Origin: Auanema rhodensis
Lineage: Eukaryota > Animalia > Nematoda
Direction of reading: 5' to 3'
DNA length: 64,000 nt
Assembly: GCA_964057225.1 (NCBI GenBank)
Contig: OZ059899.1
Location: forward strand, 9,052,001-9,116,000
The position numbers were made by a program, and so were the translations under genes. Below are positions 1 through 64,000 of this stretch, in pieces. Below the pieces are notes generated by a model. That model did no database searches, had not been told where the DNA came from, and was given only the letters and a program-made list of their open reading frames with translations. Within the stretch, counting starts at the first letter, position 1. Each line of letters opens with the position of its first letter.

Positions 1-599
1 GGAGAGGGTGAATATCGAATAACAGCCTTACGATGACGTGGTGTTCTAGGTAATATATTAATAGTAGCATCCAAGTCTGTGACAGCCAATGTGGATGTAG
101 GCACGGGATCAACTGAATCCTTGTTACTGACGGCAGGCTCTTCATTTTTTGCCTTCTTGTTAGGGCTAGAGACCCCATTACTGGCTAAAAATTTGGCTAA
201 TACTGAGAATCCATTGGGTTCCGTCTTTGTTTTATCCAGTACAAAATCCAAAATTTTTGTAATATTTGTGTTTGGTACGGGCTCATTATTAATCACAAGT
301 TGGTTATTTTTGTTTGTACGCACCTCTGGAAATCTTTCCCACAGATCGTTATACTTTCGTGGCAGCTTGTATTCTGGCAATAATGGTGGATCAGCATTTT
401 CCACTTGTACTGATATAGGCGCATCTATGCTTTCTCTATAGTTTTTGAGACGGGTAATCAAGTCTTCGTATAGTTCAGCCTTTTTATGATCGGGTATAGA
501 TTTATTCTCTCGTAAGAGCTTCAATTCAGCATCAAACTTGTCTATATTCAGCGTTTCATCATCAACAGGGATTAGACGATATTTATGATTGAGTTTCAT
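1..599 (-). CDS. Maverick basic 245-aa protein upstream of integrase (partial, runs off window start)
   Basis: ATG at 599 (MKLNHKYRLIP); matches 43388-43985. Confidence 0.8.
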   Translation of the reverse strand, partial: MKLNHKYRLIPVDDETLNIDKFDAELKLLRENKSIPDHKKAELYEDLITRLKNYRESIDAPISVQVENADPPLLPEYKLPRKYNDLWERFPEVRTNKNNQLVINNEPVPNTNITKILDFVLDKTKTEPNGFSVLAKFLASNGVSSPNKKAKNEEPAVSNKDSVDPVPTSTLAVTDLDATINILPRTPRHRKAVIRYSPS

Positions 600-699
600 C
601 TTTTAAAACCAAAATAAGCAATTCCGCATGAAACTATTGTTTTCAATTGTTTGTGTGAAATCGTTGCCAATAAAGTTTTAGCCTTTTCGGGTGTGCGTA

Positions 700-2035
700 A
701 GTAGAGAGCCGTGCAAAATTTACTAACCACGCCCCCAAACAGCTGTCAAAAACATACTTTTGGGGGCGTCAGCTGCTAAAAACATACTTTGGGGCGCGTC
801 AGCTGTCAAAAACATATTTTTGAGCGTCAGCTGTTAAAATCATATTTTGGGATCATGGTTCATGGATTCTCCTTTTTTAAATTTAAAAATCATGATTTAA
901 AGCATGATATGGGTGTAAAAGTATACTATGAATAATATATGAGCTATTAAGCAAAGTTTAAAAAGCCTAAATGTTTTACAGAGATGGCTGTTGTTTATGG
1001 CACAAACGGTAAACAATAATGTTTAAAGAGATGTAAAAACTAATTAATATGCAGATTGTTTACAGGTTCAGAGTGCGCCAACTGCTGGCAACTGTCGATC
1101 AGATGAGTATATCTGCATAAATATGCTGTAAAATCTAATTAATAAAAGAATTTCATCAGCAAACTTGATTGTAACACAATGGGTTGTACTTTACAAAAAT
1201 CTTTGTATAAAAGGTTGGCAATTTTGCTTCATTTACATTTCAGCTCTGCCAACTATCCGAGGATCCGACGTTTCACCATCTCCTGCCACTCTTTGCCAAT
1301 CGCCATAGACTGCTCCTCTCTGCAAGTTTGCCTTAATTTTCAGAAAGTTGGATCTTTAGCGGAAATGAAGCGTGCTGTACTTGCTGATGTGACAAATGTT
1401 GTGCGCAAATCGCCTGAACCTGAAGTACCGCGACCACCCACACCAGCTCCAAATTTCACAAGTTTTGGTATGAACCTTAACTTGTATTTTTTTTAATCTT
1501 TAATTTAGATTCACCAATAAAGCAGATGGAGATTCTGAGAGAGAGCATTCCACCAAAGAGTGTATTAATGAGACCAATTTGTCTCTGCAAAACTTATAGG
1601 GAATCATTGCAGGTTATAGACGAGTATCACTGTTTCAGCCTCTGTATAAAGTGTAGAGGAAGGAATGATGCGTTGGGTCTTTTGAAGGAATTTCGTCATT
1701 ATAAGCCCGAAAACTTTTCTATTAATGTAAGCTTGCATATTTATTTATTTTCAATTTTATCATTTTTTAGATGCGCTCTTATAACACCATGACGTGCAAG
1801 CAATTGTTGAACAATATGGGCTATATTGTTATATATGCAGATGAGGCTACTGTAAAGACTTTTGGTTATAAGTAGAATGTATTCTACTTTAAACTAAGTC
1901 CAGAAGCACTCAACCTGAACATGTTTATCCGCTTTGATCCTTCATTTTGACTACAACAAGCACAAATAGTACAATTGGCGTTTTATTCTTGTTTTGTTAT
2001 GTGGCATTTTTATATTCTCAGCCGTAACATTTTTT
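700..2035 (+). mobile_element. Truncated Maverick integrase-side arm (TIR plus accessory gene)
   Basis: Starts AGTAGAGAGCCGTGC after the same gtgtgcgta junction seen at 44086 and 48325; the AT-rich TIR block is deleted near 908; fused to an LTR at ~2036. Confidence 0.85.
1365..1950 (+). pseudogene. D-box/Cys-cluster Maverick accessory gene, inactivated copy (exons 1365-1467, 1509-1726, 1771-1950)
   Basis: GT-AG introns; TAG at 1873-1875 where other copies have CAG; CKTC changed to CKTY. Confidence 0.8.
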
Positions 2036-2431
2036 TATCCTTGATTTGGATATTAATGTTCCATGTTATTGACCCTTAGATTGATGTGTTGTAAAAGAAA
2101 CAATAAGATTTGAGGAAGAGAGAAAGATTTATTATAAATAAAAAACATTTAAACAATAAACAAATAAAGATAAAGATAAGTCCGCCAACTGAAGATTCAG
2201 TTGAATGGCAAGCTTATATAGCGAATGTTATCAGCATTTTCCACGAAAGGTTATAAGTTGTCAATGACAATTATAACTATCTCGGAAAATGCTGAAGCTG
2301 CAAAATATAACTGATAACATAATACACTAAGACAAGAAACTAGAATTATAAAATATAAAATATAAAACACAGAATAAAGAAATACATACAAATTATAGAA
2401 AGAATAAAGTACAGAATTATAAAGTATAACA
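2036..2431 (-). repeat. LTR 1 of gag-only element (terminal TGTAA lost, more diverged)
   Basis: Aligns by eye to 4758-5158; ends gtataaca. Confidence 0.8.
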
Positions 2432-2488
2432 TGCTACCGCTCTTGAAGTCCTGTGTCCTCACAGGTATGCATAAGGTTTCCAAAATTT

Positions 2489-2909
2489 TCATAATGTTGC
2501 AGCAAGCTTTTTGATGAGATCCTTATGTACTTTTCTCATCTTTCCTTGACTCATTTCCAATTCCACATATGAGTTGTATACGCCTGTAATTTTGAACGGT
2601 CCATTAAGTGGGTCGCAATTTGCCGTGAACCGTCATATCCTTCAATAGTACCATTTCACCTATTTCAAATGTACGTGATGCTATTCGGTTACTATTATTC
2701 AGTCGATGTTGTTGTTCAATTGATTTTTGTTTAATTTTCTCTTGAATAGAATTCCAGGTATTTTTCCGATTTTCATTTCTTTCCAATAATTCGTCATTTT
2801 CTGGAGAATTTAGAATAGGTTGTCTCGATTTCCTCTTGGATAATTGTTGCGAGGTTCTCTCGTATGATGATGACTCTCCATTGAGTAGTTGTTTCCATAA
2901 TTTTGTCAA
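2489..2909 (-). pseudogene. Integrase C-terminal GPY/F-domain remnant of the gag-only element
   Basis: FEIGEMVLLK..KLRPT, frameshift, NGPFKI..KVHKDLIK; parallels KGDQVML..KLRKSYDGPFEV..VHKDNLK in the large element; copy 2 (5275-5565) lacks ~68 bp including GPF. Confidence 0.7.
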
Positions 2910-3010
2910 GGGCCAGAGTTCCTGCTGAATTTATTTTTGAAATTCCTCCAAGGGTTTCTTGGATTGTTGCCATTGTTCCGTTCGAAATCTCGTGGCTGCT
3001 GATGGTTCCT

Positions 3011-3637
3011 TTAGTTCCTATTTTCCTTCATGGTGATCTTCTGAACTGCAGAAATCAACTCTTGCATAGTTGAGTTTTCTTCATGCTGTTTCTTATAGTT
3101 AGCACGAATTGCTTCTTCAAAACGTGCTGTCCTTTTTGCTTCCTCATAAGTCTTCGGATCTTTTCCTTGAACAATTATGCCTAAATCAGCGTTCAATCCA
3201 TTTAAGAAAGCTGATCTTAATATGAGCTCTCTTTCTCGATCAGTTGGGCTCATAATACTGGAAGCCATTTCTTCCAAGTATGAGGCAAACTGAGTAACAG
3301 TTTTCTCTCCTTGCGTCGAGCGTAGCAACTTCGCGATCGTGAAATTCCTTTCCGTGGCAGGGCAAAGTAACTCTGCCAATTGTGAAACAAGGTCTTTCCA
3401 AGGCCCTCGTTCACGAATTTCGGAAGGAATCGAGTTATATGCAGAGATCGCAGAATCATTCTGCTGAAGCAGCAGAGGAAAAAGAAAAATTCTTTCAATT
3501 ACCGAAAGTCCCGCAGCATTCGCGAATCGGTTAAATATATCGATGTACGATCGAAAGCTTCGGCTACCATCGTATTTAGGGCAGTGTGGACTGCCTAGAA
3601 CTTTTGTTAAGTTTTTGGTCAACTCTGGAGATGCCAT
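3011..3637 (-). CDS. gag: Retrotransposon Gag (capsid region), 208-aa open segment
   Basis: SPHCPKYDGSRSF, TQGEKTVTQFA, LRSAFLNGL, PKTYEEA; homologous to the Gag in 13168-16677. Confidence 0.85.
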   Translation of the reverse strand: MASPELTKNLTKVLGSPHCPKYDGSRSFRSYIDIFNRFANAAGLSVIERIFLFPLLLQQNDSAISAYNSIPSEIRERGPWKDLVSQLAELLCPATERNFTIAKLLRSTQGEKTVTQFASYLEEMASSIMSPTDRERELILRSAFLNGLNADLGIIVQGKDPKTYEEAKRTARFEEAIRANYKKQHEENSTMQELISAVQKITMKENRN

Positions 3638-4744
3638 TAAATTAGGCGTTTACAGAGTTGAATCTCTGTTTGATTGCTCATGTGGTCTCATGTTGAGTAG
3701 GAGCTTCAGAGGTAGTTTTTCGCGCTGGGGAGTTTTTTCTTTTTTCGGTGTTACAGCCAAGTGTGTTGGCGTTTTTTCGTCGTCCGATGGACTTAAATCG
3801 TTGTCAAACGAGTCGTCACTATCGGGAAAAGGAAATCGAGAAATACGATTTCTCTTGTCTCTTAATCTTTGAGAAGTACGGAAAGGCGTATCCGTATAAT
3901 TATTCTTGGAGGTTGCCGTTTTGGAAAAGGAGGAAAGTCAGAACAATCTACAATGTAAAATAGTGGAATAAGTTAGTAAACAAGATAAGAATATGAATAG
4001 TTGATAGTGAATAAATTAGTGAATAACATGAAAAAAAAATCGAAGAAAAAAAAGATATATAATAATATGGGTTGAAGATTAATTAATTAATGAACTCATA
4101 CAAAAACAAACTATAGAGAGGAAAAAAAAAGTGAATATAATTAATTGTTAAGATGATGATAGGATATGATTATGTGACAATGTGATTCATAAATTAGAGA
4201 AGTGAGTATGGCGGACAAATCAAAATCTCAATTGTTACTGAATAACAATGAATTACCAAACAAGGCATCTTTCAAATTCCAAAGTCTTTGTTTCAACTTG
4301 AATCAACAATCAAAAAATTATGAGAGGAAGGTTTAAATTCAAATATGACAAATGATACAGCGGATGTTATTTTCTTACAGTGGCCATTCTGTTAGTACAA
4401 ACTTGTAATCTTTATCAAAAATATCGCAAATTGACTTTATTAAGGTCCAATTTTGCTTATATCAAACAGCTTTTCCATTTCCAAAAAATATATATTTTTC
4501 GCCACAATGAAAAATCAAAAATACAACTGCGCAGAAAGAAAAAGAAATCGAAAAGTTGGCCAATTCAGTATCTCACCCTTGCGCAAAATATCAACCCTGT
4601 TTATTAAAAAAATGAGTGAGACCCTTCGTACTGAATTGGAAAGAGAGGTGGTAGCCCAGGGAAATAGCTCAAAAAAATATATTCTCTTTAACTGAATGAT
4701 AATTCATAATTTAATCGAGTTCGAAAATCGTAAAAAGATTCTAA

Positions 4745-4757
4745 GGTGGAACCTCCA
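4745..4757 (-). promoter_or_regulatory. Primer-binding site complementary to the tRNA-Gln 3' end
   Basis: Minus-strand TGGAGGTTCCACC directly after the LTR; eukaryotic tRNA-Gln ends ...GGTGGAACCT+CCA. Confidence 0.8.
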
Positions 4758-5158
4758 TGTAATATCCTTGATTTGGATATTAATGTTCCATGTTATTGAC
4801 CCTTAGATTGATGTGTTGTGAAAGAAACAATAAGATTTGAGGAAGAGAGAAAGATTTATTATAAATAAAAAACATTTAAACAATAAACAAATAAAGATAA
4901 AGATAAATCCGCCAACTGAAGATTCAGTTGAATGGCAAGCTTATATAGCGAATGTTATCAGCATTTTCCACGCAAGGTTTTAAGTTGTCAATGACAATTG
5001 TAATTATCCTGGAAAATGCTGAGGTTGTAAAATATAACTGATAACATAATACACTAAGACAAGAAATTAGAATTAAGAAATATGAAATACAGAATAAAGA
5101 ATAAAGAAATACATAAAAATTATAGAAAGAATAAAGTACAGAATTATAAAGTATTACA
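4758..5158 (-). repeat. LTR 2 (shared between the two internal regions)
   Basis: TGTAATA...TATTACA termini; minus-strand AATAAA and TATATAAG. Confidence 0.9.
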
Positions 5159-5666
5159 TGATACCGCTCTTGAAGTCCTGTGTCCTCACAGGTATAAGGT
5201 TTGTAAAATTTTTCATAATGTTGCAGCAAGCTTTTTGATGAGATCCTTATGTACTTATCTCATCTTCCCTTGACTTATTTCCAATTCCACATATGAGTTG
5301 TATACGCCATTTCACCTATTTCAAATGTACGTGATGCTATTCGGTTACTATTATTCAGTCGATGTTGTTGTTCAATTGATTTTTGTTTAATTTTCTCTTG
5401 AATAGAATTCCAGGTATTTTTCCGATTTTCATTTCTTTCCAATAATTCGTCATTTTCTGGAGAATTTAGAATAGGTTGTCTCGATTTCCTCTTGGATAAT
5501 TGTTGCGAGGTTCTCTCGTATGATGATGACTCTCCATTGAGTAGTTGTTTCCATAATTTTGTCAAGGGCCAGAGTTCCTGCTGAATTTATTTTTGAAATT
5601 CCTCCAAGGGTTTCTTGGATTGTTGCCATTGTTCCGTTCGAAATCTCGTGGCTGCTGATGGTTCCT

Positions 5667-6293
5667 TTAGTTCCTATTTTCCTTCATGGTGATCTTCTGA
5701 ACTGCAGAAATCAACTCTTGCATAGTTGAGTTTTCTTCATGCTGTTTCTTATAGTTAGCACGAATTGCTTCTTCAAAACGTGCTGTCCTTTTTGCTTCCT
5801 CATAAGTCTTCGGATCTTTTCCTTGAACAATTATGCCTAAATCAGCGTTCAATCCATTTAAGAAAGCTGATCTTAATATGAGCTCTCTTTCTCGATCAGT
5901 TGGGCTCATAATACTGGAAGCCATTTCTTCCAAGTATGAGGCAAACTGAGTAACAGTTTTCTCTCCTTGCGTCGAGCGTAGCAACTTCGCGATCGTGAAA
6001 TTCCTTTCCGTGGCAGGGCAAAGTAACTCTGCCAATTGTGAAACAAGGTCTTTCCAAGGCCCTCGTTCACGAATTTCGGAAGGAATCGAGTTATATGCAG
6101 AGATCGCAGAATCATTCTGCTGAAGCAGCAGAGGAAAAAGAAAAATTCTTTCAATTACCGAAAGTCCCGCAGCATTCGCGAATCGGTTAAATATATCGAT
6201 GTACGATCGAAAGCTTCGGCTACCATCGTATTTAGGGCAGTGTGGACTGCCTAGAACTTTTGTTAAGTTTTTGGTCAACTCTGGAGATGCCAT
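5667..6293 (-). CDS. gag: Retrotransposon Gag, second identical copy
   Basis: Translation identical to 3011-3637. Confidence 0.85.
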   Translation of the reverse strand: MASPELTKNLTKVLGSPHCPKYDGSRSFRSYIDIFNRFANAAGLSVIERIFLFPLLLQQNDSAISAYNSIPSEIRERGPWKDLVSQLAELLCPATERNFTIAKLLRSTQGEKTVTQFASYLEEMASSIMSPTDRERELILRSAFLNGLNADLGIIVQGKDPKTYEEAKRTARFEEAIRANYKKQHEENSTMQELISAVQKITMKENRN

Positions 6294-7400
6294 TAAATTA
6301 GGCGTTTACAGAGTTGAATCTCTGTTTGATTGCTCATGTGGTCTCATGTTGAGTAGGAGCTTCAGAGGTAGTTTTTCGCGCTGGGGAGTTTTTTCTTTTT
6401 TCGGTGTTACAGCCAAGTGTGTTGGCGTTTTTTCGTCGTCCGATGGACTTAAATCGTTGTCAAACGAGTCGTCACTATCGGGAAAAGGAAATCGAGAAAT
6501 ACGATTTCTCTTGTCTCTTAATCTTTGAGAAGTACGGAAAGGCGTATCCGTATAATTATTCTTGGAGGTTGCCGTTTTGGAAAAGGAGGAAAGTCAGAAC
6601 AATCTACAATGTAAAATAGTGGAATAAGTTAGTAAACAAGATAAGAATATGAATAGTTGATAGTGAATAAATTAGTGAATAACATGAAAAAAAAATCGAA
6701 GAAAAAAAAGATATATAATAATATGGGTTGAAGATTAATTAATTAATGAACTCATACAAAAACAAACTATAGAGAGGAAAAAAAAAGTGAATATAATTAA
6801 TTGTTAAGATGATGATAGGATATGATTATGTGACAATGTGATTCATAAATTAGAGAAGTGAGTATGGCGGACAAATCAAAATCTCAATTGTTACTGAATA
6901 ACAATGAATTACCAAACAAGGCATCTTTCAAATTCCAAAGTCTTTGTTTCAACTTGAATCAACAATCAAAAAATTATGAGAGGAAGGTTTAAATTCAAAT
7001 ATGACAAATGATACAGCGGATGTTATTTTCTTACAGTGGCCATTCTGTTAGTACAAACTTGTAATCTTTATCAAAAATATCGCAAATTGACTTTATTAAG
7101 GTCCAATTTTGCTTATATCAAACAGCTTTTCCATTTCCAAAAAATATATATTTTTCGCCACAATGAAAAATCAAAAATACAACTGCGCAGAAAGAAAAAG
7201 AAATCGAAAAGTTGGCCAATTCAGTATCTCACCCTTGCGCAAAATATCAACCCTGTTTATTAAAAAAATGAGTGAGACCCTTCGTACTGAATTGGAAAGA
7301 GAGGTGGTAGCCCAGGGAAATAGCTCAAAAAAATATATTCTCTTTAACTGAATGATAATTCATAATTTAATCGAGTTCGAAAATCGTAAAAAGATTCTAA

Positions 7401-7413
7401 GGTGGAACCTCCA
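7401..7413 (-). promoter_or_regulatory. tRNA-Gln primer-binding site
   Basis: Plus-strand ggtggaacctcca abutting LTR 3. Confidence 0.8.
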
Positions 7414-7814
7414 TGTAATATCCTTGATTTGGATATTAATGTTCCATGTTATTGACCCTTAGATTGATGTGTTGTGAAAGAAACAATAAGATTTGAGGAA
7501 GAGAGAAAGATTTATTATAAATAAAAAACATTTAAACAATAAACAAATAAAGATAAAGATAAATCCGCCAACTGAAGATAAGGTTGAATGGCAAGCTTAT
7601 ATAGCGAATGTTATCAGCATTTTCCACGCAAGGTTTTAAGTTGTCAATGACAATTGTAATTATCCTGGAAAATGCTGAGGTTGTAAAATATAACTGATAA
7701 CATAATACACTAAGACAAGAAATTAGAATTAAGAAATATGAAATACAGAATAAAGAATAAAGAAATACATAAAAATTATAGAAAGAATAAAGTACAGAAT
7801 TATAAAGTATTACA
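7414..7814 (-). repeat. LTR 3 (5' LTR of the array)
   Basis: 401 bp, near-identical to LTR 2. Confidence 0.9.
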
Positions 7815-8385
7815 GCTTGTTTCAATCGTAGCAGAAGGTTTAGTTTTAAAAAATAAAATTTACAATGTTAACATAAAAATAGTAAAGATAAATTACAATA
7901 TAATGTTAAACAATATTATCTGAAAAGAATTTAATAAAAATTATTTGAAAATACATGAATATTAAGGAATAAAACAATCTTTTAGAATACCAGGGCTATA
8001 TTTTGTCAGCGAGAGTGCGCAAAATAGCTTTTTAGGCACGACGCTGCATGTCTAACTTGTTTGAGTATAGAGAAACGAGAGTCATGCTATATTATCGATG
8101 GAGCTAGCATGTTTCTTCAGCGTATTCAAAGCGAATTGTAATAATAAAAAAAAATTAAACTAAATCCCATATAATTTCCGGAATTGAATCATTAACTACT
8201 TGATAAGGACTGTTGCTCAGATGAATATGCAATATAATGTCTCTTATCTTTCATTTCTTCATTATTTACGGGAAATTATTTGAAATTGATGAAGTTTTAT
8301 AATCATATATGCTTTGAAACTGAAATGCTTTTTGATTATTAGCTTACATCTCGTCTTACTCAAGTTTTTCAATGATATAATAATA

Positions 8386-11300
8386 TTAATAGCTCTGGTT
8401 TTTTAAAAGAGAGTTGATACAAAGTTTTACAATAATTTTATCAATCTCGAAATTATTTCTTTCATCGTTTCTTCTTGGTGGTAGCCAATTTTGGTCCGAT
8501 GGGTCTTCTGGTTCTGTTTCTTCAGTAGAGTCATAGTTATCGTTACCATTTATGACTTTTATGATCTCAATATTGCTGTCGTCGTCCGTGTCATAAGTCG
8601 TTGTATTGGATCGCGTGTTTTGAGCGATTGTATGGTCCATTTTGCGTTCAAAAAGTTTGAGATTGTCTTTGTGTACGTCTTGAATTTTTCCAAATGGATT
8701 CTTGAGTTGTACCATGTTTCCTTCAACGTTGATGACTTCAAATGGTCCATCATATGATTTGCGAAGCTTTTGACCTGGTTTATGCGCTTTAATTGCTAAC
8801 ATAACTTGGTCTCCTTTTCGGATATCTCTTTCTTCTATTCGTTGTCGTCCATCATGTTTTCTCTTCGCGGTTTCTTGATGTTTTGCAAGATTTTCTTGAA
8901 TTATGGTTCTTCTTTCTCCTCTGATATATTCGGTATTCTCAATTTCTTCCAAGATCTCTGGTTGTAATGTCTCGGGGAATAATTCTTTGTCTAATCTCAT
9001 ACGACTTTCTTTTCCGAATAATGCTATGTATGGAGAGATTCCTGTGGTTGCGTGTGTTATTGTATTTAACGCAAAAGTAATTTTTGGTAAATACATGTCC
9101 CAATCAGTTACGTCTTCGTTCAGATAGTGTGTTAATCCTTCTTCTAGCGTTCTGTGTAGTCTTTCGACTTGTCCATTAGAATTTTTCTGATGAGGGAGTG
9201 TTGGCTCGTGTTTAATGCCAAGTTTTTCACACATGTCTTCAAATTTCTTTGATACAAAGTTAGATCCACGATCGGTTATTAAACGATTTGGTGGTCCAAA
9301 AATATATACGAAATTCCTGAGGAATCTATCAATGATGACATCGGTGACAATTGTTGGTATAGCGATGGTTGTAGCCCATTTGGAGAATGAATCTTGTATT
9401 GTTAGGACATAATTGTTGTTTCTTTTTGAAGTAGGGAATGGTCCCATAATATCCATATGTATTCTCTCAAATGGTTTTGATGGTATTTCAAATTGACCCA
9501 TAGGCTGAACGGTCATAGCGTGAGGATCTTTCTTCCTTTGTGCGCATTTAACGCATTGTTTCACAAAAATTGCTATGTCCGTTTGCATATTTGTCCAGCA
9601 GAATCTTCGTAGTATGGCTTCTTTAGTTTTGTTAATTCCGTGATGTGCTCCAATTGCTGGGTCTTCGTGAAATTCTTCGATAACCTTGTTGATAAGTTCG
9701 CTTTCCCTTGGTAAAATCAAAGCTGGGTGTGGTCGTTTTCTGCTTGGTTTTGTGTATAACATGTTGTCAATAACACAATAACGATCATTAGAAAGCATGT
9801 TCTTTTTCGCTCTGTATTCTATTTCGGCGATAGTTCTCTTTATCCAAGGTGTATCCTCTTGAATTGCTCTAATGTCAGGTACATTAACGAAATTAATTTG
9901 AGCTTTCGGAATTTCTTTTGTTTTCTTTTGCTTTTCCGGTTTAGGATCGTTTGCTTCATCTCCAATGTATCGTGAGAGAGCATCACAGACTTTGTTTAGT
10001 CTGCCTTCTCGGTATCTTATCTCGATATCGTATTCCTGTATGACTAATTGAAATTTTGCTAGTCTTCCAAAAAGGTCTCTACGAGTCAATAAGCTTGTTA
10101 ATGGTCGATGGTCTGTGATACAGATTGTATGTGATCCAAGTATATATGTTCGAAACTGAGCTAAAGCGTATACGAGTCCTAACGCTTCTATTTCAATAGG
10201 AGCATAGTTACGTTCTGCTTTTACAAGTTTACGGCTTGCAAATGCAATTGGATGTAAGTTTTTGAGTGGTTCATTGGGATCTTCAGGTTGTAGTAACACT
10301 GCTCCCACTGCGATATTACTACCGTCACTTTTTATAATGAACATACGGTCTGATCTTGGTGGTTTTAAGACCGGTGCTTGGATCAATTTTCTTTTTAGTG
10401 TATCAACAGCTTGTTGACTTCTGTCATTCCATTGAAATTCCACATCAAGTTTTGTAAGGTCGTATAAAGGGCTTGCGATGTGTGCAAAATCCTTAATAAA
10501 TTTTCGAAAGAATCCTACCATTCCCAAAAATGCTCTTACTCCTGTAGGTGACTTTGGAGCAGGATAGTCTTGAATGGCGGATACTTTCTGTGGATCTGGT
10601 TTGACCCCATCTCTTCCGACAATTAAACCAAGAAATTTTACTTCAGGTCTTGCAAAAGCGCATTTCTTGAGTTTTATTTTCATGCCTAATTTCTTTACTT
10701 CTCTCAGAATCTCAGCTATATCGTCAAGATGTTGTTCTGCAGTGTCTGATATAACGAGTAAATCATCCAAATAAACAAAGAGTCGGCATTTACATCTGCT
10801 TAGAAGGTATCGTACTGCTGTTTGAAAGGTATGTGGCGCTCCACATAACCCCATAGGCATCCTTCTATATTGATAAGTACCGGTGTTTGTTGTAAATGCT
10901 GTTAATGGTCGATCTGATTTCTTTAATGCTATTTGGAAAAATCCGGATACTAAATCAAAGTTAGAAAAATATTGTGATCCGGCTGCCATATCGACAATGT
11001 CAGAGATGTTAGGTATGATGTACGTTTGCTTGCGAATGACGTTATTTAGAGCACGGAAATCGGTTACGAAACGGAATGTTTCATCTTTCTTTTTGACTAA
11101 AACTACAGGACTATTGAAAAGAGATGTGGATGGTTCAATTATATTTTGCTTCAGCATCTCCTGTACCTGTCTTTCGACTTCTTCTTGTTTGCCTATAGGG
11201 ATACGCGTTATACGCGGTCTAGGTATGTCCATATCTGTTCTTAGAGGTATTGAATGCTCTACAGGTCCTTTAAATAGTCCTATTTGTTTATCCTCATTTA

Positions 11301-13155
11301 AAAATGCATCTCTATTACGTAGAATACAAAGCTGAAGAAGATCTTTTTGTTCTTTAGTTAGGTCGGCGTCTTTTAAATCAAGATCGTTCATAAAATCCTG
11401 AGGAAAATGAGGTAATTTATTTTCCCAATCCGCTTCGGGTGGTATATAGTCTGGATTGTGTTCGGTCGTAAAGATCTCGTATTGTGGCAGTACGCCTATT
11501 TTTGCTTTGTCAATAATGTTTCCGGGTGATAGATCTATAGGATGATCAGTGTTGTTTTTGAATGGCATGGTAATTGAATTGACGTCTCGAAATGCTGTTT
11601 CGTAGGTGGTAGATATCGTCTTTTCTTCATCGGGTTGTAGCACGGCGACTTCGTTGTGTGATATGGGTTCAGCTAACCTTACTGGTATTCTACAGGTCTG
11701 ATGAGGAAAGATACATTGTGGATTTAAATTTATCAAATTAATGACAAATGATGTTTTTCTGATATTCCCGTTATTTCCATTGGCTAACGGTACTACGCGG
11801 TTTCCGATTTCTAACGTTTGTTTGAATGGTCGAAGTTTCATACCGATATTTTGACGATCGAGTGTTTTCATAAAATCTAATCCAATTAATGCTGGTGATG
11901 GACAGTCTTCATCTCTTGAAATGAAGAATGTATGATCTATTTCATATCCAGCGATTTCTACGGTTAAATCAATTGTTCCCAGAAATCGAAATGCTGATCC
12001 GTTTGCTGTCGTCGCAACAGATTTATCCTTTTTTACAAAATCATTCAAAGTTAAGTAATGTAATGTCGAGAGTCTGATATAACTAATCGATGATCCTGAA
12101 TCCCAAAGAGTTAAGATTAGTCTATCGTTAACAGTCATCAATAGCAGTGGTAGAGATTGGTCTTTGCGATTGGAAACTGAACAAACTATGGGCATAGCTA
12201 GTGGAACTAAAGTGAGAAACGATGGATAGTACTGTTTCATTATGTTCCTTGGTATTGGCTGATCAGGTTGACTTACTAGCTCTAATGTTTCTTCATATGT
12301 GGGAAGATCGTTGGTTTGATCTCGGAGTTCGATATGCATAACTTGCATGCCTATTGGTTTGAAGAAATATATTTTCGCAACGAAGGCTAGTACGATCAGT
12401 ATAACTACAATAATTGTAATTGCTCCGATAGTGATGAGTGTTTGTTCAATCGTTCCTGCTATTGTATCGACAAATGAATTCCATGTACTTTTGGTGAATT
12501 CGTTGGCTTTGGAGATGTAATCACTACTTTTCTTCAATATGCTGAATGCTGATGATATTTTTGGATCATGATGAATTGTGTGAAGCACGTGATTTTGACG
12601 AATCGATGCTAAACTAGCACCATAAGCAATGGCTGTTGTCATTGAGTACACTCGAGATGATAAGTTGGTGTATAAGTGTGCTCCGGTGAATTTTAATGGT
12701 GTGATCTTTTCATGATGGAGTCCGTCCCGCATGGATATAAGACTGACGTCTACAGTACCATTAATTCCTTTCCATTCACCGTCTGTTGACCATACGTCTG
12801 TTGGTACGTGGTCACAGTTAATTTCTTTACCATGAGGTAATAGGTCTTTCGATCCTGGTGCGGCAAACAGTAATTGTCCTTCTTGTGTTAATACTGGGGT
12901 TTCGAGATAACATGTGCCATTCACAGTGTGATTGTGATATATAGTCTTTTGTAATACTACCGGGCAAACATGTATATGTAATATCTCGCTGCCTACAAAT
13001 CTTGCGGCTATATCTTCTCTTCCCAGTATTGTACGCATAGCTATTGTTGGTTCAATTTGTAAAATTGATCTCCATAATTCAAGATACCTATTTTGGATCT
13101 CACATATTGATTCGTATGACTCTTTAAAATGTTTCTGCAGTTCTTCTTGAATCAT
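8386..13155 (-). CDS. pol: C-terminal half of gB-like Env plus TM, fused to Pol (aspartic protease, RT, RNase H, integrase with GPY/F)
   Basis: CEIQNRYLELW..P..LGREDIAARFVG..C; TM TLITIGAITIIVVILIVLAFVA; LWDSGS; YLDD; SDGS..AERNY..E..TDH..D; H-H-C-C; MDIMGP/TDRG/VER; YDGPF. Confidence 0.92.
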   Translation of the reverse strand: MIQEELQKHFKESYESICEIQNRYLELWRSILQIEPTIAMRTILGREDIAARFVGSEILHIHVCPVVLQKTIYHNHTVNGTCYLETPVLTQEGQLLFAAPGSKDLLPHGKEINCDHVPTDVWSTDGEWKGINGTVDVSLISMRDGLHHEKITPLKFTGAHLYTNLSSRVYSMTTAIAYGASLASIRQNHVLHTIHHDPKISSAFSILKKSSDYISKANEFTKSTWNSFVDTIAGTIEQTLITIGAITIIVVILIVLAFVAKIYFFKPIGMQVMHIELRDQTNDLPTYEETLELVSQPDQPIPRNIMKQYYPSFLTLVPLAMPIVCSVSNRKDQSLPLLLMTVNDRLILTLWDSGSSISYIRLSTLHYLTLNDFVKKDKSVATTANGSAFRFLGTIDLTVEIAGYEIDHTFFISRDEDCPSPALIGLDFMKTLDRQNIGMKLRPFKQTLEIGNRVVPLANGNNGNIRKTSFVINLINLNPQCIFPHQTCRIPVRLAEPISHNEVAVLQPDEEKTISTTYETAFRDVNSITMPFKNNTDHPIDLSPGNIIDKAKIGVLPQYEIFTTEHNPDYIPPEADWENKLPHFPQDFMNDLDLKDADLTKEQKDLLQLCILRNRDAFLNEDKQIGLFKGPVEHSIPLRTDMDIPRPRITRIPIGKQEEVERQVQEMLKQNIIEPSTSLFNSPVVLVKKKDETFRFVTDFRALNNVIRKQTYIIPNISDIVDMAAGSQYFSNFDLVSGFFQIALKKSDRPLTAFTTNTGTYQYRRMPMGLCGAPHTFQTAVRYLLSRCKCRLFVYLDDLLVISDTAEQHLDDIAEILREVKKLGMKIKLKKCAFARPEVKFLGLIVGRDGVKPDPQKVSAIQDYPAPKSPTGVRAFLGMVGFFRKFIKDFAHIASPLYDLTKLDVEFQWNDRSQQAVDTLKRKLIQAPVLKPPRSDRMFIIKSDGSNIAVGAVLLQPEDPNEPLKNLHPIAFASRKLVKAERNYAPIEIEALGLVYALAQFRTYILGSHTICITDHRPLTSLLTRRDLFGRLAKFQLVIQEYDIEIRYREGRLNKVCDALSRYIGDEANDPKPEKQKKTKEIPKAQINFVNVPDIRAIQEDTPWIKRTIAEIEYRAKKNMLSNDRYCVIDNMLYTKPSRKRPHPALILPRESELINKVIEEFHEDPAIGAHHGINKTKEAILRRFCWTNMQTDIAIFVKQCVKCAQRKKDPHAMTVQPMGQFEIPSKPFERIHMDIMGPFPTSKRNNNYVLTIQDSFSKWATTIAIPTIVTDVIIDRFLRNFVYIFGPPNRLITDRGSNFVSKKFEDMCEKLGIKHEPTLPHQKNSNGQVERLHRTLEEGLTHYLNEDVTDWDMYLPKITFALNTITHATTGISPYIALFGKESRMRLDKELFPETLQPEILEEIENTEYIRGERRTIIQENLAKHQETAKRKHDGRQRIEERDIRKGDQVMLAIKAHKPGQKLRKSYDGPFEVINVEGNMVQLKNPFGKIQDVHKDNLKLFERKMDHTIAQNTRSNTTTYDTDDDSNIEIIKVINGNDNYDSTEETEPEDPSDQNWLPPRRNDERNNFEIDKIIVKLCINSLLKNQSY

Positions 13156-13167
13156 AGTTGTAGCATA

Positions 13168-16100
13168 TTACAAATGATCTTGTGCAATTCTGCTTGTTAT
13201 GTTTTGGCGAAACTGTTGTTCGGAGTCAATTTTTGTGGCAATGTATTGAGCATTAGCCTGTACAGACTCTATATCGGTGGCTGTAGGCGTTGATGATGCT
13301 CTATGTTTACGAATCAAGGATATTGGTGTATATGTTGTTTCTTCCATTATTGGAATTTGCTGGTCTTGATGAACAGCATAGAGAATAGTAGTTGGCGGCG
13401 CGCGGGTCGATATTGTTGCGCGCGCGGTTGTCGTTGCGGTTGTATGGCGCGCTGTTGTTTCGGGCTGGGCCATCGATGAAGGCGCGCGCGCGGTAGTTGC
13501 TGCGGCTGCCCGAGGGCTTGTAGATGTTTGCGGCAGTATTGCGGGATCTGTTGTGATCGGCGCCTCACGATCGATTATAGGGAGGGCTGCCATCTCGGAC
13601 GCGCCGCCTGCCGCGTTGCTTGGCGCACGCGTCGTGGTTTGCAACGATTTAAGTTGGATTTTCTCTGTCATTAATCTTTTTAACTGTTCTGATGATATTC
13701 TACTAGATGTATTAGGCAAAATATTATCGTTTAGTAGTGGTAAAAATATTTCCAATAATAAGTCCTTAGAGATGTTGTTGGGCTCTATGAGCTTGGGATG
13801 TGGTCCAATTGGTATTCCAAAATTATTCTTGATGTCATAGAACAATTTATCAGTATCAAGTACAAACATTCGTGAAGATGGAAGGTTTATAAATTTTATG
13901 TCATCAATATCAGCTGCTGTTTTATTTCTTCTAAGCGTAACGAGAGTTTTTAGCTCATGTACAAGGTCAATTGTATCTTTTATAAATTTGCTGTTTCTTT
14001 CTTCTTGATCAGTTAATAATTGTTTCCTTATTGGTGGCATTTTTACGAATGCTTTTAATATTTCTTGTCTTGATGGAACTGTTAATTTTTCTTCAATTAT
14101 AACTGGTGTATTGGCTAAATCAAGAGCAATAGTTTCAGCACGCTCTCGATAAGTGCCTTCTTTTGTACGAATTAACCGATCAAATTCAATAACGGTCAAA
14201 CGATCTGATATTTGTTGAAGAAGTTGCCTGGATGTTAAATAAGATATTCCAACTTTAGTAGCTAAAGCTAATTCTCTTTGAGCAACATATTGTAAAATGG
14301 CTTCGTCTTTATCACGGAAATCATATTGTTTGAGAAAATGTCTTAAAGATTTCTCATAAATTTGAATTTTAAAGAAAAATTCAAAATTTTCACGATGGGC
14401 TATTATCCATTCTTTCAAGGAATATGTAGGGTCTACCATACGTCTTCCTTTAATTAGAGGAATAATTTGTGTAATTCCTGGATTACTCATAAGTGGTCTT
14501 AAAAATGGATATGGGCAAATTCGAAGCGTGTACGTTTCAAAATCTTCAACTTCATTTATTCTATCCTGATCGAATGGGAATGAGCATTTTGTAGAAGTTG
14601 CGCGTTTAGGTCTTTTGAACGGCAATTTCTTAAATTCTCGTTCAATTAGGAGTGTGATATTGTTATCATTAGGATATTTGGGGAATGTTATATAATTTCC
14701 TGATGTTGTATGGAATGCTGGTTGTCTAAAGCAGGATGCAATTGGTTTTGGTGTTATTTTACTTGAAAGGATAAGCGCTGATTGTGTACTTGGAATCAAA
14801 ATAGTTTCTTTGCTTATTATAGCATCGTAGTAATGCATATCGATATAATTACAACGGGAATCCGATGTTTGGGGATCCCATATAATTATTGATGTATTTG
14901 ATTTGCAATTACCATGATGAGCACTACAACCTTCAGTGTTTAGTATTAAATTTGATAATATTGTATCATCAGGCATGCGGGTCATGACTCCGCGCTCTAG
15001 TACTAAACGCGGCCGCTCCTTGCACTCGTCGCCGCTAAACGCGCGCGCCGGATCATAGGAGGGCTCTGGAGTTGCTTGTGCTATACTATCGATTCTCTCC
15101 AGCTCCATGTTATTCCATTTGCGATCGCGAATCGCCTGCCTGCACTCGTGCGCCGCTATAGGCTGCACCCTATCGATTGTTCTGTTTGTGTCGCGGAGGA
15201 ATAACAAATCGCGTACACACAGCTTGTGTACTTCCTTCGAGCAGCGCCACGCGTCCCACTCGTGTGCCGTGTGGTTTCGCGTGTATAGATGGATTTGTGT
15301 ACGTAGCACATGATTTGTTTCTGTTAATTTACATTTCTTTACTACTGGTGGAACTAATAAGGCTCCTCCAGTTGCTTTTGTGCAAATTTGATATGAAGTT
15401 ACACATGGCAGGAAAATTGCTACTGTGATTGCCATTACAACCGTTAGTGATAACGGTGAAAGGGTCACAGAGTTAATTCGTGGTGTGCTTCTATCTCGTC
15501 CTCTTGATTGATCTCTTTGATTGTTAAAATGGACTCTTCTTTGTCCGTTATGTTCATTAGTCCTTCCTCTTCTACTATTGTTTGAAGGATTAAAATTGTT
15601 TGAATGCCAGTTGTTATGAAATCGTCCCGAATTTCGTTCATAATTATTGTTACGGCGATAATTAGCAAAAGAGCCGTTACGATTTTGGTTGTTATTATAT
15701 TTTGAAAAGTTTTTATTTTTCTGATAATTTTGATAATTATGATAATTTTTATTGTTTTGGTTATCACGTGGATAATTACGGTCGAAATTTCGGTTATCTC
15801 GTCTCTCGTTTGTGCGCGCTAAAGGAGCTAGTGCTTTGTTTACAGCATTGACTAGCATGGACTGCGTGTCTGTTGTCTGGTTCATTATCGATTCTTCCCA
15901 GCGAGCGGCCTCAATCGCATCCGTGAAGGATTTCGGCTTCGTTCGAATCACAGCTGGTTTCAGAGTATTTTTCAGTCCTCTGAGGAAAGTTGATCTTAAT
16001 ATGTGATCTTTGTGAGGGTCATCCGTGGCAAAAGCGCTTAGTGCAATCGTTCTCAGTGATTGAGCGTAAGCGTCAATTGTCAGATCCCCTTGGGTTGTAT

Positions 16101-17145
16101 TTTGAAGATTGATCAGCGCGGGGTCCTGATTATATTCAGGACACAGCTTAGATGTTAAAGCTCTTAACAGGTCATTCCATGAACCGGTGGTTTTTAATTG
16201 TTCAGGTACTTGTCTGTACGCTTCTTCCGCTGCTTCGTTTTTAAGAAGCAAAGGTAGAAGGGCTAATCTCTCCGGGATTACCAGACCTACAGCGTTGGCA
16301 AATAGGTTGAATTTAGCCGTGAAATCTCGAAAGTTGCGACTGCCATCATAAGTTGGGCAGTAGGGTGATAACAAGGCTTGCGCTATGGTAGTTTTCCCTG
16401 CCCCAGGTAAAGAAGGTTCAGTTGCCATATTACTTGTACGGGCAGATGGCATTTTTATCACTCTGCCTGTTGTTAATGAGTTCTCAGGCACAGGGGTTGT
16501 GTGTACTGAGCGGCTGGGTTGGTTTGGTGCTTTTGAACTTCCTGCTGTTGTATTTGGTAAAATTGGGGTTGAAGTTTGGTTATCAGTAATAGCAAGATGT
16601 GTATGTTCGGGTGGTTGTATGGGAGATAAATTAATGTTTGGAACCGACGAGTATCTATTCGTGTGGCTGGTGTTCAAGTTTCGATCTTTTGGTGAACGAT
16701 TGAAGAGATCAGAAACTATGTTTTTAAAAGTTTGTAAACCGCCTGCACTAGTAGTGGCTACTGAAGGTGAAACTGTTGGTTCAGGGATGGACAGAGAGAG
16801 AGATGCGTCCGATTTGCTTGAGTTTTTATTTTTATTTTTCTTATTTTTATTTGAATTAGAGGAGCGTACCTTTTAAGCAGTAACTGGTGTTTGTTCTTCC
16901 ACTATGATGGATGTTTCTTCTCCTCCTGGTGGTACGTAATCCTCGTCGCTTAATCGTTCAGTAGGTGAATAAGTGCCTGCACGAGGAGTAAAGAATTTGT
17001 CGGTTTTGTGCTCGGCTTTCTGCTCGTCTTCGATTATAGCGATGCTTTGTGCGCGAGCTCGGCTTCGGGTGAGTGGAGCTGAGTCTCGCAGATCAAAATC
17101 AGTTCGTGTACTGAGAGGTACAGCTGATCGAAATCGCTTATCCAC
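13168..17145 (-). CDS. gag: Gag plus internal signal peptide plus N-terminal part of gB-like Env (in frame with 8386-13155; in-frame TAA at 16873 and 13168)
   Basis: SPYCPTYDGSRNF Gag; N/R-rich region; RINSV then hydrophobic SLTVVMAITVAIFLPCVTS; Cys-rich ectodomain YQIC...; furin-like RPKR; frame checked open 16872-16678. Confidence 0.85.
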
Positions 17146-18539
17146 TTTGGTAGCGCTCTTGGTTTGGAAAAACCTTGAGTGTTTAGTAACGTGGGGGATT
17201 TTGAGACGTTAATGAGTGTTATGGATAAGGAGTTTTGGAAAAGGGGTGAGAAAGCTGTGAGTAACTGGTTTGTATAGTCGGCGTTAAGGAATGAATCTAA
17301 GTTGTGGCCATCAACAGAGATCCGCCTACTACCGTATGAAAATTTGGACTTTGTTCGTTTTCCAATTTAATATTCTTAAATGTATATAATTCAACCAGTT
17401 TGTATATGTTCAAAAATGTTCAGTGCTCACTTGATTGATGCCTGAGCAATCTCATTAGTCCTTATTCCCATTTTTTTTTCTTTTTCTGACGATTCTGATC
17501 TTCTTGGACTCACGAGTGATCGAAAATGCCACGAAAATGGACTTTGGTAAATGTTCAAAGGATTTTAGCGGTTTTCATAATGTACATTCGTAATAGCATT
17601 ACTCTTTTAAGGAAGCAATTTGAAAACGAATGAGTACCGTAGTCCCATCATGATCAGAAATCTAGTTTTAAAATTATGGCTAGGAATAGATGACTAAAGA
17701 TTACAATAACTATATTTAAAGAATTATGGTGTTTAGGAATGAGTCTTATGCTTCAAAACAACAATAACGGTATGAGGAAGGTGACATATAGTAAGGGGAG
17801 AAAATCCAAACTGATATGCTTAAGCCAACACGACCTGATAGACAATCACTAATAATAATTCAGTTCGTAAAATTGTACAGGATTTTTCAGACTATAGCGA
17901 TCTTAAAATTCACTTTTCATAATATTCCTCCCATTTAGGTGAGGTTTCCCGTGTAAATTCAATGCGTTATCAAAATATTTTTGGATGTTAATGGCAAAAA
18001 GTTGTCTGAACAGAAATGTAACGCAAAATAAAATAGTCCTGATCGCAAAATATGAAATAATCTCAATTTGGTGCGCAAAATTGTTTCATCTACAAAAAAT
18101 AAAGAAATAACCGTGGCTATTCTTTCCTCGAAGCCAAAATCAATCGTTAAAAGGAGAAAGTGTGGGCATAAATCTCAATAAAAATATCCTTAGGTGAATT
18201 TGTTCACTAATTCATCCTAGGGTCCTCAAAAATGCTTCGAGTTCGGGTAACAGAGTATTCGATGTTAACAGCAAGGTTATAAAAATTGTTGGGTTCAGAC
18301 AGACAGAAAATTGTGAACAAACGGGAAAATATAACTTCAGTTTCAAAAAATATAAAATCCATTTCCAAAAGGAGTGGTCCTTGCATCTGTTCCCTTTTAA
18401 ACGTTGTTGGCCCCACCGTACTGTGTTAAGACATGGAGTAGATGGTTTAGAGATATAAGAGAATTCAGATTCAATGAATTGTATTAAAAATAACGAAATA
18501 TAAGAGAAAATAGTCAAGAAATCAAGATAAAATGTTCGA

Positions 18540-18552
18540 GGTGGAACCTCCA
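18540..18552 (-). promoter_or_regulatory. tRNA-Gln primer-binding site of the large element
   Basis: Same 13-mer as the small elements. Confidence 0.8.
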
Positions 18553-18889
18553 CGTTCCGTTATGCTCTCACGTCGATCCTATAGACCAATAAAGCCTACA
18601 AGATGAGTGTGATAGTATTCCAGATGTAGCGGTAGATAAAGAGCATAATGGATAAACATAAGACTCGAGAAAGAAAGGTTTATTATGTCTACATGATTAC
18701 AATAAGTTATATAAGTCTACATAAAGATATAAAGTGAAAGAGAGCTAAGAAAGGAAGACCAACCATCCATAGTCATTCCATAAGGCAAAGCTGAAGTCTG
18801 TGTTCCATATGAAGGGCGTGTCGTCCTCTCTCAGCCTCATGTCGTCTGATTCTAACCCGCCTGCTACGTATTGATTTCCGAATGGAACG
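18553..18889 (-). repeat. Putative 5' LTR of the large element (CGTTCC...GGAACG termini)
   Basis: Abuts the PBS; terminal inverted repeat cgttccgtt/aatggaacg; gaaag(g)tttatt polyA-signal context like the small LTRs; no second copy to confirm. Confidence 0.6.
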
Positions 18890-19832
18890 GTTACTTTAAA
18901 GTAATTGTTGTTGTAGCCCTAATAGTTTATAAATGTTCTGATAGCTAATGTATTTCATAACTATGGTCAAGAATAGAATAAATGTTTCGTAATATATTTA
19001 TTGAACAATAAATTTTCATTTAAAATTAGAACATGTGTTAACATTTTGTAAGAGTTTCTTTTTTACAAAGTGTCTGGAAATGTTGTACTTGTAATCGGAT
19101 GTGTACAAGTCTGTTTTTCGCAACAATCCTGCGTTTCCTCAGTAGGATCCAACATTTTGAATTAGTGTTTCATAAACTATAAAAGTAAGAGTGTACCACA
19201 GCTGTTATAATAAGAATATGAATACAATATTAAACGATCCTATTGTAATCTTCCACAATTTTGGATGACAGTTGTTATTGTATAGGGACTTGTCACAAAT
19301 GAGTTGAATTATTGTTAAATATTTGTATTTACGAAATCGAATGCTGTAACAAGTAATTAATAAGCGGTTGGTTTACAGGTTGTTAATCCGGCAACTGTTG
19401 GCGCAATCGGTGTATTTTAGCGCAATTGGCAGCTGTTTGCGCAACAAACTGCTAATTAATGTATAAATGCATATATTTGTTGTAATATATAACAAATAGA
19501 AAAGCCGCATACAGCAGTCAACTGTTTTGTGAAAGAGGCGGAGTGGGTAGAGCTTTACAACAAAGTTTGTATAAAAGGTGGCAAAATTTTTTAGACCGAA
19601 ATTTGCATTTCAGCTCCGCCATCAAGTCGACTCTACGATCCAGCTCTGTCAACAAGTCTACTCTTCGATCCAGCTCCGCCACCAAGTCTTCTCGCCGATC
19701 CACCTCTGCCAACAAGTCGACGATCTGATCCAACGTCAACAGATTGCTGCTAGGACTTTCCTCTACTCTACTTGAACCCTAGACGTAAAAGTTCGTTGTT
19801 GTTTAGGAAAAGCCTCCAATTGGGCTACAAAC

Positions 19833-20426
19833 ATGAAGCGTTCCGCTCTTGTTGATGTAGAGAATATTGTACCTTCGACACCGGAACCGGATGTTCCACG
19901 ACCACCCACACCAGGACCCAACTTTGCTGCCACATTCTTTGGTAAGGTTTTATTTTTGTTATCAATTATTTTTTGTTTAGACACACCAAAAAAGCAGGTA
20001 CAAATCTCAAAGGATAGCTCTCCACAACAGCCTGTAGTTATGAGACCAATATGTCTCTGCAAAACTTGTAGGGATACATTGCAAGTCGTAGACGAGTACC
20101 ACTGTTTCAGCCTCTGTGTCAAGTGTAGAGCGAGGAATGATGCCTTAGGGCTTTTAAAAGTTTTCCGTCATTATAAACCTGAAAATTCAACAATCAATGT
20201 AAGATTATAAAATTATTAATTCTAATTATTATTTTTTCTTTCACAGATGCGTTCTTATTCTAGCATGTCATCAAAACAATTGTTGAATAATATGGGTTAC
20301 ATTGCCATTTATACTGATGAGTCAACTGTCAAGTCTTTTGGTTATAAGCAGAATGTGTTCTACTTTAAATTAAGTCAACAGGCGCTCAACTTGAATATGC
20401 TTATCCGTTTTGATCCATCGTTTTGA
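19833..20426 (+). CDS. D-box/Cys-cluster accessory protein, variant B, 168 aa (exons 19833-19941, 19981-20198, 20247-20426)
   Basis: Same intron positions and phases as variant A; MKRSALVDVEN; CLCKTC..CVKC; open to TGA. Confidence 0.8.
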
Positions 20427-20721
20427 CTACAACAAGCACAAACTGTTTAATGGACAGTTGGTTGATTTTGTTATGTTATATTTAAATTTTCTTAGCCGTA
20501 ACATTTTTTTCCAGCTCTTGAAGTTTGAAATTATCCATCAACAGCCGACTCTCTAACCAACTGGTAAGCATTGAAAATTTAAATATTAATCAGTTTATAA
20601 TTATAGGTTATATCATTGTCTTGGCTTTTATGTTTTGCTGGTTTTTTATTGTTACAATAAGAACGATTGATCAAATAAATCATTTATTATTAATACAATT
20701 GTTTACAACAACAGTGAAAAA

Positions 20722-21455
20722 TTATACATTTAAATTTTCTGCATCTATCCATTCATTAAAGTTGTCGGGATAGCCACTCCATTTTACAAATACTTGACGT
20801 TTACCGCTTCGAGTACGCTCTTTTAAAACTTTTTCTATATAGTACTGGTTGCTTTTATTAGTAGCCAACACAAGTTCAGGCTCATAGAATATTCCCTTTA
20901 TACGTTCACCATTATAATCTACAAGTTTATACACGGTTGGGTTCCCGGCTACAATCTCATCAATTGTGAATAGTTCCATTGTATATCCAGACTCGTAACT
21001 TTTTTCAAAAGTACGCCTGTTCTTGCTTATGCGAACATTATCACCAATTTTGAATCGGTTGCGAACAGCTGGTGCATATTCTTCAACGAATATATTTGCT
21101 GTAACATCTACGGGGCGCATTTTAATCGACCGATTATAAGATTTGTTTATTCCTTCGACCAAGTCATCTAGTATATCAATCCATCGATGATTATTCTTGT
21201 AATAGAGATATTTCATCATGCGCGTTTTTAAAGTTCTATTTGCTCGCTCCACCATTGCCGCCTTTTGTGGTGAACTTGTTGATCCATGCAGTATGGCAAA
21301 TTTTTCGAATAGTTTTTCACAATGACTATTATAAAACTCTGCACCGTTATCCGTTATTAGTTGGATTGGTATAAAATCCTTGAATACATTTTCAAATGCA
21401 GTAGCAACCTCTAAACCACCTTTAGTTTTCAAAGGCATAACATATAACATGCGTG
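20722..21455 (-). pseudogene. 3' part of host Maverick integrase (5' part at 37087-37334), interrupted by insertion
   Basis: ITDNG, VERANRTLK, C-terminal chromodomain; resumes after TSD at 37093. Confidence 0.9.
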
Positions 21456-22447
21456 AGTAGAGAGCCGTGCAAAATTTACTAACCACGCCCCCAAACAGCT
21501 GTCAAAAACATATTTTTGGGGGCGTCAGCTGCTAAAAACATACTTTTGAGGCGCGTCAGCTGTCAAAAACATATTTTTGAGCGTCAGCTGTTAAAATCAT
21601 ATTTTGGGATCATGGTTCATGGATTTTCCTTTTTTAAATTTAAAAATCATGATTTAAAGCATGATTTTTTTTTAAAATCAAATTTAAATATGCGTTTTCA
21701 AATTTATGTATATATTTTTAATTATTTTTAAATATATTAAGTAAAAATAAAAATCTTAATTTTAAATATTTAAATTATATTTAAATTTTATATATATATA
21801 TAAATTATATTTAAACTTTAAATATTTAAATTATATTTAAATTTTATATATAAATTATATTTAAATATTTAAATATGTAAATTTGTTTATACATTTTATT
21901 TATTTATCATATTTATTAATAATGTTTGTTTACTTATTTTGTTTATTTTTTATTGTATTGTATTTGTATTGTTTTTATTTTAAAAAACAGTAAAATTTTT
22001 GCATGTATATCGTTTTGTTCACCGTACTTGTTATGGGTAATTCAATGGAACACATATCGAAGGTTAATTCGATAAGAACGATATGAAATACAAAATTCAA
22101 TGGAACACATATCGAAGGTTAATTCGATAAGAACGATATGAAATACAAAATTTAATGGAACACATATCGAAAGATAATTCGATAAGAACGATATGAAATA
22201 CCAAAATTCAATGGAACACATATCGAAAGTTAATTCGATAAGAACGACATTAAATTATTAATTTTTGAAATTGCGAATTGTTATTAATTATATTTATTCT
22301 AACAAGTAAAGGTTTCAAATTATAATAAAAGATTAGTTTTAAACTTTATGTTACTAATATAACAATACAATAACTCTATAGAGCACACATTGAAGGTAAA
22401 TACGACGGGATTAACAAACAGTTGCGCTGACCTCAATGAAACGCATA
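21456..22447 (+). repeat. Left TIR (imperfect, ~0.99 kb)
   Basis: Reverse complement of ~36137-37086; GC box, 4x CAGCTG, AT-only tract, 55-bp repeats. Confidence 0.85.
22039..22247 (+). repeat. 55-56-bp tandem repeat x4 with internal TATCGAA-N6-TTCGATA palindrome
   Basis: Units start at 22039, 22094, 22149, 22205; 1-3 copies in the other TIRs. Confidence 0.9.
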
Positions 22448-22643
22448 AAGTTAATTTAATAAGAACTAATAACAAAAATTAATCCGACGGGGACAATAAA
22501 AACAGATGTATTCAATAAGCTTATTTATTTTAAAGTTTATCGCAACTGCTAGTTTTGACAGCTGTACCCAAATCCATGTTACATAACAAATTACAATGCC
22601 AACAGCAATGTGTAGACTGATATATTCATTATATCAAGGTACA

Positions 22644-25600
22644 ATGGCTGCTAATAGGTTGTGTCTTTTTGATTATTTGTTTGTAAACTTTTTCTTTTTT
22701 CAGTTATAAACGTTTATGTGAAGAGCTAGGATTTGATTATGAAGAGATTAATCAGCTCAGGTAATTTAACAATATTTTGAATCTTTATATATATTTTGTT
22801 TTTTAGTAAACGTATAAAGTTTACCGAGGCTGGTGGGATCGAGCTCTGTGAGCCCACATCACCCACTTTTAACAGTGGGCCCTCATCATCAAGGGTTATT
22901 GAAGTAATAACCTTGGATGACAGTGATGAGTAAGCGATATTAAAAATTATAACAATTAGTTTTTTCTTTTTAAGAGAATGGGATCCCGCTACCCCATCAA
23001 CCAGTGGAGGGCAAGTCGGATATGGAGCGGCATTCAACGATGTCTGTAAAATAGAGGTGCGATCTTTTATTTACATATCATTTCGTAATATATCTTTTGA
23101 AACATGAAATTTTCTCTTGCTCCCATTGCATATTTTGAAAACATTTTGAAATTTATTTCTCTTTTTCAATTGCATTCATAAAATTCTCTCTCTCTCATCT
23201 TTACATTTCATCTCAATCTATATCTTTTATCAAACAAATTGCAAGTATTTTGAAACTTATATATTCATTCTTTTGAACAGCATTCATTTTAAAATCTTTA
23301 CATTTCATCTCACTATATATCTTTCTTTCAACCAATTTTGAATTCTTACAAATTATAAATATTTCAAACATTTTGAACTAGTAAAATAATAAAACACAAT
23401 CATGACCTTCTCATTTATTTTTAAACATTAACAAATGTTTATAAAAGAAAAAACTTTATATTTAAAAATCAAATGCCATTTATTTTTAATAAAAGAATAT
23501 AAAAATAATTTAAAGAAAAGTAAATTTATTAAAAGTTATAAACAAACATTATTTATATTTAAACTAAATATCTAAACTAAATAACCATTATAAAAAGTGT
23601 GTATTATAGTGGTCACACCGACGCATAAAACGCACTGGTCGGTTTACCAACGTGGTCGTTAGATCGCTCACGTTCCCACATTTGGAAAACATTAATGAGC
23701 CAATGCATGTTGTCATGCCGCGGCTATTTAATGAGTTCCTTGATCGGTGCCTTGCTGAAAGTGGTGTGCCAGATAAACAAAAAGCACTATTTTGTTTATC
23801 AATAGAGCACCCATCCTTTGAAAAGGGATCCATATTTATGGATTTCCGTAGAAGGGAGCATTTGGATGGCGTTGCCATCATGAATGCCATCAGCAAGGTA
23901 CAGCAGTCAAAGCGAGAGGCTGTAATTAGCCAGGCAATGAATATTGAAATGTATGTGTTTGATGAGAGACCAGTGCAGCCAAGCCTGATGCCTGGTGAAG
24001 GTAGAGTTGGTTTCTATTTTGATGCCGAACTCAAAATACCTGGCACAATTGAAAACACTGACACTCATTGCCTGGCTAGAGCAGCAGTTGTGGGAATGTG
24101 GAGAGCCGATGAAGAGGCAGCAGAAGATGTTGTTGAGAAGAGGAGGATTCAAAATCTTCGTCGCAACTACATCTTGTTGCCAAATCAACCACATCATATC
24201 AATTTATTGAATAGGTGTGGTATTTCTGTACATTTACCAAATTATAATTTGAACCATTTAAATATTATTGCAAGTTGTAATACAGACTATAAGTTTGTAG
24301 TATACGCTAGGCCACCTGGACAGCGTATGTACGCTATTCAGCGTATCTTTAATGAAACGGCTAGCAAAGTGGTAACACTAGGCTACCGAAATAATCATTA
24401 TGACTGTATTACAACTTGTAGTAGATCACAGATTTTTGATGGTATTATATGCCAACACTGTAAATTATCTTACAAAACAGTGTTGCATAGATGTAAAGCC
24501 AAGTGTAAGAAATGCCACACCTTAAAATGTAATTCGATGGAAAATGTGGTTGAAAGTAGCATAAGATGTGATAGTTGTAGAGTTTTGTTTAAAACTCGTC
24601 AATGCTTTGACAGGCATATTAGAAAAACATGTCGAATGTTTAAGGTAATTTAAAAAATATATATAAAATTTTACAAGACTAAATTCAGACATGTGAAAAC
24701 TGTGATCATTATCACAGGGTGCGTGCTGATAGACCGCACAATTGCAATGAAAAATTTTGCAAAAAGTGTGGTCAGACAAAGCCTGAAGATCACTCTTGTT
24801 GTTGGGTACCACCTAACGACAAGAAGAAGGATCAGTTAAAAAAGAGGCAAGAGAAATACAAGGTTTGTATTTTACATCTTTACAAGTGTAATACTTACTT
24901 GTTTAAGATTATATTCTATGACTTTGAAACGGTTGTGTTAAAAAGCGGTACAAATGTTCATGAATATGCAGATGAACAATGGCCCAATATGGTTGTGTAT
25001 AATAAATTTTGTGAAAGTTGTATAGACGCCAACTCATGTGAAAAATGCACAACCAAGGAGGGCCATTTTGGGTACCAACAAGGTGATAGTGAATGGTCTG
25101 TAACAGATCGTTTCCTTGATTGGTTACTCAACTCTGTTGAGAATGATAATGCAATTTTGATTGCGCATAATGGTTCACGCTTTGACATACATTTCTTGGT
25201 GTCTAGGCTGATAAACCGTGGTATATATCCTGATCCAATTTTAAATGGGACCAAGATTATAAGCATGGTTGTCAAGCCTTTAAGAGGTCAAAAATTTAAT
25301 CATTTATATTTTAAAGATAGTTATTTATTAGTGCCTTTACCCCTATCAGCGTTACCCAAGGCATTTGGTGTACCTGATATGAGTAAAGGACAGTTTCCTT
25401 ACCTCTATAATCACCCAATAAATTATGGCAAAGTGTTGCCATCTTTACCACCAAAACAGTACTATTGTACTGCTAGAATGAAAGCAGAAGACCTAGCTTC
25501 ATTCGATATTTGGTATGAAGAGCGTAATCAAAGAGCGTTTGATTTTGATGAAGAGCTTTTGGAATATTGTAGGACAGATGTCCGTATTTTAACCAACTGT

Positions 25601-27835
25601 ATGAAAGTTTACATGAAGTTGGCAACCGCCACCACTGGCTGGAACCCTGTCATACAATGTATGACATTTGCCAGTTTCTCTTTATTCCAGGCAAGTTTTT
25701 TAAAATACAAGCATTTTCAAAACTATTATATTACAGTTGAAAATGAATCACATTAAAGAGAACCAAGTGGGTATTCTGCCCGAGACTGGTTATTATGCCG
25801 GTCAAAAGCAGAGTATAATAGCCATAAAGTATATAAAATGGCTAGAACAAGGACTGGGCCGCCCATTAATGCATAAGCTTAATGGTGGCGAATTTGCAGT
25901 GAGAGTAGATGGCCATCGCTATCTACTCGATGCTTATGACCCCGTTGCCAATCATGGCTATGAGGTGAGTAATTTGTAATAAATGTAAAAAATGCAAATT
26001 TTTGTAGATTAATGGCTGTATCTATCATGGCTGCCCCCAGTGCACCAACAAGAGCGCTATAGCACCAGGCAGAAATGGTGAAACAATGGAAGAGGTAATT
26101 GTGACTTTTTTAATCATTTTAATTTTTGAAATTTAGGTTTATGATAAAACCATGAAAAGGCTTGAAGCAATTCAAAGCCAAGGCATTAGTGTTACCACAG
26201 TGTGGGAGCACGAAATTAATGCTCAAATTTCGGCCAATGAAGAAATGGCGAAATTTATGCGTGAAACAAATGTTGTTACACGCTTGGCACCTAGAGATGC
26301 CTTTACCGGTGGCCGCACCCAGACATATAAGCTTTTGGCACAAGCTTCGGATAGATACTCGCTCGAGTATGTGGACTTTTGTTCACTATATCCATATGTC
26401 ACCGCTTTTGATGCCTATTACCCAGTAGGTAATCCCAAAGTTATTACTGAGGGTTTCAAAAGCTTTGAGACATGTTGCCCATACAAGGGGCTAGTAAAAT
26501 GTGACGTGCTTGCACCCACAAATTTGCTGTACCCTGTATTAGGCACACGTATTGGCGGTAAACTTATTTTTACAAACTGCCGCACTTGTGCAGTCAAAAG
26601 TAAAAATGTAGCATGTGACCACCAAAATGATGTAAATGCTAGAAAGCTGCATCTAACTGTGACACATGTTGAGCTCGAGTGTGCCATACAACGTGGCTAT
26701 AAAGTGCTTAATGTGCATGAGGTGTGGCACTGGGAAGAATGGCAACAAGGCGGCCTGTTTAAAGAATTTGTACAAAAGTACATAAAAATTAAACAAGAGG
26801 CGTCGGGCTGGCCAAAGCCAAACATGACAGAGGAAGAAAAGGTATGTTTTAATAAAAGTATCACATTAAATAGAATTTTACAGGTAATATATCTCCAAGA
26901 GCACGAGGAGAACACTGGTGTTGCTCTGGAGAGCAATAAAATTGAAAAGAATGCTGCCATGCGTAGCATTGCCAAACTGCAGCTAAATAGGTTTGTAAAC
27001 TTTTTAAAACAATACATTACAAATTTGCTCATAGTGTCTGGGGTAAAATGGGTCAAAGACCTGATAAAGCCCAAACCAAGATTATTGGTGTTGAGGACCC
27101 AGAAATTGGTAGGATCATTACTGATCCTGCAAGGGAACTCACTGGGTTCAAAATTGTGGATAATGTTGCGTACTGCACAACAGTACCAGAGGATTCACAT
27201 TTGGCGCCACCGCCTTTTACAAATGTAGCTATTGCGGCCTATACAACCGCTCATGCAAGGCTACTATTGTATAAGGCAATGGAGAAAATTGGAAAGAATT
27301 TGGTGTATACAGGTAATTTTATACTTGTATTCAATTTAAACTTACATTATTTAGACACGGATTCTCTAATTTATCAAAGATGCCTAGATGAGCCAGATCC
27401 AATTGAGGATATGAAGGGTGAATGGTTAGGTAAACTAACCTCTGAAATACCCGATGGTTGGTCAATGACCAAGTTTGTGTCACCAGCGGCAAAAGTTTAT
27501 AGTTATAAACTTGTAAATGCAGCTGGTGATGTAAAATATGTAACAAAGGCAAAGGGAGTGGTAAGTACGAGCTTTGACTTTTCAAATAATTTTATAATTT
27601 TCAGACGTTGGACCACACGGCAGCGTCAGTGGTAAACTTTGAAAGTATGGAGCGACTGGTTCGCGGACTCGTTATGGATGGAGAGAAATTGGTTTTAAAA
27701 ACCAATACAACCTTGTTAAAGAGGCAACTCGGTGCCATATCCACAATGGATATGACAAAAAGTACTAGAGTCGTAATGGATAAACTTTGTTATCTACAAG
27801 ATTATAGTACTTTACCCTACGGTTATTGTGAATAA
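22644..27835 (+). CDS. polB: Protein-primed family B DNA polymerase, 14 exons: 22644-22657, 22704-22760, 22807-22929, 22975-23056, 23610-24644, 24689-24862, 24908-25690, 25737-25964, 26008-26094, 26137-26841, 26884-26990, 27035-27312, 27355-27560, 27605-27835
   Basis: Splicing restores YDFET (ExoI), HNGSRFD (ExoII), YCRTDV (ExoIII), DFCSLYP, KLQLNS|VWGK, YT|DTDS; OTU-like HCLARA..HYD; Vsr-like YEINGCIYHG..VWE insert; phases consistent. Confidence 0.88.
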
Positions 27836-27972
27836 TATATTTGAATTTATAAATTTTTATCTTGTATATATTTGTATTTATAAAATTTTATCATTGTACA
27901 TGTATTTATTTTTAAAAATAGTTGTATTAATAAATTTTATTCTTAAATCTTTTAAAGAATTTATTACATACA

Positions 27973-29307
27973 TTACAAACTGGTATCAATATATGGAGCA
28001 CGATTGTTGTCAATTGAAAGAATAGAGTCATACTCTGCATAAACAATTGCATATAAGCCCTCTTGCGGCGTTTGTTGACCAAATTCCAATTTCAAGGCTA
28101 CATTACCTTGTCGTATAACATCAAATAACTCTGACGAATGCACAGTAGGAGAAATATCAAATACAAAAAATGTGAAACCAGCTTTATACATTGCTGGTGT
28201 AATACCATTGGATGAATCTGTACGACCAAGTCCCAAACCTTCCAGCATGTCAATATATGCTGTGGCATAGGAAGATCGCCATTCTAAATTATAAGGACGG
28301 GTAGGTATTACCCTATTGTTGAGCGTCAAGTATATATTTTTCAAATCAAACGGTTTAAAGTTGAATGGCGAATGTTTAAAAGTACCATTATAAGCGTGTG
28401 CGCCGACAAGACCTACTACAACACGTTTTGGTGTATGAGACGTGAATAATATATTATTAGGTGAATCCAAGCGGCCTCCTTCTATGAAATAAGAGCGCAT
28501 TTTCACTGATGTCATGGGGTAGTGTATTCGATCCTTTGCGAGTTTATCTTCTATAGCCATAGCTAATCCAGCGTTTAGATCAAACTCTTGAATGAGCAAA
28601 TGTACATCGCTGATATCTACTTTCAAATTTGGAAACTCCTCCTTTAATGTAGTATCCTTGTTTTCATTATTCCAGCCTAGAGTGTCAATTAAAAAGTTAT
28701 CACGGTTTGGATATGCAGTTAGCTCCATTTTTGAATAGTTTACAAACAGTCGCTCTTGATTAAATAGGTCGATACTGACGGGAGCAGCCATCTCACACAA
28801 TATGCCATTTTTTACAAGCGCTTGACGCGTTCTAAATCCAGCACTGGATGCATTATCTATATATCTATCAGCATAATAGCCTGATATGGCAAGTTTGCTC
28901 TCTTTAACATCGTTGCTATACATTAAAATATTCTCGATATATGTTTTATAGGCATGATTCACGGTAGAGTCATACACGCTAACATCACCAATTTTCAAAT
29001 GATACGAATGTATTAAACTGGCAGCAAATTGTTGACATGGTGCAAAAACAAGGTTGTCTGGTACTGGATCACCGTTTGTGGTTACAATTTTAAATTTTAC
29101 ATTCAACCAACATCTTCTCAGATTGAGGAATGATTTGGAATTTTGAGCTATAACAAATTCCCATGGTCCTTGAGGAAGAAAAGTATTTTTCAAAGGGACT
29201 TGTACAGTACGAGTGGATTCAACACCTAATGCCGACGCAGGTATTTCACCATAGTTGATATTAGGTAAAAGGGCTTGTGCTGATTTTGAATCTATCAATT
29301 TAGCCAT
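27973..29307 (-). CDS. Double jelly-roll major capsid protein (444 aa)
   Basis: GPWEFVI, HAYKTYIENIL.YS, PKRVVVGLV, YNG..SPFNFKPF, FFVFDISP, IVYAEY; Polinton MCP pattern. Confidence 0.88.
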   Translation of the reverse strand: MAKLIDSKSAQALLPNINYGEIPASALGVESTRTVQVPLKNTFLPQGPWEFVIAQNSKSFLNLRRCWLNVKFKIVTTNGDPVPDNLVFAPCQQFAASLIHSYHLKIGDVSVYDSTVNHAYKTYIENILMYSNDVKESKLAISGYYADRYIDNASSAGFRTRQALVKNGILCEMAAPVSIDLFNQERLFVNYSKMELTAYPNRDNFLIDTLGWNNENKDTTLKEEFPNLKVDISDVHLLIQEFDLNAGLAMAIEDKLAKDRIHYPMTSVKMRSYFIEGGRLDSPNNILFTSHTPKRVVVGLVGAHAYNGTFKHSPFNFKPFDLKNIYLTLNNRVIPTRPYNLEWRSSYATAYIDMLEGLGLGRTDSSNGITPAMYKAGFTFFVFDISPTVHSSELFDVIRQGNVALKLEFGQQTPQEGLYAIVYAEYDSILSIDNNRAPYIDTSL

Positions 29308-29760
29308 TTAAATGTGAAACGACCGCTCACGAGTGATGCACAACCGCTTATGAGGTTTTGTGGTTTTGCGTCGTCGCCGTTTGCCCAAGCCGGTAAGATC
29401 TCGTATAGCTTGCCGGCCGGCTGTTTTAAGAGTTTCCTTGATATTATCGCCTTTCAGCACCCCATCGACAATTTCATTACCAGTTTTCAGCAACTGTCCG
29501 CCAAGAGGTGAATTTACAACTGGACTATTGCTTACAGCACTGGATAAGGCGTTTCTTCCGGCATTGATGAGATTTTGGGCTATAGGTGATTGAATGATGC
29601 GTGGTAGAAATGATGCCAAAGTTGCCAAAATACCACCCAAACCATGACCCCTCTGCATTCCACGTTGAAACATCATTCCGCTAAATGGGGCGCCACCCAT
29701 TTGTTGATTTAAAAGTGTTGTCCATTGAATAGAGTTGACATCCAAAAGGAGGTGCGGCAT
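29308..29760 (-). CDS. Putative virion core/membrane-lytic precursor (150 aa)
   Basis: QQMGG, QRGHGLGG followed by an amphipathic helix, LTGLG followed by KRRRRK; directly upstream of MCP. Confidence 0.7.
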   Translation of the reverse strand: MPHLLLDVNSIQWTTLLNQQMGGAPFSGMMFQRGMQRGHGLGGILATLASFLPRIIQSPIAQNLINAGRNALSSAVSNSPVVNSPLGGQLLKTGNEIVDGVLKGDNIKETLKTAGRQAIRDLTGLGKRRRRKTTKPHKRLCITRERSFHI

Positions 29761-29811
29761 ATCGAACCGCACGCGCGCAATACAAAAGTTACACTAGATC
29801 ATTCTACTAAA

Positions 29812-30267
29812 ATGTATTCGTCTGAAATAGTATCACTATTGCAATCTGTCCCCAGCACTCGGAAACTATTCCTCGGTGTATATAGCGCTGATACTCTACC
29901 CAAAACGCGTCGTAAAAACTTTGCACTTGTCGTAAATACTGACACACATGATAAACCAGGCACACATTGGCAGGTCATCTTTGTCCGTAACAAGCAAGCC
30001 TATTTTTTCTGTAGCTTGGGATATAAAATGAACAAGTACATTCAAAATTATCTGGCCAAATATAAAAAGGTAAAAATTAATACTTGCAAACCACAACGTT
30101 TAATTGAATACACTTGTGGTGGCTATGTGGTATTTGTAATACTAATGTTGTCGGCTGGTAATTCATTTGAAAGCATTTGTTCATTTTTTAAACTATTGAA
30201 AAATGATGATGTCTTTATTAAAGCGTTTATGCATAAAGTATTCGACTATAAATTGGCTACTATATAA
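29812..30267 (+). CDS. Adenain-like cysteine protease (151 aa)
   Basis: FLGVYSAD, VNTD...GTHW, Q...TCGGY. Confidence 0.9.
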   Translation: MYSSEIVSLLQSVPSTRKLFLGVYSADTLPKTRRKNFALVVNTDTHDKPGTHWQVIFVRNKQAYFFCSLGYKMNKYIQNYLAKYKKVKINTCKPQRLIEYTCGGYVVFVILMLSAGNSFESICSFFKLLKNDDVFIKAFMHKVFDYKLATI

Positions 30268-30308
30268 GAAATTTGTCATTAATAACCTGCTACATTACGT
30301 GGTCAGTT

Positions 30309-30479
30309 ATGAATATTCCTTGTCACTGTGAATTATGTGTCAAATACACGTTGGAGCAATCTAAACCAGCGCCTTTATACAGGAGAATGTTGAAATGTAT
30401 TTCAGTGCCATTTATTAAAGGTATAGCATTGGGATTGGGCTTTTGTACAACACTAGTCATATTATTGCTCATTATATAA
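30309..30479 (+). CDS. Small CxCxxC protein with C-terminal TM helix (56 aa)
   Basis: MNIPCHCELC..GIALGLGFCTTLVILLLII; N-terminus conserved with substitutions in variant B (39010 minus). Confidence 0.6.
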   Translation: MNIPCHCELCVKYTLEQSKPAPLYRRMLKCISVPFIKGIALGLGFCTTLVILLLII

Positions 30480-30520
30480 AAGTGGGTTGATTGCGTGTGG
30501 TCGTTTTTCATTTTCCTCTA

Positions 30521-30985
30521 ATGGAACTTTTATGTAACAAATATTGTGGTACATGCAAGGAAATATTTTCTTCAACCAAGCATTTTAGTGATCACGTTTT
30601 GAAAAGACATGCAGGGATTCAACCCATATGTAACAATTATATCAGCAATGCTGACGTTATTCAAAAATATGGACATTTGGATGGTGTTCGTAGACGTTTG
30701 TGCCCTCATTGTAGTGAAACTTTTGGAACAAGATTCAATTGTGAGCGTCATATTCGGCGTATTCATAATAATAATGGAACGAATGGTGAAGATGGTGATG
30801 GAAATGATACCAGCAAACCCTTTGAAAAAGCTGAGGAGTTTGTACATTCAACCCAATCAAAAAGATGCCGCAGCAATAGTGACGGAGAACATTCACAACA
30901 CGAGCCGAGCGACAAACAAAACTGCCCTAAACTATCTTTTAAACCTTCGAAAATAAAAATGTGGTATTGTATAACTGTTGAATAA
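30521..30985 (+). CDS. C2H2 zinc-finger protein (2 fingers, 154 aa)
   Basis: CGTC..F....F..H....H and CPHC..F......RH....H. Confidence 0.75.
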   Translation: MELLCNKYCGTCKEIFSSTKHFSDHVLKRHAGIQPICNNYISNADVIQKYGHLDGVRRRLCPHCSETFGTRFNCERHIRRIHNNNGTNGEDGDGNDTSKPFEKAEEFVHSTQSKRCRSNSDGEHSQHEPSDKQNCPKLSFKPSKIKMWYCITVE

Positions 30986-30990
30986 AACGT

Positions 30991-31848
30991 TTATTTCATA
31001 TTTTTAACATGCAATGTAACAACTGTAGAACCATAATTAAATTGCATAGGACGACCAAATTCATCTAAAATTTCAATACGTATGGTATCGAGTGTTTGTC
31101 TAGTGATTGGTACATAACGAATAGGATTAAATGTTTTGGCAATCATTTTACCAAATTCAGTAGGAGGTGGTACAGGCAAACATGCAAGTAAATTAGCTTT
31201 CACATTACCAAGAATGGAATATTCTACAATATCACAATATATATACATTGTATTAATGTTATTTGAAAAATCAATGGGACGCCTGGCTATTATTGTATCG
31301 TTGATGTTTTTATTTTCAAAACCAAGAAAATATGCAAAATCATCACCAAGCGTTGCATTCATTAATAGTCGCTTGCTTGTTACAAACTCTATGCGCTGCA
31401 ATGTTTTGTTAAACTGAAATGTGGCGTCTGCGAGCATTTCCTCCACTAGCTTAGCCTCAGCCTGGCGATTATTATACCATTTTTTTACATCTTCATCTTT
31501 ATCTATTAAACTTTTTATACGTGCTTCTTCCTCAGCGCCAAGAGGCTTTGTATTGTTGGCGATAAATGATTCTCTTCCAGCATTGATTCCGCGTATTATT
31601 TCATCACCATTTGCATAGTTGCCTTTAGGCAAGTGTAGAATAAATTTTCTATTGGAAAAACGTAGTGTATAAGATAAATCTTTTTGAACATTTAATATAG
31701 AACAAGGAAAAATGATGTCTGTCAGCCCAATGCAATATCTATTATTGCGTAGCCTTAGTGTTTCAGGTAATCTGGTAAGAAACACTGATGATGTATTACT
31801 TTTTTCAGAGTCAACTGATGATGGAAGAGTAATGTAAAAATCATCCAT
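30991..31848 (-). CDS. Minor capsid (penton-like) protein (285 aa)
   Basis: FYITLPSS, YIYCDIVEYS.LG, YVP....DTIRIEI.D..G, VTLHVK. Confidence 0.85.
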   Translation of the reverse strand: MDDFYITLPSSVDSEKSNTSSVFLTRLPETLRLRNNRYCIGLTDIIFPCSILNVQKDLSYTLRFSNRKFILHLPKGNYANGDEIIRGINAGRESFIANNTKPLGAEEEARIKSLIDKDEDVKKWYNNRQAEAKLVEEMLADATFQFNKTLQRIEFVTSKRLLMNATLGDDFAYFLGFENKNINDTIIARRPIDFSNNINTMYIYCDIVEYSILGNVKANLLACLPVPPPTEFGKMIAKTFNPIRYVPITRQTLDTIRIEILDEFGRPMQFNYGSTVVTLHVKNMK

Positions 31849-31927
31849 GACAAACCACCACTTGATACGTGTACACTATTGCAAATGAAATCATTTGCAT
31901 TTTAGCTACATTTACGAGTGGTTGATT

Positions 31928-32575
31928 ATGGTTTTCAGCTTCAAACTACCCAGTCAGACAACTTTAATAGGTGCTACCCAATGCGGTAAAACAACCCTCA
32001 TAAAGCACATATGTGAAAATACTGAAAAGTTTTTCAACGTCCCCATTGATAGAATATTCTGGTTCAGTCAATGTGGGTCATCGTCAGGTGTACCAATAAA
32101 TGATGAGCGTTTAATAATTATTCAAGGGCCTCCTGATCCTGATTTGATAAAAGAACAAAAGGGAGTAAATACTATACTAGTGCTGGATGATTTGATGAAC
32201 TTTTTTTCATCGAATAAAGCAGCAAAGGAATTACTCAACAACATTTTTACAGTATGGGCTCATCACTGGAATTTGGCAGTGTTTAATCTTGTGCAAGCGG
32301 CATTTCAACTGGACAGGACCAGTCGAATCAATAGTACATATATAATACTGATGAAAAGTCATTCAGATATATTACAAATACGTAATTGTCTGCAGCAATT
32401 ATTTGGGCCACGTTTCAAAAATGCTCTAGAGGCGTATGATGATGCAATGTCTACTCCCTATAGTCATTTACTGATTGACAATCATCCTTTAACAAGTGAG
32501 AAGCAGCGTATACTATCTGATATAACAGCGGAGAACCCTATTGTTTATGTTGCCAGAAATGTGTTTAGTGTTTAA
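31928..32575 (+). CDS. A32/FtsK-like genome packaging ATPase
   Basis: Walker A GATQCGKTT, Walker B ILVLDD, HHWN..VQ, RINSTY. Confidence 0.9.
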   Translation: MVFSFKLPSQTTLIGATQCGKTTLIKHICENTEKFFNVPIDRIFWFSQCGSSSGVPINDERLIIIQGPPDPDLIKEQKGVNTILVLDDLMNFFSSNKAAKELLNNIFTVWAHHWNLAVFNLVQAAFQLDRTSRINSTYIILMKSHSDILQIRNCLQQLFGPRFKNALEAYDDAMSTPYSHLLIDNHPLTSEKQRILSDITAENPIVYVARNVFSV

Positions 32576-32587
32576 AGTGCTTGTTCA

Positions 32588-32896
32588 ATGAGTGGTCGTA
32601 TTTTGTCAAATTTCAACTTTTTGTCTTCTTGCGCCAAAACTCCTTGTTCTGTTTCCTCATTTTCTTTTGCACAAATTGAAATTATTGTTGAAATTGTATT
32701 TAATATTGTGAAAAATAATAATTTTCTTTTAACTAACAAGGAATATAAAACCCTCTTGCCCATATCTTCATTATTACGTCAAATAGCTTTGATACGCACA
32801 CCGGAAAAGGCTAAATCATTATTGGCAACGCTTTCACACAAACAATTGAAAACAATAGTTACATGTGGTATTGCCTATTTTGGTTTTAAATCATGA
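32588..32896 (+). CDS. Conserved 102-aa Maverick protein
   Basis: Conserved in three copies; IVEIVFNIVK motif; ATGA overlap with the next gene. Confidence 0.7.
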   Translation: MSGRILSNFNFLSSCAKTPCSVSSFSFAQIEIIVEIVFNIVKNNNFLLTNKEYKTLLPISSLLRQIALIRTPEKAKSLLATLSHKQLKTIVTCGIAYFGFKS

Positions 32897-33609
32897 AGCT
32901 CAACCATAAATATCGACTAATTCCTGTCGACGAGGAAACAGTTAATATAGACAAGTTTGATGCAGAGCTCAAGCTTTTACGAGAAAATAGAGCTATACCC
33001 GACTATAAAAAGGCTGAACTATACGAAGACTTGATTGCTCGTCTCAAAAACTATAGAGAAAGTATAGATGCGCCCATATCAGTACAAGTGGAAAATGCTG
33101 ATCCACCTCTATTGCCAGAATACAAGTTGCCAAGAAAGTATAACAATTTGTGGGAGAAATTTCCAGAGGTGCGCACAAACAAGAATAACCAACTTGTGAT
33201 TAATAATGAGGCTGTACCAAACACGAATATTACAAAAATTTTAGATTTTGTATTGGATAAAACAAAAACGGAGCCCAATGGATTTTCAGTTTTGTCAAAG
33301 TTTTTAGCCAGTAAAGGCGTACCAAGTTCTAACAAGAAACAAACTAGAAGAGAGTCGGCTGACAATGATTCAGTTGACGTTGTAACTAGAGCTGAACCGG
33401 CTGTTACAGACTTGGACTCTACTATATTACCTAGAACGCCTCGTCATCGTAAAGCTGTTATTAGATATTCACCATCACCGGTTCGTACACTGAAAAGTAA
33501 AAGGTCAAAGACTTTTGATACTGCCGCCGAATCATATTACACACCACAAGAAGGAGACTCACAGAATGGCCAAGGTCGTAAAAGGTTCTACATTAGATTA
33601 TGGAAATGA
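32893..33609 (+). CDS. Basic 238-aa protein, putative core protein
   Basis: K.Y.LIP start, S/T-P-R-rich tail, QNGQG|RKR and terminal W; conserved across variants. Confidence 0.75.
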   Translation: MKLNHKYRLIPVDEETVNIDKFDAELKLLRENRAIPDYKKAELYEDLIARLKNYRESIDAPISVQVENADPPLLPEYKLPRKYNNLWEKFPEVRTNKNNQLVINNEAVPNTNITKILDFVLDKTKTEPNGFSVLSKFLASKGVPSSNKKQTRRESADNDSVDVVTRAEPAVTDLDSTILPRTPRHRKAVIRYSPSPVRTLKSKRSKTFDTAAESYYTPQEGDSQNGQGRKRFYIRLWK

Positions 33610-34633
33610 TATTTTGGCGAGCATTTATTACGATATAAAACACCCAGCTTCATATACATCAGCCAAGAATTTATTATCGCAAGCACGAAAACATGGCATT
33701 TCAAAGGTACAAGTTGATGATTTTTTGCAAGATTCTGAAACTTTTACACGACATAAACCAACCAGAATGCGTATGCAGACTAGAAAGACTAGAGGATGTG
33801 GTCGATTTCTAACAGTGCAAGCAGATTTGGTTGATATGCAAAAATATAAAAAATTAAACGACGGCTATGCTTACATGTTGACCATGATTGATGTTTATAC
33901 ACGCATGTTATATGTTAGGCCTTTGAAAACTAAAGGTGGTATAGAGGTTGCTAGTGCATTTGAAAATTTATTCAAGAATTTTATACCAATTCAGTTGATT
34001 ACTGATAATGGCACAGAGTTTTATAATAGTCATTGTGAAAAACTATTCAAAAAGTTTGCCATACTGCACGGATCTACAAGTTCACCTCAAAAGGCTGCAA
34101 TGGTGGAGCGAGCAAATAGAACTTTAAAAACACGCATGATGAAATATCTCTATTACAAGAATAATCATCGATGGATTGATATCTTAGATGATTTGGTTGA
34201 AGGAATAAACAAATCTTATAACCGCTCCATAAAAATGCGGCCCATTGATGTTAAAGCAAATATATTCATTGAAGAATATGCACCAACTGTTAAAAGCCGC
34301 TTTAAAATTGGTGATACTGTTCGCATAAGCAAACATAGGCGTACTTTTGAAAAAAGCTACGAGTCTGGATATACAATGGAGCTGTTCACAATTGATGAGG
34401 TTGTAACCGGAAACCCAACCGTGTATAAACTTGTAGATTATAATGGTGAACGTATAAAGGGAATATTCTACGAACCTGAACTTGTCTTGGCTACTAATAA
34501 AAGCAACCAGTACTATATAGAAAAAGTTTTAAAAGAGCGTACTCGAAGCGGTAAACGTCAAGTATTTGTAAAATGGAGTGGATATCCCGACAACTTTAAT
34601 GAATGGATAGATGCAGAAAATTTAAATGTATAA
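33566..34633 (+). CDS. Retroviral-like (c-INT) DDE integrase with C-terminal chromodomain (355 aa)
   Basis: QADLVDM / ITDNG / VERANRTLK; YYIEKVL..VKWSGY..NEWI; in-frame ATG conserved in both variants. Confidence 0.92.
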   Translation: MAKVVKGSTLDYGNDILASIYYDIKHPASYTSAKNLLSQARKHGISKVQVDDFLQDSETFTRHKPTRMRMQTRKTRGCGRFLTVQADLVDMQKYKKLNDGYAYMLTMIDVYTRMLYVRPLKTKGGIEVASAFENLFKNFIPIQLITDNGTEFYNSHCEKLFKKFAILHGSTSSPQKAAMVERANRTLKTRMMKYLYYKNNHRWIDILDDLVEGINKSYNRSIKMRPIDVKANIFIEEYAPTVKSRFKIGDTVRISKHRRTFEKSYESGYTMELFTIDEVVTGNPTVYKLVDYNGERIKGIFYEPELVLATNKSNQYYIEKVLKERTRSGKRQVFVKWSGYPDNFNEWIDAENLNV

Positions 34634-34928
34634 TTTTTCAATGTTATAAACAATTGTAATTATAATAAATGATTTATTTGATATATCGCATAATGTAACA
34701 ATAAAAAACCAGCAAAATACAAACAACAATTCAACCTGGAAAAAAAAAATGTAGACTATTCAAATTTTCAAATTCTTACCAGTTGGTTGATCATTCGTCC
34801 TCAATTGATGAGCCATTGATGGATATTCGCAAGAGCTGGAAAAAAAAAATGTTACGGCTGAGAATATAAAAATGCCACATAACAAAACAAGAATAAAACG
34901 CCAATTGTACTATTTGTGCTTGTTGTAG

Positions 34929-35514
34929 TCAAAATGAAGGATCAAAGCGGATAAACATGTTCAGGTTGAGTGCTTCAGGACTTAGTTTAAAGTAGAATAC
35001 ATTCTGCTTATAACCAAAAGTCTTTACAGTAGCCTCATCTGCATATATAACAATATAGCCCATATTGTTCAACAATTGCTTGCACGTCATGGTGTTATAA
35101 GAGCGCATCTAAAAAAATTATAAAATTGAAAATAAATAAATATGCAAGCTTACATTAATAGAGAACTTTTCGGGCTTATAGTGACGAAACTCCTTCAAAA
35201 GACCCAACGCATCATTCCTTCCTCTACACTTTATACAGAGGCTGAAACAGTGATACTCGTCTATAACCTGCAATGATTCCCTACAAGTTTTGCAGAGACA
35301 AATTGGTCTCATTAATACACTCCTTGGTGGAGTGCTCTCTCTCAGAATCTCCATCTGCTTTATTGGTGAATCTAAATTAAAGATTTAAAAAAGACAAGTT
35401 AAGGTTCATACCAAAACTTGTGAAATTTGGTGCTGGTGTGGGTGGTCGTGGTACTTCAGGTTCAGGCGATTTGCGCACAACATTTGTCACATCAGCAAGT
35501 ACAGCACGCTTCAT
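34929..35514 (-). CDS. D-box/Cys-cluster accessory protein, variant A, 166 aa, 3 exons, intact
   Basis: MKRAVLADVTN, SPIK, TPPR, CLCKTC..CIKC; two GT-AG introns; upstream TATAAAAG. Confidence 0.82.
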
Positions 35515-36136
35515 TTCCGCTAAAGATCCAACTTTCTAAAATATAAGGCAAACTTGCAGAGAGGAGCAGTCTATGGCGATTGGCAAAGAGTGGCAGGAGA
35601 TGGTGAAACGTCGGATCCTCGGATAGTCGGCAGAGCTGAAATGTAAATGTAGCAAAATTGCCAACCTTTTATACAAAGATCTTTGTAAAGTACAACCCAT
35701 TGTGTTACAATCAAGTTTGCTGATGAAATTCTTTTATTAATTAGATTTTACAGCATATTTATGCAGATATACTCATCTCATCGACAGTTGCCAGCAGTTG
35801 GCGCACTCTGAACCTGTAAACAATCTGCATATTAATTAGTTTTTACATCTCTTTAAACATTATTTTTACCGTTTGTGCCATAAACAACAGCCATCTCTGT
35901 AAAACATTTAGGCTTTTTAAACTTTGCTTAATAGCTCATATATTAATCATAGTATACTTTTAAACCCATATTGTACCACAAAACATATGACTGCCAACGT
36001 TTTATATGTAAAAAATATTTCATTCTTTAATATTTAATAATGATTATATTACGAAACTAAAACTTTTGAAATGTTAAAATGATTATACTATATTTAAACC
36101 CCCACAGTGCAGTTATTACTGTTTATTAACCATCGA

Positions 36137-37086
36137 TATGCGTGGCGTTGAGGTCAGCGCAACTGTTTGTTAATCTTATTGTATTTACCTTCAATGTGTG
36201 CTCTATTTAGTTATTGTATTGTTATATTAGTAAAATAAAGTTTAAAACTAATCTTTTATTATAATTTGAAGCCTTTACTTGTTAGAATAAATATAATTAA
36301 TAACAATTCGCAATTTCAAAAATTAATAATTTAATGTCGTTCTTATCGAATTAACCTTCGATATGTGTTCCATTAAATTTTGGTATTTCATATCGTTCTT
36401 ATCGAATTAACTTTCGATATGTGTTCCATTGAATTACCCATAACAAGTACGGTGAACAAAATTATCTACATGCAAAAATTTTATTGATCTTTAAAATAAA
36501 AACAATACAAACACAATACAATAAAAAATAAACAAATCAAGTAAACAAACATTATTAATAAATATAATAAAGAAATAAATAAAATTTAAAAACAAATTTA
36601 TATATTTAAAATTTAAATATAATTTATATATAAAATTTAAAGTTTAAATATAATTTATATATATAAAATTTAAATATAATTTAAATAATTAAAGTTTAAA
36701 TAAAATTTATATATATATAAAATTTAAATATAATTTAAATATTTAAAATTAAGATTTTTATTTTTACTTAATATATTTAAAAATAATTGAAAATATATAC
36801 ATACATTTGAAAAAGCATATTTAAATTTGATTTAAAAAAAAAAAAAAATTAAAAAAAAAAATCAAAAAAAAAAAAAATCATGCTTTAAATCATGACTTTT
36901 ATATTTAAAAAAGGAAAATCCATGAACCATGATCCTAAAATATGATTTTAACAGCTGACGCTCAAAAATATGTTTTTGACAGCTGACGCGCCCCAAAAGT
37001 ATGTTTTTAGCAGCTGACGCCCCCAAAAGTATGTTTTTGACAGCTGTTTGGGGGCGTGGTTAGTAAATTTTGCACGGCTCTCTACT
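36137..37086 (-). repeat. Right TIR
   Basis: Inverted copy of the left TIR ending CTCTCTACT. Confidence 0.85.
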
Positions 37087-37290
37087 TGCGTGTATAAACA
37101 TCAATCATGGTCAACATGTAAGCATAGCCGTCATTTGATCTTTTATATTTTTGCATATCAACCAAATCTGCTTGCATTGTTAGGAATCGACCACAGCCTC
37201 TAGTCTTTTTAATCTGCATATGGAGTCTGGTTGGTTTATGACGTGTAAAAGTTTACTTTATGACGTGTAAAAGTTTACTTTTTTTACACA

Positions 37291-38028
37291 TTACTTCCAT
37301 AATCTAATGTAGAATCGTTTACGGCCTTTGCCATTCTGTGTTTCTTCCGCCTGAGGTGTGTAATAAGATTCACCAGTGTCAGCGGGTTTTGCCTTTTTAT
37401 TTATAGCTTTGGATTTGAATGTACGACGCGGAGAGGGTGAATATCGAATAACAGCCTTACGATGACGTGGTGTTCTAGGTAATATATTAATAGTAGCATC
37501 CAAGTCTGTGACAGCTGATGTGGATGTAGGCACGGGATCAACTGAATCCTTGTTACTGACGGCAGGCTTTTCATTTTTTGCCTTCTTGTTAGGGCTAGAG
37601 ACCCCATTACTGGCTAAGAATTTGGCTAATACTGAGAATCCATTGGGTTCCGTCTTTGTTTTATCCAGTACAAAATCCAAAATTTTCGTATTATTTGTGT
37701 TTGGTACGGGCTCATTATTAATCACAAGTTGGTTATTTTTGTTTGTACGCACCTCTGGAAATCTTTCCCACAGATCGTTATACTTTCGTGGCAGCTTGTA
37801 TTCTGGCAATTATGGTGGATCAGCATTTTCCACTTGTACTGATATAGGCGCATCTATGCTTTCTCTATAGTTTTTGAGACGGGTAATCAAGTCTTCGTAT
37901 AGTTCAGCCTTTTTATAATCGGGTATAGATTTATTCTCTCGTAAGAGCTTCAATTCAGCATCAAACTTGTCTATATTCAGCGTTTCATCATCAACAGGGA
38001 TTAGACGATATTTATGATTGAGTTTCAT
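37291..38028 (-). pseudogene. 245-aa basic protein, variant B, with in-frame TAA (TTA in other copies) at 37810
   Basis: ORFs 37810-38028 and 37291-37809 are in frame. Confidence 0.8.
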
Positions 38029-38333
38029 CTTTTAAAACCAAAATAAGCAATTCCACATGAAACTATTGTTTTCAATTGTTTGTGTGAAATTGTTGCCAAT
38101 AAAGTTTTAGTCTTTTCGGGTGTGCGTATCAAAGCTATTTGACGTAATAATGAGGATATGGGCAAAAGGGTTTTATATTCCTTGTTAGTTAAGAGAAAAT
38201 TATTATTTTTCACAATATTAAATACAATTTCAACAATAATTTCAATTTGTGAAAAAGAAAATGAGGAAACAGAACAAGGGGTTTTGGCACAAGAAGATAA
38301 AAAGTTGTAATTTGACAAAATACGACCACTCAT
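38025..38333 (-). CDS. 102-aa Maverick protein, variant B
   Basis: Orthologue of 32588-32896. Confidence 0.7.
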   Translation of the reverse strand: MSGRILSNYNFLSSCAKTPCSVSSFSFSQIEIIVEIVFNIVKNNNFLLTNKEYKTLLPISSLLRQIALIRTPEKTKTLLATISHKQLKTIVSCGIAYFGFKR

Positions 38334-38345
38334 TGAACATGCACA

Positions 38346-39010
38346 TTAAACACTGAATATATTTCTGGCTACATAAACAATAGGGTGCTCCGCTGTTATA
38401 TCTGATAGTATACGCTGTTTCTCATTTGTTAAAGGATGGTTGTCAATCAGTAAATGACTATAGGGTGTAGACATTGCATCATCATATGCTTCTAGAGCAT
38501 TTTTAAAGCGGGGGCCAAATAATTGTTGCAGACAATTACGTATTTGTAATATATCCGAATGACTTTTCATCAGTATTATATATGTACTATTAATTCGACT
38601 GGTCCTGTCTAGCTGAAATGCAGCTTGCACAAGATCAAACACTGCCAAATTCCAGTGATGTGCCCACACTGTAAAAATGTTGTTGAGTAATTCTTTAGCC
38701 GCTTTATTCGATGAGAAAAAATTCATCAAATCATCCAGCACTAGTATGGTGTTTATTCCCTTTTGCTCTTTTATTATATCCGGATCAGGTGGTCCTTGAA
38801 TAACTATTAAACGCTCATCATTTAATGGAACACCTGACGATGCTCCACATTGACTGAACCAGAATATTCTATCAATGGGGACGTTGATGAATGAATGGCT
38901 TTAATGAATGGCACTGAAATACGTTTCAAAATCTTTTTGTACAGGGGTGTTGGCACAGATTGTTCCAACGTGTATCTTATACATAATTCACAGTGACAGG
39001 GAATATTCAT
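38346..39010 (-). pseudogene. 5'-deleted packaging ATPase fused to truncated small TM gene (mCP and ZnF genes deleted)
   Basis: Walker A absent; junction at ~38890 with duplicated tgaatg. Confidence 0.8.
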
Positions 39011-39056
39011 AACTGACCACCTAATGTAGCAGGTGACGTTTTAATGGCGAAGTTGA

Positions 39057-39512
39057 TCATATGCTAGATAATTTATAGTCGAATACTTTATGCATAAACG
39101 CTTTAATAAAGACATCATCGTTTTGTAATAGTTTAAAAAATGAACAAATGCTTTCAAATGTATTACCAGCTGACAACATTAGTATTACAAATATTGCATA
39201 ACCACCACAAGTGTATTCAATTATGCGTTGTGGTTTGCAAGTATTAACTTTTACATTTTTATATTTGGCCAGATAAAGACGAATAGACTTGTTCATTTTA
39301 TAACCCAAGCTACAGAAAAAGTAGGCTTGATCATTACGTACAAAGATGACTTGCCAATGTGTGCCCGGTTTATTGTGTGTGTCAGTATTTACAACAAGTG
39401 CAAAGTTCTTTCGACGTGTTTTGGGTAGAGTATCAGCGCTAAATACACCTAGGAATAGTTTTCGAGTGATGCGGACAGATCGCAATAGTGACGCTATTTC
39501 AGACGAATACAT
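39057..39512 (-). CDS. Adenain-like protease, variant B
   Basis: VNTD..GTHW, TCGGY. Confidence 0.88.
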   Translation of the reverse strand: MYSSEIASLLRSVRITRKLFLGVFSADTLPKTRRKNFALVVNTDTHNKPGTHWQVIFVRNDQAYFFCSLGYKMNKSIRLYLAKYKNVKVNTCKPQRIIEYTCGGYAIFVILMLSAGNTFESICSFFKLLQNDDVFIKAFMHKVFDYKLSSI

Positions 39513-39562
39513 TTAGTAAAATGATCTAGTGTAACTTTTGTATTGCGCACGTGCGGTTCAAT

Positions 39563-39818
39563 ATGCCACACCTCCTTCTAGACTTGAACTCAATTCAATT
39601 GACAACACTTTTGAATCAACAAATGGGTGGGGCGCCATTTAGTGGAATGATGTTTCAACGTGGTATGCAGAGAGGTCATGACCTGGGTGGTATACTGGTA
39701 ACTTTGGCATCGTTTTTACCACGCATTATTCAATCACCTATAGCCAAAAATCTCAACAATGCTGGAAGGAATGCATTATCCAGTGCTGTAAGCAATAGTC
39801 CAGTTGTAAATTCACCGC
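39563..39818 (+). pseudogene. 5' part of core/lytic precursor gene B; 3' part at 57942-58144
   Basis: Interrupted at TSD CACCGC. Confidence 0.85.
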
Positions 39819-41332
39819 AGTAGAGAGCCGTGCAAAATTTACTAACCACGCCCCCAAACAGCTGTCAAAAACATACTTTTGGGGGCGTCAGCTGCTAAAA
39901 ACATACTTTGGGGCGCGTCAGCTGATTTTTTTTTTTTGATTTTTTTTTTTTAAATCAAATTTAAATATGCTTTTTCAAATGTATGTATATATTTTCAATT
40001 ATTTTTAAATATATTAAGTAAAAATAAAAATCTTAATTTTAAATATTTAAATTATATTTAAATTTTATATATATATAAATTTTATTTAAACTTTAAATAT
40101 TTAAATTATATTTAAATTTTATATATATAAATTATATTTAAACTTTAAATTTTATATATAAATTATATTTAAATTTTAAATATATAAATTTGTTTTTAAA
40201 TTTTATTTATTTCTTTATTATATTTATTAATAATGTTTGTTTACTTATTTTGTTTATTTTTTATTGTATTGTGTTTGTACTATTTTATTTGTATTTTTAA
40301 AGATCAATAAAATTTTTGCATGTAGATAATTTTGTTCACCGTACTTGTTATGGGTAATTCAATGGAACACATATCGAAAGTTAATTCGATAAGAACGATA
40401 TGAAATACCAAAATTTAATGGAACACATATCGAAGGTTAATTCGATAAGAACGATATAAAATACCAAAATTTAATGGAACACATATCGAAAGTTAATTCG
40501 ATAAGAACGACATTAAATTATTAATTTTTGAAATTACAAATTGTTATTAATTATATTTATTCTAACAAGTAAAAGTTTCAAATTAAAAGAAAAGACTAGT
40601 TTTAAACTTTATTTTACTAATATAACAATACAATAACTAAATAGAGCACACATTGAAGGTAAATACAATAAGATTAACAAACAGTTGCGCTGACCTCAAT
40701 GAAACGCATATCGATGGTTAATAAACAGTAATAACTGCACTGTGGGGGTTTAAATATAGTATAATCATTTTAACATTTCAAAAGTTTTAGTTTCGTAATA
40801 TAATCATTTTTAAATATTCAAGAATGAAATATTTTTACATATAAAACGTTGGCAGTCATATGTTTTGTGCTACAATATGGGTGTAAAAGTATACTATGAA
40901 TAATATATGAGCTATTAAGCAAAGTTTAAAAAGCCTAAATGTTTTACAGAGATGGCTGTTGTTTATGGCACAAACGATAAACAATAATGTTTAAAGAGAT
41001 GTAAAAACTAATTAATATGCAGATTGTTCACAGGTTCAGAGTGCGCCAACTGTTGGCAACTGTCGATGAGATGAGTATATCTGCGTAAATATGCTGTAAA
41101 ATCTAATTAATAAAAGAATTTCATCAGCAAACTTGATTGTAACACAATGGGTTGTACTTTACAAAAATCTTTGTATAAAAGGTTGGCAATTTTGCTACAT
41201 TTACATTTCAGCTCTGCCGACTATCCGAGGATCCGACGTTTCACCATCTCCTGCCACTCTTTGCCAATCGCCATAGACTACTCCTCTCTGCAAGTTTGCC
41301 TTATATTTTAGAAAGTTGGATCTTTAGCGGAA

Positions 41333-41931
41333 ATGAAGCGTGCTGTACTTGCTGATGTGACAAATGTTGTGCGCAAATCGCCTGAACCTGAAGTACCACG
41401 ACCACCCACACCAGCACCAAATTTCACTTCTTTCAACAAGTTTTGGTATGAACCTTAACTTGTCTTTTTTAAATCTTTAATTTAGATTCACCAATAAAGC
41501 AGATGGAGATTCTGAGAGAGAGGACTCCACCAAAGAGTGTATTAATGAGACCAATTTGTCTCTGCAAAACTTGTAGGGAATCATTGCAGGTTATAGACGA
41601 GTATCACTGTTTCAGCCTCTGTATAAAGTGTAGAGGAAGGAATGATGCGTTGGGTCTTTTGAAGGAATTTCGTCACTATAAGCCCGAAAAGTTCTCTATT
41701 AATGTAAGCTTGCATATTTATTTATTTTCAATTTTATCATTTTTTTTTTAGATGCGCTCTTATAACACCATGACGTGCAAGCAATTGTTGAACAATATGG
41801 GCTATATTGTTATATATGCAGATGAGGCTACTGTAAAGACTTTTGGTTATAAGCAGAATGTATTCTACTTTAAACTAAGTCCTGAAGCACTCAACCTGAA
41901 CATGTTTATCCGCTTTGATCCTTCATTTTGA
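41333..41931 (+). pseudogene. D-box accessory gene with a 10-nt frameshifting insertion in exon 1
   Basis: aatttcac[ttctttcaac]aagttttg versus other copies. Confidence 0.75.
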
Positions 41932-42223
41932 CTACAACAAGCACAAATAGTACAATTGGCGTTTTATTCTTGTTTTGTTATGTGGCATTTTTATATTCTC
42001 AGCCGTAACATTTTTTTTCCAGCTCTTGCGAATATCCATCAATGACTCATCAATTGAGGACGAATGATCAACCAACTGGTAAGAATTTGAAAATTTGAAT
42101 AGTCTACATTTTTTTTTCCAGGTTGAATTGTTGTTTGTATTTTGCTGGTTTTTTATTGTTACATTATGCGATATATCAAATAAATCATTTATTATAATTA
42201 CAATTGTTTATAACATTGAAAAA

Positions 42224-43291
42224 TTATACATTTAAATTTTCTGCATCTATCCATTCATTAAAGTTGTCGGGATATCCACTCCATTTTACAAATACTTGAC
42301 GTTTACCGCTTCGAGTACGCTCTTTTAAAACTTTTTCTATATAGTACTTGTTGCTTTTATTAGTAGCCAAGACAAGTTCAGGTTCGTAGAATATTCCCTT
42401 TATACGTTCACCATTATAATCTACAAGTTTATACACGGTTGGGTTTCCGGTTACAACCTCATCAATTGTGAACAGCTCCATTGTATATCCAGACTCGTAG
42501 CTTTTTTCAAAAGTACGCCAATTTTTGCTTATGCGAACAGTATCACCAATTTTAAAGCGGCTTTTAACAGCTGTTGCATATTCTTCAATGAATATATTTG
42601 CTTTAACATCAATGGGCCGCATTTTTATAGAGCGGTTATAAGATTTGTTTATTCCTTCAACCAAATCATCTAGTATATCAATCCATCGATGATTATTCTT
42701 GTAATAGAGATATTTCATCATGCGCGTTTTTAAAGTTCTATTTGCTCGCTCCACCATTGCCGCCTTTTGTGGTGAACTTGTTGATCCATGCAGTATGGCA
42801 AATTTTTTGAATAGTTTTTCACAATGACTATTATAAAACTCTGCACCGTTATCCGTTATTAGTTGGATTGGTATAAAATCCTTGAATACATTTTCAAATG
42901 CAGTAGCAACCTCTAAACCACCTTTAGTTTTCAAAGGCATAACATATAACATGCGTGTATAAACATCAATCATGGTCAACATGTAAGCATAGCCGTCATT
43001 TGATTTTTTATATTTTTGCATATCAACCAAATCTGCTTGCATTGTTAGGAATCGACCACAGCCTCTAGTCTTTTTAGTCTGCATATGCAGTCTGGTTGGT
43101 TTATGACGTGTAAAAGTTTCAGAGTCTTGCAAAAAACTTTCAACTTGTGCTTTTGCGATGCCATGCTTTCGCGCTTCCAATAATAGATTTTTGGCAGACG
43201 TATAAGAAGCTGGATGCTTAATATTATAATAAATGTTCTCCAAAACATTACTTCCATAATCTAATGTAGAATCGTTTACGGCCTTTGCCAT
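42224..43291 (-). CDS. Chromodomain integrase (mosaic B/A)
   Basis: DDE and chromo motifs, open. Confidence 0.9.
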   Translation of the reverse strand: MAKAVNDSTLDYGSNVLENIYYNIKHPASYTSAKNLLLEARKHGIAKAQVESFLQDSETFTRHKPTRLHMQTKKTRGCGRFLTMQADLVDMQKYKKSNDGYAYMLTMIDVYTRMLYVMPLKTKGGLEVATAFENVFKDFIPIQLITDNGAEFYNSHCEKLFKKFAILHGSTSSPQKAAMVERANRTLKTRMMKYLYYKNNHRWIDILDDLVEGINKSYNRSIKMRPIDVKANIFIEEYATAVKSRFKIGDTVRISKNWRTFEKSYESGYTMELFTIDEVVTGNPTVYKLVDYNGERIKGIFYEPELVLATNKSNKYYIEKVLKERTRSGKRQVFVKWSGYPDNFNEWIDAENLNV

Positions 43292-43985
43292 TCTGTGTTT
43301 CTCCCGCCTGAGGTGTGTAATAAGATTCACCAGTGTCAGCGGGTTTTGCCTTTTTATTTATTGCTTTGGATTTGAATGTACGACGCGGAGAGGGTGAATA
43401 TCGAATAACAGCCTTACGATGACGTGGTGTTCTAGGTAATATATTAATAGTAGCATCCAAGTCTGTGACAGCCAATGTGGATGTAGGCACGGGATCAACT
43501 GAATCCTTGTTACTGACGGCAGGCTCTTCATTTTTTGCCTTCTTGTTAGGGCTAGAGACCCCATTACTGGCTAAAAATTTGGCTAATACTGAGAATCCAT
43601 TGGGTTCCGTCTTTGTTTTATCCAGTACAAAATCCAAAATTTTTGTAATATTTGTGTTTGGTACGGGCTCATTATTAATCACAAGTTGGTTATTTTTGTT
43701 TGTACGCACCTCTGGAAATCTTTCCCACAGATCGTTATACTTTCGTGGCAGCTTGTATTCTGGCAATAATGGTGGATCAGCATTTTCCACTTGTACTGAT
43801 ATAGGCGCATCTATGCTTTCTCTATAGTTTTTGAGACGGGTAATCAAGTCTTCGTATAGTTCAGCCTTTTTATGATCGGGTATAGATTTATTCTCTCGTA
43901 AGAGCTTCAATTCAGCATCAAACTTGTCTATATTCAGCGTTTCATCATCAACAGGGATTAGACGATATTTATGATTGAGTTTCAT
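43248..43985 (-). CDS. 245-aa basic protein
   Basis: Orthologue of 32893-33609. Confidence 0.75.
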   Translation of the reverse strand: MKLNHKYRLIPVDDETLNIDKFDAELKLLRENKSIPDHKKAELYEDLITRLKNYRESIDAPISVQVENADPPLLPEYKLPRKYNDLWERFPEVRTNKNNQLVINNEPVPNTNITKILDFVLDKTKTEPNGFSVLAKFLASNGVSSPNKKAKNEEPAVSNKDSVDPVPTSTLAVTDLDATINILPRTPRHRKAVIRYSPSPRRTFKSKAINKKAKPADTGESYYTPQAGETQNGKGRKRFYIRLWK

Positions 43986-45582
43986 CTTTTAAAACCAAAA
44001 TAAGCAATTCCGCATGAAACTATTGTTTTCAATTGTTTGTGTGAAATCGTTGCCAATAAAGTTTTAGCCTTTTCGGGTGTGCGTAAGTAGAGAGCCGTGC
44101 AAAATTTACTAACCACGCCCCCAAACAGCTGTCAAAAACATACTTTTGGGGGCGTCAGCTGCTAAAAACATACTTTGGGGCGCGTCAGCTGTCAAAAACA
44201 TATTTTTGAGCGTCAGCTGTTAAAATCATATTTTGGGATCATGGTTCATGGATTCTCCTTTTTTAAATTTAAAAATCATGATTTAAAGCATGATTTTTTT
44301 TTTTTAAATCAAATTTAAATATGCTTTTTCAAATGTATGTATATATTTTCAATTATTTTTAAATATATTAAGTAAAAATAAAAATCTTAATTTTAAATAT
44401 TTAAATTATATTTAAATTTTATATATATATAAATTTTATTTAAACTTTAAATATTTAAATTATATTTAAATTTTATATATATAAATTATATTTAAACTTT
44501 AAATTTTATATATAAATTATATTTAAATTTTAAATATATAAATTTGTTTTTAAATTTTATTTATTTCTTTATTTCTTTATTATATTTATTAATAATGTTT
44601 GTTTACTTATTTTGTTTATTTTTTATTGTATTGTGTTTGTACTATTTTATTTGTATTTTTAAAGATCAATAAAATTTTTGCATGTAGATAATTTTGTTCA
44701 CCGTACTTGTTATGGGTAATTCAATGGAACACATATCGAAAGTTAATTCGATAAGAACGACATTAAATTATTAATTTTTGAAATTGCGAATTGTTATTAA
44801 TTATATTTATTCTAACAAGTAAAGGTTTCAAATTATAATAAAAGATTAGTTTTAAACTTTATTTTACTAATATAATAATACAATAACTCTATAGAGCACA
44901 CATTGAAGGTAAATACAATAAGATTAACAAACAGTTGCGCTGACCTCAATGAAACGCATATCGATGGTTAATAAACAGTAATAACTGCACTGTGGGGGTT
45001 TAAATATAGTATAATCATTTTAACATTTCAAAAGTTTTAGTTTCGTAATATAATCATTTTTAAATATTCAAGAATGAAATATTTTTACATATAAAACGTT
45101 GGCAGTCATATGTTTTGTGCTACAATATGGGTGTAAAAGTATACTATGAATAATATATGAGCTATTAAGCAAAGTTTAAAAAGCCTAAATGTTTTACAGA
45201 GATGGCTGTTGTTTATGGCACAAACGGTAAACAATAATGTTTAAAGAGATGTAAAAACTAATTAATATGCAGATTGTTTACAGGTTCAGAGTGCGCCAAC
45301 TGTTGGCAACTGTCGATGAGATGAGTATATCTGCGTAAATATGCTGTAAAATCTAATTAATAAAAGAATTTCATCAGCAAACTTGATTGTAACACAATGG
45401 GTTGTACTTTACAAAAATCTTTGTATAAAAGGTTGGCAATTTTGCTACATTTACATTTCAGCTCTGCCGACTATCCGAGGATCCGACGTTTCACCATCTC
45501 CTGCCACTCTTTGCCAATCGCCATAGACTGCTCCTCTCTGCAAGTTTGCCTTATATTTTAGAAAGTTGGATCTTTAGCGGAA

Positions 45583-46170
45583 ATGAAGCGTGCTGTACTT
45601 GCTGATGTGACAAATGTTGTGCGCAAATCGCCTGAACCTGAAGTACCACGACCACCCACACCAGCACCAAATTTCACAAGTTTTGGTATGAACCTTAACT
45701 TGTCTTTTTTAAATCTTTAATTTAGATTCACCAATAAAGCAGATGGAGATTCTGAGAGAGAGGACTCCACCAAAGAGTGTATTAATGAGACCAATTTGTC
45801 TCTGCAAAACTTGTAGGGAATCATTGCAGGTTATAGACGAGTATCACTGTTTCAGCCTCTGTATAAAGTGTAGAGGAAGGAATGATGCGTTGGGTCTTTT
45901 GAAGGAATTTCGTCACTATAAGCCCGAAAAGTTCTCTATTAATGTAAGCTTGCATATTTATTTATTTTCAATTTTATCATTTTTTTTTAGATGCGCTCTT
46001 ATAACACCATGACGTGCAAGCAATTGTTGAACAATATGGGCTATATTGTTATATATGCAGATGAGGCTACTGTAAAGACTTTTGGTTATAAGCAGAATGT
46101 ATTCTACTTTAAACTAAGTCCTAAAGCACTCAACCTGAACATGTTTATCCGCTTTGATCCTTCATTTTGA
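45583..46170 (+). CDS. D-box accessory protein (3 exons, apparently intact)
   Basis: Same structure as 34929-35514. Confidence 0.78.
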
Positions 46171-46462
46171 CTACAACAAGCACAAATAGTACAATTGGCG
46201 TTTTATTCTTGTTTTGTTATGTGGCATTTTTATATTCTCAGCCGTAACATTTTTTTTCCAGCTCTTGCGAATATCCATCAATGACTCATCAATTGAGGAC
46301 GAATGATCAACCAACTGGTAAGAATTTGAAAATTTGAATAGTCTACATTTTTTTTTCCAGGTTGAATTGTTGTTTGTATTTTGCTGGTTTTTTATTGTTA
46401 CATTATGCGATATATCAAATAAATCATTTATTATAATTACAATTGTTTATAACATTGAAAAA

Positions 46463-47530
46463 TTATACATTTAAATTTTCTGCATCTATCCATTCATTAA
46501 AGTTGTCGGGATATCCACTCCATTTTACAAATACTTGACGTTTACCGCTTCGAGTACGCTCTTTTAAAACTTTTTCTATATAGTACTTGTTGCTTTTATT
46601 AGTAGCCAAGACAAGTTCAGGTTCGTAGAATATTCCCTTTATACGTTCACCATTATAATCTACAAGTTTATACACGGTTGGGTTTCCGGTTACAACCTCA
46701 TCAATTGTGAACAGCTCCATTGTATATCCAGACTCGTAGCTTTTTTCAAAAGTACGCCAATTTTTGCTTATGCGAACAGTATCACCAATTTTAAAGCGGC
46801 TTTTAACAGCTGTTGCATATTCTTCAATGAATATATTTGCTTTAACATCAATGGGCCGCATTTTTATAGAGCGGTTATAAGATTTGTTTATTCCTTCAAC
46901 CAAATCATCTAGTATATCAATCCATCGATGATTATTCTTGTAATAGAGATATTTCATCATGCGCGTTTTTAAAGTTCTATTTGCTCGCTCCACCATTGCC
47001 GCCTTTTGTGGTGAACTTGTTGATCCATGCAGTATGGCAAATTTTTTGAATAGTTTTTCACAATGACTATTATAAAACTCTGCACCGTTATCCGTTATTA
47101 GTTGGATTGGTATAAAATCCTTGAATACATTTTCAAATGCAGTAGCAACCTCTAAACCACCTTTAGTTTTCAAAGGCATAACATATAACATGCGTGTATA
47201 AACATCAATCATGGTCAACATGTAAGCATAGCCGTCATTTGATTTTTTATATTTTTGCATATCAACCAAATCTGCTTGCATTGTTAGGAATCGACCACAG
47301 CCTCTAGTCTTTTTAGTCTGCATATGCAGTCTGGTTGGTTTATGACGTGTAAAAGTTTCAGAGTCTTGCAAAAAACTTTCAACTTGTGCTTTTGCGATGC
47401 CATGCTTTCGCGCTTCCAATAATAGATTTTTGGCAGACGTATAAGAAGCTGGATGCTTAATATTATAATAAATGTTCTCCAAAACATTACTTCCATAATC
47501 TAATGTAGAATCGTTTACGGCCTTTGCCAT
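46463..47530 (-). CDS. Chromodomain integrase
   Basis: Translation identical to the 42224 copy. Confidence 0.9.
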   Translation of the reverse strand: MAKAVNDSTLDYGSNVLENIYYNIKHPASYTSAKNLLLEARKHGIAKAQVESFLQDSETFTRHKPTRLHMQTKKTRGCGRFLTMQADLVDMQKYKKSNDGYAYMLTMIDVYTRMLYVMPLKTKGGLEVATAFENVFKDFIPIQLITDNGAEFYNSHCEKLFKKFAILHGSTSSPQKAAMVERANRTLKTRMMKYLYYKNNHRWIDILDDLVEGINKSYNRSIKMRPIDVKANIFIEEYATAVKSRFKIGDTVRISKNWRTFEKSYESGYTMELFTIDEVVTGNPTVYKLVDYNGERIKGIFYEPELVLATNKSNKYYIEKVLKERTRSGKRQVFVKWSGYPDNFNEWIDAENLNV

Positions 47531-48224
47531 TCTGTGTTTCTCCCGCCTGAGGTGTGTAATAAGATTCACCAGTGTCAGCGGGTTTTGCCTTTTTATTTAT
47601 TGCTTTGGATTTGAATGTACGACGCGGAGAGGGTGAATATCGAATAACAGCCTTACGATGACGTGGTGTTCTAGGTAATATATTAATAGTAGCATCCAAG
47701 TCTGTGACAGCCAATGTGGATGTAGGCACGGGATCAACTGAATCCTTGTTACTGACGGCAGGCTCTTCATTTTTTGCCTTCTTGTTAGGGCTAGAGACCC
47801 CATTACTGGCTAAAAATTTGGCTAATACTGAGAATCCATTGGGTTCCGTCTTTGTTTTATCCAGTACAAAATCCAAAATTTTTGTAATATTTGTGTTTGG
47901 TACGGGCTCATTATTAATCACAAGTTGGTTATTTTTGTTTGTACGCACCTCTGGAAATCTTTCCCACAGATCGTTATACTTTCGTGGCAGCTTGTATTCT
48001 GGCAATAATGGTGGATCAGCATTTTCCACTTGTACTGATATAGGCGCATCTATGCTTTCTCTATAGTTTTTGAGACGGGTAATCAAGTCTTCGTATAGTT
48101 CAGCCTTTTTATGATCGGGTATAGATTTATTCTCTCGTAAGAGCTTCAATTCAGCATCAAACTTGTCTATATTCAGCGTTTCATCATCAACAGGGATTAG
48201 ACGATATTTATGATTGAGTTTCAT
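47487..48224 (-). CDS. 245-aa basic protein
   Basis: Identical to the 43248 copy. Confidence 0.75.
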   Translation of the reverse strand: MKLNHKYRLIPVDDETLNIDKFDAELKLLRENKSIPDHKKAELYEDLITRLKNYRESIDAPISVQVENADPPLLPEYKLPRKYNDLWERFPEVRTNKNNQLVINNEPVPNTNITKILDFVLDKTKTEPNGFSVLAKFLASNGVSSPNKKAKNEEPAVSNKDSVDPVPTSTLAVTDLDATINILPRTPRHRKAVIRYSPSPRRTFKSKAINKKAKPADTGESYYTPQAGETQNGKGRKRFYIRLWK

Positions 48225-49821
48225 CTTTTAAAACCAAAATAAGCAATTCCGCATGAAACTATTGTTTTCAATTGTTTGTGTGAAATCGTTGCCAATAAAG
48301 TTTTAGCCTTTTCGGGTGTGCGTAAGTAGAGAGCCGTGCAAAATTTACTAACCACGCCCCCAAACAGCTGTCAAAAACATACTTTTGGGGGCGTCAGCTG
48401 CTAAAAACATACTTTGGGGCGCGTCAGCTGTCAAAAACATATTTTTGAGCGTCAGCTGTTAAAATCATATTTTGGGATCATGGTTCATGGATTCTCCTTT
48501 TTTAAATTTAAAAATCATGATTTAAAGCATGATTTTTTTTTTTTAAATCAAATTTAAATATGCTTTTTCAAATGTATGTATATATTTTCAATTATTTTTA
48601 AATATATTAAGTAAAAATAAAAATCTTAATTTTAAATATTTAAATTATATTTAAATTTTATATATATATAAATTTTATTTAAACTTTAAATATTTAAATT
48701 ATATTTAAATTTTATATATATAAATTATATTTAAACTTTAAATTTTATATATAAATTATATTTAAATTTTAAATATATAAATTTGTTTTTAAATTTTATT
48801 TATTTCTTTATTTCTTTATTATATTTATTAATAATGTTTGTTTACTTATTTTGTTTATTTTTTATTGTATTGTGTTTGTACTATTTTATTTGTATTTTTA
48901 AAGATCAATAAAATTTTTGCATGTAGATAATTTTGTTCACCGTACTTGTTATGGGTAATTCAATGGAACACATATCGAAAGTTAATTCGATAAGAACGAC
49001 ATTAAATTATTAATTTTTGAAATTGCGAATTGTTATTAATTATATTTATTCTAACAAGTAAAGGTTTCAAATTATAATAAAAGATTAGTTTTAAACTTTA
49101 TTTTACTAATATAACAATACAATAACTCTATAGAGCACACATTGAAGGTAAATACAATAAGATTAACAAACAGTTGCGCTGACCTCAATGAAACGCATAT
49201 CGATGGTTAATAAACAGTAATAACTGCACTGTGGGGGTTTAAATATAGTATAATCATTTTAACATTTCAAAAGTTTTAGTTTCGTAATATAATCATTTTT
49301 AAATATTCAAGAATGAAATATTTTTACATATAAAACGTTGGCAGTCATATGTTTTGTGCTACAATATGGGTGTAAAAGTATACTATGAATAATATATGAG
49401 CTATTAAGCAAAGTTTAAAAAGCCTAAATGTTTTACAGAGATGGCTGTTGTTTATGGCACAAACGGTAAACAATAATGTTTAAAGAGATGTAAAAACTAA
49501 TTAATATGCAGATTGTTTACAGGTTCAGAGTGCGCCAACTGTTGGCAACTGTCGATGAGATGAGTATATCTGCGTAAATATGCTGTAAAATCTAATTAAT
49601 AAAAGAATTTCATCAGCAAACTTGATGGTAACACAATGGGTTGTACTTTACAAAAATCTTTGTATAAAAGGTTGGCAATTTTGCTACATTTACATTTCAG
49701 CTCTGCCGACTATCCGAGGATCCGACGTTTCACCATCTCCTGCCACTCTTTGCCAATCGCCATAGACTACTCCTCTCTGCAAGTTTGCCTTATATTTTAG
49801 AAAGTTGGATCTTTAGCGGAA

Positions 49822-50409
49822 ATGAAGCGTGCTGTACTTGCTGATGTGACAAATGTTGTGCGCAAATCGCCTGAACCTGAAGTACCACGACCACCCACAC
49901 CAGCACCAAATTTCACAAGTTTTGGTATGAACCTTAACTTGTCTTTTTTAAATCTTTAATTTAGATTCACCAATAAAGCAGATGGAGATTCTGAGAGAGA
50001 GCACTCCACCAAGGAGTGTATTAATGAGACCAATTTGTCTCTGCAAAACTTGTAGGGAATCATTGCAGGTTATAGACGAGTATCACTGTTTCAGCCTCTG
50101 TATAAAGTGTAGAGGAAGGAATGATGCGTTGGGTCTTTTGAAGGAATTTCGTCACTATATGCCCGAAAAGTTCTCTATTAATGTAAGCTTGCATATTTAT
50201 TTATTTTCAATTTTATCATTTTTTTTTAGATGCGCTCTTATAACACCATGACGTGCAAGCAATTGTTGAACAATATTGGCTATATTGTTATATATGCAGA
50301 TGAGGCTACTGTAAAGACTTTTGGTTATAAGCAGAATGTATTCTACTTTAAACTAAGTCCTGAAGCACTCAACCTGAACATGTTTATCCGCTTTGATCCT
50401 TCATTTTGA
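49822..50409 (+). CDS. D-box accessory protein (3 exons, apparently intact)
   Basis: Same structure as 34929-35514. Confidence 0.78.
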
Positions 50410-50702
50410 CTACAACAAGCACAAATAGTACAATTGGCGTTTTATTCTTGTTTTGTTATGTGGCATTTTTATATTCTCAGCCGTAACATTTTTTTTTCCA
50501 GCTCTTGCGAATATCCATCAATGACTCATCAATTGAGGACGAATGATCAACCAACTGGTAAGAATTTGAAAATTTGAATAGTCTACATTTTTTTTTCCAG
50601 GTTGAATTGTTGTTTGTATTTTGCTGGTTTTTTATTGTTACATTATGCGATATATCAAATAAATCATTTATTATAATTACAATTGTTTATAACATTGAAA
50701 AA

Positions 50703-51770
50703 TTATACATTTAAATTTTCTGCATCTATCCATTCATTAAAGTTGTCGGGATATCCACTCCATTTTACAAATACTTGACGTTTACCGCTTCGAGTACGCT
50801 CTTTTAAAACTTTTTCTATATAGTACTTGTTGCTTTTATTAGTAGCCAAGACAAGTTCAGGTTCGTAGAATATTCCCTTTATACGTTCACCATTATAATC
50901 TACAAGTTTATACACGGTTGGGTTTCCGGTTACAACCTCATCAATTGTGAACAGCTCCATTGTATATCCAGACTCGTAGCTTTTTTCAAAAGTACGCCAA
51001 TTTTTGCTTATGCGAACAGTATCACCAATTTTAAAGCGGCTTTTAACAGCTGTTGCATATTCTTCAATGAATATATTTGCTTTAACATCAATGGGCCGCA
51101 TTTTTATAGAGCGGTTATAAGATTTGTTTATTCCTTCAACCAAATCATCTAGGATATCAATCCAACGATGATTATTCTTGTAATAGAGATATTTCATCAT
51201 GCGTGTTTTTAAAGTTCTATTTGCTCGCTCCACCATTGCAGCCTTTTGTGGTGAACTTGTAGATCCGTGCAGTATGGCAAACTTTTTGAATAGTTTTTCA
51301 CAATGACTATTATAAAACTCTGTGCCATTATCAGTAATCAACTGAATTGGTATAAAATTCTTGAATAAATTTTCAAATGCACTAGCAACCTCTATACCAC
51401 CTTTAGTTTTCAAAGGCCTAACATATAACATGCGTGTATAAACATCAATCATGGTCAACATGTAAGCATAGCCGTCATTTGATTTTTTATATTTTTGCAT
51501 ATCAACCAAATCTGCTTGCATTGTTAGGAATCGACCACAGCCTCTAGTCTTTTTAGTCTGCATATGCAGTCTGGTTGGTTTATGACGTGTAAAAGTTTCA
51601 GAGTCTTGCAAAAAACTTTCAACTTGTGCTTTTGCGATGCCATGCTTTCGCGCTTCCAATAATAGATTTTTGGCAGACGTATAAGAAGCTGGATGCTTAA
51701 TATTATAATAAATGTTCTCCAAAACATTACTTCCATAATCTAATGTAGAATCGTTTACGGCCTTTGCCAT
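50703..51770 (-). CDS. Chromodomain integrase (mosaic)
   Basis: DDE and chromo motifs. Confidence 0.9.
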   Translation of the reverse strand: MAKAVNDSTLDYGSNVLENIYYNIKHPASYTSAKNLLLEARKHGIAKAQVESFLQDSETFTRHKPTRLHMQTKKTRGCGRFLTMQADLVDMQKYKKSNDGYAYMLTMIDVYTRMLYVRPLKTKGGIEVASAFENLFKNFIPIQLITDNGTEFYNSHCEKLFKKFAILHGSTSSPQKAAMVERANRTLKTRMMKYLYYKNNHRWIDILDDLVEGINKSYNRSIKMRPIDVKANIFIEEYATAVKSRFKIGDTVRISKNWRTFEKSYESGYTMELFTIDEVVTGNPTVYKLVDYNGERIKGIFYEPELVLATNKSNKYYIEKVLKERTRSGKRQVFVKWSGYPDNFNEWIDAENLNV

Positions 51771-52464
51771 TCTGTGTTTCTCCCGCCTGAGGTGTGTAAT
51801 AAGATTCACCAGTGTCAGCGGGTTTTGCCTTTTTATTTATTGCTTTGGATTTGAATGTACGACGCGGAGAGGGTGAATATCGAATAACAGCCTTACGATG
51901 ACGTGGTGTTCTAGGTAATATATTAATAGTAGCATCCAAGTCTGTGACAGCCAATGTGGATGTAGGCACGGGATCAACTGAATCCTTGTTACTGACGGCA
52001 GGCTCTTCATTTTTTGCCTTCTTGTTAGAACTAGATACGCCTTTACTGGCTAAAAACTTTGACAAGACTGAAAATCCATTGGGCTCCGTTTTTGTTTTAT
52101 CCAATACAAAATCTAAAATTTTTGTAATATTCGTGTTTGGTACAGCCTCATTATTAATCACAAGTTGGTTATTCTTGTTTGTGCGCACCTCTGGAAATTT
52201 CTCCCACAAATTGTTATACTTTCTTGGCAACTTGTATTCTGGCAATAGAGGTGGATCAGCATTTTCCACTTGTACTGATATGGGCGCATCTATACTTTCT
52301 CTATAGTTTTTGAGACGAGCAATCAAGTCTTCGTATAGTTCAGCCTTTTTATAATCGGGTATAGCTCTATTTTCTCGTAAAAGCTTCAATTCAGCATCAA
52401 ACTTGTCTATATTAATTGTTTCCTCGTCGACAGGAATTAGTCGATATTTATGATTGAGCTTCAT
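51727..52464 (-). CDS. 245-aa basic protein (A N-terminus, B C-terminus)
   Basis: Mosaic translation. Confidence 0.75.
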   Translation of the reverse strand: MKLNHKYRLIPVDEETINIDKFDAELKLLRENRAIPDYKKAELYEDLIARLKNYRESIDAPISVQVENADPPLLPEYKLPRKYNNLWEKFPEVRTNKNNQLVINNEAVPNTNITKILDFVLDKTKTEPNGFSVLSKFLASKGVSSSNKKAKNEEPAVSNKDSVDPVPTSTLAVTDLDATINILPRTPRHRKAVIRYSPSPRRTFKSKAINKKAKPADTGESYYTPQAGETQNGKGRKRFYIRLWK

Positions 52465-52769
52465 GATTTAAAACCAAAATAGGCAATACTACATGTAACT
52501 ATTGTTTTCAATTGTTTGTGTGAAAGCGTTGCCAATAATGATTTAGCCTTTTCCGGTGTGCGTATCAAAGCTATTTGACGTAATAATGAAGATATGGGCA
52601 AGAGGGTTTTATATTCCTTGTTAGTTAAAAGAAAATTATTATTTTTCACAATATTAAATACAATTTCAACAATAATTTCAATTTGTGCAAAAGAAAATGA
52701 GGAAACAGAACAAGGAGTTTTGGCGCAAGAAGACAAAAAGTTGAAATTTGACAAAATACGACCACTCAT
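52461..52769 (-). CDS. 102-aa Maverick protein
   Basis: Near-identical to 32588-32896. Confidence 0.7.
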   Translation of the reverse strand: MSGRILSNFNFLSSCAKTPCSVSSFSFAQIEIIVEIVFNIVKNNNFLLTNKEYKTLLPISSLLRQIALIRTPEKAKSLLATLSHKQLKTIVTCSIAYFGFKS

Positions 52770-52781
52770 TGAACAAGCACT

Positions 52782-53430
52782 TTAAACACTAAACACATTT
52801 CTGGCAACATAAACAATAGGGTTCTCCGCTGTTATATCAGATAGTATACGCTGCTTCTCACTTGTTAAAGGATGATTGTCAATCAGTAAATGACTATAGG
52901 GAGTAGACATTGCATCATCATACGCCTCTAGAGCATTTTTGAAACGTGGCCCAAATAATTGCTGCAGACAATTACGTATTTGTAATATATCTGAATGACT
53001 TTTCATCAGTATTATATATGTACTATTGATTCGACTGGTCCTGTCCAGTTGAAATGCCGCTTGCACAAGATTAAACACTGCCAAATTCCAGTGATGAGCC
53101 CATACTGAAAAATGTTGTTGAGTAATTCCTTTGCTGCTTTATTCGATAAAAAAAAGTTCATCAAATCATCCAGCACTAGTATAGTATTTACTCCCTTTTG
53201 TTCTTTTATCAAATCAGGATCAGGAGGCCCTTGAATAATTATTAAACGCTCATCATTTATTGGTACACCTGACGATGACCCACATTGACTGAACCAGAAT
53301 ATTCTATCAATGGGGACGTTGAGAAAAACTTTTCAGTATTTTCACATATGTGCTTTATGAGGGTTGTTTTACCGCATTGGGTAGCACCTATTACAGTTGT
53401 CTGACTGGGTAGTTTGAAGCTGAAAACCAT
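52782..53430 (-). pseudogene. Frameshifted packaging ATPase
   Basis: Split into three ORFs relative to 31928-32575. Confidence 0.85.
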
Positions 53431-53509
53431 AATCAACCACTCGTAAATGTACCTAAAATGCAAATGATTTCATTTGCAATAGTGTACACGTATCAAGTGG
53501 TGGTTTGTC

Positions 53510-54367
53510 ATGGATGATTTTTACATTACTCTTCCATCATCAGTTGACTCTGAAAAAAGTAATACATCATCAGTGTTTCTTACCAGATTACCTGAAACAC
53601 TAAGGCTACGCAATAATAGATATTGCATTGGGCTGACAGACATCATTTTTCCTTGTTCTATATTAAATGTTCAAAAAGATTTATCTTATACACTACGTTT
53701 TTCCAATAGAAAATTTATTCTACACTTGCCTAAAGGCAACTATGCAAATGGTGATGAAATAATACGCGGAATCAATGCTGGAAGAGAATCATTTATCGCC
53801 AACAATACAAAGCCTCTTGGAGCTGAGGAAGAAGCACGTATAAAATGTTTAATAGATAAAGATGAAGATGTAAAAAAATGGTATAATAATCGCCAGGCTG
53901 AGGCTAAGCTAGTGGAGGAAATGCTCGCAGACGCCACATTTCAGTTTAACAAAACATTGCAGCGCATAGAGTTTGTAACAAGCAAGCGACTATTAATGAA
54001 TGCAACGCTTGGTGATGATTTTGCATATTTTCTTGGTTTTGAAAATAAAAACATCAACGATACAATAATAGCCAGGCGTCCCAATGATTTTTCAAATAAC
54101 ATTAATACAATGTATATATATTGTGATATTGTAGAATATTCCATTCTTGGTAATGTGAAAGCTAATTTACTTGCATGTTTGCCTGTACCACCTCCTACTG
54201 AATTTGGTAAAATGATTGCCAAAACATTTAATCCTATTCGTTATGTACCAATCACTAGACAAACACTCGATACCATACGTATTGAAATTTTAGATGAATT
54301 TTGTCGTCCTATGCATTTTAATAATGGTTCTACAGTTGTTACATTGCATGTTAAAAATATGAAATAA
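53510..54367 (+). CDS. Minor capsid protein
   Basis: Near-identical to 30991-31848. Confidence 0.85.
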   Translation: MDDFYITLPSSVDSEKSNTSSVFLTRLPETLRLRNNRYCIGLTDIIFPCSILNVQKDLSYTLRFSNRKFILHLPKGNYANGDEIIRGINAGRESFIANNTKPLGAEEEARIKCLIDKDEDVKKWYNNRQAEAKLVEEMLADATFQFNKTLQRIEFVTSKRLLMNATLGDDFAYFLGFENKNINDTIIARRPNDFSNNINTMYIYCDIVEYSILGNVKANLLACLPVPPPTEFGKMIAKTFNPIRYVPITRQTLDTIRIEILDEFCRPMHFNNGSTVVTLHVKNMK

Positions 54368-54372
54368 ACGTT

Positions 54373-54837
54373 TTATTCAACAGTTATACAATACCACATT
54401 TTTATTTTCGAAGGTTTAAAAGATAGTTTAGGGCAGTTTTGTTTGTCGCTCGGCTCGTGTTGTGAATGTTCTCCGTCACTATTGCTGCGGCATCTTTTTG
54501 ATTGGGTTGAATGTACAAACTCCTCAGCTTTTTCAAAGGGTTTGCTGGTATCATTTCCATCACCATCTTCACCATTCGTTCCATTATTATTATGAATACG
54601 CCGAATATGACGCTCACAATTGAATCTTGTTCCAAAAGTTTCACTACAATGAGGGCACAAACGTCTACGAACACCATCCAAATGTCCATATTTTTGAATA
54701 AAGTCAGCATTGCTGATATAATTGTTACATATGGGTTGAATCCCTGCATGCCTTTTCAAAACGTGATCACTAAAATGTTTGGTTGAAGAAAATATTTCCT
54801 TGCATGTACCACAATATTTGTTACATAAAAGTTCCAT
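54373..54837 (-). CDS. C2H2 zinc-finger protein
   Basis: Copy of 30521-30985. Confidence 0.72.
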   Translation of the reverse strand: MELLCNKYCGTCKEIFSSTKHFSDHVLKRHAGIQPICNNYISNADFIQKYGHLDGVRRRLCPHCSETFGTRFNCERHIRRIHNNNGTNGEDGDGNDTSKPFEKAEEFVHSTQSKRCRSNSDGEHSQHEPSDKQNCPKLSFKPSKIKMWYCITVE

Positions 54838-54878
54838 TAGAGGAAAATGAAAAACGACCACACGCAATCAACCCACTT

Positions 54879-55049
54879 TTATATAATGAGCAATAATATG
54901 ACTAGTGTTGTACAAAAGCCCAATCCCAATGCTATACCTTTAATAAATGGCACTGAAATACATTTCAACATTCTCCTGTATAAAGGCGCTGGTTTAGATT
55001 GCTCCAACGTGTATTTGACACATAATTCACAGTGACAAGGAATATTCAT
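54879..55049 (-). CDS. Small CxCxxC TM protein
   Basis: Copy of 30309-30479. Confidence 0.6.
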   Translation of the reverse strand: MNIPCHCELCVKYTLEQSKPAPLYRRMLKCISVPFIKGIALGLGFCTTLVILLLII

Positions 55050-55090
55050 AACTGACCACGTAATGTAGCAGGTTATTAATGACAAATTTC

Positions 55091-56901
55091 TTATATAGTA
55101 GCCAATTTATAGTCGAATACTTTATGCATAAACGCTTTAATAAAGACATCATCATTTTTCAATAGTTTAAAAAATGAACAAATGCTTTCAAATGAATTAC
55201 CAGCCGACAACATTAGTATTACAAATACCACATAGCCACCACAAGTGTATTCAATTATGCGTTGTGGTTTGCAAGTATTAATTTTTACCTTTTTATATTT
55301 TGCCAGATAATTTTGAATGTACTTGTTCATTTTATATCCCAAGCTACAGAAAAAATAGGCTTGCTTGTTACGGACAAAGATGACCTGCAATTACTCACCT
55401 CATAGCCATGATTGGCAACGGGGTCATAAGCATCGAGTAGATAGCGATGGCCATCTACTCTCACTGCAAATTCGCCACCATTAAGCTTATGCATTAATGG
55501 GCGGCCCAATCCTTGTTCTAGCCATTTTATATACTTTATGGCTATTATACTCTGCTTTTGACCGGCATAATAACCAGTCTCGGGCAGAATACCCACTTGG
55601 TTCTCTTTAATATGATTCATTTTCAACTGTAATATAATAGTTTTGAAAATGCTTGTATTTGAAAAAACTTGCCTGGAATAAAGAGAAACTGGCAAATGTC
55701 ATACATTGTATGACAGGGTTCCAGCCAGTGGTGGCGGTTGCCAACTTCATGTAAACTTTCATACAGTTGGTTAAAATACGGACATCTGTCCTACAATATT
55801 CCAAAAGCTCTTCATCAAAATCAAACGCTCTTTGATTACGCTCTTCATACCAAATATCGAATGAAGCTAGGTCTACCGACCAGTGCGTTTTATGCGTCGG
55901 TGTGACCACTATAATACACACTTTTTATAATGGTTATACGCTTTTAGTTTAAATATAAAAAATTTTTGTTTATAACTTTTTATAAATTTACTTTTCTTTA
56001 AATTATTTTTATTAATGTTTAAAAATAAATGGCATTTGATTTTTAAATATAAAGTTTTTTTTTTTCAACTTTGAAAAAACTTTTATAAACATTTGTTAAT
56101 GTTAAAAAATAAATGAAAAGGTCAAGATTGTGTTTTATTATTTTACTAGTTCAAAATGTTTGAAATATTTATAATTTGTAAGAATTCAAAATTGGTTGAA
56201 AGAAAGATAGATGAGGAAAGATAGATAGATAGTGAGATGAAATGTAAAGATTTTAAAATGAATGCTGTTCAAAAGAATGAATATGTAAATTTCAAAATAC
56301 TTGCAATTTGCTTGATAAAAGATATAGATTGAGATGAAGTGTAAAGATGAGAGAGAGAGAATTTTATGAATGCAATTGAAAAAGAGAAATAAATTTCAAA
56401 ATGTTTTCAAAATATGCAACTGGAGCAAGAGAAAATTTCATGTTTCAAAAGATATATTATGAAATGATATGTAAATAAAAGATCGCACCTCTATTTTACA
56501 GACATCGTTGAAAGCCGCTCCATATCCGACTTGCCCTCCACTGGTTGATGGGGTAGCGGGATCCCATTCTCTTAAAAAGAAAAAACTAATTGTTATAATT
56601 TTTAATATCGCTTACTCATCACTGTCATCCAAGGTTATTACTTCAATAACCCTTGATGATGAGGGCCCACTGTTAAAAGTGGGTGATGTGGGCTCACAGA
56701 GCTCGATCCCACCAGCCTCGGCAAACTTTATACGTTTACTAAAAAACAAAATATATATAAAGATTCAAAATATTGTTAAATTACCTGAGCTGATTAATCT
56801 CTTCATAATCAAATCCTAGCTCTTCACATAAACGTTTATAACTGAAAAAAGAAAAAGTTTACAAACAAATAATCAAAAAGACACAACCTATTAGCAGCCA
56901 T
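55091..56901 (-). pseudogene. Deleted polB remnant fused to 5'-truncated protease
   Basis: Junctions at ~55388 (~4.0 kb lost incl. MCP and core) and ~55874 (~1.85 kb of polB lost). Confidence 0.85.
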
Positions 56902-57097
56902 TGTACCTTGATATAATGAATATATCAGTCTACACATTGCTGTTGGCATTGTAATTTGTTATGTAACATGGATTTGGGTACAGCTGTCAAAACTAACAGT
57001 TGCCATAAACTTTAAAATAAATAAGCTTATTGAATACATCTGTTTTTATTGTCCCCGTCGGATTAATTTTTGTTATTAGTTCTTATTAAATTAACTT

Positions 57098-57941
57098 TAT
57101 GCGTTTCATTGAGGTCAGCGCAACTGTTTGTTAATCTTATTGTATTTACCTTCAATGTGTGCTCTATTTAGTTATTGTATTGTTATATTAGTAAAATAAA
57201 GTTTAAAACTAATCTTTTATTATAATTTGAAACTTTTACTTGTTAGAATAAATATAATTAATAACAATTTGTAATTTCAAAAATTAATAATTTAATGTCG
57301 TTCTTATCGAATTAACTTTCGATATGTGTTCCATTAAATTTTGGTATTTTATATCGTTCTTATCGAATTAACCTTCGATATGTGTTCCATTAAATTTTGT
57401 ATTTCATATCGTTCTTATCGAATTAACCTTCGATATGTGTTCCATTGAATTACCCATAACAAGTACGGTGAACAAAACGATATACATGCAAAAATTTTAC
57501 TGTTCTTTAAAATAAAAACAATACAAACACAATACAATAAAAAATAAACAAAATAAGTAAACAAACATTATTAATAAATTTAATAAATAAATAAAATTTA
57601 AAAAACAAATTTACATATTTAAATATTTAAAATTTATAATTTTTATTTTTACTTAATATATTTAAAAATAATTAAAACTATATACATACATTTGAATAAA
57701 CAAATTTAAAATTTGATTTAAAAAAAAAAAAAATCATGCTTTAAATCATGATTTTTAAATTTAAAAAAGTAAAATCCATGAACCATGATCCCAAAATATG
57801 ATTTAACAGCTGACGCTCAAAAATATGTTTTTGACAGCTGACGCGCCCCAAAAGTATGTTTTTAGCAGCTGACGCCCCCAAAAGTATGTTTTTGACAGCT
57901 GTTTGGGGGCGTGGTTAGTAAATTTTGCACGGCTCTCTACT
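57098..57941 (-). repeat. Polymerase-side TIR of the composite Maverick
   Basis: Inverted TIR ending CTCTCTACT; 3 copies of the 55-bp repeat. Confidence 0.85.
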
Positions 57942-58144
57942 CACCGCTTGGCGGCCAGTTGCTAAAAACTAGCAATGAAATTGTTGATGGGGTGCTCAAG
58001 GGCGATAATATCAAGCAAACTCTTAAAACAGCCGGTCGGCAGGCTATACGAGATCTTACCGATTTGGGCAAGCGGCGACGACGCAAAACCACAAAACCTC
58101 ATAAGCGTCTGTGCATAACTCGTGAGCGGTCGTATCGTATTTAA

Positions 58145-58855
58145 ATGGCTAAATTGATAGATTCAAAATCAGCACAAGCCCTTTTACCCAATATTAATTA
58201 TAGTGACATACCGGCGTCGGCATTAGGTGTTGAATTCACTCGTACTGTACAAGTTCCTTTAAAAAATACTTTTCTTCCTCAAGGACCATGGGAATTTGTT
58301 ATAGCCCAAAATTCCAAATCATTTCTTAATCTGAGAAGGTGTTGGTTAAATGTAAAATTCAAAATTGTAACCACAAACGGCGATCCAGTACCAGACAACC
58401 TTGTTTTTGCACCATGCCAACAATTTGCAGCCAGTTTGATACACTCGTATCATTTAAAAATTGGTGATGTTAGCGTGTATGACTCTACCGTAAATCATGC
58501 CTACAAAACATATATTGAGAATATTCTAATGTATAGCAACGATGTTAAAGAGAGCAAACTTGCCATAACAGGCTATTATGCGGATAGATATATAGATAAT
58601 GCAGCCAGTCCTGGATTTAGAGCGCGACAAGGGCTTGTTAAAAATGGCATATTGTGTGAGATGGCTGCTTCCATCAGTATCGACTTATTCAATCAGGAAC
58701 GACTGTTTGTAAACTATTCAAAAATGGAGCTAACTGCATATCCAAACCGTGATAATTTCTTAATTGACACACTGGGATGGAATAATGAAAGCAAGGATGC
58801 TGCAATGAAGGAGGAGTTTCCAAACCTGAAAATAGATATCAACGATGTGCACTTG
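58145..58855 (+). pseudogene. Major capsid protein B, 3'-truncated by fusion to the tRNA locus
   Basis: Matches the first ~237 aa of MCP, then runs into ttgaacaa-tRNA. Confidence 0.85.
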
Positions 58856-58910
58856 AACAAGGCCGCGTGGCGCAATGGATAACGCGTCTGCCTACGGAGC
58901 AGAAGATTGT

Positions 58911-61900
58911 GGTAAACTGACAAGTTTACCAAACTTTAGGTTTACCAAACTAGGTTTACCATGCAATAGACAAGTTTACCATAGTTATATGGTATACCAG
59001 GTTTACCAGGTTTACAAAAGCATACCTAATATTAATTTGTGAACACTTTGCAAGGTTTACCAAGTTTACCAAATTTATCAAGTATACCAAAATAGATTAA
59101 AAAGAGTTTTGAGTATTTTGAAGAAGTTTCCAGGTATAACAAACAAATACGATAAAGATATGAAAATGTAAGCTTTTTTTGAAATGATTGATGAGTAATT
59201 TTAAAAATATAAGTTTTAAAAAGATACAGTAAGAAAAGTCAAAATCTAAATCATCCTAATCTCAAAATTCTTGTAATCTGAAATAGAATCTATTATCAAA
59301 GAACCTTAATTCATATGAAATTTCTAAAATGTTTCAAGTAGACTAATATAGAACAATTAAATAAAAATAAATATTAATTTTTGACAAGATTGTCTTATAA
59401 GTGTTAAAAATATTGTTCATATTTAAGAAAAATATAACATGAGTTGATTATAACGCGTGTTGAACCCTCCGGTATACCATATTAATGACACCTACCATCA
59501 ATTGGATGACAATTGAGCGTCATATATAGTTCATAAAAAAAGCAAAAATTGTGAACATCATCTAAAACATGAAAAATAATTTGATTTTATCAAACCAATT
59601 TTAAACTTCAAGTTTAACGCAACCTTCTCAATCTTTCAATCATGAATGCTTTTGAACTTATTTTCGATAACAGCATTGCTGTTCTTGATTGCATGCCTGA
59701 TTTATTGGGCATGCATCAGGGTAAAAATTTTTTCAGGATTTCAAAAAGACAATTTATTGTCTACAAGGATATCACTCGGGATATCTTTGTTCCATGGAAC
59801 AGAAAAGGTCAGTTTTATATTTTCAAATTTCTATATATAATTTGTTTCAGGAGGCAATGGTCTGCCTGCTATCAATAACAAGACCTCTTCGAGAGGTTGT
59901 AAACTGGTTGACGGGCAATACATCCTTTGCTCGAAGGATGAATGCACCGAATACTCTTACAGAACTATCCGCTGTAAGAAACCAGATATGGATCTTACTA
60001 AAGAGGTTTTTTGTTCATTTAAGATATATAATTAATTTTTGTTTTAGATTCATATGATTGTACAAGGCAAGGAAAAAATTGTTGAGCCGGTGCTTATCAT
60101 TTATAACGTGCAGGTAAGTTTTCTTATTTTGCTTTTTGCTCTATGTACTATATTTAGGAATCTTTGGAAAATTTTGTGCCCGCTAAACAGAGAATCCTGC
60201 CCTCTGTCAGCATAGAAGTTAAAAATGTTCTGGAAAACAGAACAACAGCTGCTGCTAAGGAAGTGCTAAAAAATATGGAAATTAGCTCCAGTCAGGTATG
60301 GGTCTCATTTAATTCTGCATATCAGCACAAATTGCTTGCTATTTTTCTACATTTTTTTATTTTAGCTGACTAGTCTTGCCCGAAGTGTCAGCACCCACAT
60401 CAAGTCGGGTACTGGCAAAAGATCGCCAAGCGATGTCAATAAACTCGTTGATAGATTCGCGAATGCGAGTATGAAAGTGGAGCACATGGAACCAATCAAA
60501 GTGGAAAGAACAGGTTAAATTAAGTTTTTATCAATTTAATAGTAATGATTTTTAAGATCGTGGTATTGCCTTCTGCCAGATTGTCGGATACCCGACGGCT
60601 TTCAAGCATTTTTGTGCTTGCTTGCCAACGGTTGAAGATATGAACGACCATCTTCGCTTTGTGGACAATCTCCAATACATGCCTAAACAGGAGGCAAAGG
60701 AAGCATTTGGTGAGTATTTTGTAATTGAGGCATTGAAACTTTTTTAATCTTCCAGTGCGAATTTTGAATCAAGTGAATGCTTCCGGAGCTCTACCAACAA
60801 TAGGAAGTATCATAATGATTGATACTACATTTTCAATCAGTAGTGGCGAATATGTCACTCTAGCCCTCGGAGTTTCGGATATGTTCACGTAAGTATAGAT
60901 TATATTAGTTACATCTTTTTTTATAATGTTAATTTAGGTCAAAAAAATCTGGTAAAAACGCTGGCATATTGCTTGCATGTATGGTACATAGTACCAAAAA
61001 CGCTGGCAATCATGAAGCATTCTCGGCATATTTGAACAAGATGCTATCTCAATATGGAAGGAACAAAAAAGTAGCTGGTTTGTGCCATGATGGTGAAGAT
61101 GCTTTCAAAGCATACAACACTGTAAGAAATTTTTTTACATAAGGTTTAATTGTTTTTTATTTTAGGGATCATTTTTAAAAGATGCTGTGCCGCTAAGATG
61201 TTCCGTGCACCGAATGGAGAATATAAAAAGCACATTCGGCAAAGACGATGATGCTGAGAGAAAGGAACATATCCTGCATAAAATATTCGGGAGAAAAAAA
61301 GAGGTATACTTGATATTGTTTTTGAACACTATTTTTATGTTTTAAGACTGAATATGGAACAATCATGAGGAAAGGGGCTTTATCGTCCCTAACTCGTGAC
61401 GAATATGAGAAGAAAATGCAGGATATTATTATGAATTGTGGAGAGAAAACTCGACAATGGTTTGTTTTATCAACATTTTAACTAATGTTTTTTGGATTCA
61501 GGCTCATTGCTAATAAAGAAGATTTGTATCAAACAAATAGTTTGATTCAAAAATTAAGAGCTGGGCAAAGCCAGCAATTTTTTTCCACTAACTTGCTAGA
61601 GTCGAGAAACGCTCAGTTAAAAGCAAGAATGCCTCATCCAATTCCTGCTCACCAGGTTTTAGAAAAAATGCTGCAATTACATGAAGGTAACTAAACTATT
61701 CAAAAAAAAGAAAAAATTAATTTCATTATAGAAGAAATAAAAGATCGAATTGGAGCCATTCATCAGAAATCGGACAAACTGGCCACTCACTTTCATGTTG
61801 AGAACCACGAGTGGTTAGTAATGACACGTATTGAGAAAATGAACAAACTCAAACTTTTTGGTTTGAATGACTTCATTTTTGAAAATACGTTGTCGAACTA

Positions 61901-63102
61901 TCCCTCATGGATGAGTGAGCCAGTAGGAACTAATAATGCTGACGTGTTTTTCGAAACTGTTCAGCGTTTGGAGGTATTTCCTGCTGCAAAAGCGGGTATA
62001 TATTTTACCAAAGACAGTACTGGAGCGTAAGCTGAGAAAATTCGTAATAAAGTTTATTATTAATTTTTCAGATTGGGATGCGTCAATGAAGTTAATAATG
62101 AGCTTGTATGCTCAAGCCCAGGATGTTCTCAGCGAAATTGTCCAAAACACGCTCTATGTCATCACAGGTTTCTTAAATTTATAGTACAATTAAGTATATT
62201 TTTGTTTCAGACTAGCTGTTTTCATATCATTGGAGAATGAAAATAAAAAAAATGCAATTGTTGAAAACCTGGAACGGAAAAGGAACGAGAGAACAGCAAG
62301 AGACGTGCAATCCGAGCAATTGAGACCAGCTGACGGGTCTAAATTCGATCAGAGACGATTTGGTTCGCAATTCTCCAAAACGAACCGTAAAAGAAACTAC
62401 TATGACATGGAGTAAGTTTAACACTACTGTCCCGAAATAATTTTTTATTACAGTACGACAGCCGATTCAGATGAAGAGATTTTGATTCCAGGCCCATCAG
62501 GACAACAGGATCGCTACTACTCACTTTCATAAAGTGCCGTAGCTACAAAAATTGGATACTAATAAACTTGAATAAGGTGAGTGAACTAACATATTTCAAA
62601 CTATATATTTGATTTCATTTACAATATTGATCCATCACACACTCTCACCAAACTGAGAATCATTATTAAAAGGTCAGTTAGAACGATTGCTTAACATCTT
62701 TAATGAACACTTTTCATGTATGCAACTGCTCCACAAAAAGAAAACATGCGAAACGGAAAGTTTTATAAAAATTAAATTTCGATTCTTTTCACACTTCATG
62801 TTCAACTAATGTAAAAATTTTTTTCCTGATAGTATAATCTCTAATTTGAAAAAAACATAAAATTTCAAACTACAACTTTTGTATTTTAGTATACTTAGTA
62901 TAAAGATATTTTTTTGGTAAACTTGGTATACTTGATGAATTTGGTAAACTTGGTAAACCTTGCAAAGTGTTCACAAATTAATATTAGGTATAATTTGGTA
63001 AACCTGGTAAACCTGGTATACCATATAACTATGGTAAACTTGTCTATTGCGTGGTAAACCTAGTTTGGTAAACCTAAAGTTTGGTAAACTTGTCAGTTTG
63101 CC
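58911..63102 (+). mobile_element. Mutator-like (MULE) DNA transposon, 4.19 kb
   Basis: ~180-bp TIRs built of GTTTACCA repeats, G..C ends, 9-bp TSD GAAGATTGT (58902-58910 / 63103-63111). Confidence 0.88.
59642..62532 (+). CDS. Multi-exon MULE-type DDE transposase (start and exon boundaries approximate)
   Basis: Exonic motifs IMIDTTF (D), CHDGE (D), RCSVH (CxxH), TNLLESRN (E); many short GT-AG introns; intactness not fully verified. Confidence 0.7.
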
Positions 63103-63111
63103 GAAGATTGT

Positions 63112-64000
63112 AGGTTCGAATCCAGCCGTGGTCGTAAATTTTTTTCATTTCACTTGTCATTTACAAAAATCGAATTTATCTTCTTCAACGATTATTTTTG
63201 CAATGTGTCATAAGAATTTCACAGTTGAACAAAACGTTTTTTAAGAAGTTTTTTTGTTGTCAACATATATATTTTCCTGGAATTCGAAAGCATTTGGGAT
63301 GGAATTTAAAAAGAAAAGAACTAGTTTTTCCTACTTTAAAACAAACAATACGAAATAAAATGAAAAAGATTGTTAGATATCCAATTTAAACATATACATT
63401 AACTTCGATAAAGAGCCTATTAGATTGAAATTTTATGTCTTACAGTTCTCCAACAGAACAGACTGATCCTGATTTTTCCACGATTACATAAAACTCTGGT
63501 TTGATATAAAAAAAAGGAGAGGAATAACGTTTCCAGGATGTCAAGGATATCGAATCTAGTGATATTGTAGAAAAATTTAATGTCAGCTCCATAGGTTTTC
63601 TCCTAATTTCTCTCATCACAATTGTCTTAGTTTTTTTTCTCATAAGAGTTTCTGAAATCTTAGTTGAACAAGGCCGCGTGGCGCAATGGATAACGCGTCT
63701 GCCTACGGAGCAGAAGATTGTAGGTTCGAATCCAGCCGTGGTCGTAAATTTTTTTCATTTCACTTGTCATTCATAAAAATCGAATTTATTTTTTTCAATG
63801 ATTTTTTTTTGCAATGTGTCATAAGAATTACACAGTTGAACAAAACGTTTTTTAAGAATTTTCTTTCTTGTCAACATATATATTTTCCTGGAATTCGAAA
63901 GCATTTGGGATGGAAATTAGAAAGAAAAGAACTAGTTTTTCCTACTTTAAAACAAACAATAAGAAATAAAATGAAAAAGATTGTTAGATATCCAATTTAA
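63112..64000 (+). repeat. 610-bp tandem unit carrying tRNA-Arg (continues off window)
   Basis: 63112-63389 repeats at 63722-64000. Confidence 0.85.
63672..63744 (+). tRNA. tRNA-Arg (anticodon ACG)
   Basis: 73-nt cloverleaf GGCCGCG...CGTGGTCG, loop CT-ACG-GA, A and B boxes, downstream T7 terminator; T-stem has an A.A mismatch. Confidence 0.85.

Follow-up and report, generated by a model that had tools for sequence, protein, structure and literature searches.

A decayed Ty3/Gypsy copy, probably of the published GAG-ENV-POL type, with a predicted gB-type fusogen between Gag and protease

The window (the whole 64,000-nucleotide stretch of DNA that was analysed) probably holds a decayed Ty3/Gypsy copy that belongs to the published GAG-ENV-POL type and whose intact relatives make a single polyprotein that is likely cut by signal peptidase, furin and the element's own protease. 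Along one minus-strand frame, Gag is followed by an internal signal sequence, a gB-type class III fusogen, a membrane anchor and PR-RT-RH-IN. This reading is based on the domain order, the fusogen fold of a structure model, a primer site, a 5' LTR, the lesions of the copy, and stop-free homologs having the same order. The initial annotation had called the genome order atypical, but GAG-ENV-POL elements with an HSV/gB Env have already been published for nematodes (Chary and Hayashi, eLife 2026, PMC13524379; cited here and below for the accessible part of its text), where they are described as the norm for env-bearing nematode Ty3/gypsy elements and where credit for the order is given to Sacco et al. 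2022. An envelope gene between gag and protease is already on record for nematodes, flatworms and bryozoans, to which the window adds one more, damaged member. What remains as a contribution is an explicit topology model for the processing of a single-frame Gag-Env-Pol, together with a conserved insert without known fold at the furin loop of Env.

Organization and lesions of the element

The features of the element and of the array that adjoins it are as follows, all on the minus strand.

18553..18889, minus: 5' LTR (LTR B, 337 bp), with loose contig ends at 18553 (X1, X2, X3) and 18889 (X1, X2, X3, X12)
18540..18552, minus: primer binding site of tRNA-Gln type, an exact 13-mer directly after the LTR
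16453..18539, minus: long 5' leader according to the ATG list, containing the stretch 16873-17145 (no ATG) and the TAA at 16873-16875
15481..16452, minus: Gag from the first ATG (Retrotrans_gag 1.5e-5, Ty3_capsid 0.0015)
15394..15462, minus: putative internal signal-anchor, hydropathy 2.2-2.6, ending VTS/YQIC (predicted signal peptidase site)
14614..15393, minus: Env N-terminal half, gB domains I/II, beta-rich, aligned to gB, 24% identity to protein P0002
14602..14613, minus: furin-type site RPKR, the sole strict R-X-[KR]-R in the ectodomain
13300..14601, minus: insert of ~430 residues in the gB domain II/III loop, absent from P0002, present in Auanema P0003
13168..13170, minus: premature TAA within the gB domain III helix; contigs of X1, X2 and X3 differ from the window
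12451..13299, minus: Env C-terminal half, gB domains III-V by Pfam, PDB sequence/profile matches and fold, including the core segment discussed below
12376..12438, minus: putative transmembrane anchor, hydropathy 3.15 over 21 residues
12157..12375, minus: cytosolic tail and putative Env/PR junction, with a candidate cleavage motif IVCSV at 12189-12175
11854..12156, minus: aspartic protease (DSG), gag-asp_proteas 3.1e-6
9961..11265, minus: reverse transcriptase and RNase H (RVT_1 4e-32, RT_RNaseH 7e-28), YLDD at 10773-10762
8386..9882, minus: integrase and acidic tail, with H2C2, rve and an SH3-like end at about 8641
7815..8385, minus: 3' untranslated region, cut at 7815; elsewhere it runs about 50 nt further into LTR B
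2036..7814, minus: tandem array with LTR A (401 bp, TG...CA) by self-BLAST, copies at 7414-7814, 4758-5158 and 2036-2431

LTR B has inverted termini, CGTTCC...GGAACG rather than TG...CA, with a TATA-like motif at LTR nt 177 and AATAAA at nt 206, and shows no similarity to LTR A. The 13-mer of the primer site occurs three times in the window, each time following an LTR, and is the complement of the 12-nt primer site labelled Gln for Clat_errantivirus_4 and Ctro_errantivirus_1 (PMC13524379). At the position expected for the 3' LTR there is instead the tandem array, which contains tRNA-Gln primer sites, an integrase-tail remnant and two gag-only deletion derivatives of a sister family whose Gag is 33% identical to that of the main element. 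The 5' LTR and primer site are present in this copy, its 3' LTR has been lost to the gag-only sister array, and no target-site duplication was discernible. In other copies the 3' untranslated region is linked to LTR B, as loose contig ends before 7815 (X1, X12) overlap those behind 18889. The initial annotation had mentioned neither the 5' LTR and primer site, nor the loss of the 3' LTR, nor the 430-residue Env insert.

A single frame runs from 17208 to 8386, interrupted by TAA codons at 16873-16875 and 13168-13170. This frame has its first ATG at 16452, past the first TAA, and none within 16873-17208; Pfam searches of the leader segments 16876-17208 and 17037-17366 returned no match. The earlier description of about 2900 codons broken by two TAA codons was therefore right as to the shared frame and both stop positions and wrong as to length, since the frame from ATG 16452 comprises 2,688 codons with one internal stop. 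At the first TAA, three contigs cover the site, end 24 nt beyond it and each carry one unplaced difference. At the env TAA, all covering contigs of the three DNA runs (X1, X2, X3) differ from the window, and the Auanema protein P0003 is open across this position. The lesions of this copy are the env TAA, a one-base indel near 8468 (relative to all four runs compared) and the missing 3' LTR. Translation of this damaged copy would end inside Env, and no Pol would be made.

Gammaretroviruses use an amber codon between gag and pol as a readthrough point, and it might be asked whether the two in-frame TAAs work in the same way, fixing the Gag:Env:Pol ratio by programmed readthrough. Each stop interrupts the frame without shifting it, and one is also found in frame directly upstream of the Gag ATG of a gag-only sister element. 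However, the first TAA lies ahead of the first ATG, and the env TAA falls in the conserved helix of gB domain III, at a codon that is open in the Auanema homolog and different in the covering contigs of three DNA runs. For the env stop this explanation is largely refuted, and as a whole we regard it as very improbable.

The initial annotation had proposed a Ty3/Gypsy element with Gag followed by PR, RT, RH and IN, and Pfam domains were indeed found in that order. Gag consists of a capsid core (about 16368-15871) and an Asn/Arg-rich, nucleocapsid-like stretch; the capsid is of Ty3 type, with Retrotrans_gag above its cut-off and Ty3_capsid (0.0015) below its own. Among solved structures RT is closest to Ty3 (best PDB matches 4ol8 at 2.6e-75 and the Ty3-G Gag-Pol chain 7q5b at 8.9e-75; best retroviral chain 8e-34). 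An RT-RH tree was built from 24 of 41 rows with an RT match, 17 too short rows being dropped; it includes no Bel/Pao or Copia outgroup, and its deep nodes are poorly supported. In this tree Pol groups with nematode elements, its sister being a C. japonica protein (57% identity, support 0.998). Named homologs come from Caenorhabditis, Acrobeloides, Aphelenchus and Auanema, in keeping with the suggestion made earlier that the host of the element is likely a nematode.

The Env region and its loop insert

A signal-like peptide and a transmembrane segment had been proposed at the two ends of the Env region. The two strongest hydrophobic stretches of the frame lie there (15462-15400 and 12438-12376), and a third, weaker one in Gag reaches 1.73; signal-anchor and transmembrane segment are assigned from hydropathy only. 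A hydrophobic stretch before the same Cys motif was scored in 12 of 16 homologs and fell below threshold in two more. Between the two stretches, the ectodomain is Cys-rich, as had been noted (16 Cys), and contains 12 N-glycosylation sequons. Its core segment, which the initial annotation had likened to HSV gB, matched Monjiviricetes_fusion at 1.1e-13, above the gathering score, and Glycoprotein_B at 1e-7, below that family's own; a PDB sequence search with this segment gave gB chains in all of its top 26 rows. When Env was searched as a profile, herpes gB was matched down to 3e-17 and, weakly, chains named Glycoprotein. A comparison of the ectodomain with the class III fold had been fixed beforehand as a refuting test; the model containing both Env halves (residues 20-919; monomer, pLDDT 72, pTM 0.51) aligned to prefusion HSV-1 gB 9dd7 with Z 12.4 over 358 residues at 5.4 A. 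AF2 pLDDT was 81-98 per block of 10 over Env residues 21-280. Foldseek matches of the model had E values of about 1e-10, with globally low query TM-scores of 0.14-0.17, and its viral fold matches were rhabdo-like, nyavirus, socyvirus and herpes glycoproteins. These combined data point to an Env that is a class III fusogen of gB type, predicted to fuse membranes.

Whether env could be a recent one-off insertion into an ordinary gag-pol element, for instance from Mavericks or an RNA virus, had also been set beforehand as a refuting test. Nematode Mavericks can carry gB-like genes, and the element does sit in a Maverick cluster. However, 49 of 151 homologs, belonging to several nematode genera, are single proteins with Env ahead of a Pol domain; tblastn within the window found no second env-like sequence; and a contig of another copy spans 13096-15259 without a gap. 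The homolog set refutes a one-off insertion, to which we assign hardly any probability. Gag, Env, RT, RH and IN occur together in 8 of the 151 homologs, and the full Gag-Env-PR-RT-RH-IN series in 5; introns may be concealed in some of the stop-free homologs, which are gene models (in P0014, RT and IN are shortened). In four homologs an integrase-like domain precedes Env, so the Env family also occurs in pol-env order.

Many gBs have a furin site in the loop between domains II and III. Of 27 proteins in which this loop is long, 16 have a strict furin site within its first 60 residues (shuffles: mean 1.4, maximum 5). The loop of the window Env, at about 500 residues, is among the longest of the 85 measured (17-513), and its insert consists of a helical domain (about 14480-13640) and a disordered Ser/Thr/Pro-rich stalk. 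Parts of the insert are also present in six more proteins. The insert had no Pfam match, and searches with an insert model of pLDDT 62 built from 8 sequences gave a best Foldseek E of 0.25 and a best VIA Z of 3.8 among 48,161 chains, which does not by itself make the fold new. No earlier description of the insert or of CG...CG LTR ends was found in the literature searched, although the figures of PMC13524379 and Sacco et al. 2022 may cover them; the accessible text of PMC13524379 takes up neither a loop insert nor the topology of a single ORF.

The insert is likely an attachment domain or a glycan shield. According to PMC13524379, the means by which the gB-type Envs of retroelements recognise a target cell in the absence of herpes accessory proteins is unknown; for this role the insert is a concrete candidate. 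A bolder proposal, which we advance tentatively and consider rather unlikely, is that a sub-lineage turned the gB furin loop into a cargo slot: the 280-residue helical domain on its mucin-like stalk, N-terminal on the membrane-anchored subunit, would be a built-in receptor-binding module with the role that gD and gH/gL have for herpes gB. If true, Env would be a one-gene class III entry machine, and the element encoding it would be unusual also in integrating with CG...CG ends. It is less probable still that furin cuts at both RPKR (14613) and RKHR (13311) release the insert as a separate secreted peptide. The window and P0003 share an R-X-X-R at the same loop position (452), but in neither is this second site a strict furin motif. 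Of 27 long loops, 6 carry a minimal site close to the loop end, compared with 9.7 after shuffling; family-wide, double-furin excision was unsupported.

Proposed processing of the polyprotein

We infer, as the initial annotation had, that Gag would be cytosolic, Env luminal and Pol cytosolic; the signal-anchor pattern recurs in homologs. The initial annotation had further suggested that such a polyprotein would give a 1:1:1 stoichiometry. Gag would be made in the cytosol and end in the hydrophobic signal-anchor, which would thread Env into the ER. After cleavage by signal peptidase at VTS/YQ, Gag would stay tethered by the anchor, much as the flavivirus capsid is. The transmembrane segment would then stop transfer, returning the tail and Pol to the cytosol, where they would be tethered by Env. 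Furin would cut at RPKR, the 430-residue insert staying on the membrane-anchored subunit, and the element's protease would release capsid, PR, RT-RH and IN by cutting at candidate motifs such as RINSV (15480), IVCSV (12189) and AQINFV (9903); the junction-motif pattern matched only 2 of 16 homologs. Gag, Pol and Env would thereby gather on one membrane and may bud as enveloped particles. Late-domain-like motifs were not enriched in the tail (2 of 33 tails, against 1.2-1.6 in shuffles), and LPxY/YPxL late domains were unsupported across the family.

The polyprotein might also be made while Env serves cell-cell fusion or is vestigial, the element spreading within cells with env-less derivatives helping or parasitising it. 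This we hold to be possible and on balance unlikely. Gag-only sister elements adjoin the copy, X12 and DNA run X3 both contain a joint 8739/16876 that deletes gag, env and most of pol, late-domain motifs show no enrichment, and the entry mechanism of gB-type elements is called unknown in section 9 of PMC13524379. A vestigial Env, however, is at odds with a signal, furin site, cysteines and anchor that are kept across distant homologs, and with the excess of third codon positions among the listed frame differences (17 of 31, P 0.011, a weak result from a subset of 270 places). Together, the kept Env features and the third-position bias argue for function, though they do not favour virions over cell-cell fusion. 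The same joint was rejected as an env-skipping splice, as its ends read AA..TA and it was found in a DNA run. Pieces of X12 and X13 (guessed RNA) fall mostly on the leader, the LTR and the 3' end.

Comparison with known systems

The closest published counterparts are the errantiviruses of PMC13524379, which have the same gene order, a Ty3/gypsy Pol and a gB-type Env set between a signal peptide and a transmembrane segment; the Caenorhabditis elements Clat_errantivirus_4 and Ctro_errantivirus_1 also have the same tRNA-Gln primer site. In contrast to these, the window copy is not intact, its loop has about 500 residues and its LTR ends are CG...CG. Intactness, that is, uninterrupted ORFs and both LTRs, is an inclusion criterion of that study, which the window copy fails, and not a feature of the lineage. 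Nematoda endogenous retroviruses, or NERVs (Sacco, Lau, Godinez-Vidal and Kaloshian 2022, J Gen Virol 103:1739), are mentioned in PMC13524379 as nematode ERVs in which ENV and POL have swapped places. Their gag-env-pro-pol ORF is reportedly continuous and their Env similar to nyamivirus glycoproteins, and some are said to carry an extra helicase ORF, which was not seen in the window element. The window element, apart from its lesion, likewise forms one continuous gag-env-pro-pol frame, and nyavirus and socyvirus glycoproteins are among the fold matches of its Env.

P0003 of Auanema sp. JU1783 is 48% and 58% identical to the window Env over two blocks and shares the signal junction, the furin site, the 500-residue loop, the tail and the protease in one frame; it differs in being open across the env stop, and its record is a partial gene model. 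Herpesvirus gB has the same predicted domain I-V fold at about 14% identity, whereas the window Env is encoded inside a retroelement polyprotein, has a large loop insert and has no gH/gL-like partner in the element. Tas is a nematode Bel/Pao element with an env, and in elements of this kind env comes after pol. Atlas virus is another, with a phlebovirus-like Env (accessible part of PMC9094657). Both resemble the window element in having an envelope gene on an LTR element, and differ from it in belonging to another superfamily; the window Env precedes PR rather than following integrase.

Reading frame and position of Env in the family

The initial annotation described the element as one frame broken only by two TAA codons, and this was borne out: on the minus strand, a single frame runs from 17208 to 8386, with TAA at 16873-16875 and 13168-13170. 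The first in-frame ATG lies at 16452, and TAA 16873-16875 is therefore upstream of any ATG start; instead of about 2900 codons with two stops, as annotated, the frame counted from this ATG is 2,688 codons long and is interrupted by a single stop. Sacco et al. 2022 reportedly found gag-env-pro-pol as a continuous ORF. The annotated succession of Gag, gB-like fusogen and PR-RT-RH-IN was recovered by Pfam as Retrotrans_gag, Monjiviricetes_fusion with Glycoprotein_B, protease, RVT_1, RNase H, Integrase_H2C2 and rve. Hydropathy maxima at 15462-15400 and 12438-12376 flank a 982-residue region containing 16 cysteines and 12 sequons. Within the leader, a different frame stays open for 110 codons (17034-17366, minus strand), with neither an ATG nor a Pfam match.

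At E <= 0.001, a representative search matched 288 proteins, the 150 best of which are considered here. Among the 151 homologs compiled (from the best 150 of 288), Env was upstream of a Pol domain within one protein in 49, Gag, Env, RT, RH and IN occurred together in 8, and an integrase-like domain preceded Env in 4; domain order was checked with Pfam in seven proteins. The named homologs belong to Caenorhabditis, Acrobeloides, Aphelenchus and Auanema, and some are gene models with possible hidden introns. A one-off secondary insertion of env, an alternative raised in the initial annotation, does not agree with Env standing before Pol in so many homologs; judged from these sequences, Env between Gag and Pol is a trait of the family. 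Among solved structures, the RT was closest to that of Ty3. In an RT-RH FastTree of 24 rows (17 of 41 RT matches were too short and were left out), rooted at the midpoint and without an outgroup, the element paired with a C. japonica protein as its sister (support 0.998). These relationships make a nematode host likely.

Env fold and loop insert

The gB resemblance noted initially proved right, because sequence, profile and predicted-fold matches to gB agree. For the Pfam and PDB sequence comparisons, Env was translated with X at the break. Pfam scores were 1.1e-13 for Monjiviricetes_fusion and 1e-7 for Glycoprotein_B, the top 26 rows of a PDB sequence search were all herpes gB chains, and an Env profile (93 sequences) matched gB at 3e-17. 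With Foldseek, the AlphaFold2 model (mean pLDDT 72, pTM 0.51) matched gB at E about 1e-10, yet global TM-scores were low. A predicted gB-like fold was recovered by VIA-align, in which both Env halves fitted prefusion HSV-1 gB (9dd7; Z 12.4, 5.4 A, 358 residues, model 20-919); comparison with postfusion forms gave an rmsd near 41 A. Viral fold matches of the model include rhabdo-like, nyavirus, entomopoxvirus and herpes glycoproteins.

Between domains II and III, Env is about 450 residues longer than the homolog P0002, in which this loop measures about 45 residues. The same 500-residue loop is present in P0003, the Auanema sp. JU1783 element (a partial gene model), and is partially matched in six further proteins; the loop spans 17-513 residues in the 85 proteins with both Env halves. 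Of the 27 long loops, 16 have a strict furin motif among their first 60 residues (on average 1.4 and at most 5 in shuffles), and a second furin site near the loop end was not enriched (6 of 27, versus 9.7 in shuffles); the element's own protein is counted in both. In the model of the insert, a helical domain leads into a disordered stalk rich in Ser/Thr; neither a Pfam family nor a fold match was found for the insert. After a furin cut, it would stay with the membrane-anchored subunit, where attachment or shielding would be its likely role.

Proposed processing and possible particles

In 12 of 16 homologs, one hydrophobic stretch was scored ahead of the first cysteine motif of Env, a pattern compatible with an internal signal-anchor that signal peptidase cleaves. 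Signal peptidase would cut at this anchor between Gag and Env; by inference, Gag would lie in the cytosol, held by the anchor, Env would be luminal, and Pol would be cytosolic, held by the Env tail, and the viral protease would then set Gag and Pol free. The cleavage motifs proposed initially are indeed present in the element, but the motif pattern matched at only 2 of 16 homolog junctions. Just before the protease, 12240-12175 encodes a short hydrophobic segment with Tyr and Pro, which reaches a hydropathy of 2.19 across 15 residues and is too short for a TM; similar stretches occur in many homolog tails.

Our best guess from sequence is that the family produces enveloped particles, the main rival being that Env serves cell-cell fusion or that the element leads a mostly intracellular life. 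LPxY and YPxL motifs occur in the Env tails of the element and P0003, with no enrichment across 33 Env tails. The motif P[TS]AP, known as a budding signal, is absent from the element's own Env tail and was found in that of 5 of 33 homologs (P0012, P0048, P0057, P0085 and P0086; a raw count).

Damage, neighbourhood and prior description

The 337-bp LTR of the element (LTR B) lies at 18553-18889, both edges being marked by contig loose ends in public runs. Its termini are CG...CG, not TG...CA, with a 9-bp inverted repeat containing one mismatch; LTR A, of the adjoining sister array, is canonical and unlike LTR B. In other copies, seen in run contigs, the 3' UTR runs on beyond 7815 into LTR B. 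In the window copy, it is broken off at 7815 by an array with a different, 401-bp LTR:

2036-7814: LTR-sharing tandem array of gag-only sister-family derivatives

This array holds two such derivatives (Gag 33% identical to that of the main element) and stops at 2036 against Maverick-like DNA. Its stretches 2651-5158 and 5307-7814 share 99.9% identity, and the pair would therefore stem either from recent duplication or from an artefact of the assembly.

The env TAA falls within the aligned gB domain III helix. P0003 is open at this position, and at this codon the window disagrees with every covering contig of the DNA runs X1, X2 and X3, one run possibly being the window's own source. Near 8468, the window has a one-base indel relative to all four compared runs, and long run contigs differ from it at about 1% of places (e.g., 22 in 2,611). 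Given the lost 3' LTR, the env TAA, the indel and this divergence, we consider the window copy to be an older, damaged one whose family has other, closely similar copies. A joint 8739/16876 in X3 and X12, with a loose end in X13 (X12 and X13 being only guessed to be RNA), fuses the leader to the integrase tail, giving a deleted form without gag, env and most of pol. One sister derivative also retains an integrase-tail coding stretch; this shared retention hints at a cis-acting signal in the last part of integrase.

Around the element, Maverick/Polinton-like units are clustered in tandem and inverted arrangement (1-2036 and 19345-59000); at 39937-52564 the sequence repeats in units of about 4.24 kb. 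The units encode a family B DNA polymerase (DNA_pol_B_2, 1.5e-22), an integrase with chromodomain and an ATPase, together with further ORFs that we take to be capsid-like and protease-like; tblastn found no Env-like gene in them.

The element is thus real and was recognised correctly, but it is a new yet damaged member of a kind already described. The initial annotation called its genome order atypical; Chary and Hayashi (PMC13524379) report solely HSV/gB-type ENV, as GAG-ENV-POL, in the errantiviruses of Nematoda, Bryozoa and Platyhelminthes, and credit this order in nematodes to Sacco et al. 2022. The remaining interest lies in two features, the insert in the Env loop and the CG...CG termini of the LTR. 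No description of either came to light in the literature and the text passages of PMC13524379 that were searched; the figures of that paper and Sacco et al. 2022 may contain one. The primer site (18552-18540) complements a Gln-type 12-mer that PMC13524379 gives for two Caenorhabditis elements.

Follow-up and report, generated by a model that had tools for sequence, protein, structure and literature searches.

Host Element and Cargo Slot

The window, which is the whole stretch of 64,000 nucleotides that was analyzed, holds a Maverick (Polinton) transposon with a small accessory gene next to its integrase. This gene is referred to here as the D-box gene, after an N-terminal match to the APC/C destruction box. 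The features that frame it are as follows.

21456..37086, no strand assigned: host element A, a Maverick of 15.6 kb that has terminal inverted repeats, with TGCGTG as its 6-bp target duplication
33494..34633, plus strand: Maverick integrase with a chromodomain, convergent with the D-box gene; Pfam rve and Chromo above cut-off
34929..35514, minus strand: D-box gene, variant A, the reference copy (166 aa in the retained form)
39819-57941: further Maverick, rearranged, in which a 4.24-kb unit is repeated three times in tandem; its own 6-bp duplication is CACCGC

The integrase of a related element, B, is the insertion site of element A, and the two halves of B flank it (within 19300-39816). Its terminal repeats match over 759 columns at 86.8%, the terminal 24-mer is identical, and TGCGTG is found at both sides. 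The element contains pPolB, protease, ATPase, and capsid-like ORFs, as well as the chromodomain integrase. Pfam recognized the protein-primed PolB (DNA_pol_B_2, E 1.5e-22 and 6e-16) and the retroviral-like integrase (rve and Chromo, above cut-off), and the protease matched C5 below the cut-off (E 0.0015). Of the named relatives of the integrase, one from Auanema sp. is closest, matching at 69% across 55% of the query; Caenorhabditis remanei follows (46%). Four capsid-module ORFs match 32, 49, 26, and 36 of 101 integrase-bearing loci (E<1e-3); their capsid labels, given by no library, were assigned by size and co-occurrence, and by this assignment the capsid module (major and minor capsid, packaging ATPase, and adenoviral-type protease) was counted as present in element A.

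Cargo of nematode Mavericks is described, in the available part of 10.1101/2022.07.12.499685, as intron-bearing genes between the terminal repeat and the integrase. The D-box gene has introns and sits between these two features. It also shows the lower conservation, relative to core genes, that characterizes such cargo: between elements A and B, pS and pN are 0.60 and 0.13 for the D-box gene, as against 0.24-0.32 and 0.03-0.06 for integrase, ATPase, and protease, with a 239-aa ORF of the element intermediate (0.49 and 0.12). The greater divergence of the D-box gene fits, without proving, cargo exchange between elements. Nematode Maverick cargo is further characterized by a GC-rich cargo region, host origin, and horizontal transfer between species; here GC content is 40% in the exons of the D-box gene, 37% in the core ORFs, and 32% in the cargo slot as a whole. 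In the rearranged Maverick at 39819-57941, the 4.24-kb unit comprises a terminal repeat, the cargo gene, and an integrase (i.e. a Maverick right end), and its three tandem copies account for three of the six D-box gene copies described below.

Further features were noted in the window. A predicted four-exon ORF (22644-23056, plus strand; introns of 46, 46, and 45 nt) lies between the left terminal repeat and pPolB; it is open at its 3′ end and may represent either a spliced pPolB start or a gene of its own in the position of the Oncoids discussed below. It contains several S/T-P sites and a hydrophobic-acidic stretch, VIEVITLDD, which we take to resemble a SUMO-interacting motif. The pPolB of element A (23610-27835, plus strand) is split into five ORF pieces, and its in-frame inserts are AT-rich and resemble short introns or may reflect decay; core genes of the C. 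plicata Maverick are described as intronless in the accessible text of 10.1101/2022.07.12.499685. A 164-aa Maverick ORF (30491-30985, plus strand) has C2H2-type zinc finger similarity below the cut-off (Pfam E 5.6e-5) and had no match at E<1e-3 in the 101 related loci. A Gypsy-type retrotransposon (8386-16872, minus strand) carries gag, pol, and an env-like region with matches to viral class III fusion protein families, namely Monjiviricetes_fusion at E 6.6e-13 and, below the cut-off, herpes glycoprotein B. Element A itself yielded no fusogen ORF. A tRNA-Arg(ACG) gene lies at 63672-63744.

Gene Copies, Variants, and Selection

The D-box gene occurs in six copies in the window, as an earlier note on this DNA had claimed, with ATGs mapped at 35514 on the minus strand and at 1365, 19833, 41333, 45583, and 49822 on the plus strand. 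The copies other than that at 35514 are listed below.

19833..20426, plus strand: variant B (168 aa), exons 19833-19941, 19981-20198, and 20247-20426
1365..1950, plus strand: A-type copy, broken; early stop in the last exon, with the 43-nt donor and one Cys lost
41333..41931, plus strand: A-type copy, broken by a frameshifting 10-nt insertion in exon 1
45583..46170, plus strand: A-type copy, intact, 163/166 identical to the 35514 copy
49822..50409, plus strand: A-type copy, intact, 164/166 identical to the 35514 copy

Only four of the six are intact, those at 1365 and 41333 being broken. The A-type copies are 97-99% identical to one another. The ATG context is alike in all six copies, and similarity between variants A and B starts at the ATG. 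The two variants share 123 of 166 residues and have the same intron positions, as had been proposed from the letters alone, and the intron phases match as well. Introns are 39-48 nt long with acceptors of the TTTCAG/TTTTAG type. Together with the integrase relatives, these introns point to a rhabditid nematode as the likely host.

The D-box gene is under purifying selection. The comparison of the two variants, which the earlier note had suggested as a check, gave a dN of 0.144 against a dS of 1.198, and the 95% bootstrap interval for pN/pS was 0.16-0.30. The Cys region and the last exon were the most constrained parts, with pN at 0.08-0.09; the first 56 residues were less so (pN 0.22-0.23).

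Transcripts and Splice Forms

Of five RNA runs that contain part of the locus, four (X1-X3 and X5) were aligned. RNA contigs X1-X3 derive from one study (depth 3-7, sample type guessed) and contain GT..AG joints, which shows that they come from RNA; a further run, X5, covers only a piece of the 3′ UTR. Aligned to the reference copy, they define the following features, all on the minus strand.

35412..35514: exon 1 of variant A, with the start codon, the D-box match, and a Pro-rich stretch; covered by X1 and X2
35372..35411: intron 1, 40 nt, GT..AG; joined in X1, while X2 has a loose end that matches
35285..35371: exon 2a, with SPIK and TPPR sites and the first half of the Cys cluster
35242..35284: 43-nt coding segment with GT..AG ends (exitron); joined out in X1 and X2
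35154..35241: exon 2b, 29 codons; pS 0.785 and pN 0.101 in the retained frame indicate purifying selection
35109..35153: intron 2, 45 nt, GT..AG; joined in all three contigs that cross it (X1, X2, X3)
34929..35108: last coding exon, 59 codons, opening with ATG in both variants; conserved C-terminal domain
34736..34779: 3′ UTR intron, 44 nt, GT..AG; joined in X1

Both introns that had been predicted were thus joined in the contigs, as the proposed RNA check required, but the three-exon model missed a third coding intron, at 35242-35284, which is present in both contigs that cross the Cys cluster (X3 ends before the segment). Removal of these 43 nt deletes Cys64, His75, and Cys76, shifts the frame, and costs half of the Cys cluster, leaving a product of 66 residues. 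The retained 166-residue form was found in neither of the two crossing contigs, and contigs drop minor isoforms. The short form keeps the D-box match and all four S/T-P sites shared by the variants, and its stop lies 77 nt before the next junction, which makes the transcript a possible target of decay. The tail differs by variant, with 66 aa in A and a predicted 77 aa in B. The ATG that opens the last exon lies 77 nt beyond the early stop; reinitiation there (59 aa) was considered as possible but is unsupported.

The 43-nt segment has the character of coding sequence. Variants A and B are identical at 37 of its 43 bases, the changes fall at codon positions 1 and 3 only and give three conservative substitutions, and its AT content is 53-58%, as against 78-85% in true introns. 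Since the segment and the 29 codons that follow evolve as protein in the retained frame, both splice forms likely exist, and selection points to translation of the 166-aa form. Variant B has a matching segment at 20068-20110 with the same GT..AG ends, as read from its sequence only. A and B do not differ in the five codons carrying the splice signals, an identity that is within chance (P 0.13-0.21); selection on the splice sites was accordingly not significant, and the 43-nt splice may be a cryptic event and not a selected one. No exitron-like donor/acceptor pair was present in the other ORFs of the element, which total 5787 nt.

At two listed sites the RNA does not agree with the 35514 copy and has alleles that occur in other copies; expression is therefore shown for the gene family and not for the 35514 copy, the RNA source being a sister copy or strain. 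The D-box gene is thus a real, transcribed, and spliced Maverick gene. The integrase had no RNA cover in four runs, a result that was given no weight because contigs cannot prove absence. A 54-codon upstream ORF (35536-35700, minus strand), in the same frame and ending just before the ATG, lies within the RNA-covered region and is not evident in variant B. Immediately upstream of the ATG, both variants have acceptor-like sites.

The D-box Match and Other Linear Motifs

The N-terminal motif of the reference copy is located as follows.

35482..35508, minus strand: D-box match RAVLADVTN (residues 3-11), extended consensus; RSALVDVEN in variant B

The minimal D-box consensus is RxxLxxxxN (PMC6534075, as far as its accessible text goes), and peptides derived from Hsl1, RAALSDITN and RAPLGDVSN, are reported in the available part of PMC12401543 to bind Cdc20 and drive degradation. 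The motifs of both variants are close to these Cdc20-binding peptides, with D6 and an aliphatic residue at position 7 both present. The statement that both variants begin with a D-box match whose consensus is fixed while its spacers vary was correct: A and B are identical at exactly motif positions 1, 4, 6, 7, and 9, with all four spacers changed. The probability of this pattern is 1 in 126, and RxxLx[DE][ILV]xN is expected from the composition of the element at 8e-6 per site, or 1.3e-3 per 166-aa protein, these chance figures holding for one preset motif where a reader may have looked for many. Conservation of the minimal R/L/N consensus alone was unremarkable (P 0.12). Among the 3160 residues encoded by the core ORFs of the element, the extended pattern did not occur; in 871,464 six-frame open residues of the 101 related loci it was found once, as compared with 221 occurrences of the minimal pattern. 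Conservation of the D-box region (pN 0.22) falls short of that in the Cys and C-terminal regions (pN 0.08-0.09) and in the adjoining Pro-rich stretch. As no homologues were found, conservation of the D-box rests on two variants. A strong, selectively retained D-box-like motif is supported.

Pro-directed CDK sites had also been proposed. S/T-P sites were indeed found at four matching positions in A and B, but the full CDK consensus is present in both variants only at SPIK/TPKK. Lysines near the D-box match are K2, K15, and K39 in A and K2, K40, K41, and K47 in B. Neither variant has a KEN box, an LxCxE motif, an RL tail, or a second degron; a loose ABBA-like sequence in the C-terminal domain (IVIYAD/IAIYTD) lacks the F of Fx[ILV][FY]x[DE]. 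The N terminus is a Pro-rich low-complexity stretch, and residues 1-30 had no secondary structure in an AlphaFold2 model that, at a mean pLDDT of 45, is too poor to rely on.

The Cys/His Cluster, the C-terminal Domain, and Homologue Searches

Downstream of the N-terminal region lies a predicted zinc site.

35226..35300, minus strand: Cys/His cluster C-x-C-x2-C-x10-H-C-x3-C-x2-C, residues 59-83 of the retained form

The pattern CLCKTC-x15-C(I/V)KC was read correctly at the outset, although the HC that it encloses had been overlooked; CKTC and C(I/V)KC form paired CxxC motifs, and the cluster would bind zinc. The C-terminal domain is conserved, as had been stated, 48 of the 59 last-exon residues being identical, and FDPSF is the terminal sequence of both variants.

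Neither a word-indexed protein search, in which the 125-aa read-through of exons 1-2 in variant B served as query, nor a full HMMER search of 1.84 billion representatives recovered a true homologue of the D-box gene. The one HMMER match of note (P0001, E 6e-4) was rejected, as it is a repetitive Thr/Ser/Pro-rich bacterial-type protein aligned through the low-complexity linker. A further word-indexed search, with the last-exon alignment against longer proteins, yielded 27 candidates, none at E<=1. The ESM Atlas, searched twice, and a set of viral contigs gave no homologue, and neither Pfam, searched with every exon, nor the PDB gave a match at E<=10. Searches of the 101 integrase-bearing loci by tblastn and DNA pattern were likewise negative (0/101), these loci being distant (integrase identity <=43%). 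Spliced orphan genes are poorly represented in the collections searched, so these results are weak evidence of absence. AlphaFold2 models had mean pLDDT values of 45 and 39, and fold searches with the latter, which returned nothing at E<=0.001, were given no weight.

Derivation of the Cys cluster from the N-terminal Cys/His motif of pPolB was considered and is unsupported: only the spacing is similar (pairwise E 0.44). With a profile of six pPolB-motif sequences, the score of exon 2 did not stand out from those of shuffles, 201 and 188 of 300 of which equaled it or more, and the same profile failed to score the window's own pPolB motifs.

Comparison with Known Systems

The nearest precedents, which the earlier note missed, are the nematode Maverick cargo slot with its N-terminal dosage modules and the Oncoids of adintoviruses. 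The WASP (protease) and KRMA (kinase) cargo families carry an N-terminal ubiquitin-like module that is suggested to limit protein dosage (10.1101/2022.07.12.499685, available in part). The D-box gene resembles them as an intron-bearing gene of the slot, more diverged than the core genes, and in its modular layout, with an N-terminal, turnover-linked part ahead of an effector domain. It differs in size (166 aa versus about 430), in having a linear D-box as its N-terminal module, and in the splicing out of a coding segment. No ubiquitin-like, protease, or kinase domain was found in it (Pfam and PDB at E<=10), and it was therefore not placed in either family.

Oncoids of adintoviruses and Polintons are, in the accessible text of PMC8502044 and PMC11071296, a class defined by motifs alone. 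As with these, the D-box gene encodes a small Polinton accessory protein in which a short linear cell-cycle motif stands beside paired CxxC motifs. It has no LxCxE/CK2 Rb-binding motif, is not upstream of pPolB, and carries a motif that points to the APC/C; assignment to the Oncoids was rejected on the LxCxE motif and the position, the paired CxxC being shared. No pairing of an Oncoid with a D-box appears in the available text of the two papers.

Among APC/C D-box substrates and decoys (the N termini of cyclin B and securin, Hsl1, Acm1, and Mes1), the portions of PMC12401543 and PMC6534075 available provide parallels for an extended R-x-x-L-x-D-[VIL]-x-N near the N terminus with S/T-P sites and lysines. 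The D-box gene differs in having no sequence homology to these proteins and a single candidate degron. Acm1/Mes1-type inhibitors carry KEN boxes. With one degron where these have several, and with no KEN box or strict ABBA motif, an Acm1/Mes1-type pseudosubstrate is not supported. Emi1 and Emi2 share the order of a D-box followed by a Cys-rich region (PMC4141206, in its accessible part), but the D-box of the Maverick gene is at the extreme N terminus and its ligands are C3-H-C3 rather than C6HC. Membership was rejected, since there is no F-box, no IBR match (Pfam E<=10), no C6HC, and no RL tail.

Splicing within the coding region yields zinc-binding long forms and truncated forms in HPV E6/E6*, SV40 small t/large T, and adenovirus E1A 13S/12S. 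The likeness to these spliced early genes of small DNA tumor viruses is an analogy of architecture only; no homology was found. No D-box gene of a Polinton or Maverick was described in the literature searched, a scope that left most subscription papers outside, and the supplements of two nematode Maverick papers list further uncharacterized cargo or ORFs and may include this family. The D-box gene is best regarded as an orphan cargo gene with a credible candidate degron and an unexpected internal splice.

Interpretation

The explanation preferred here, at a probability of roughly 0.45, is that an APC/C degron times or limits an orphan Cys/His effector, much as the ubiquitin-like module may do in WASP and KRMA, with splicing as an off-switch. 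The long form would accumulate while the APC/C is off (S, G2, and meiotic prophase); at mitotic exit or in G1, the APC/C with FZY-1 or FZR-1 would read the D-box and ubiquitylate nearby lysines, and phosphorylation of the S/T-P sites by CDK or MAPK could tune degradation. The predicted zinc-binding Cys/His and alpha/beta domain would modulate a host target during only part of the cell cycle, and the protein would act in the germ line or embryo, when the element replicates. Splicing of the 43-nt segment would lower output by truncation to the 66-residue peptide. The intron-bearing position in the cargo slot and the WASP/KRMA precedent for dosage modules were counted in favor of a timed effector, and the single degron with nearby lysines and no second degron was counted in favor of a substrate. 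Purifying selection, the pattern and rarity of the motif match, its closeness to the Hsl1-derived peptides, and the protein-like evolution of the spliced-out segment also speak for this explanation. Against it weigh the lack of homologues beyond two variants, the unremarkable minimal consensus, the weaker conservation of the D-box region, the absence of the 166-aa form from the contigs, a splice that may be cryptic, and RNA of low depth from one study and a sister copy or strain.

A degron on a substrate fits better than the Emi1-like or pseudosubstrate inhibitor that had been proposed, which is not supported: F-box, C6HC/IBR, RL tail, KEN, and strict ABBA are all lacking, and lysines flank the motif. 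Of the wider suggestion of a Maverick-encoded cell-cycle regulator, a real Maverick gene with a retained D-box-like motif is supported, whereas the reading as an APC/C inhibitor is not.

Less probable, although the strongest of the alternatives, is that the motif is inert for the APC/C and that the product, as orphan cargo (a captured host gene or an effector, like WASP and KRMA), works through its Cys and C-terminal domains, the N terminus being a linker or binding something else. Constraint does peak in the C-terminal 110 residues and is higher in the Pro-rich stretch than over the motif, which only two variants inform. D-box-like motifs are readily found in viral proteins; seven KSHV proteins have predicted D-boxes, and KSHV replication is APC/C-independent (PMC7307157, accessible in part). 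Against an inert motif stands a match to the extended consensus at residue 3 in which the conserved positions are exactly the consensus positions.

That the product inhibits the APC/C is improbable. The 66-residue form would here be a D-box decoy for the coactivator pocket, delaying mitotic exit or G1 and favoring replication of the element. It is the form seen in RNA, with the motif and the four shared S/T-P sites retained, and, in the parts of the sources available, D-box fragments at high dose inhibit the APC/C competitively (PMC6534075) and adenoviruses, relatives of Polintons, target APC/C-CDC20 via E4orf4 (10.64898/2026.02.13.705602). Known inhibitors, in contrast, use several degrons or extra modules, of which KEN, strict ABBA, RL tail, F-box, and C6HC are absent here, and lysines beside the motif favor turnover. 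The low contig depth, the early stop 77 nt before a junction with its possible decay, and a tail that differs between A and B also weigh against a decoy. More doubtful again is a combined scheme in which one splice would let the gene alternate between two products directed at the APC/C: a zinc effector timed by the cell cycle, and a free D-box peptide that as a decoy jams the mitotic ubiquitin ligase.

Finally, it is very unlikely that the gene is declining in this host, with the 43-nt splice as cryptic or host-imposed silencing and long-form selection stemming from replication elsewhere (another stage, host, or virion phase) in which the motif may have worked: no contig has the retained form, codon conservation accounts for that of the splice sites, two of six copies are broken, and pPolB is in several ORF pieces, but four copies are intact, the A types are 97-99% identical, contigs drop minor isoforms, and 5787 nt of other element ORFs contain no exitron-like donor/acceptor pair.

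Significance

The D-box gene offers a handle on the replication of Mavericks in animal germ lines and on the question of whether, like related DNA viruses, they steer the host cell. It does so in the form of a short peptide with a candidate degron and a splice that can be tracked across stages, and it would stand as a third type of cargo beside WASP and KRMA. If the degron works as in the preferred explanation, this would suggest that Maverick cargo repeatedly gains N-terminal turnover modules, ubiquitin-like in WASP and KRMA and a D-box here. If the short form were to inhibit the APC/C, it would be a transposon-encoded cell-cycle decoy. Were the two-product splice switch true, the D-box gene would become the first from a Polinton with demonstrated action on the cell-cycle engine, and a counterpart in worms to the spliced early oncogenes that small DNA tumor viruses carry.
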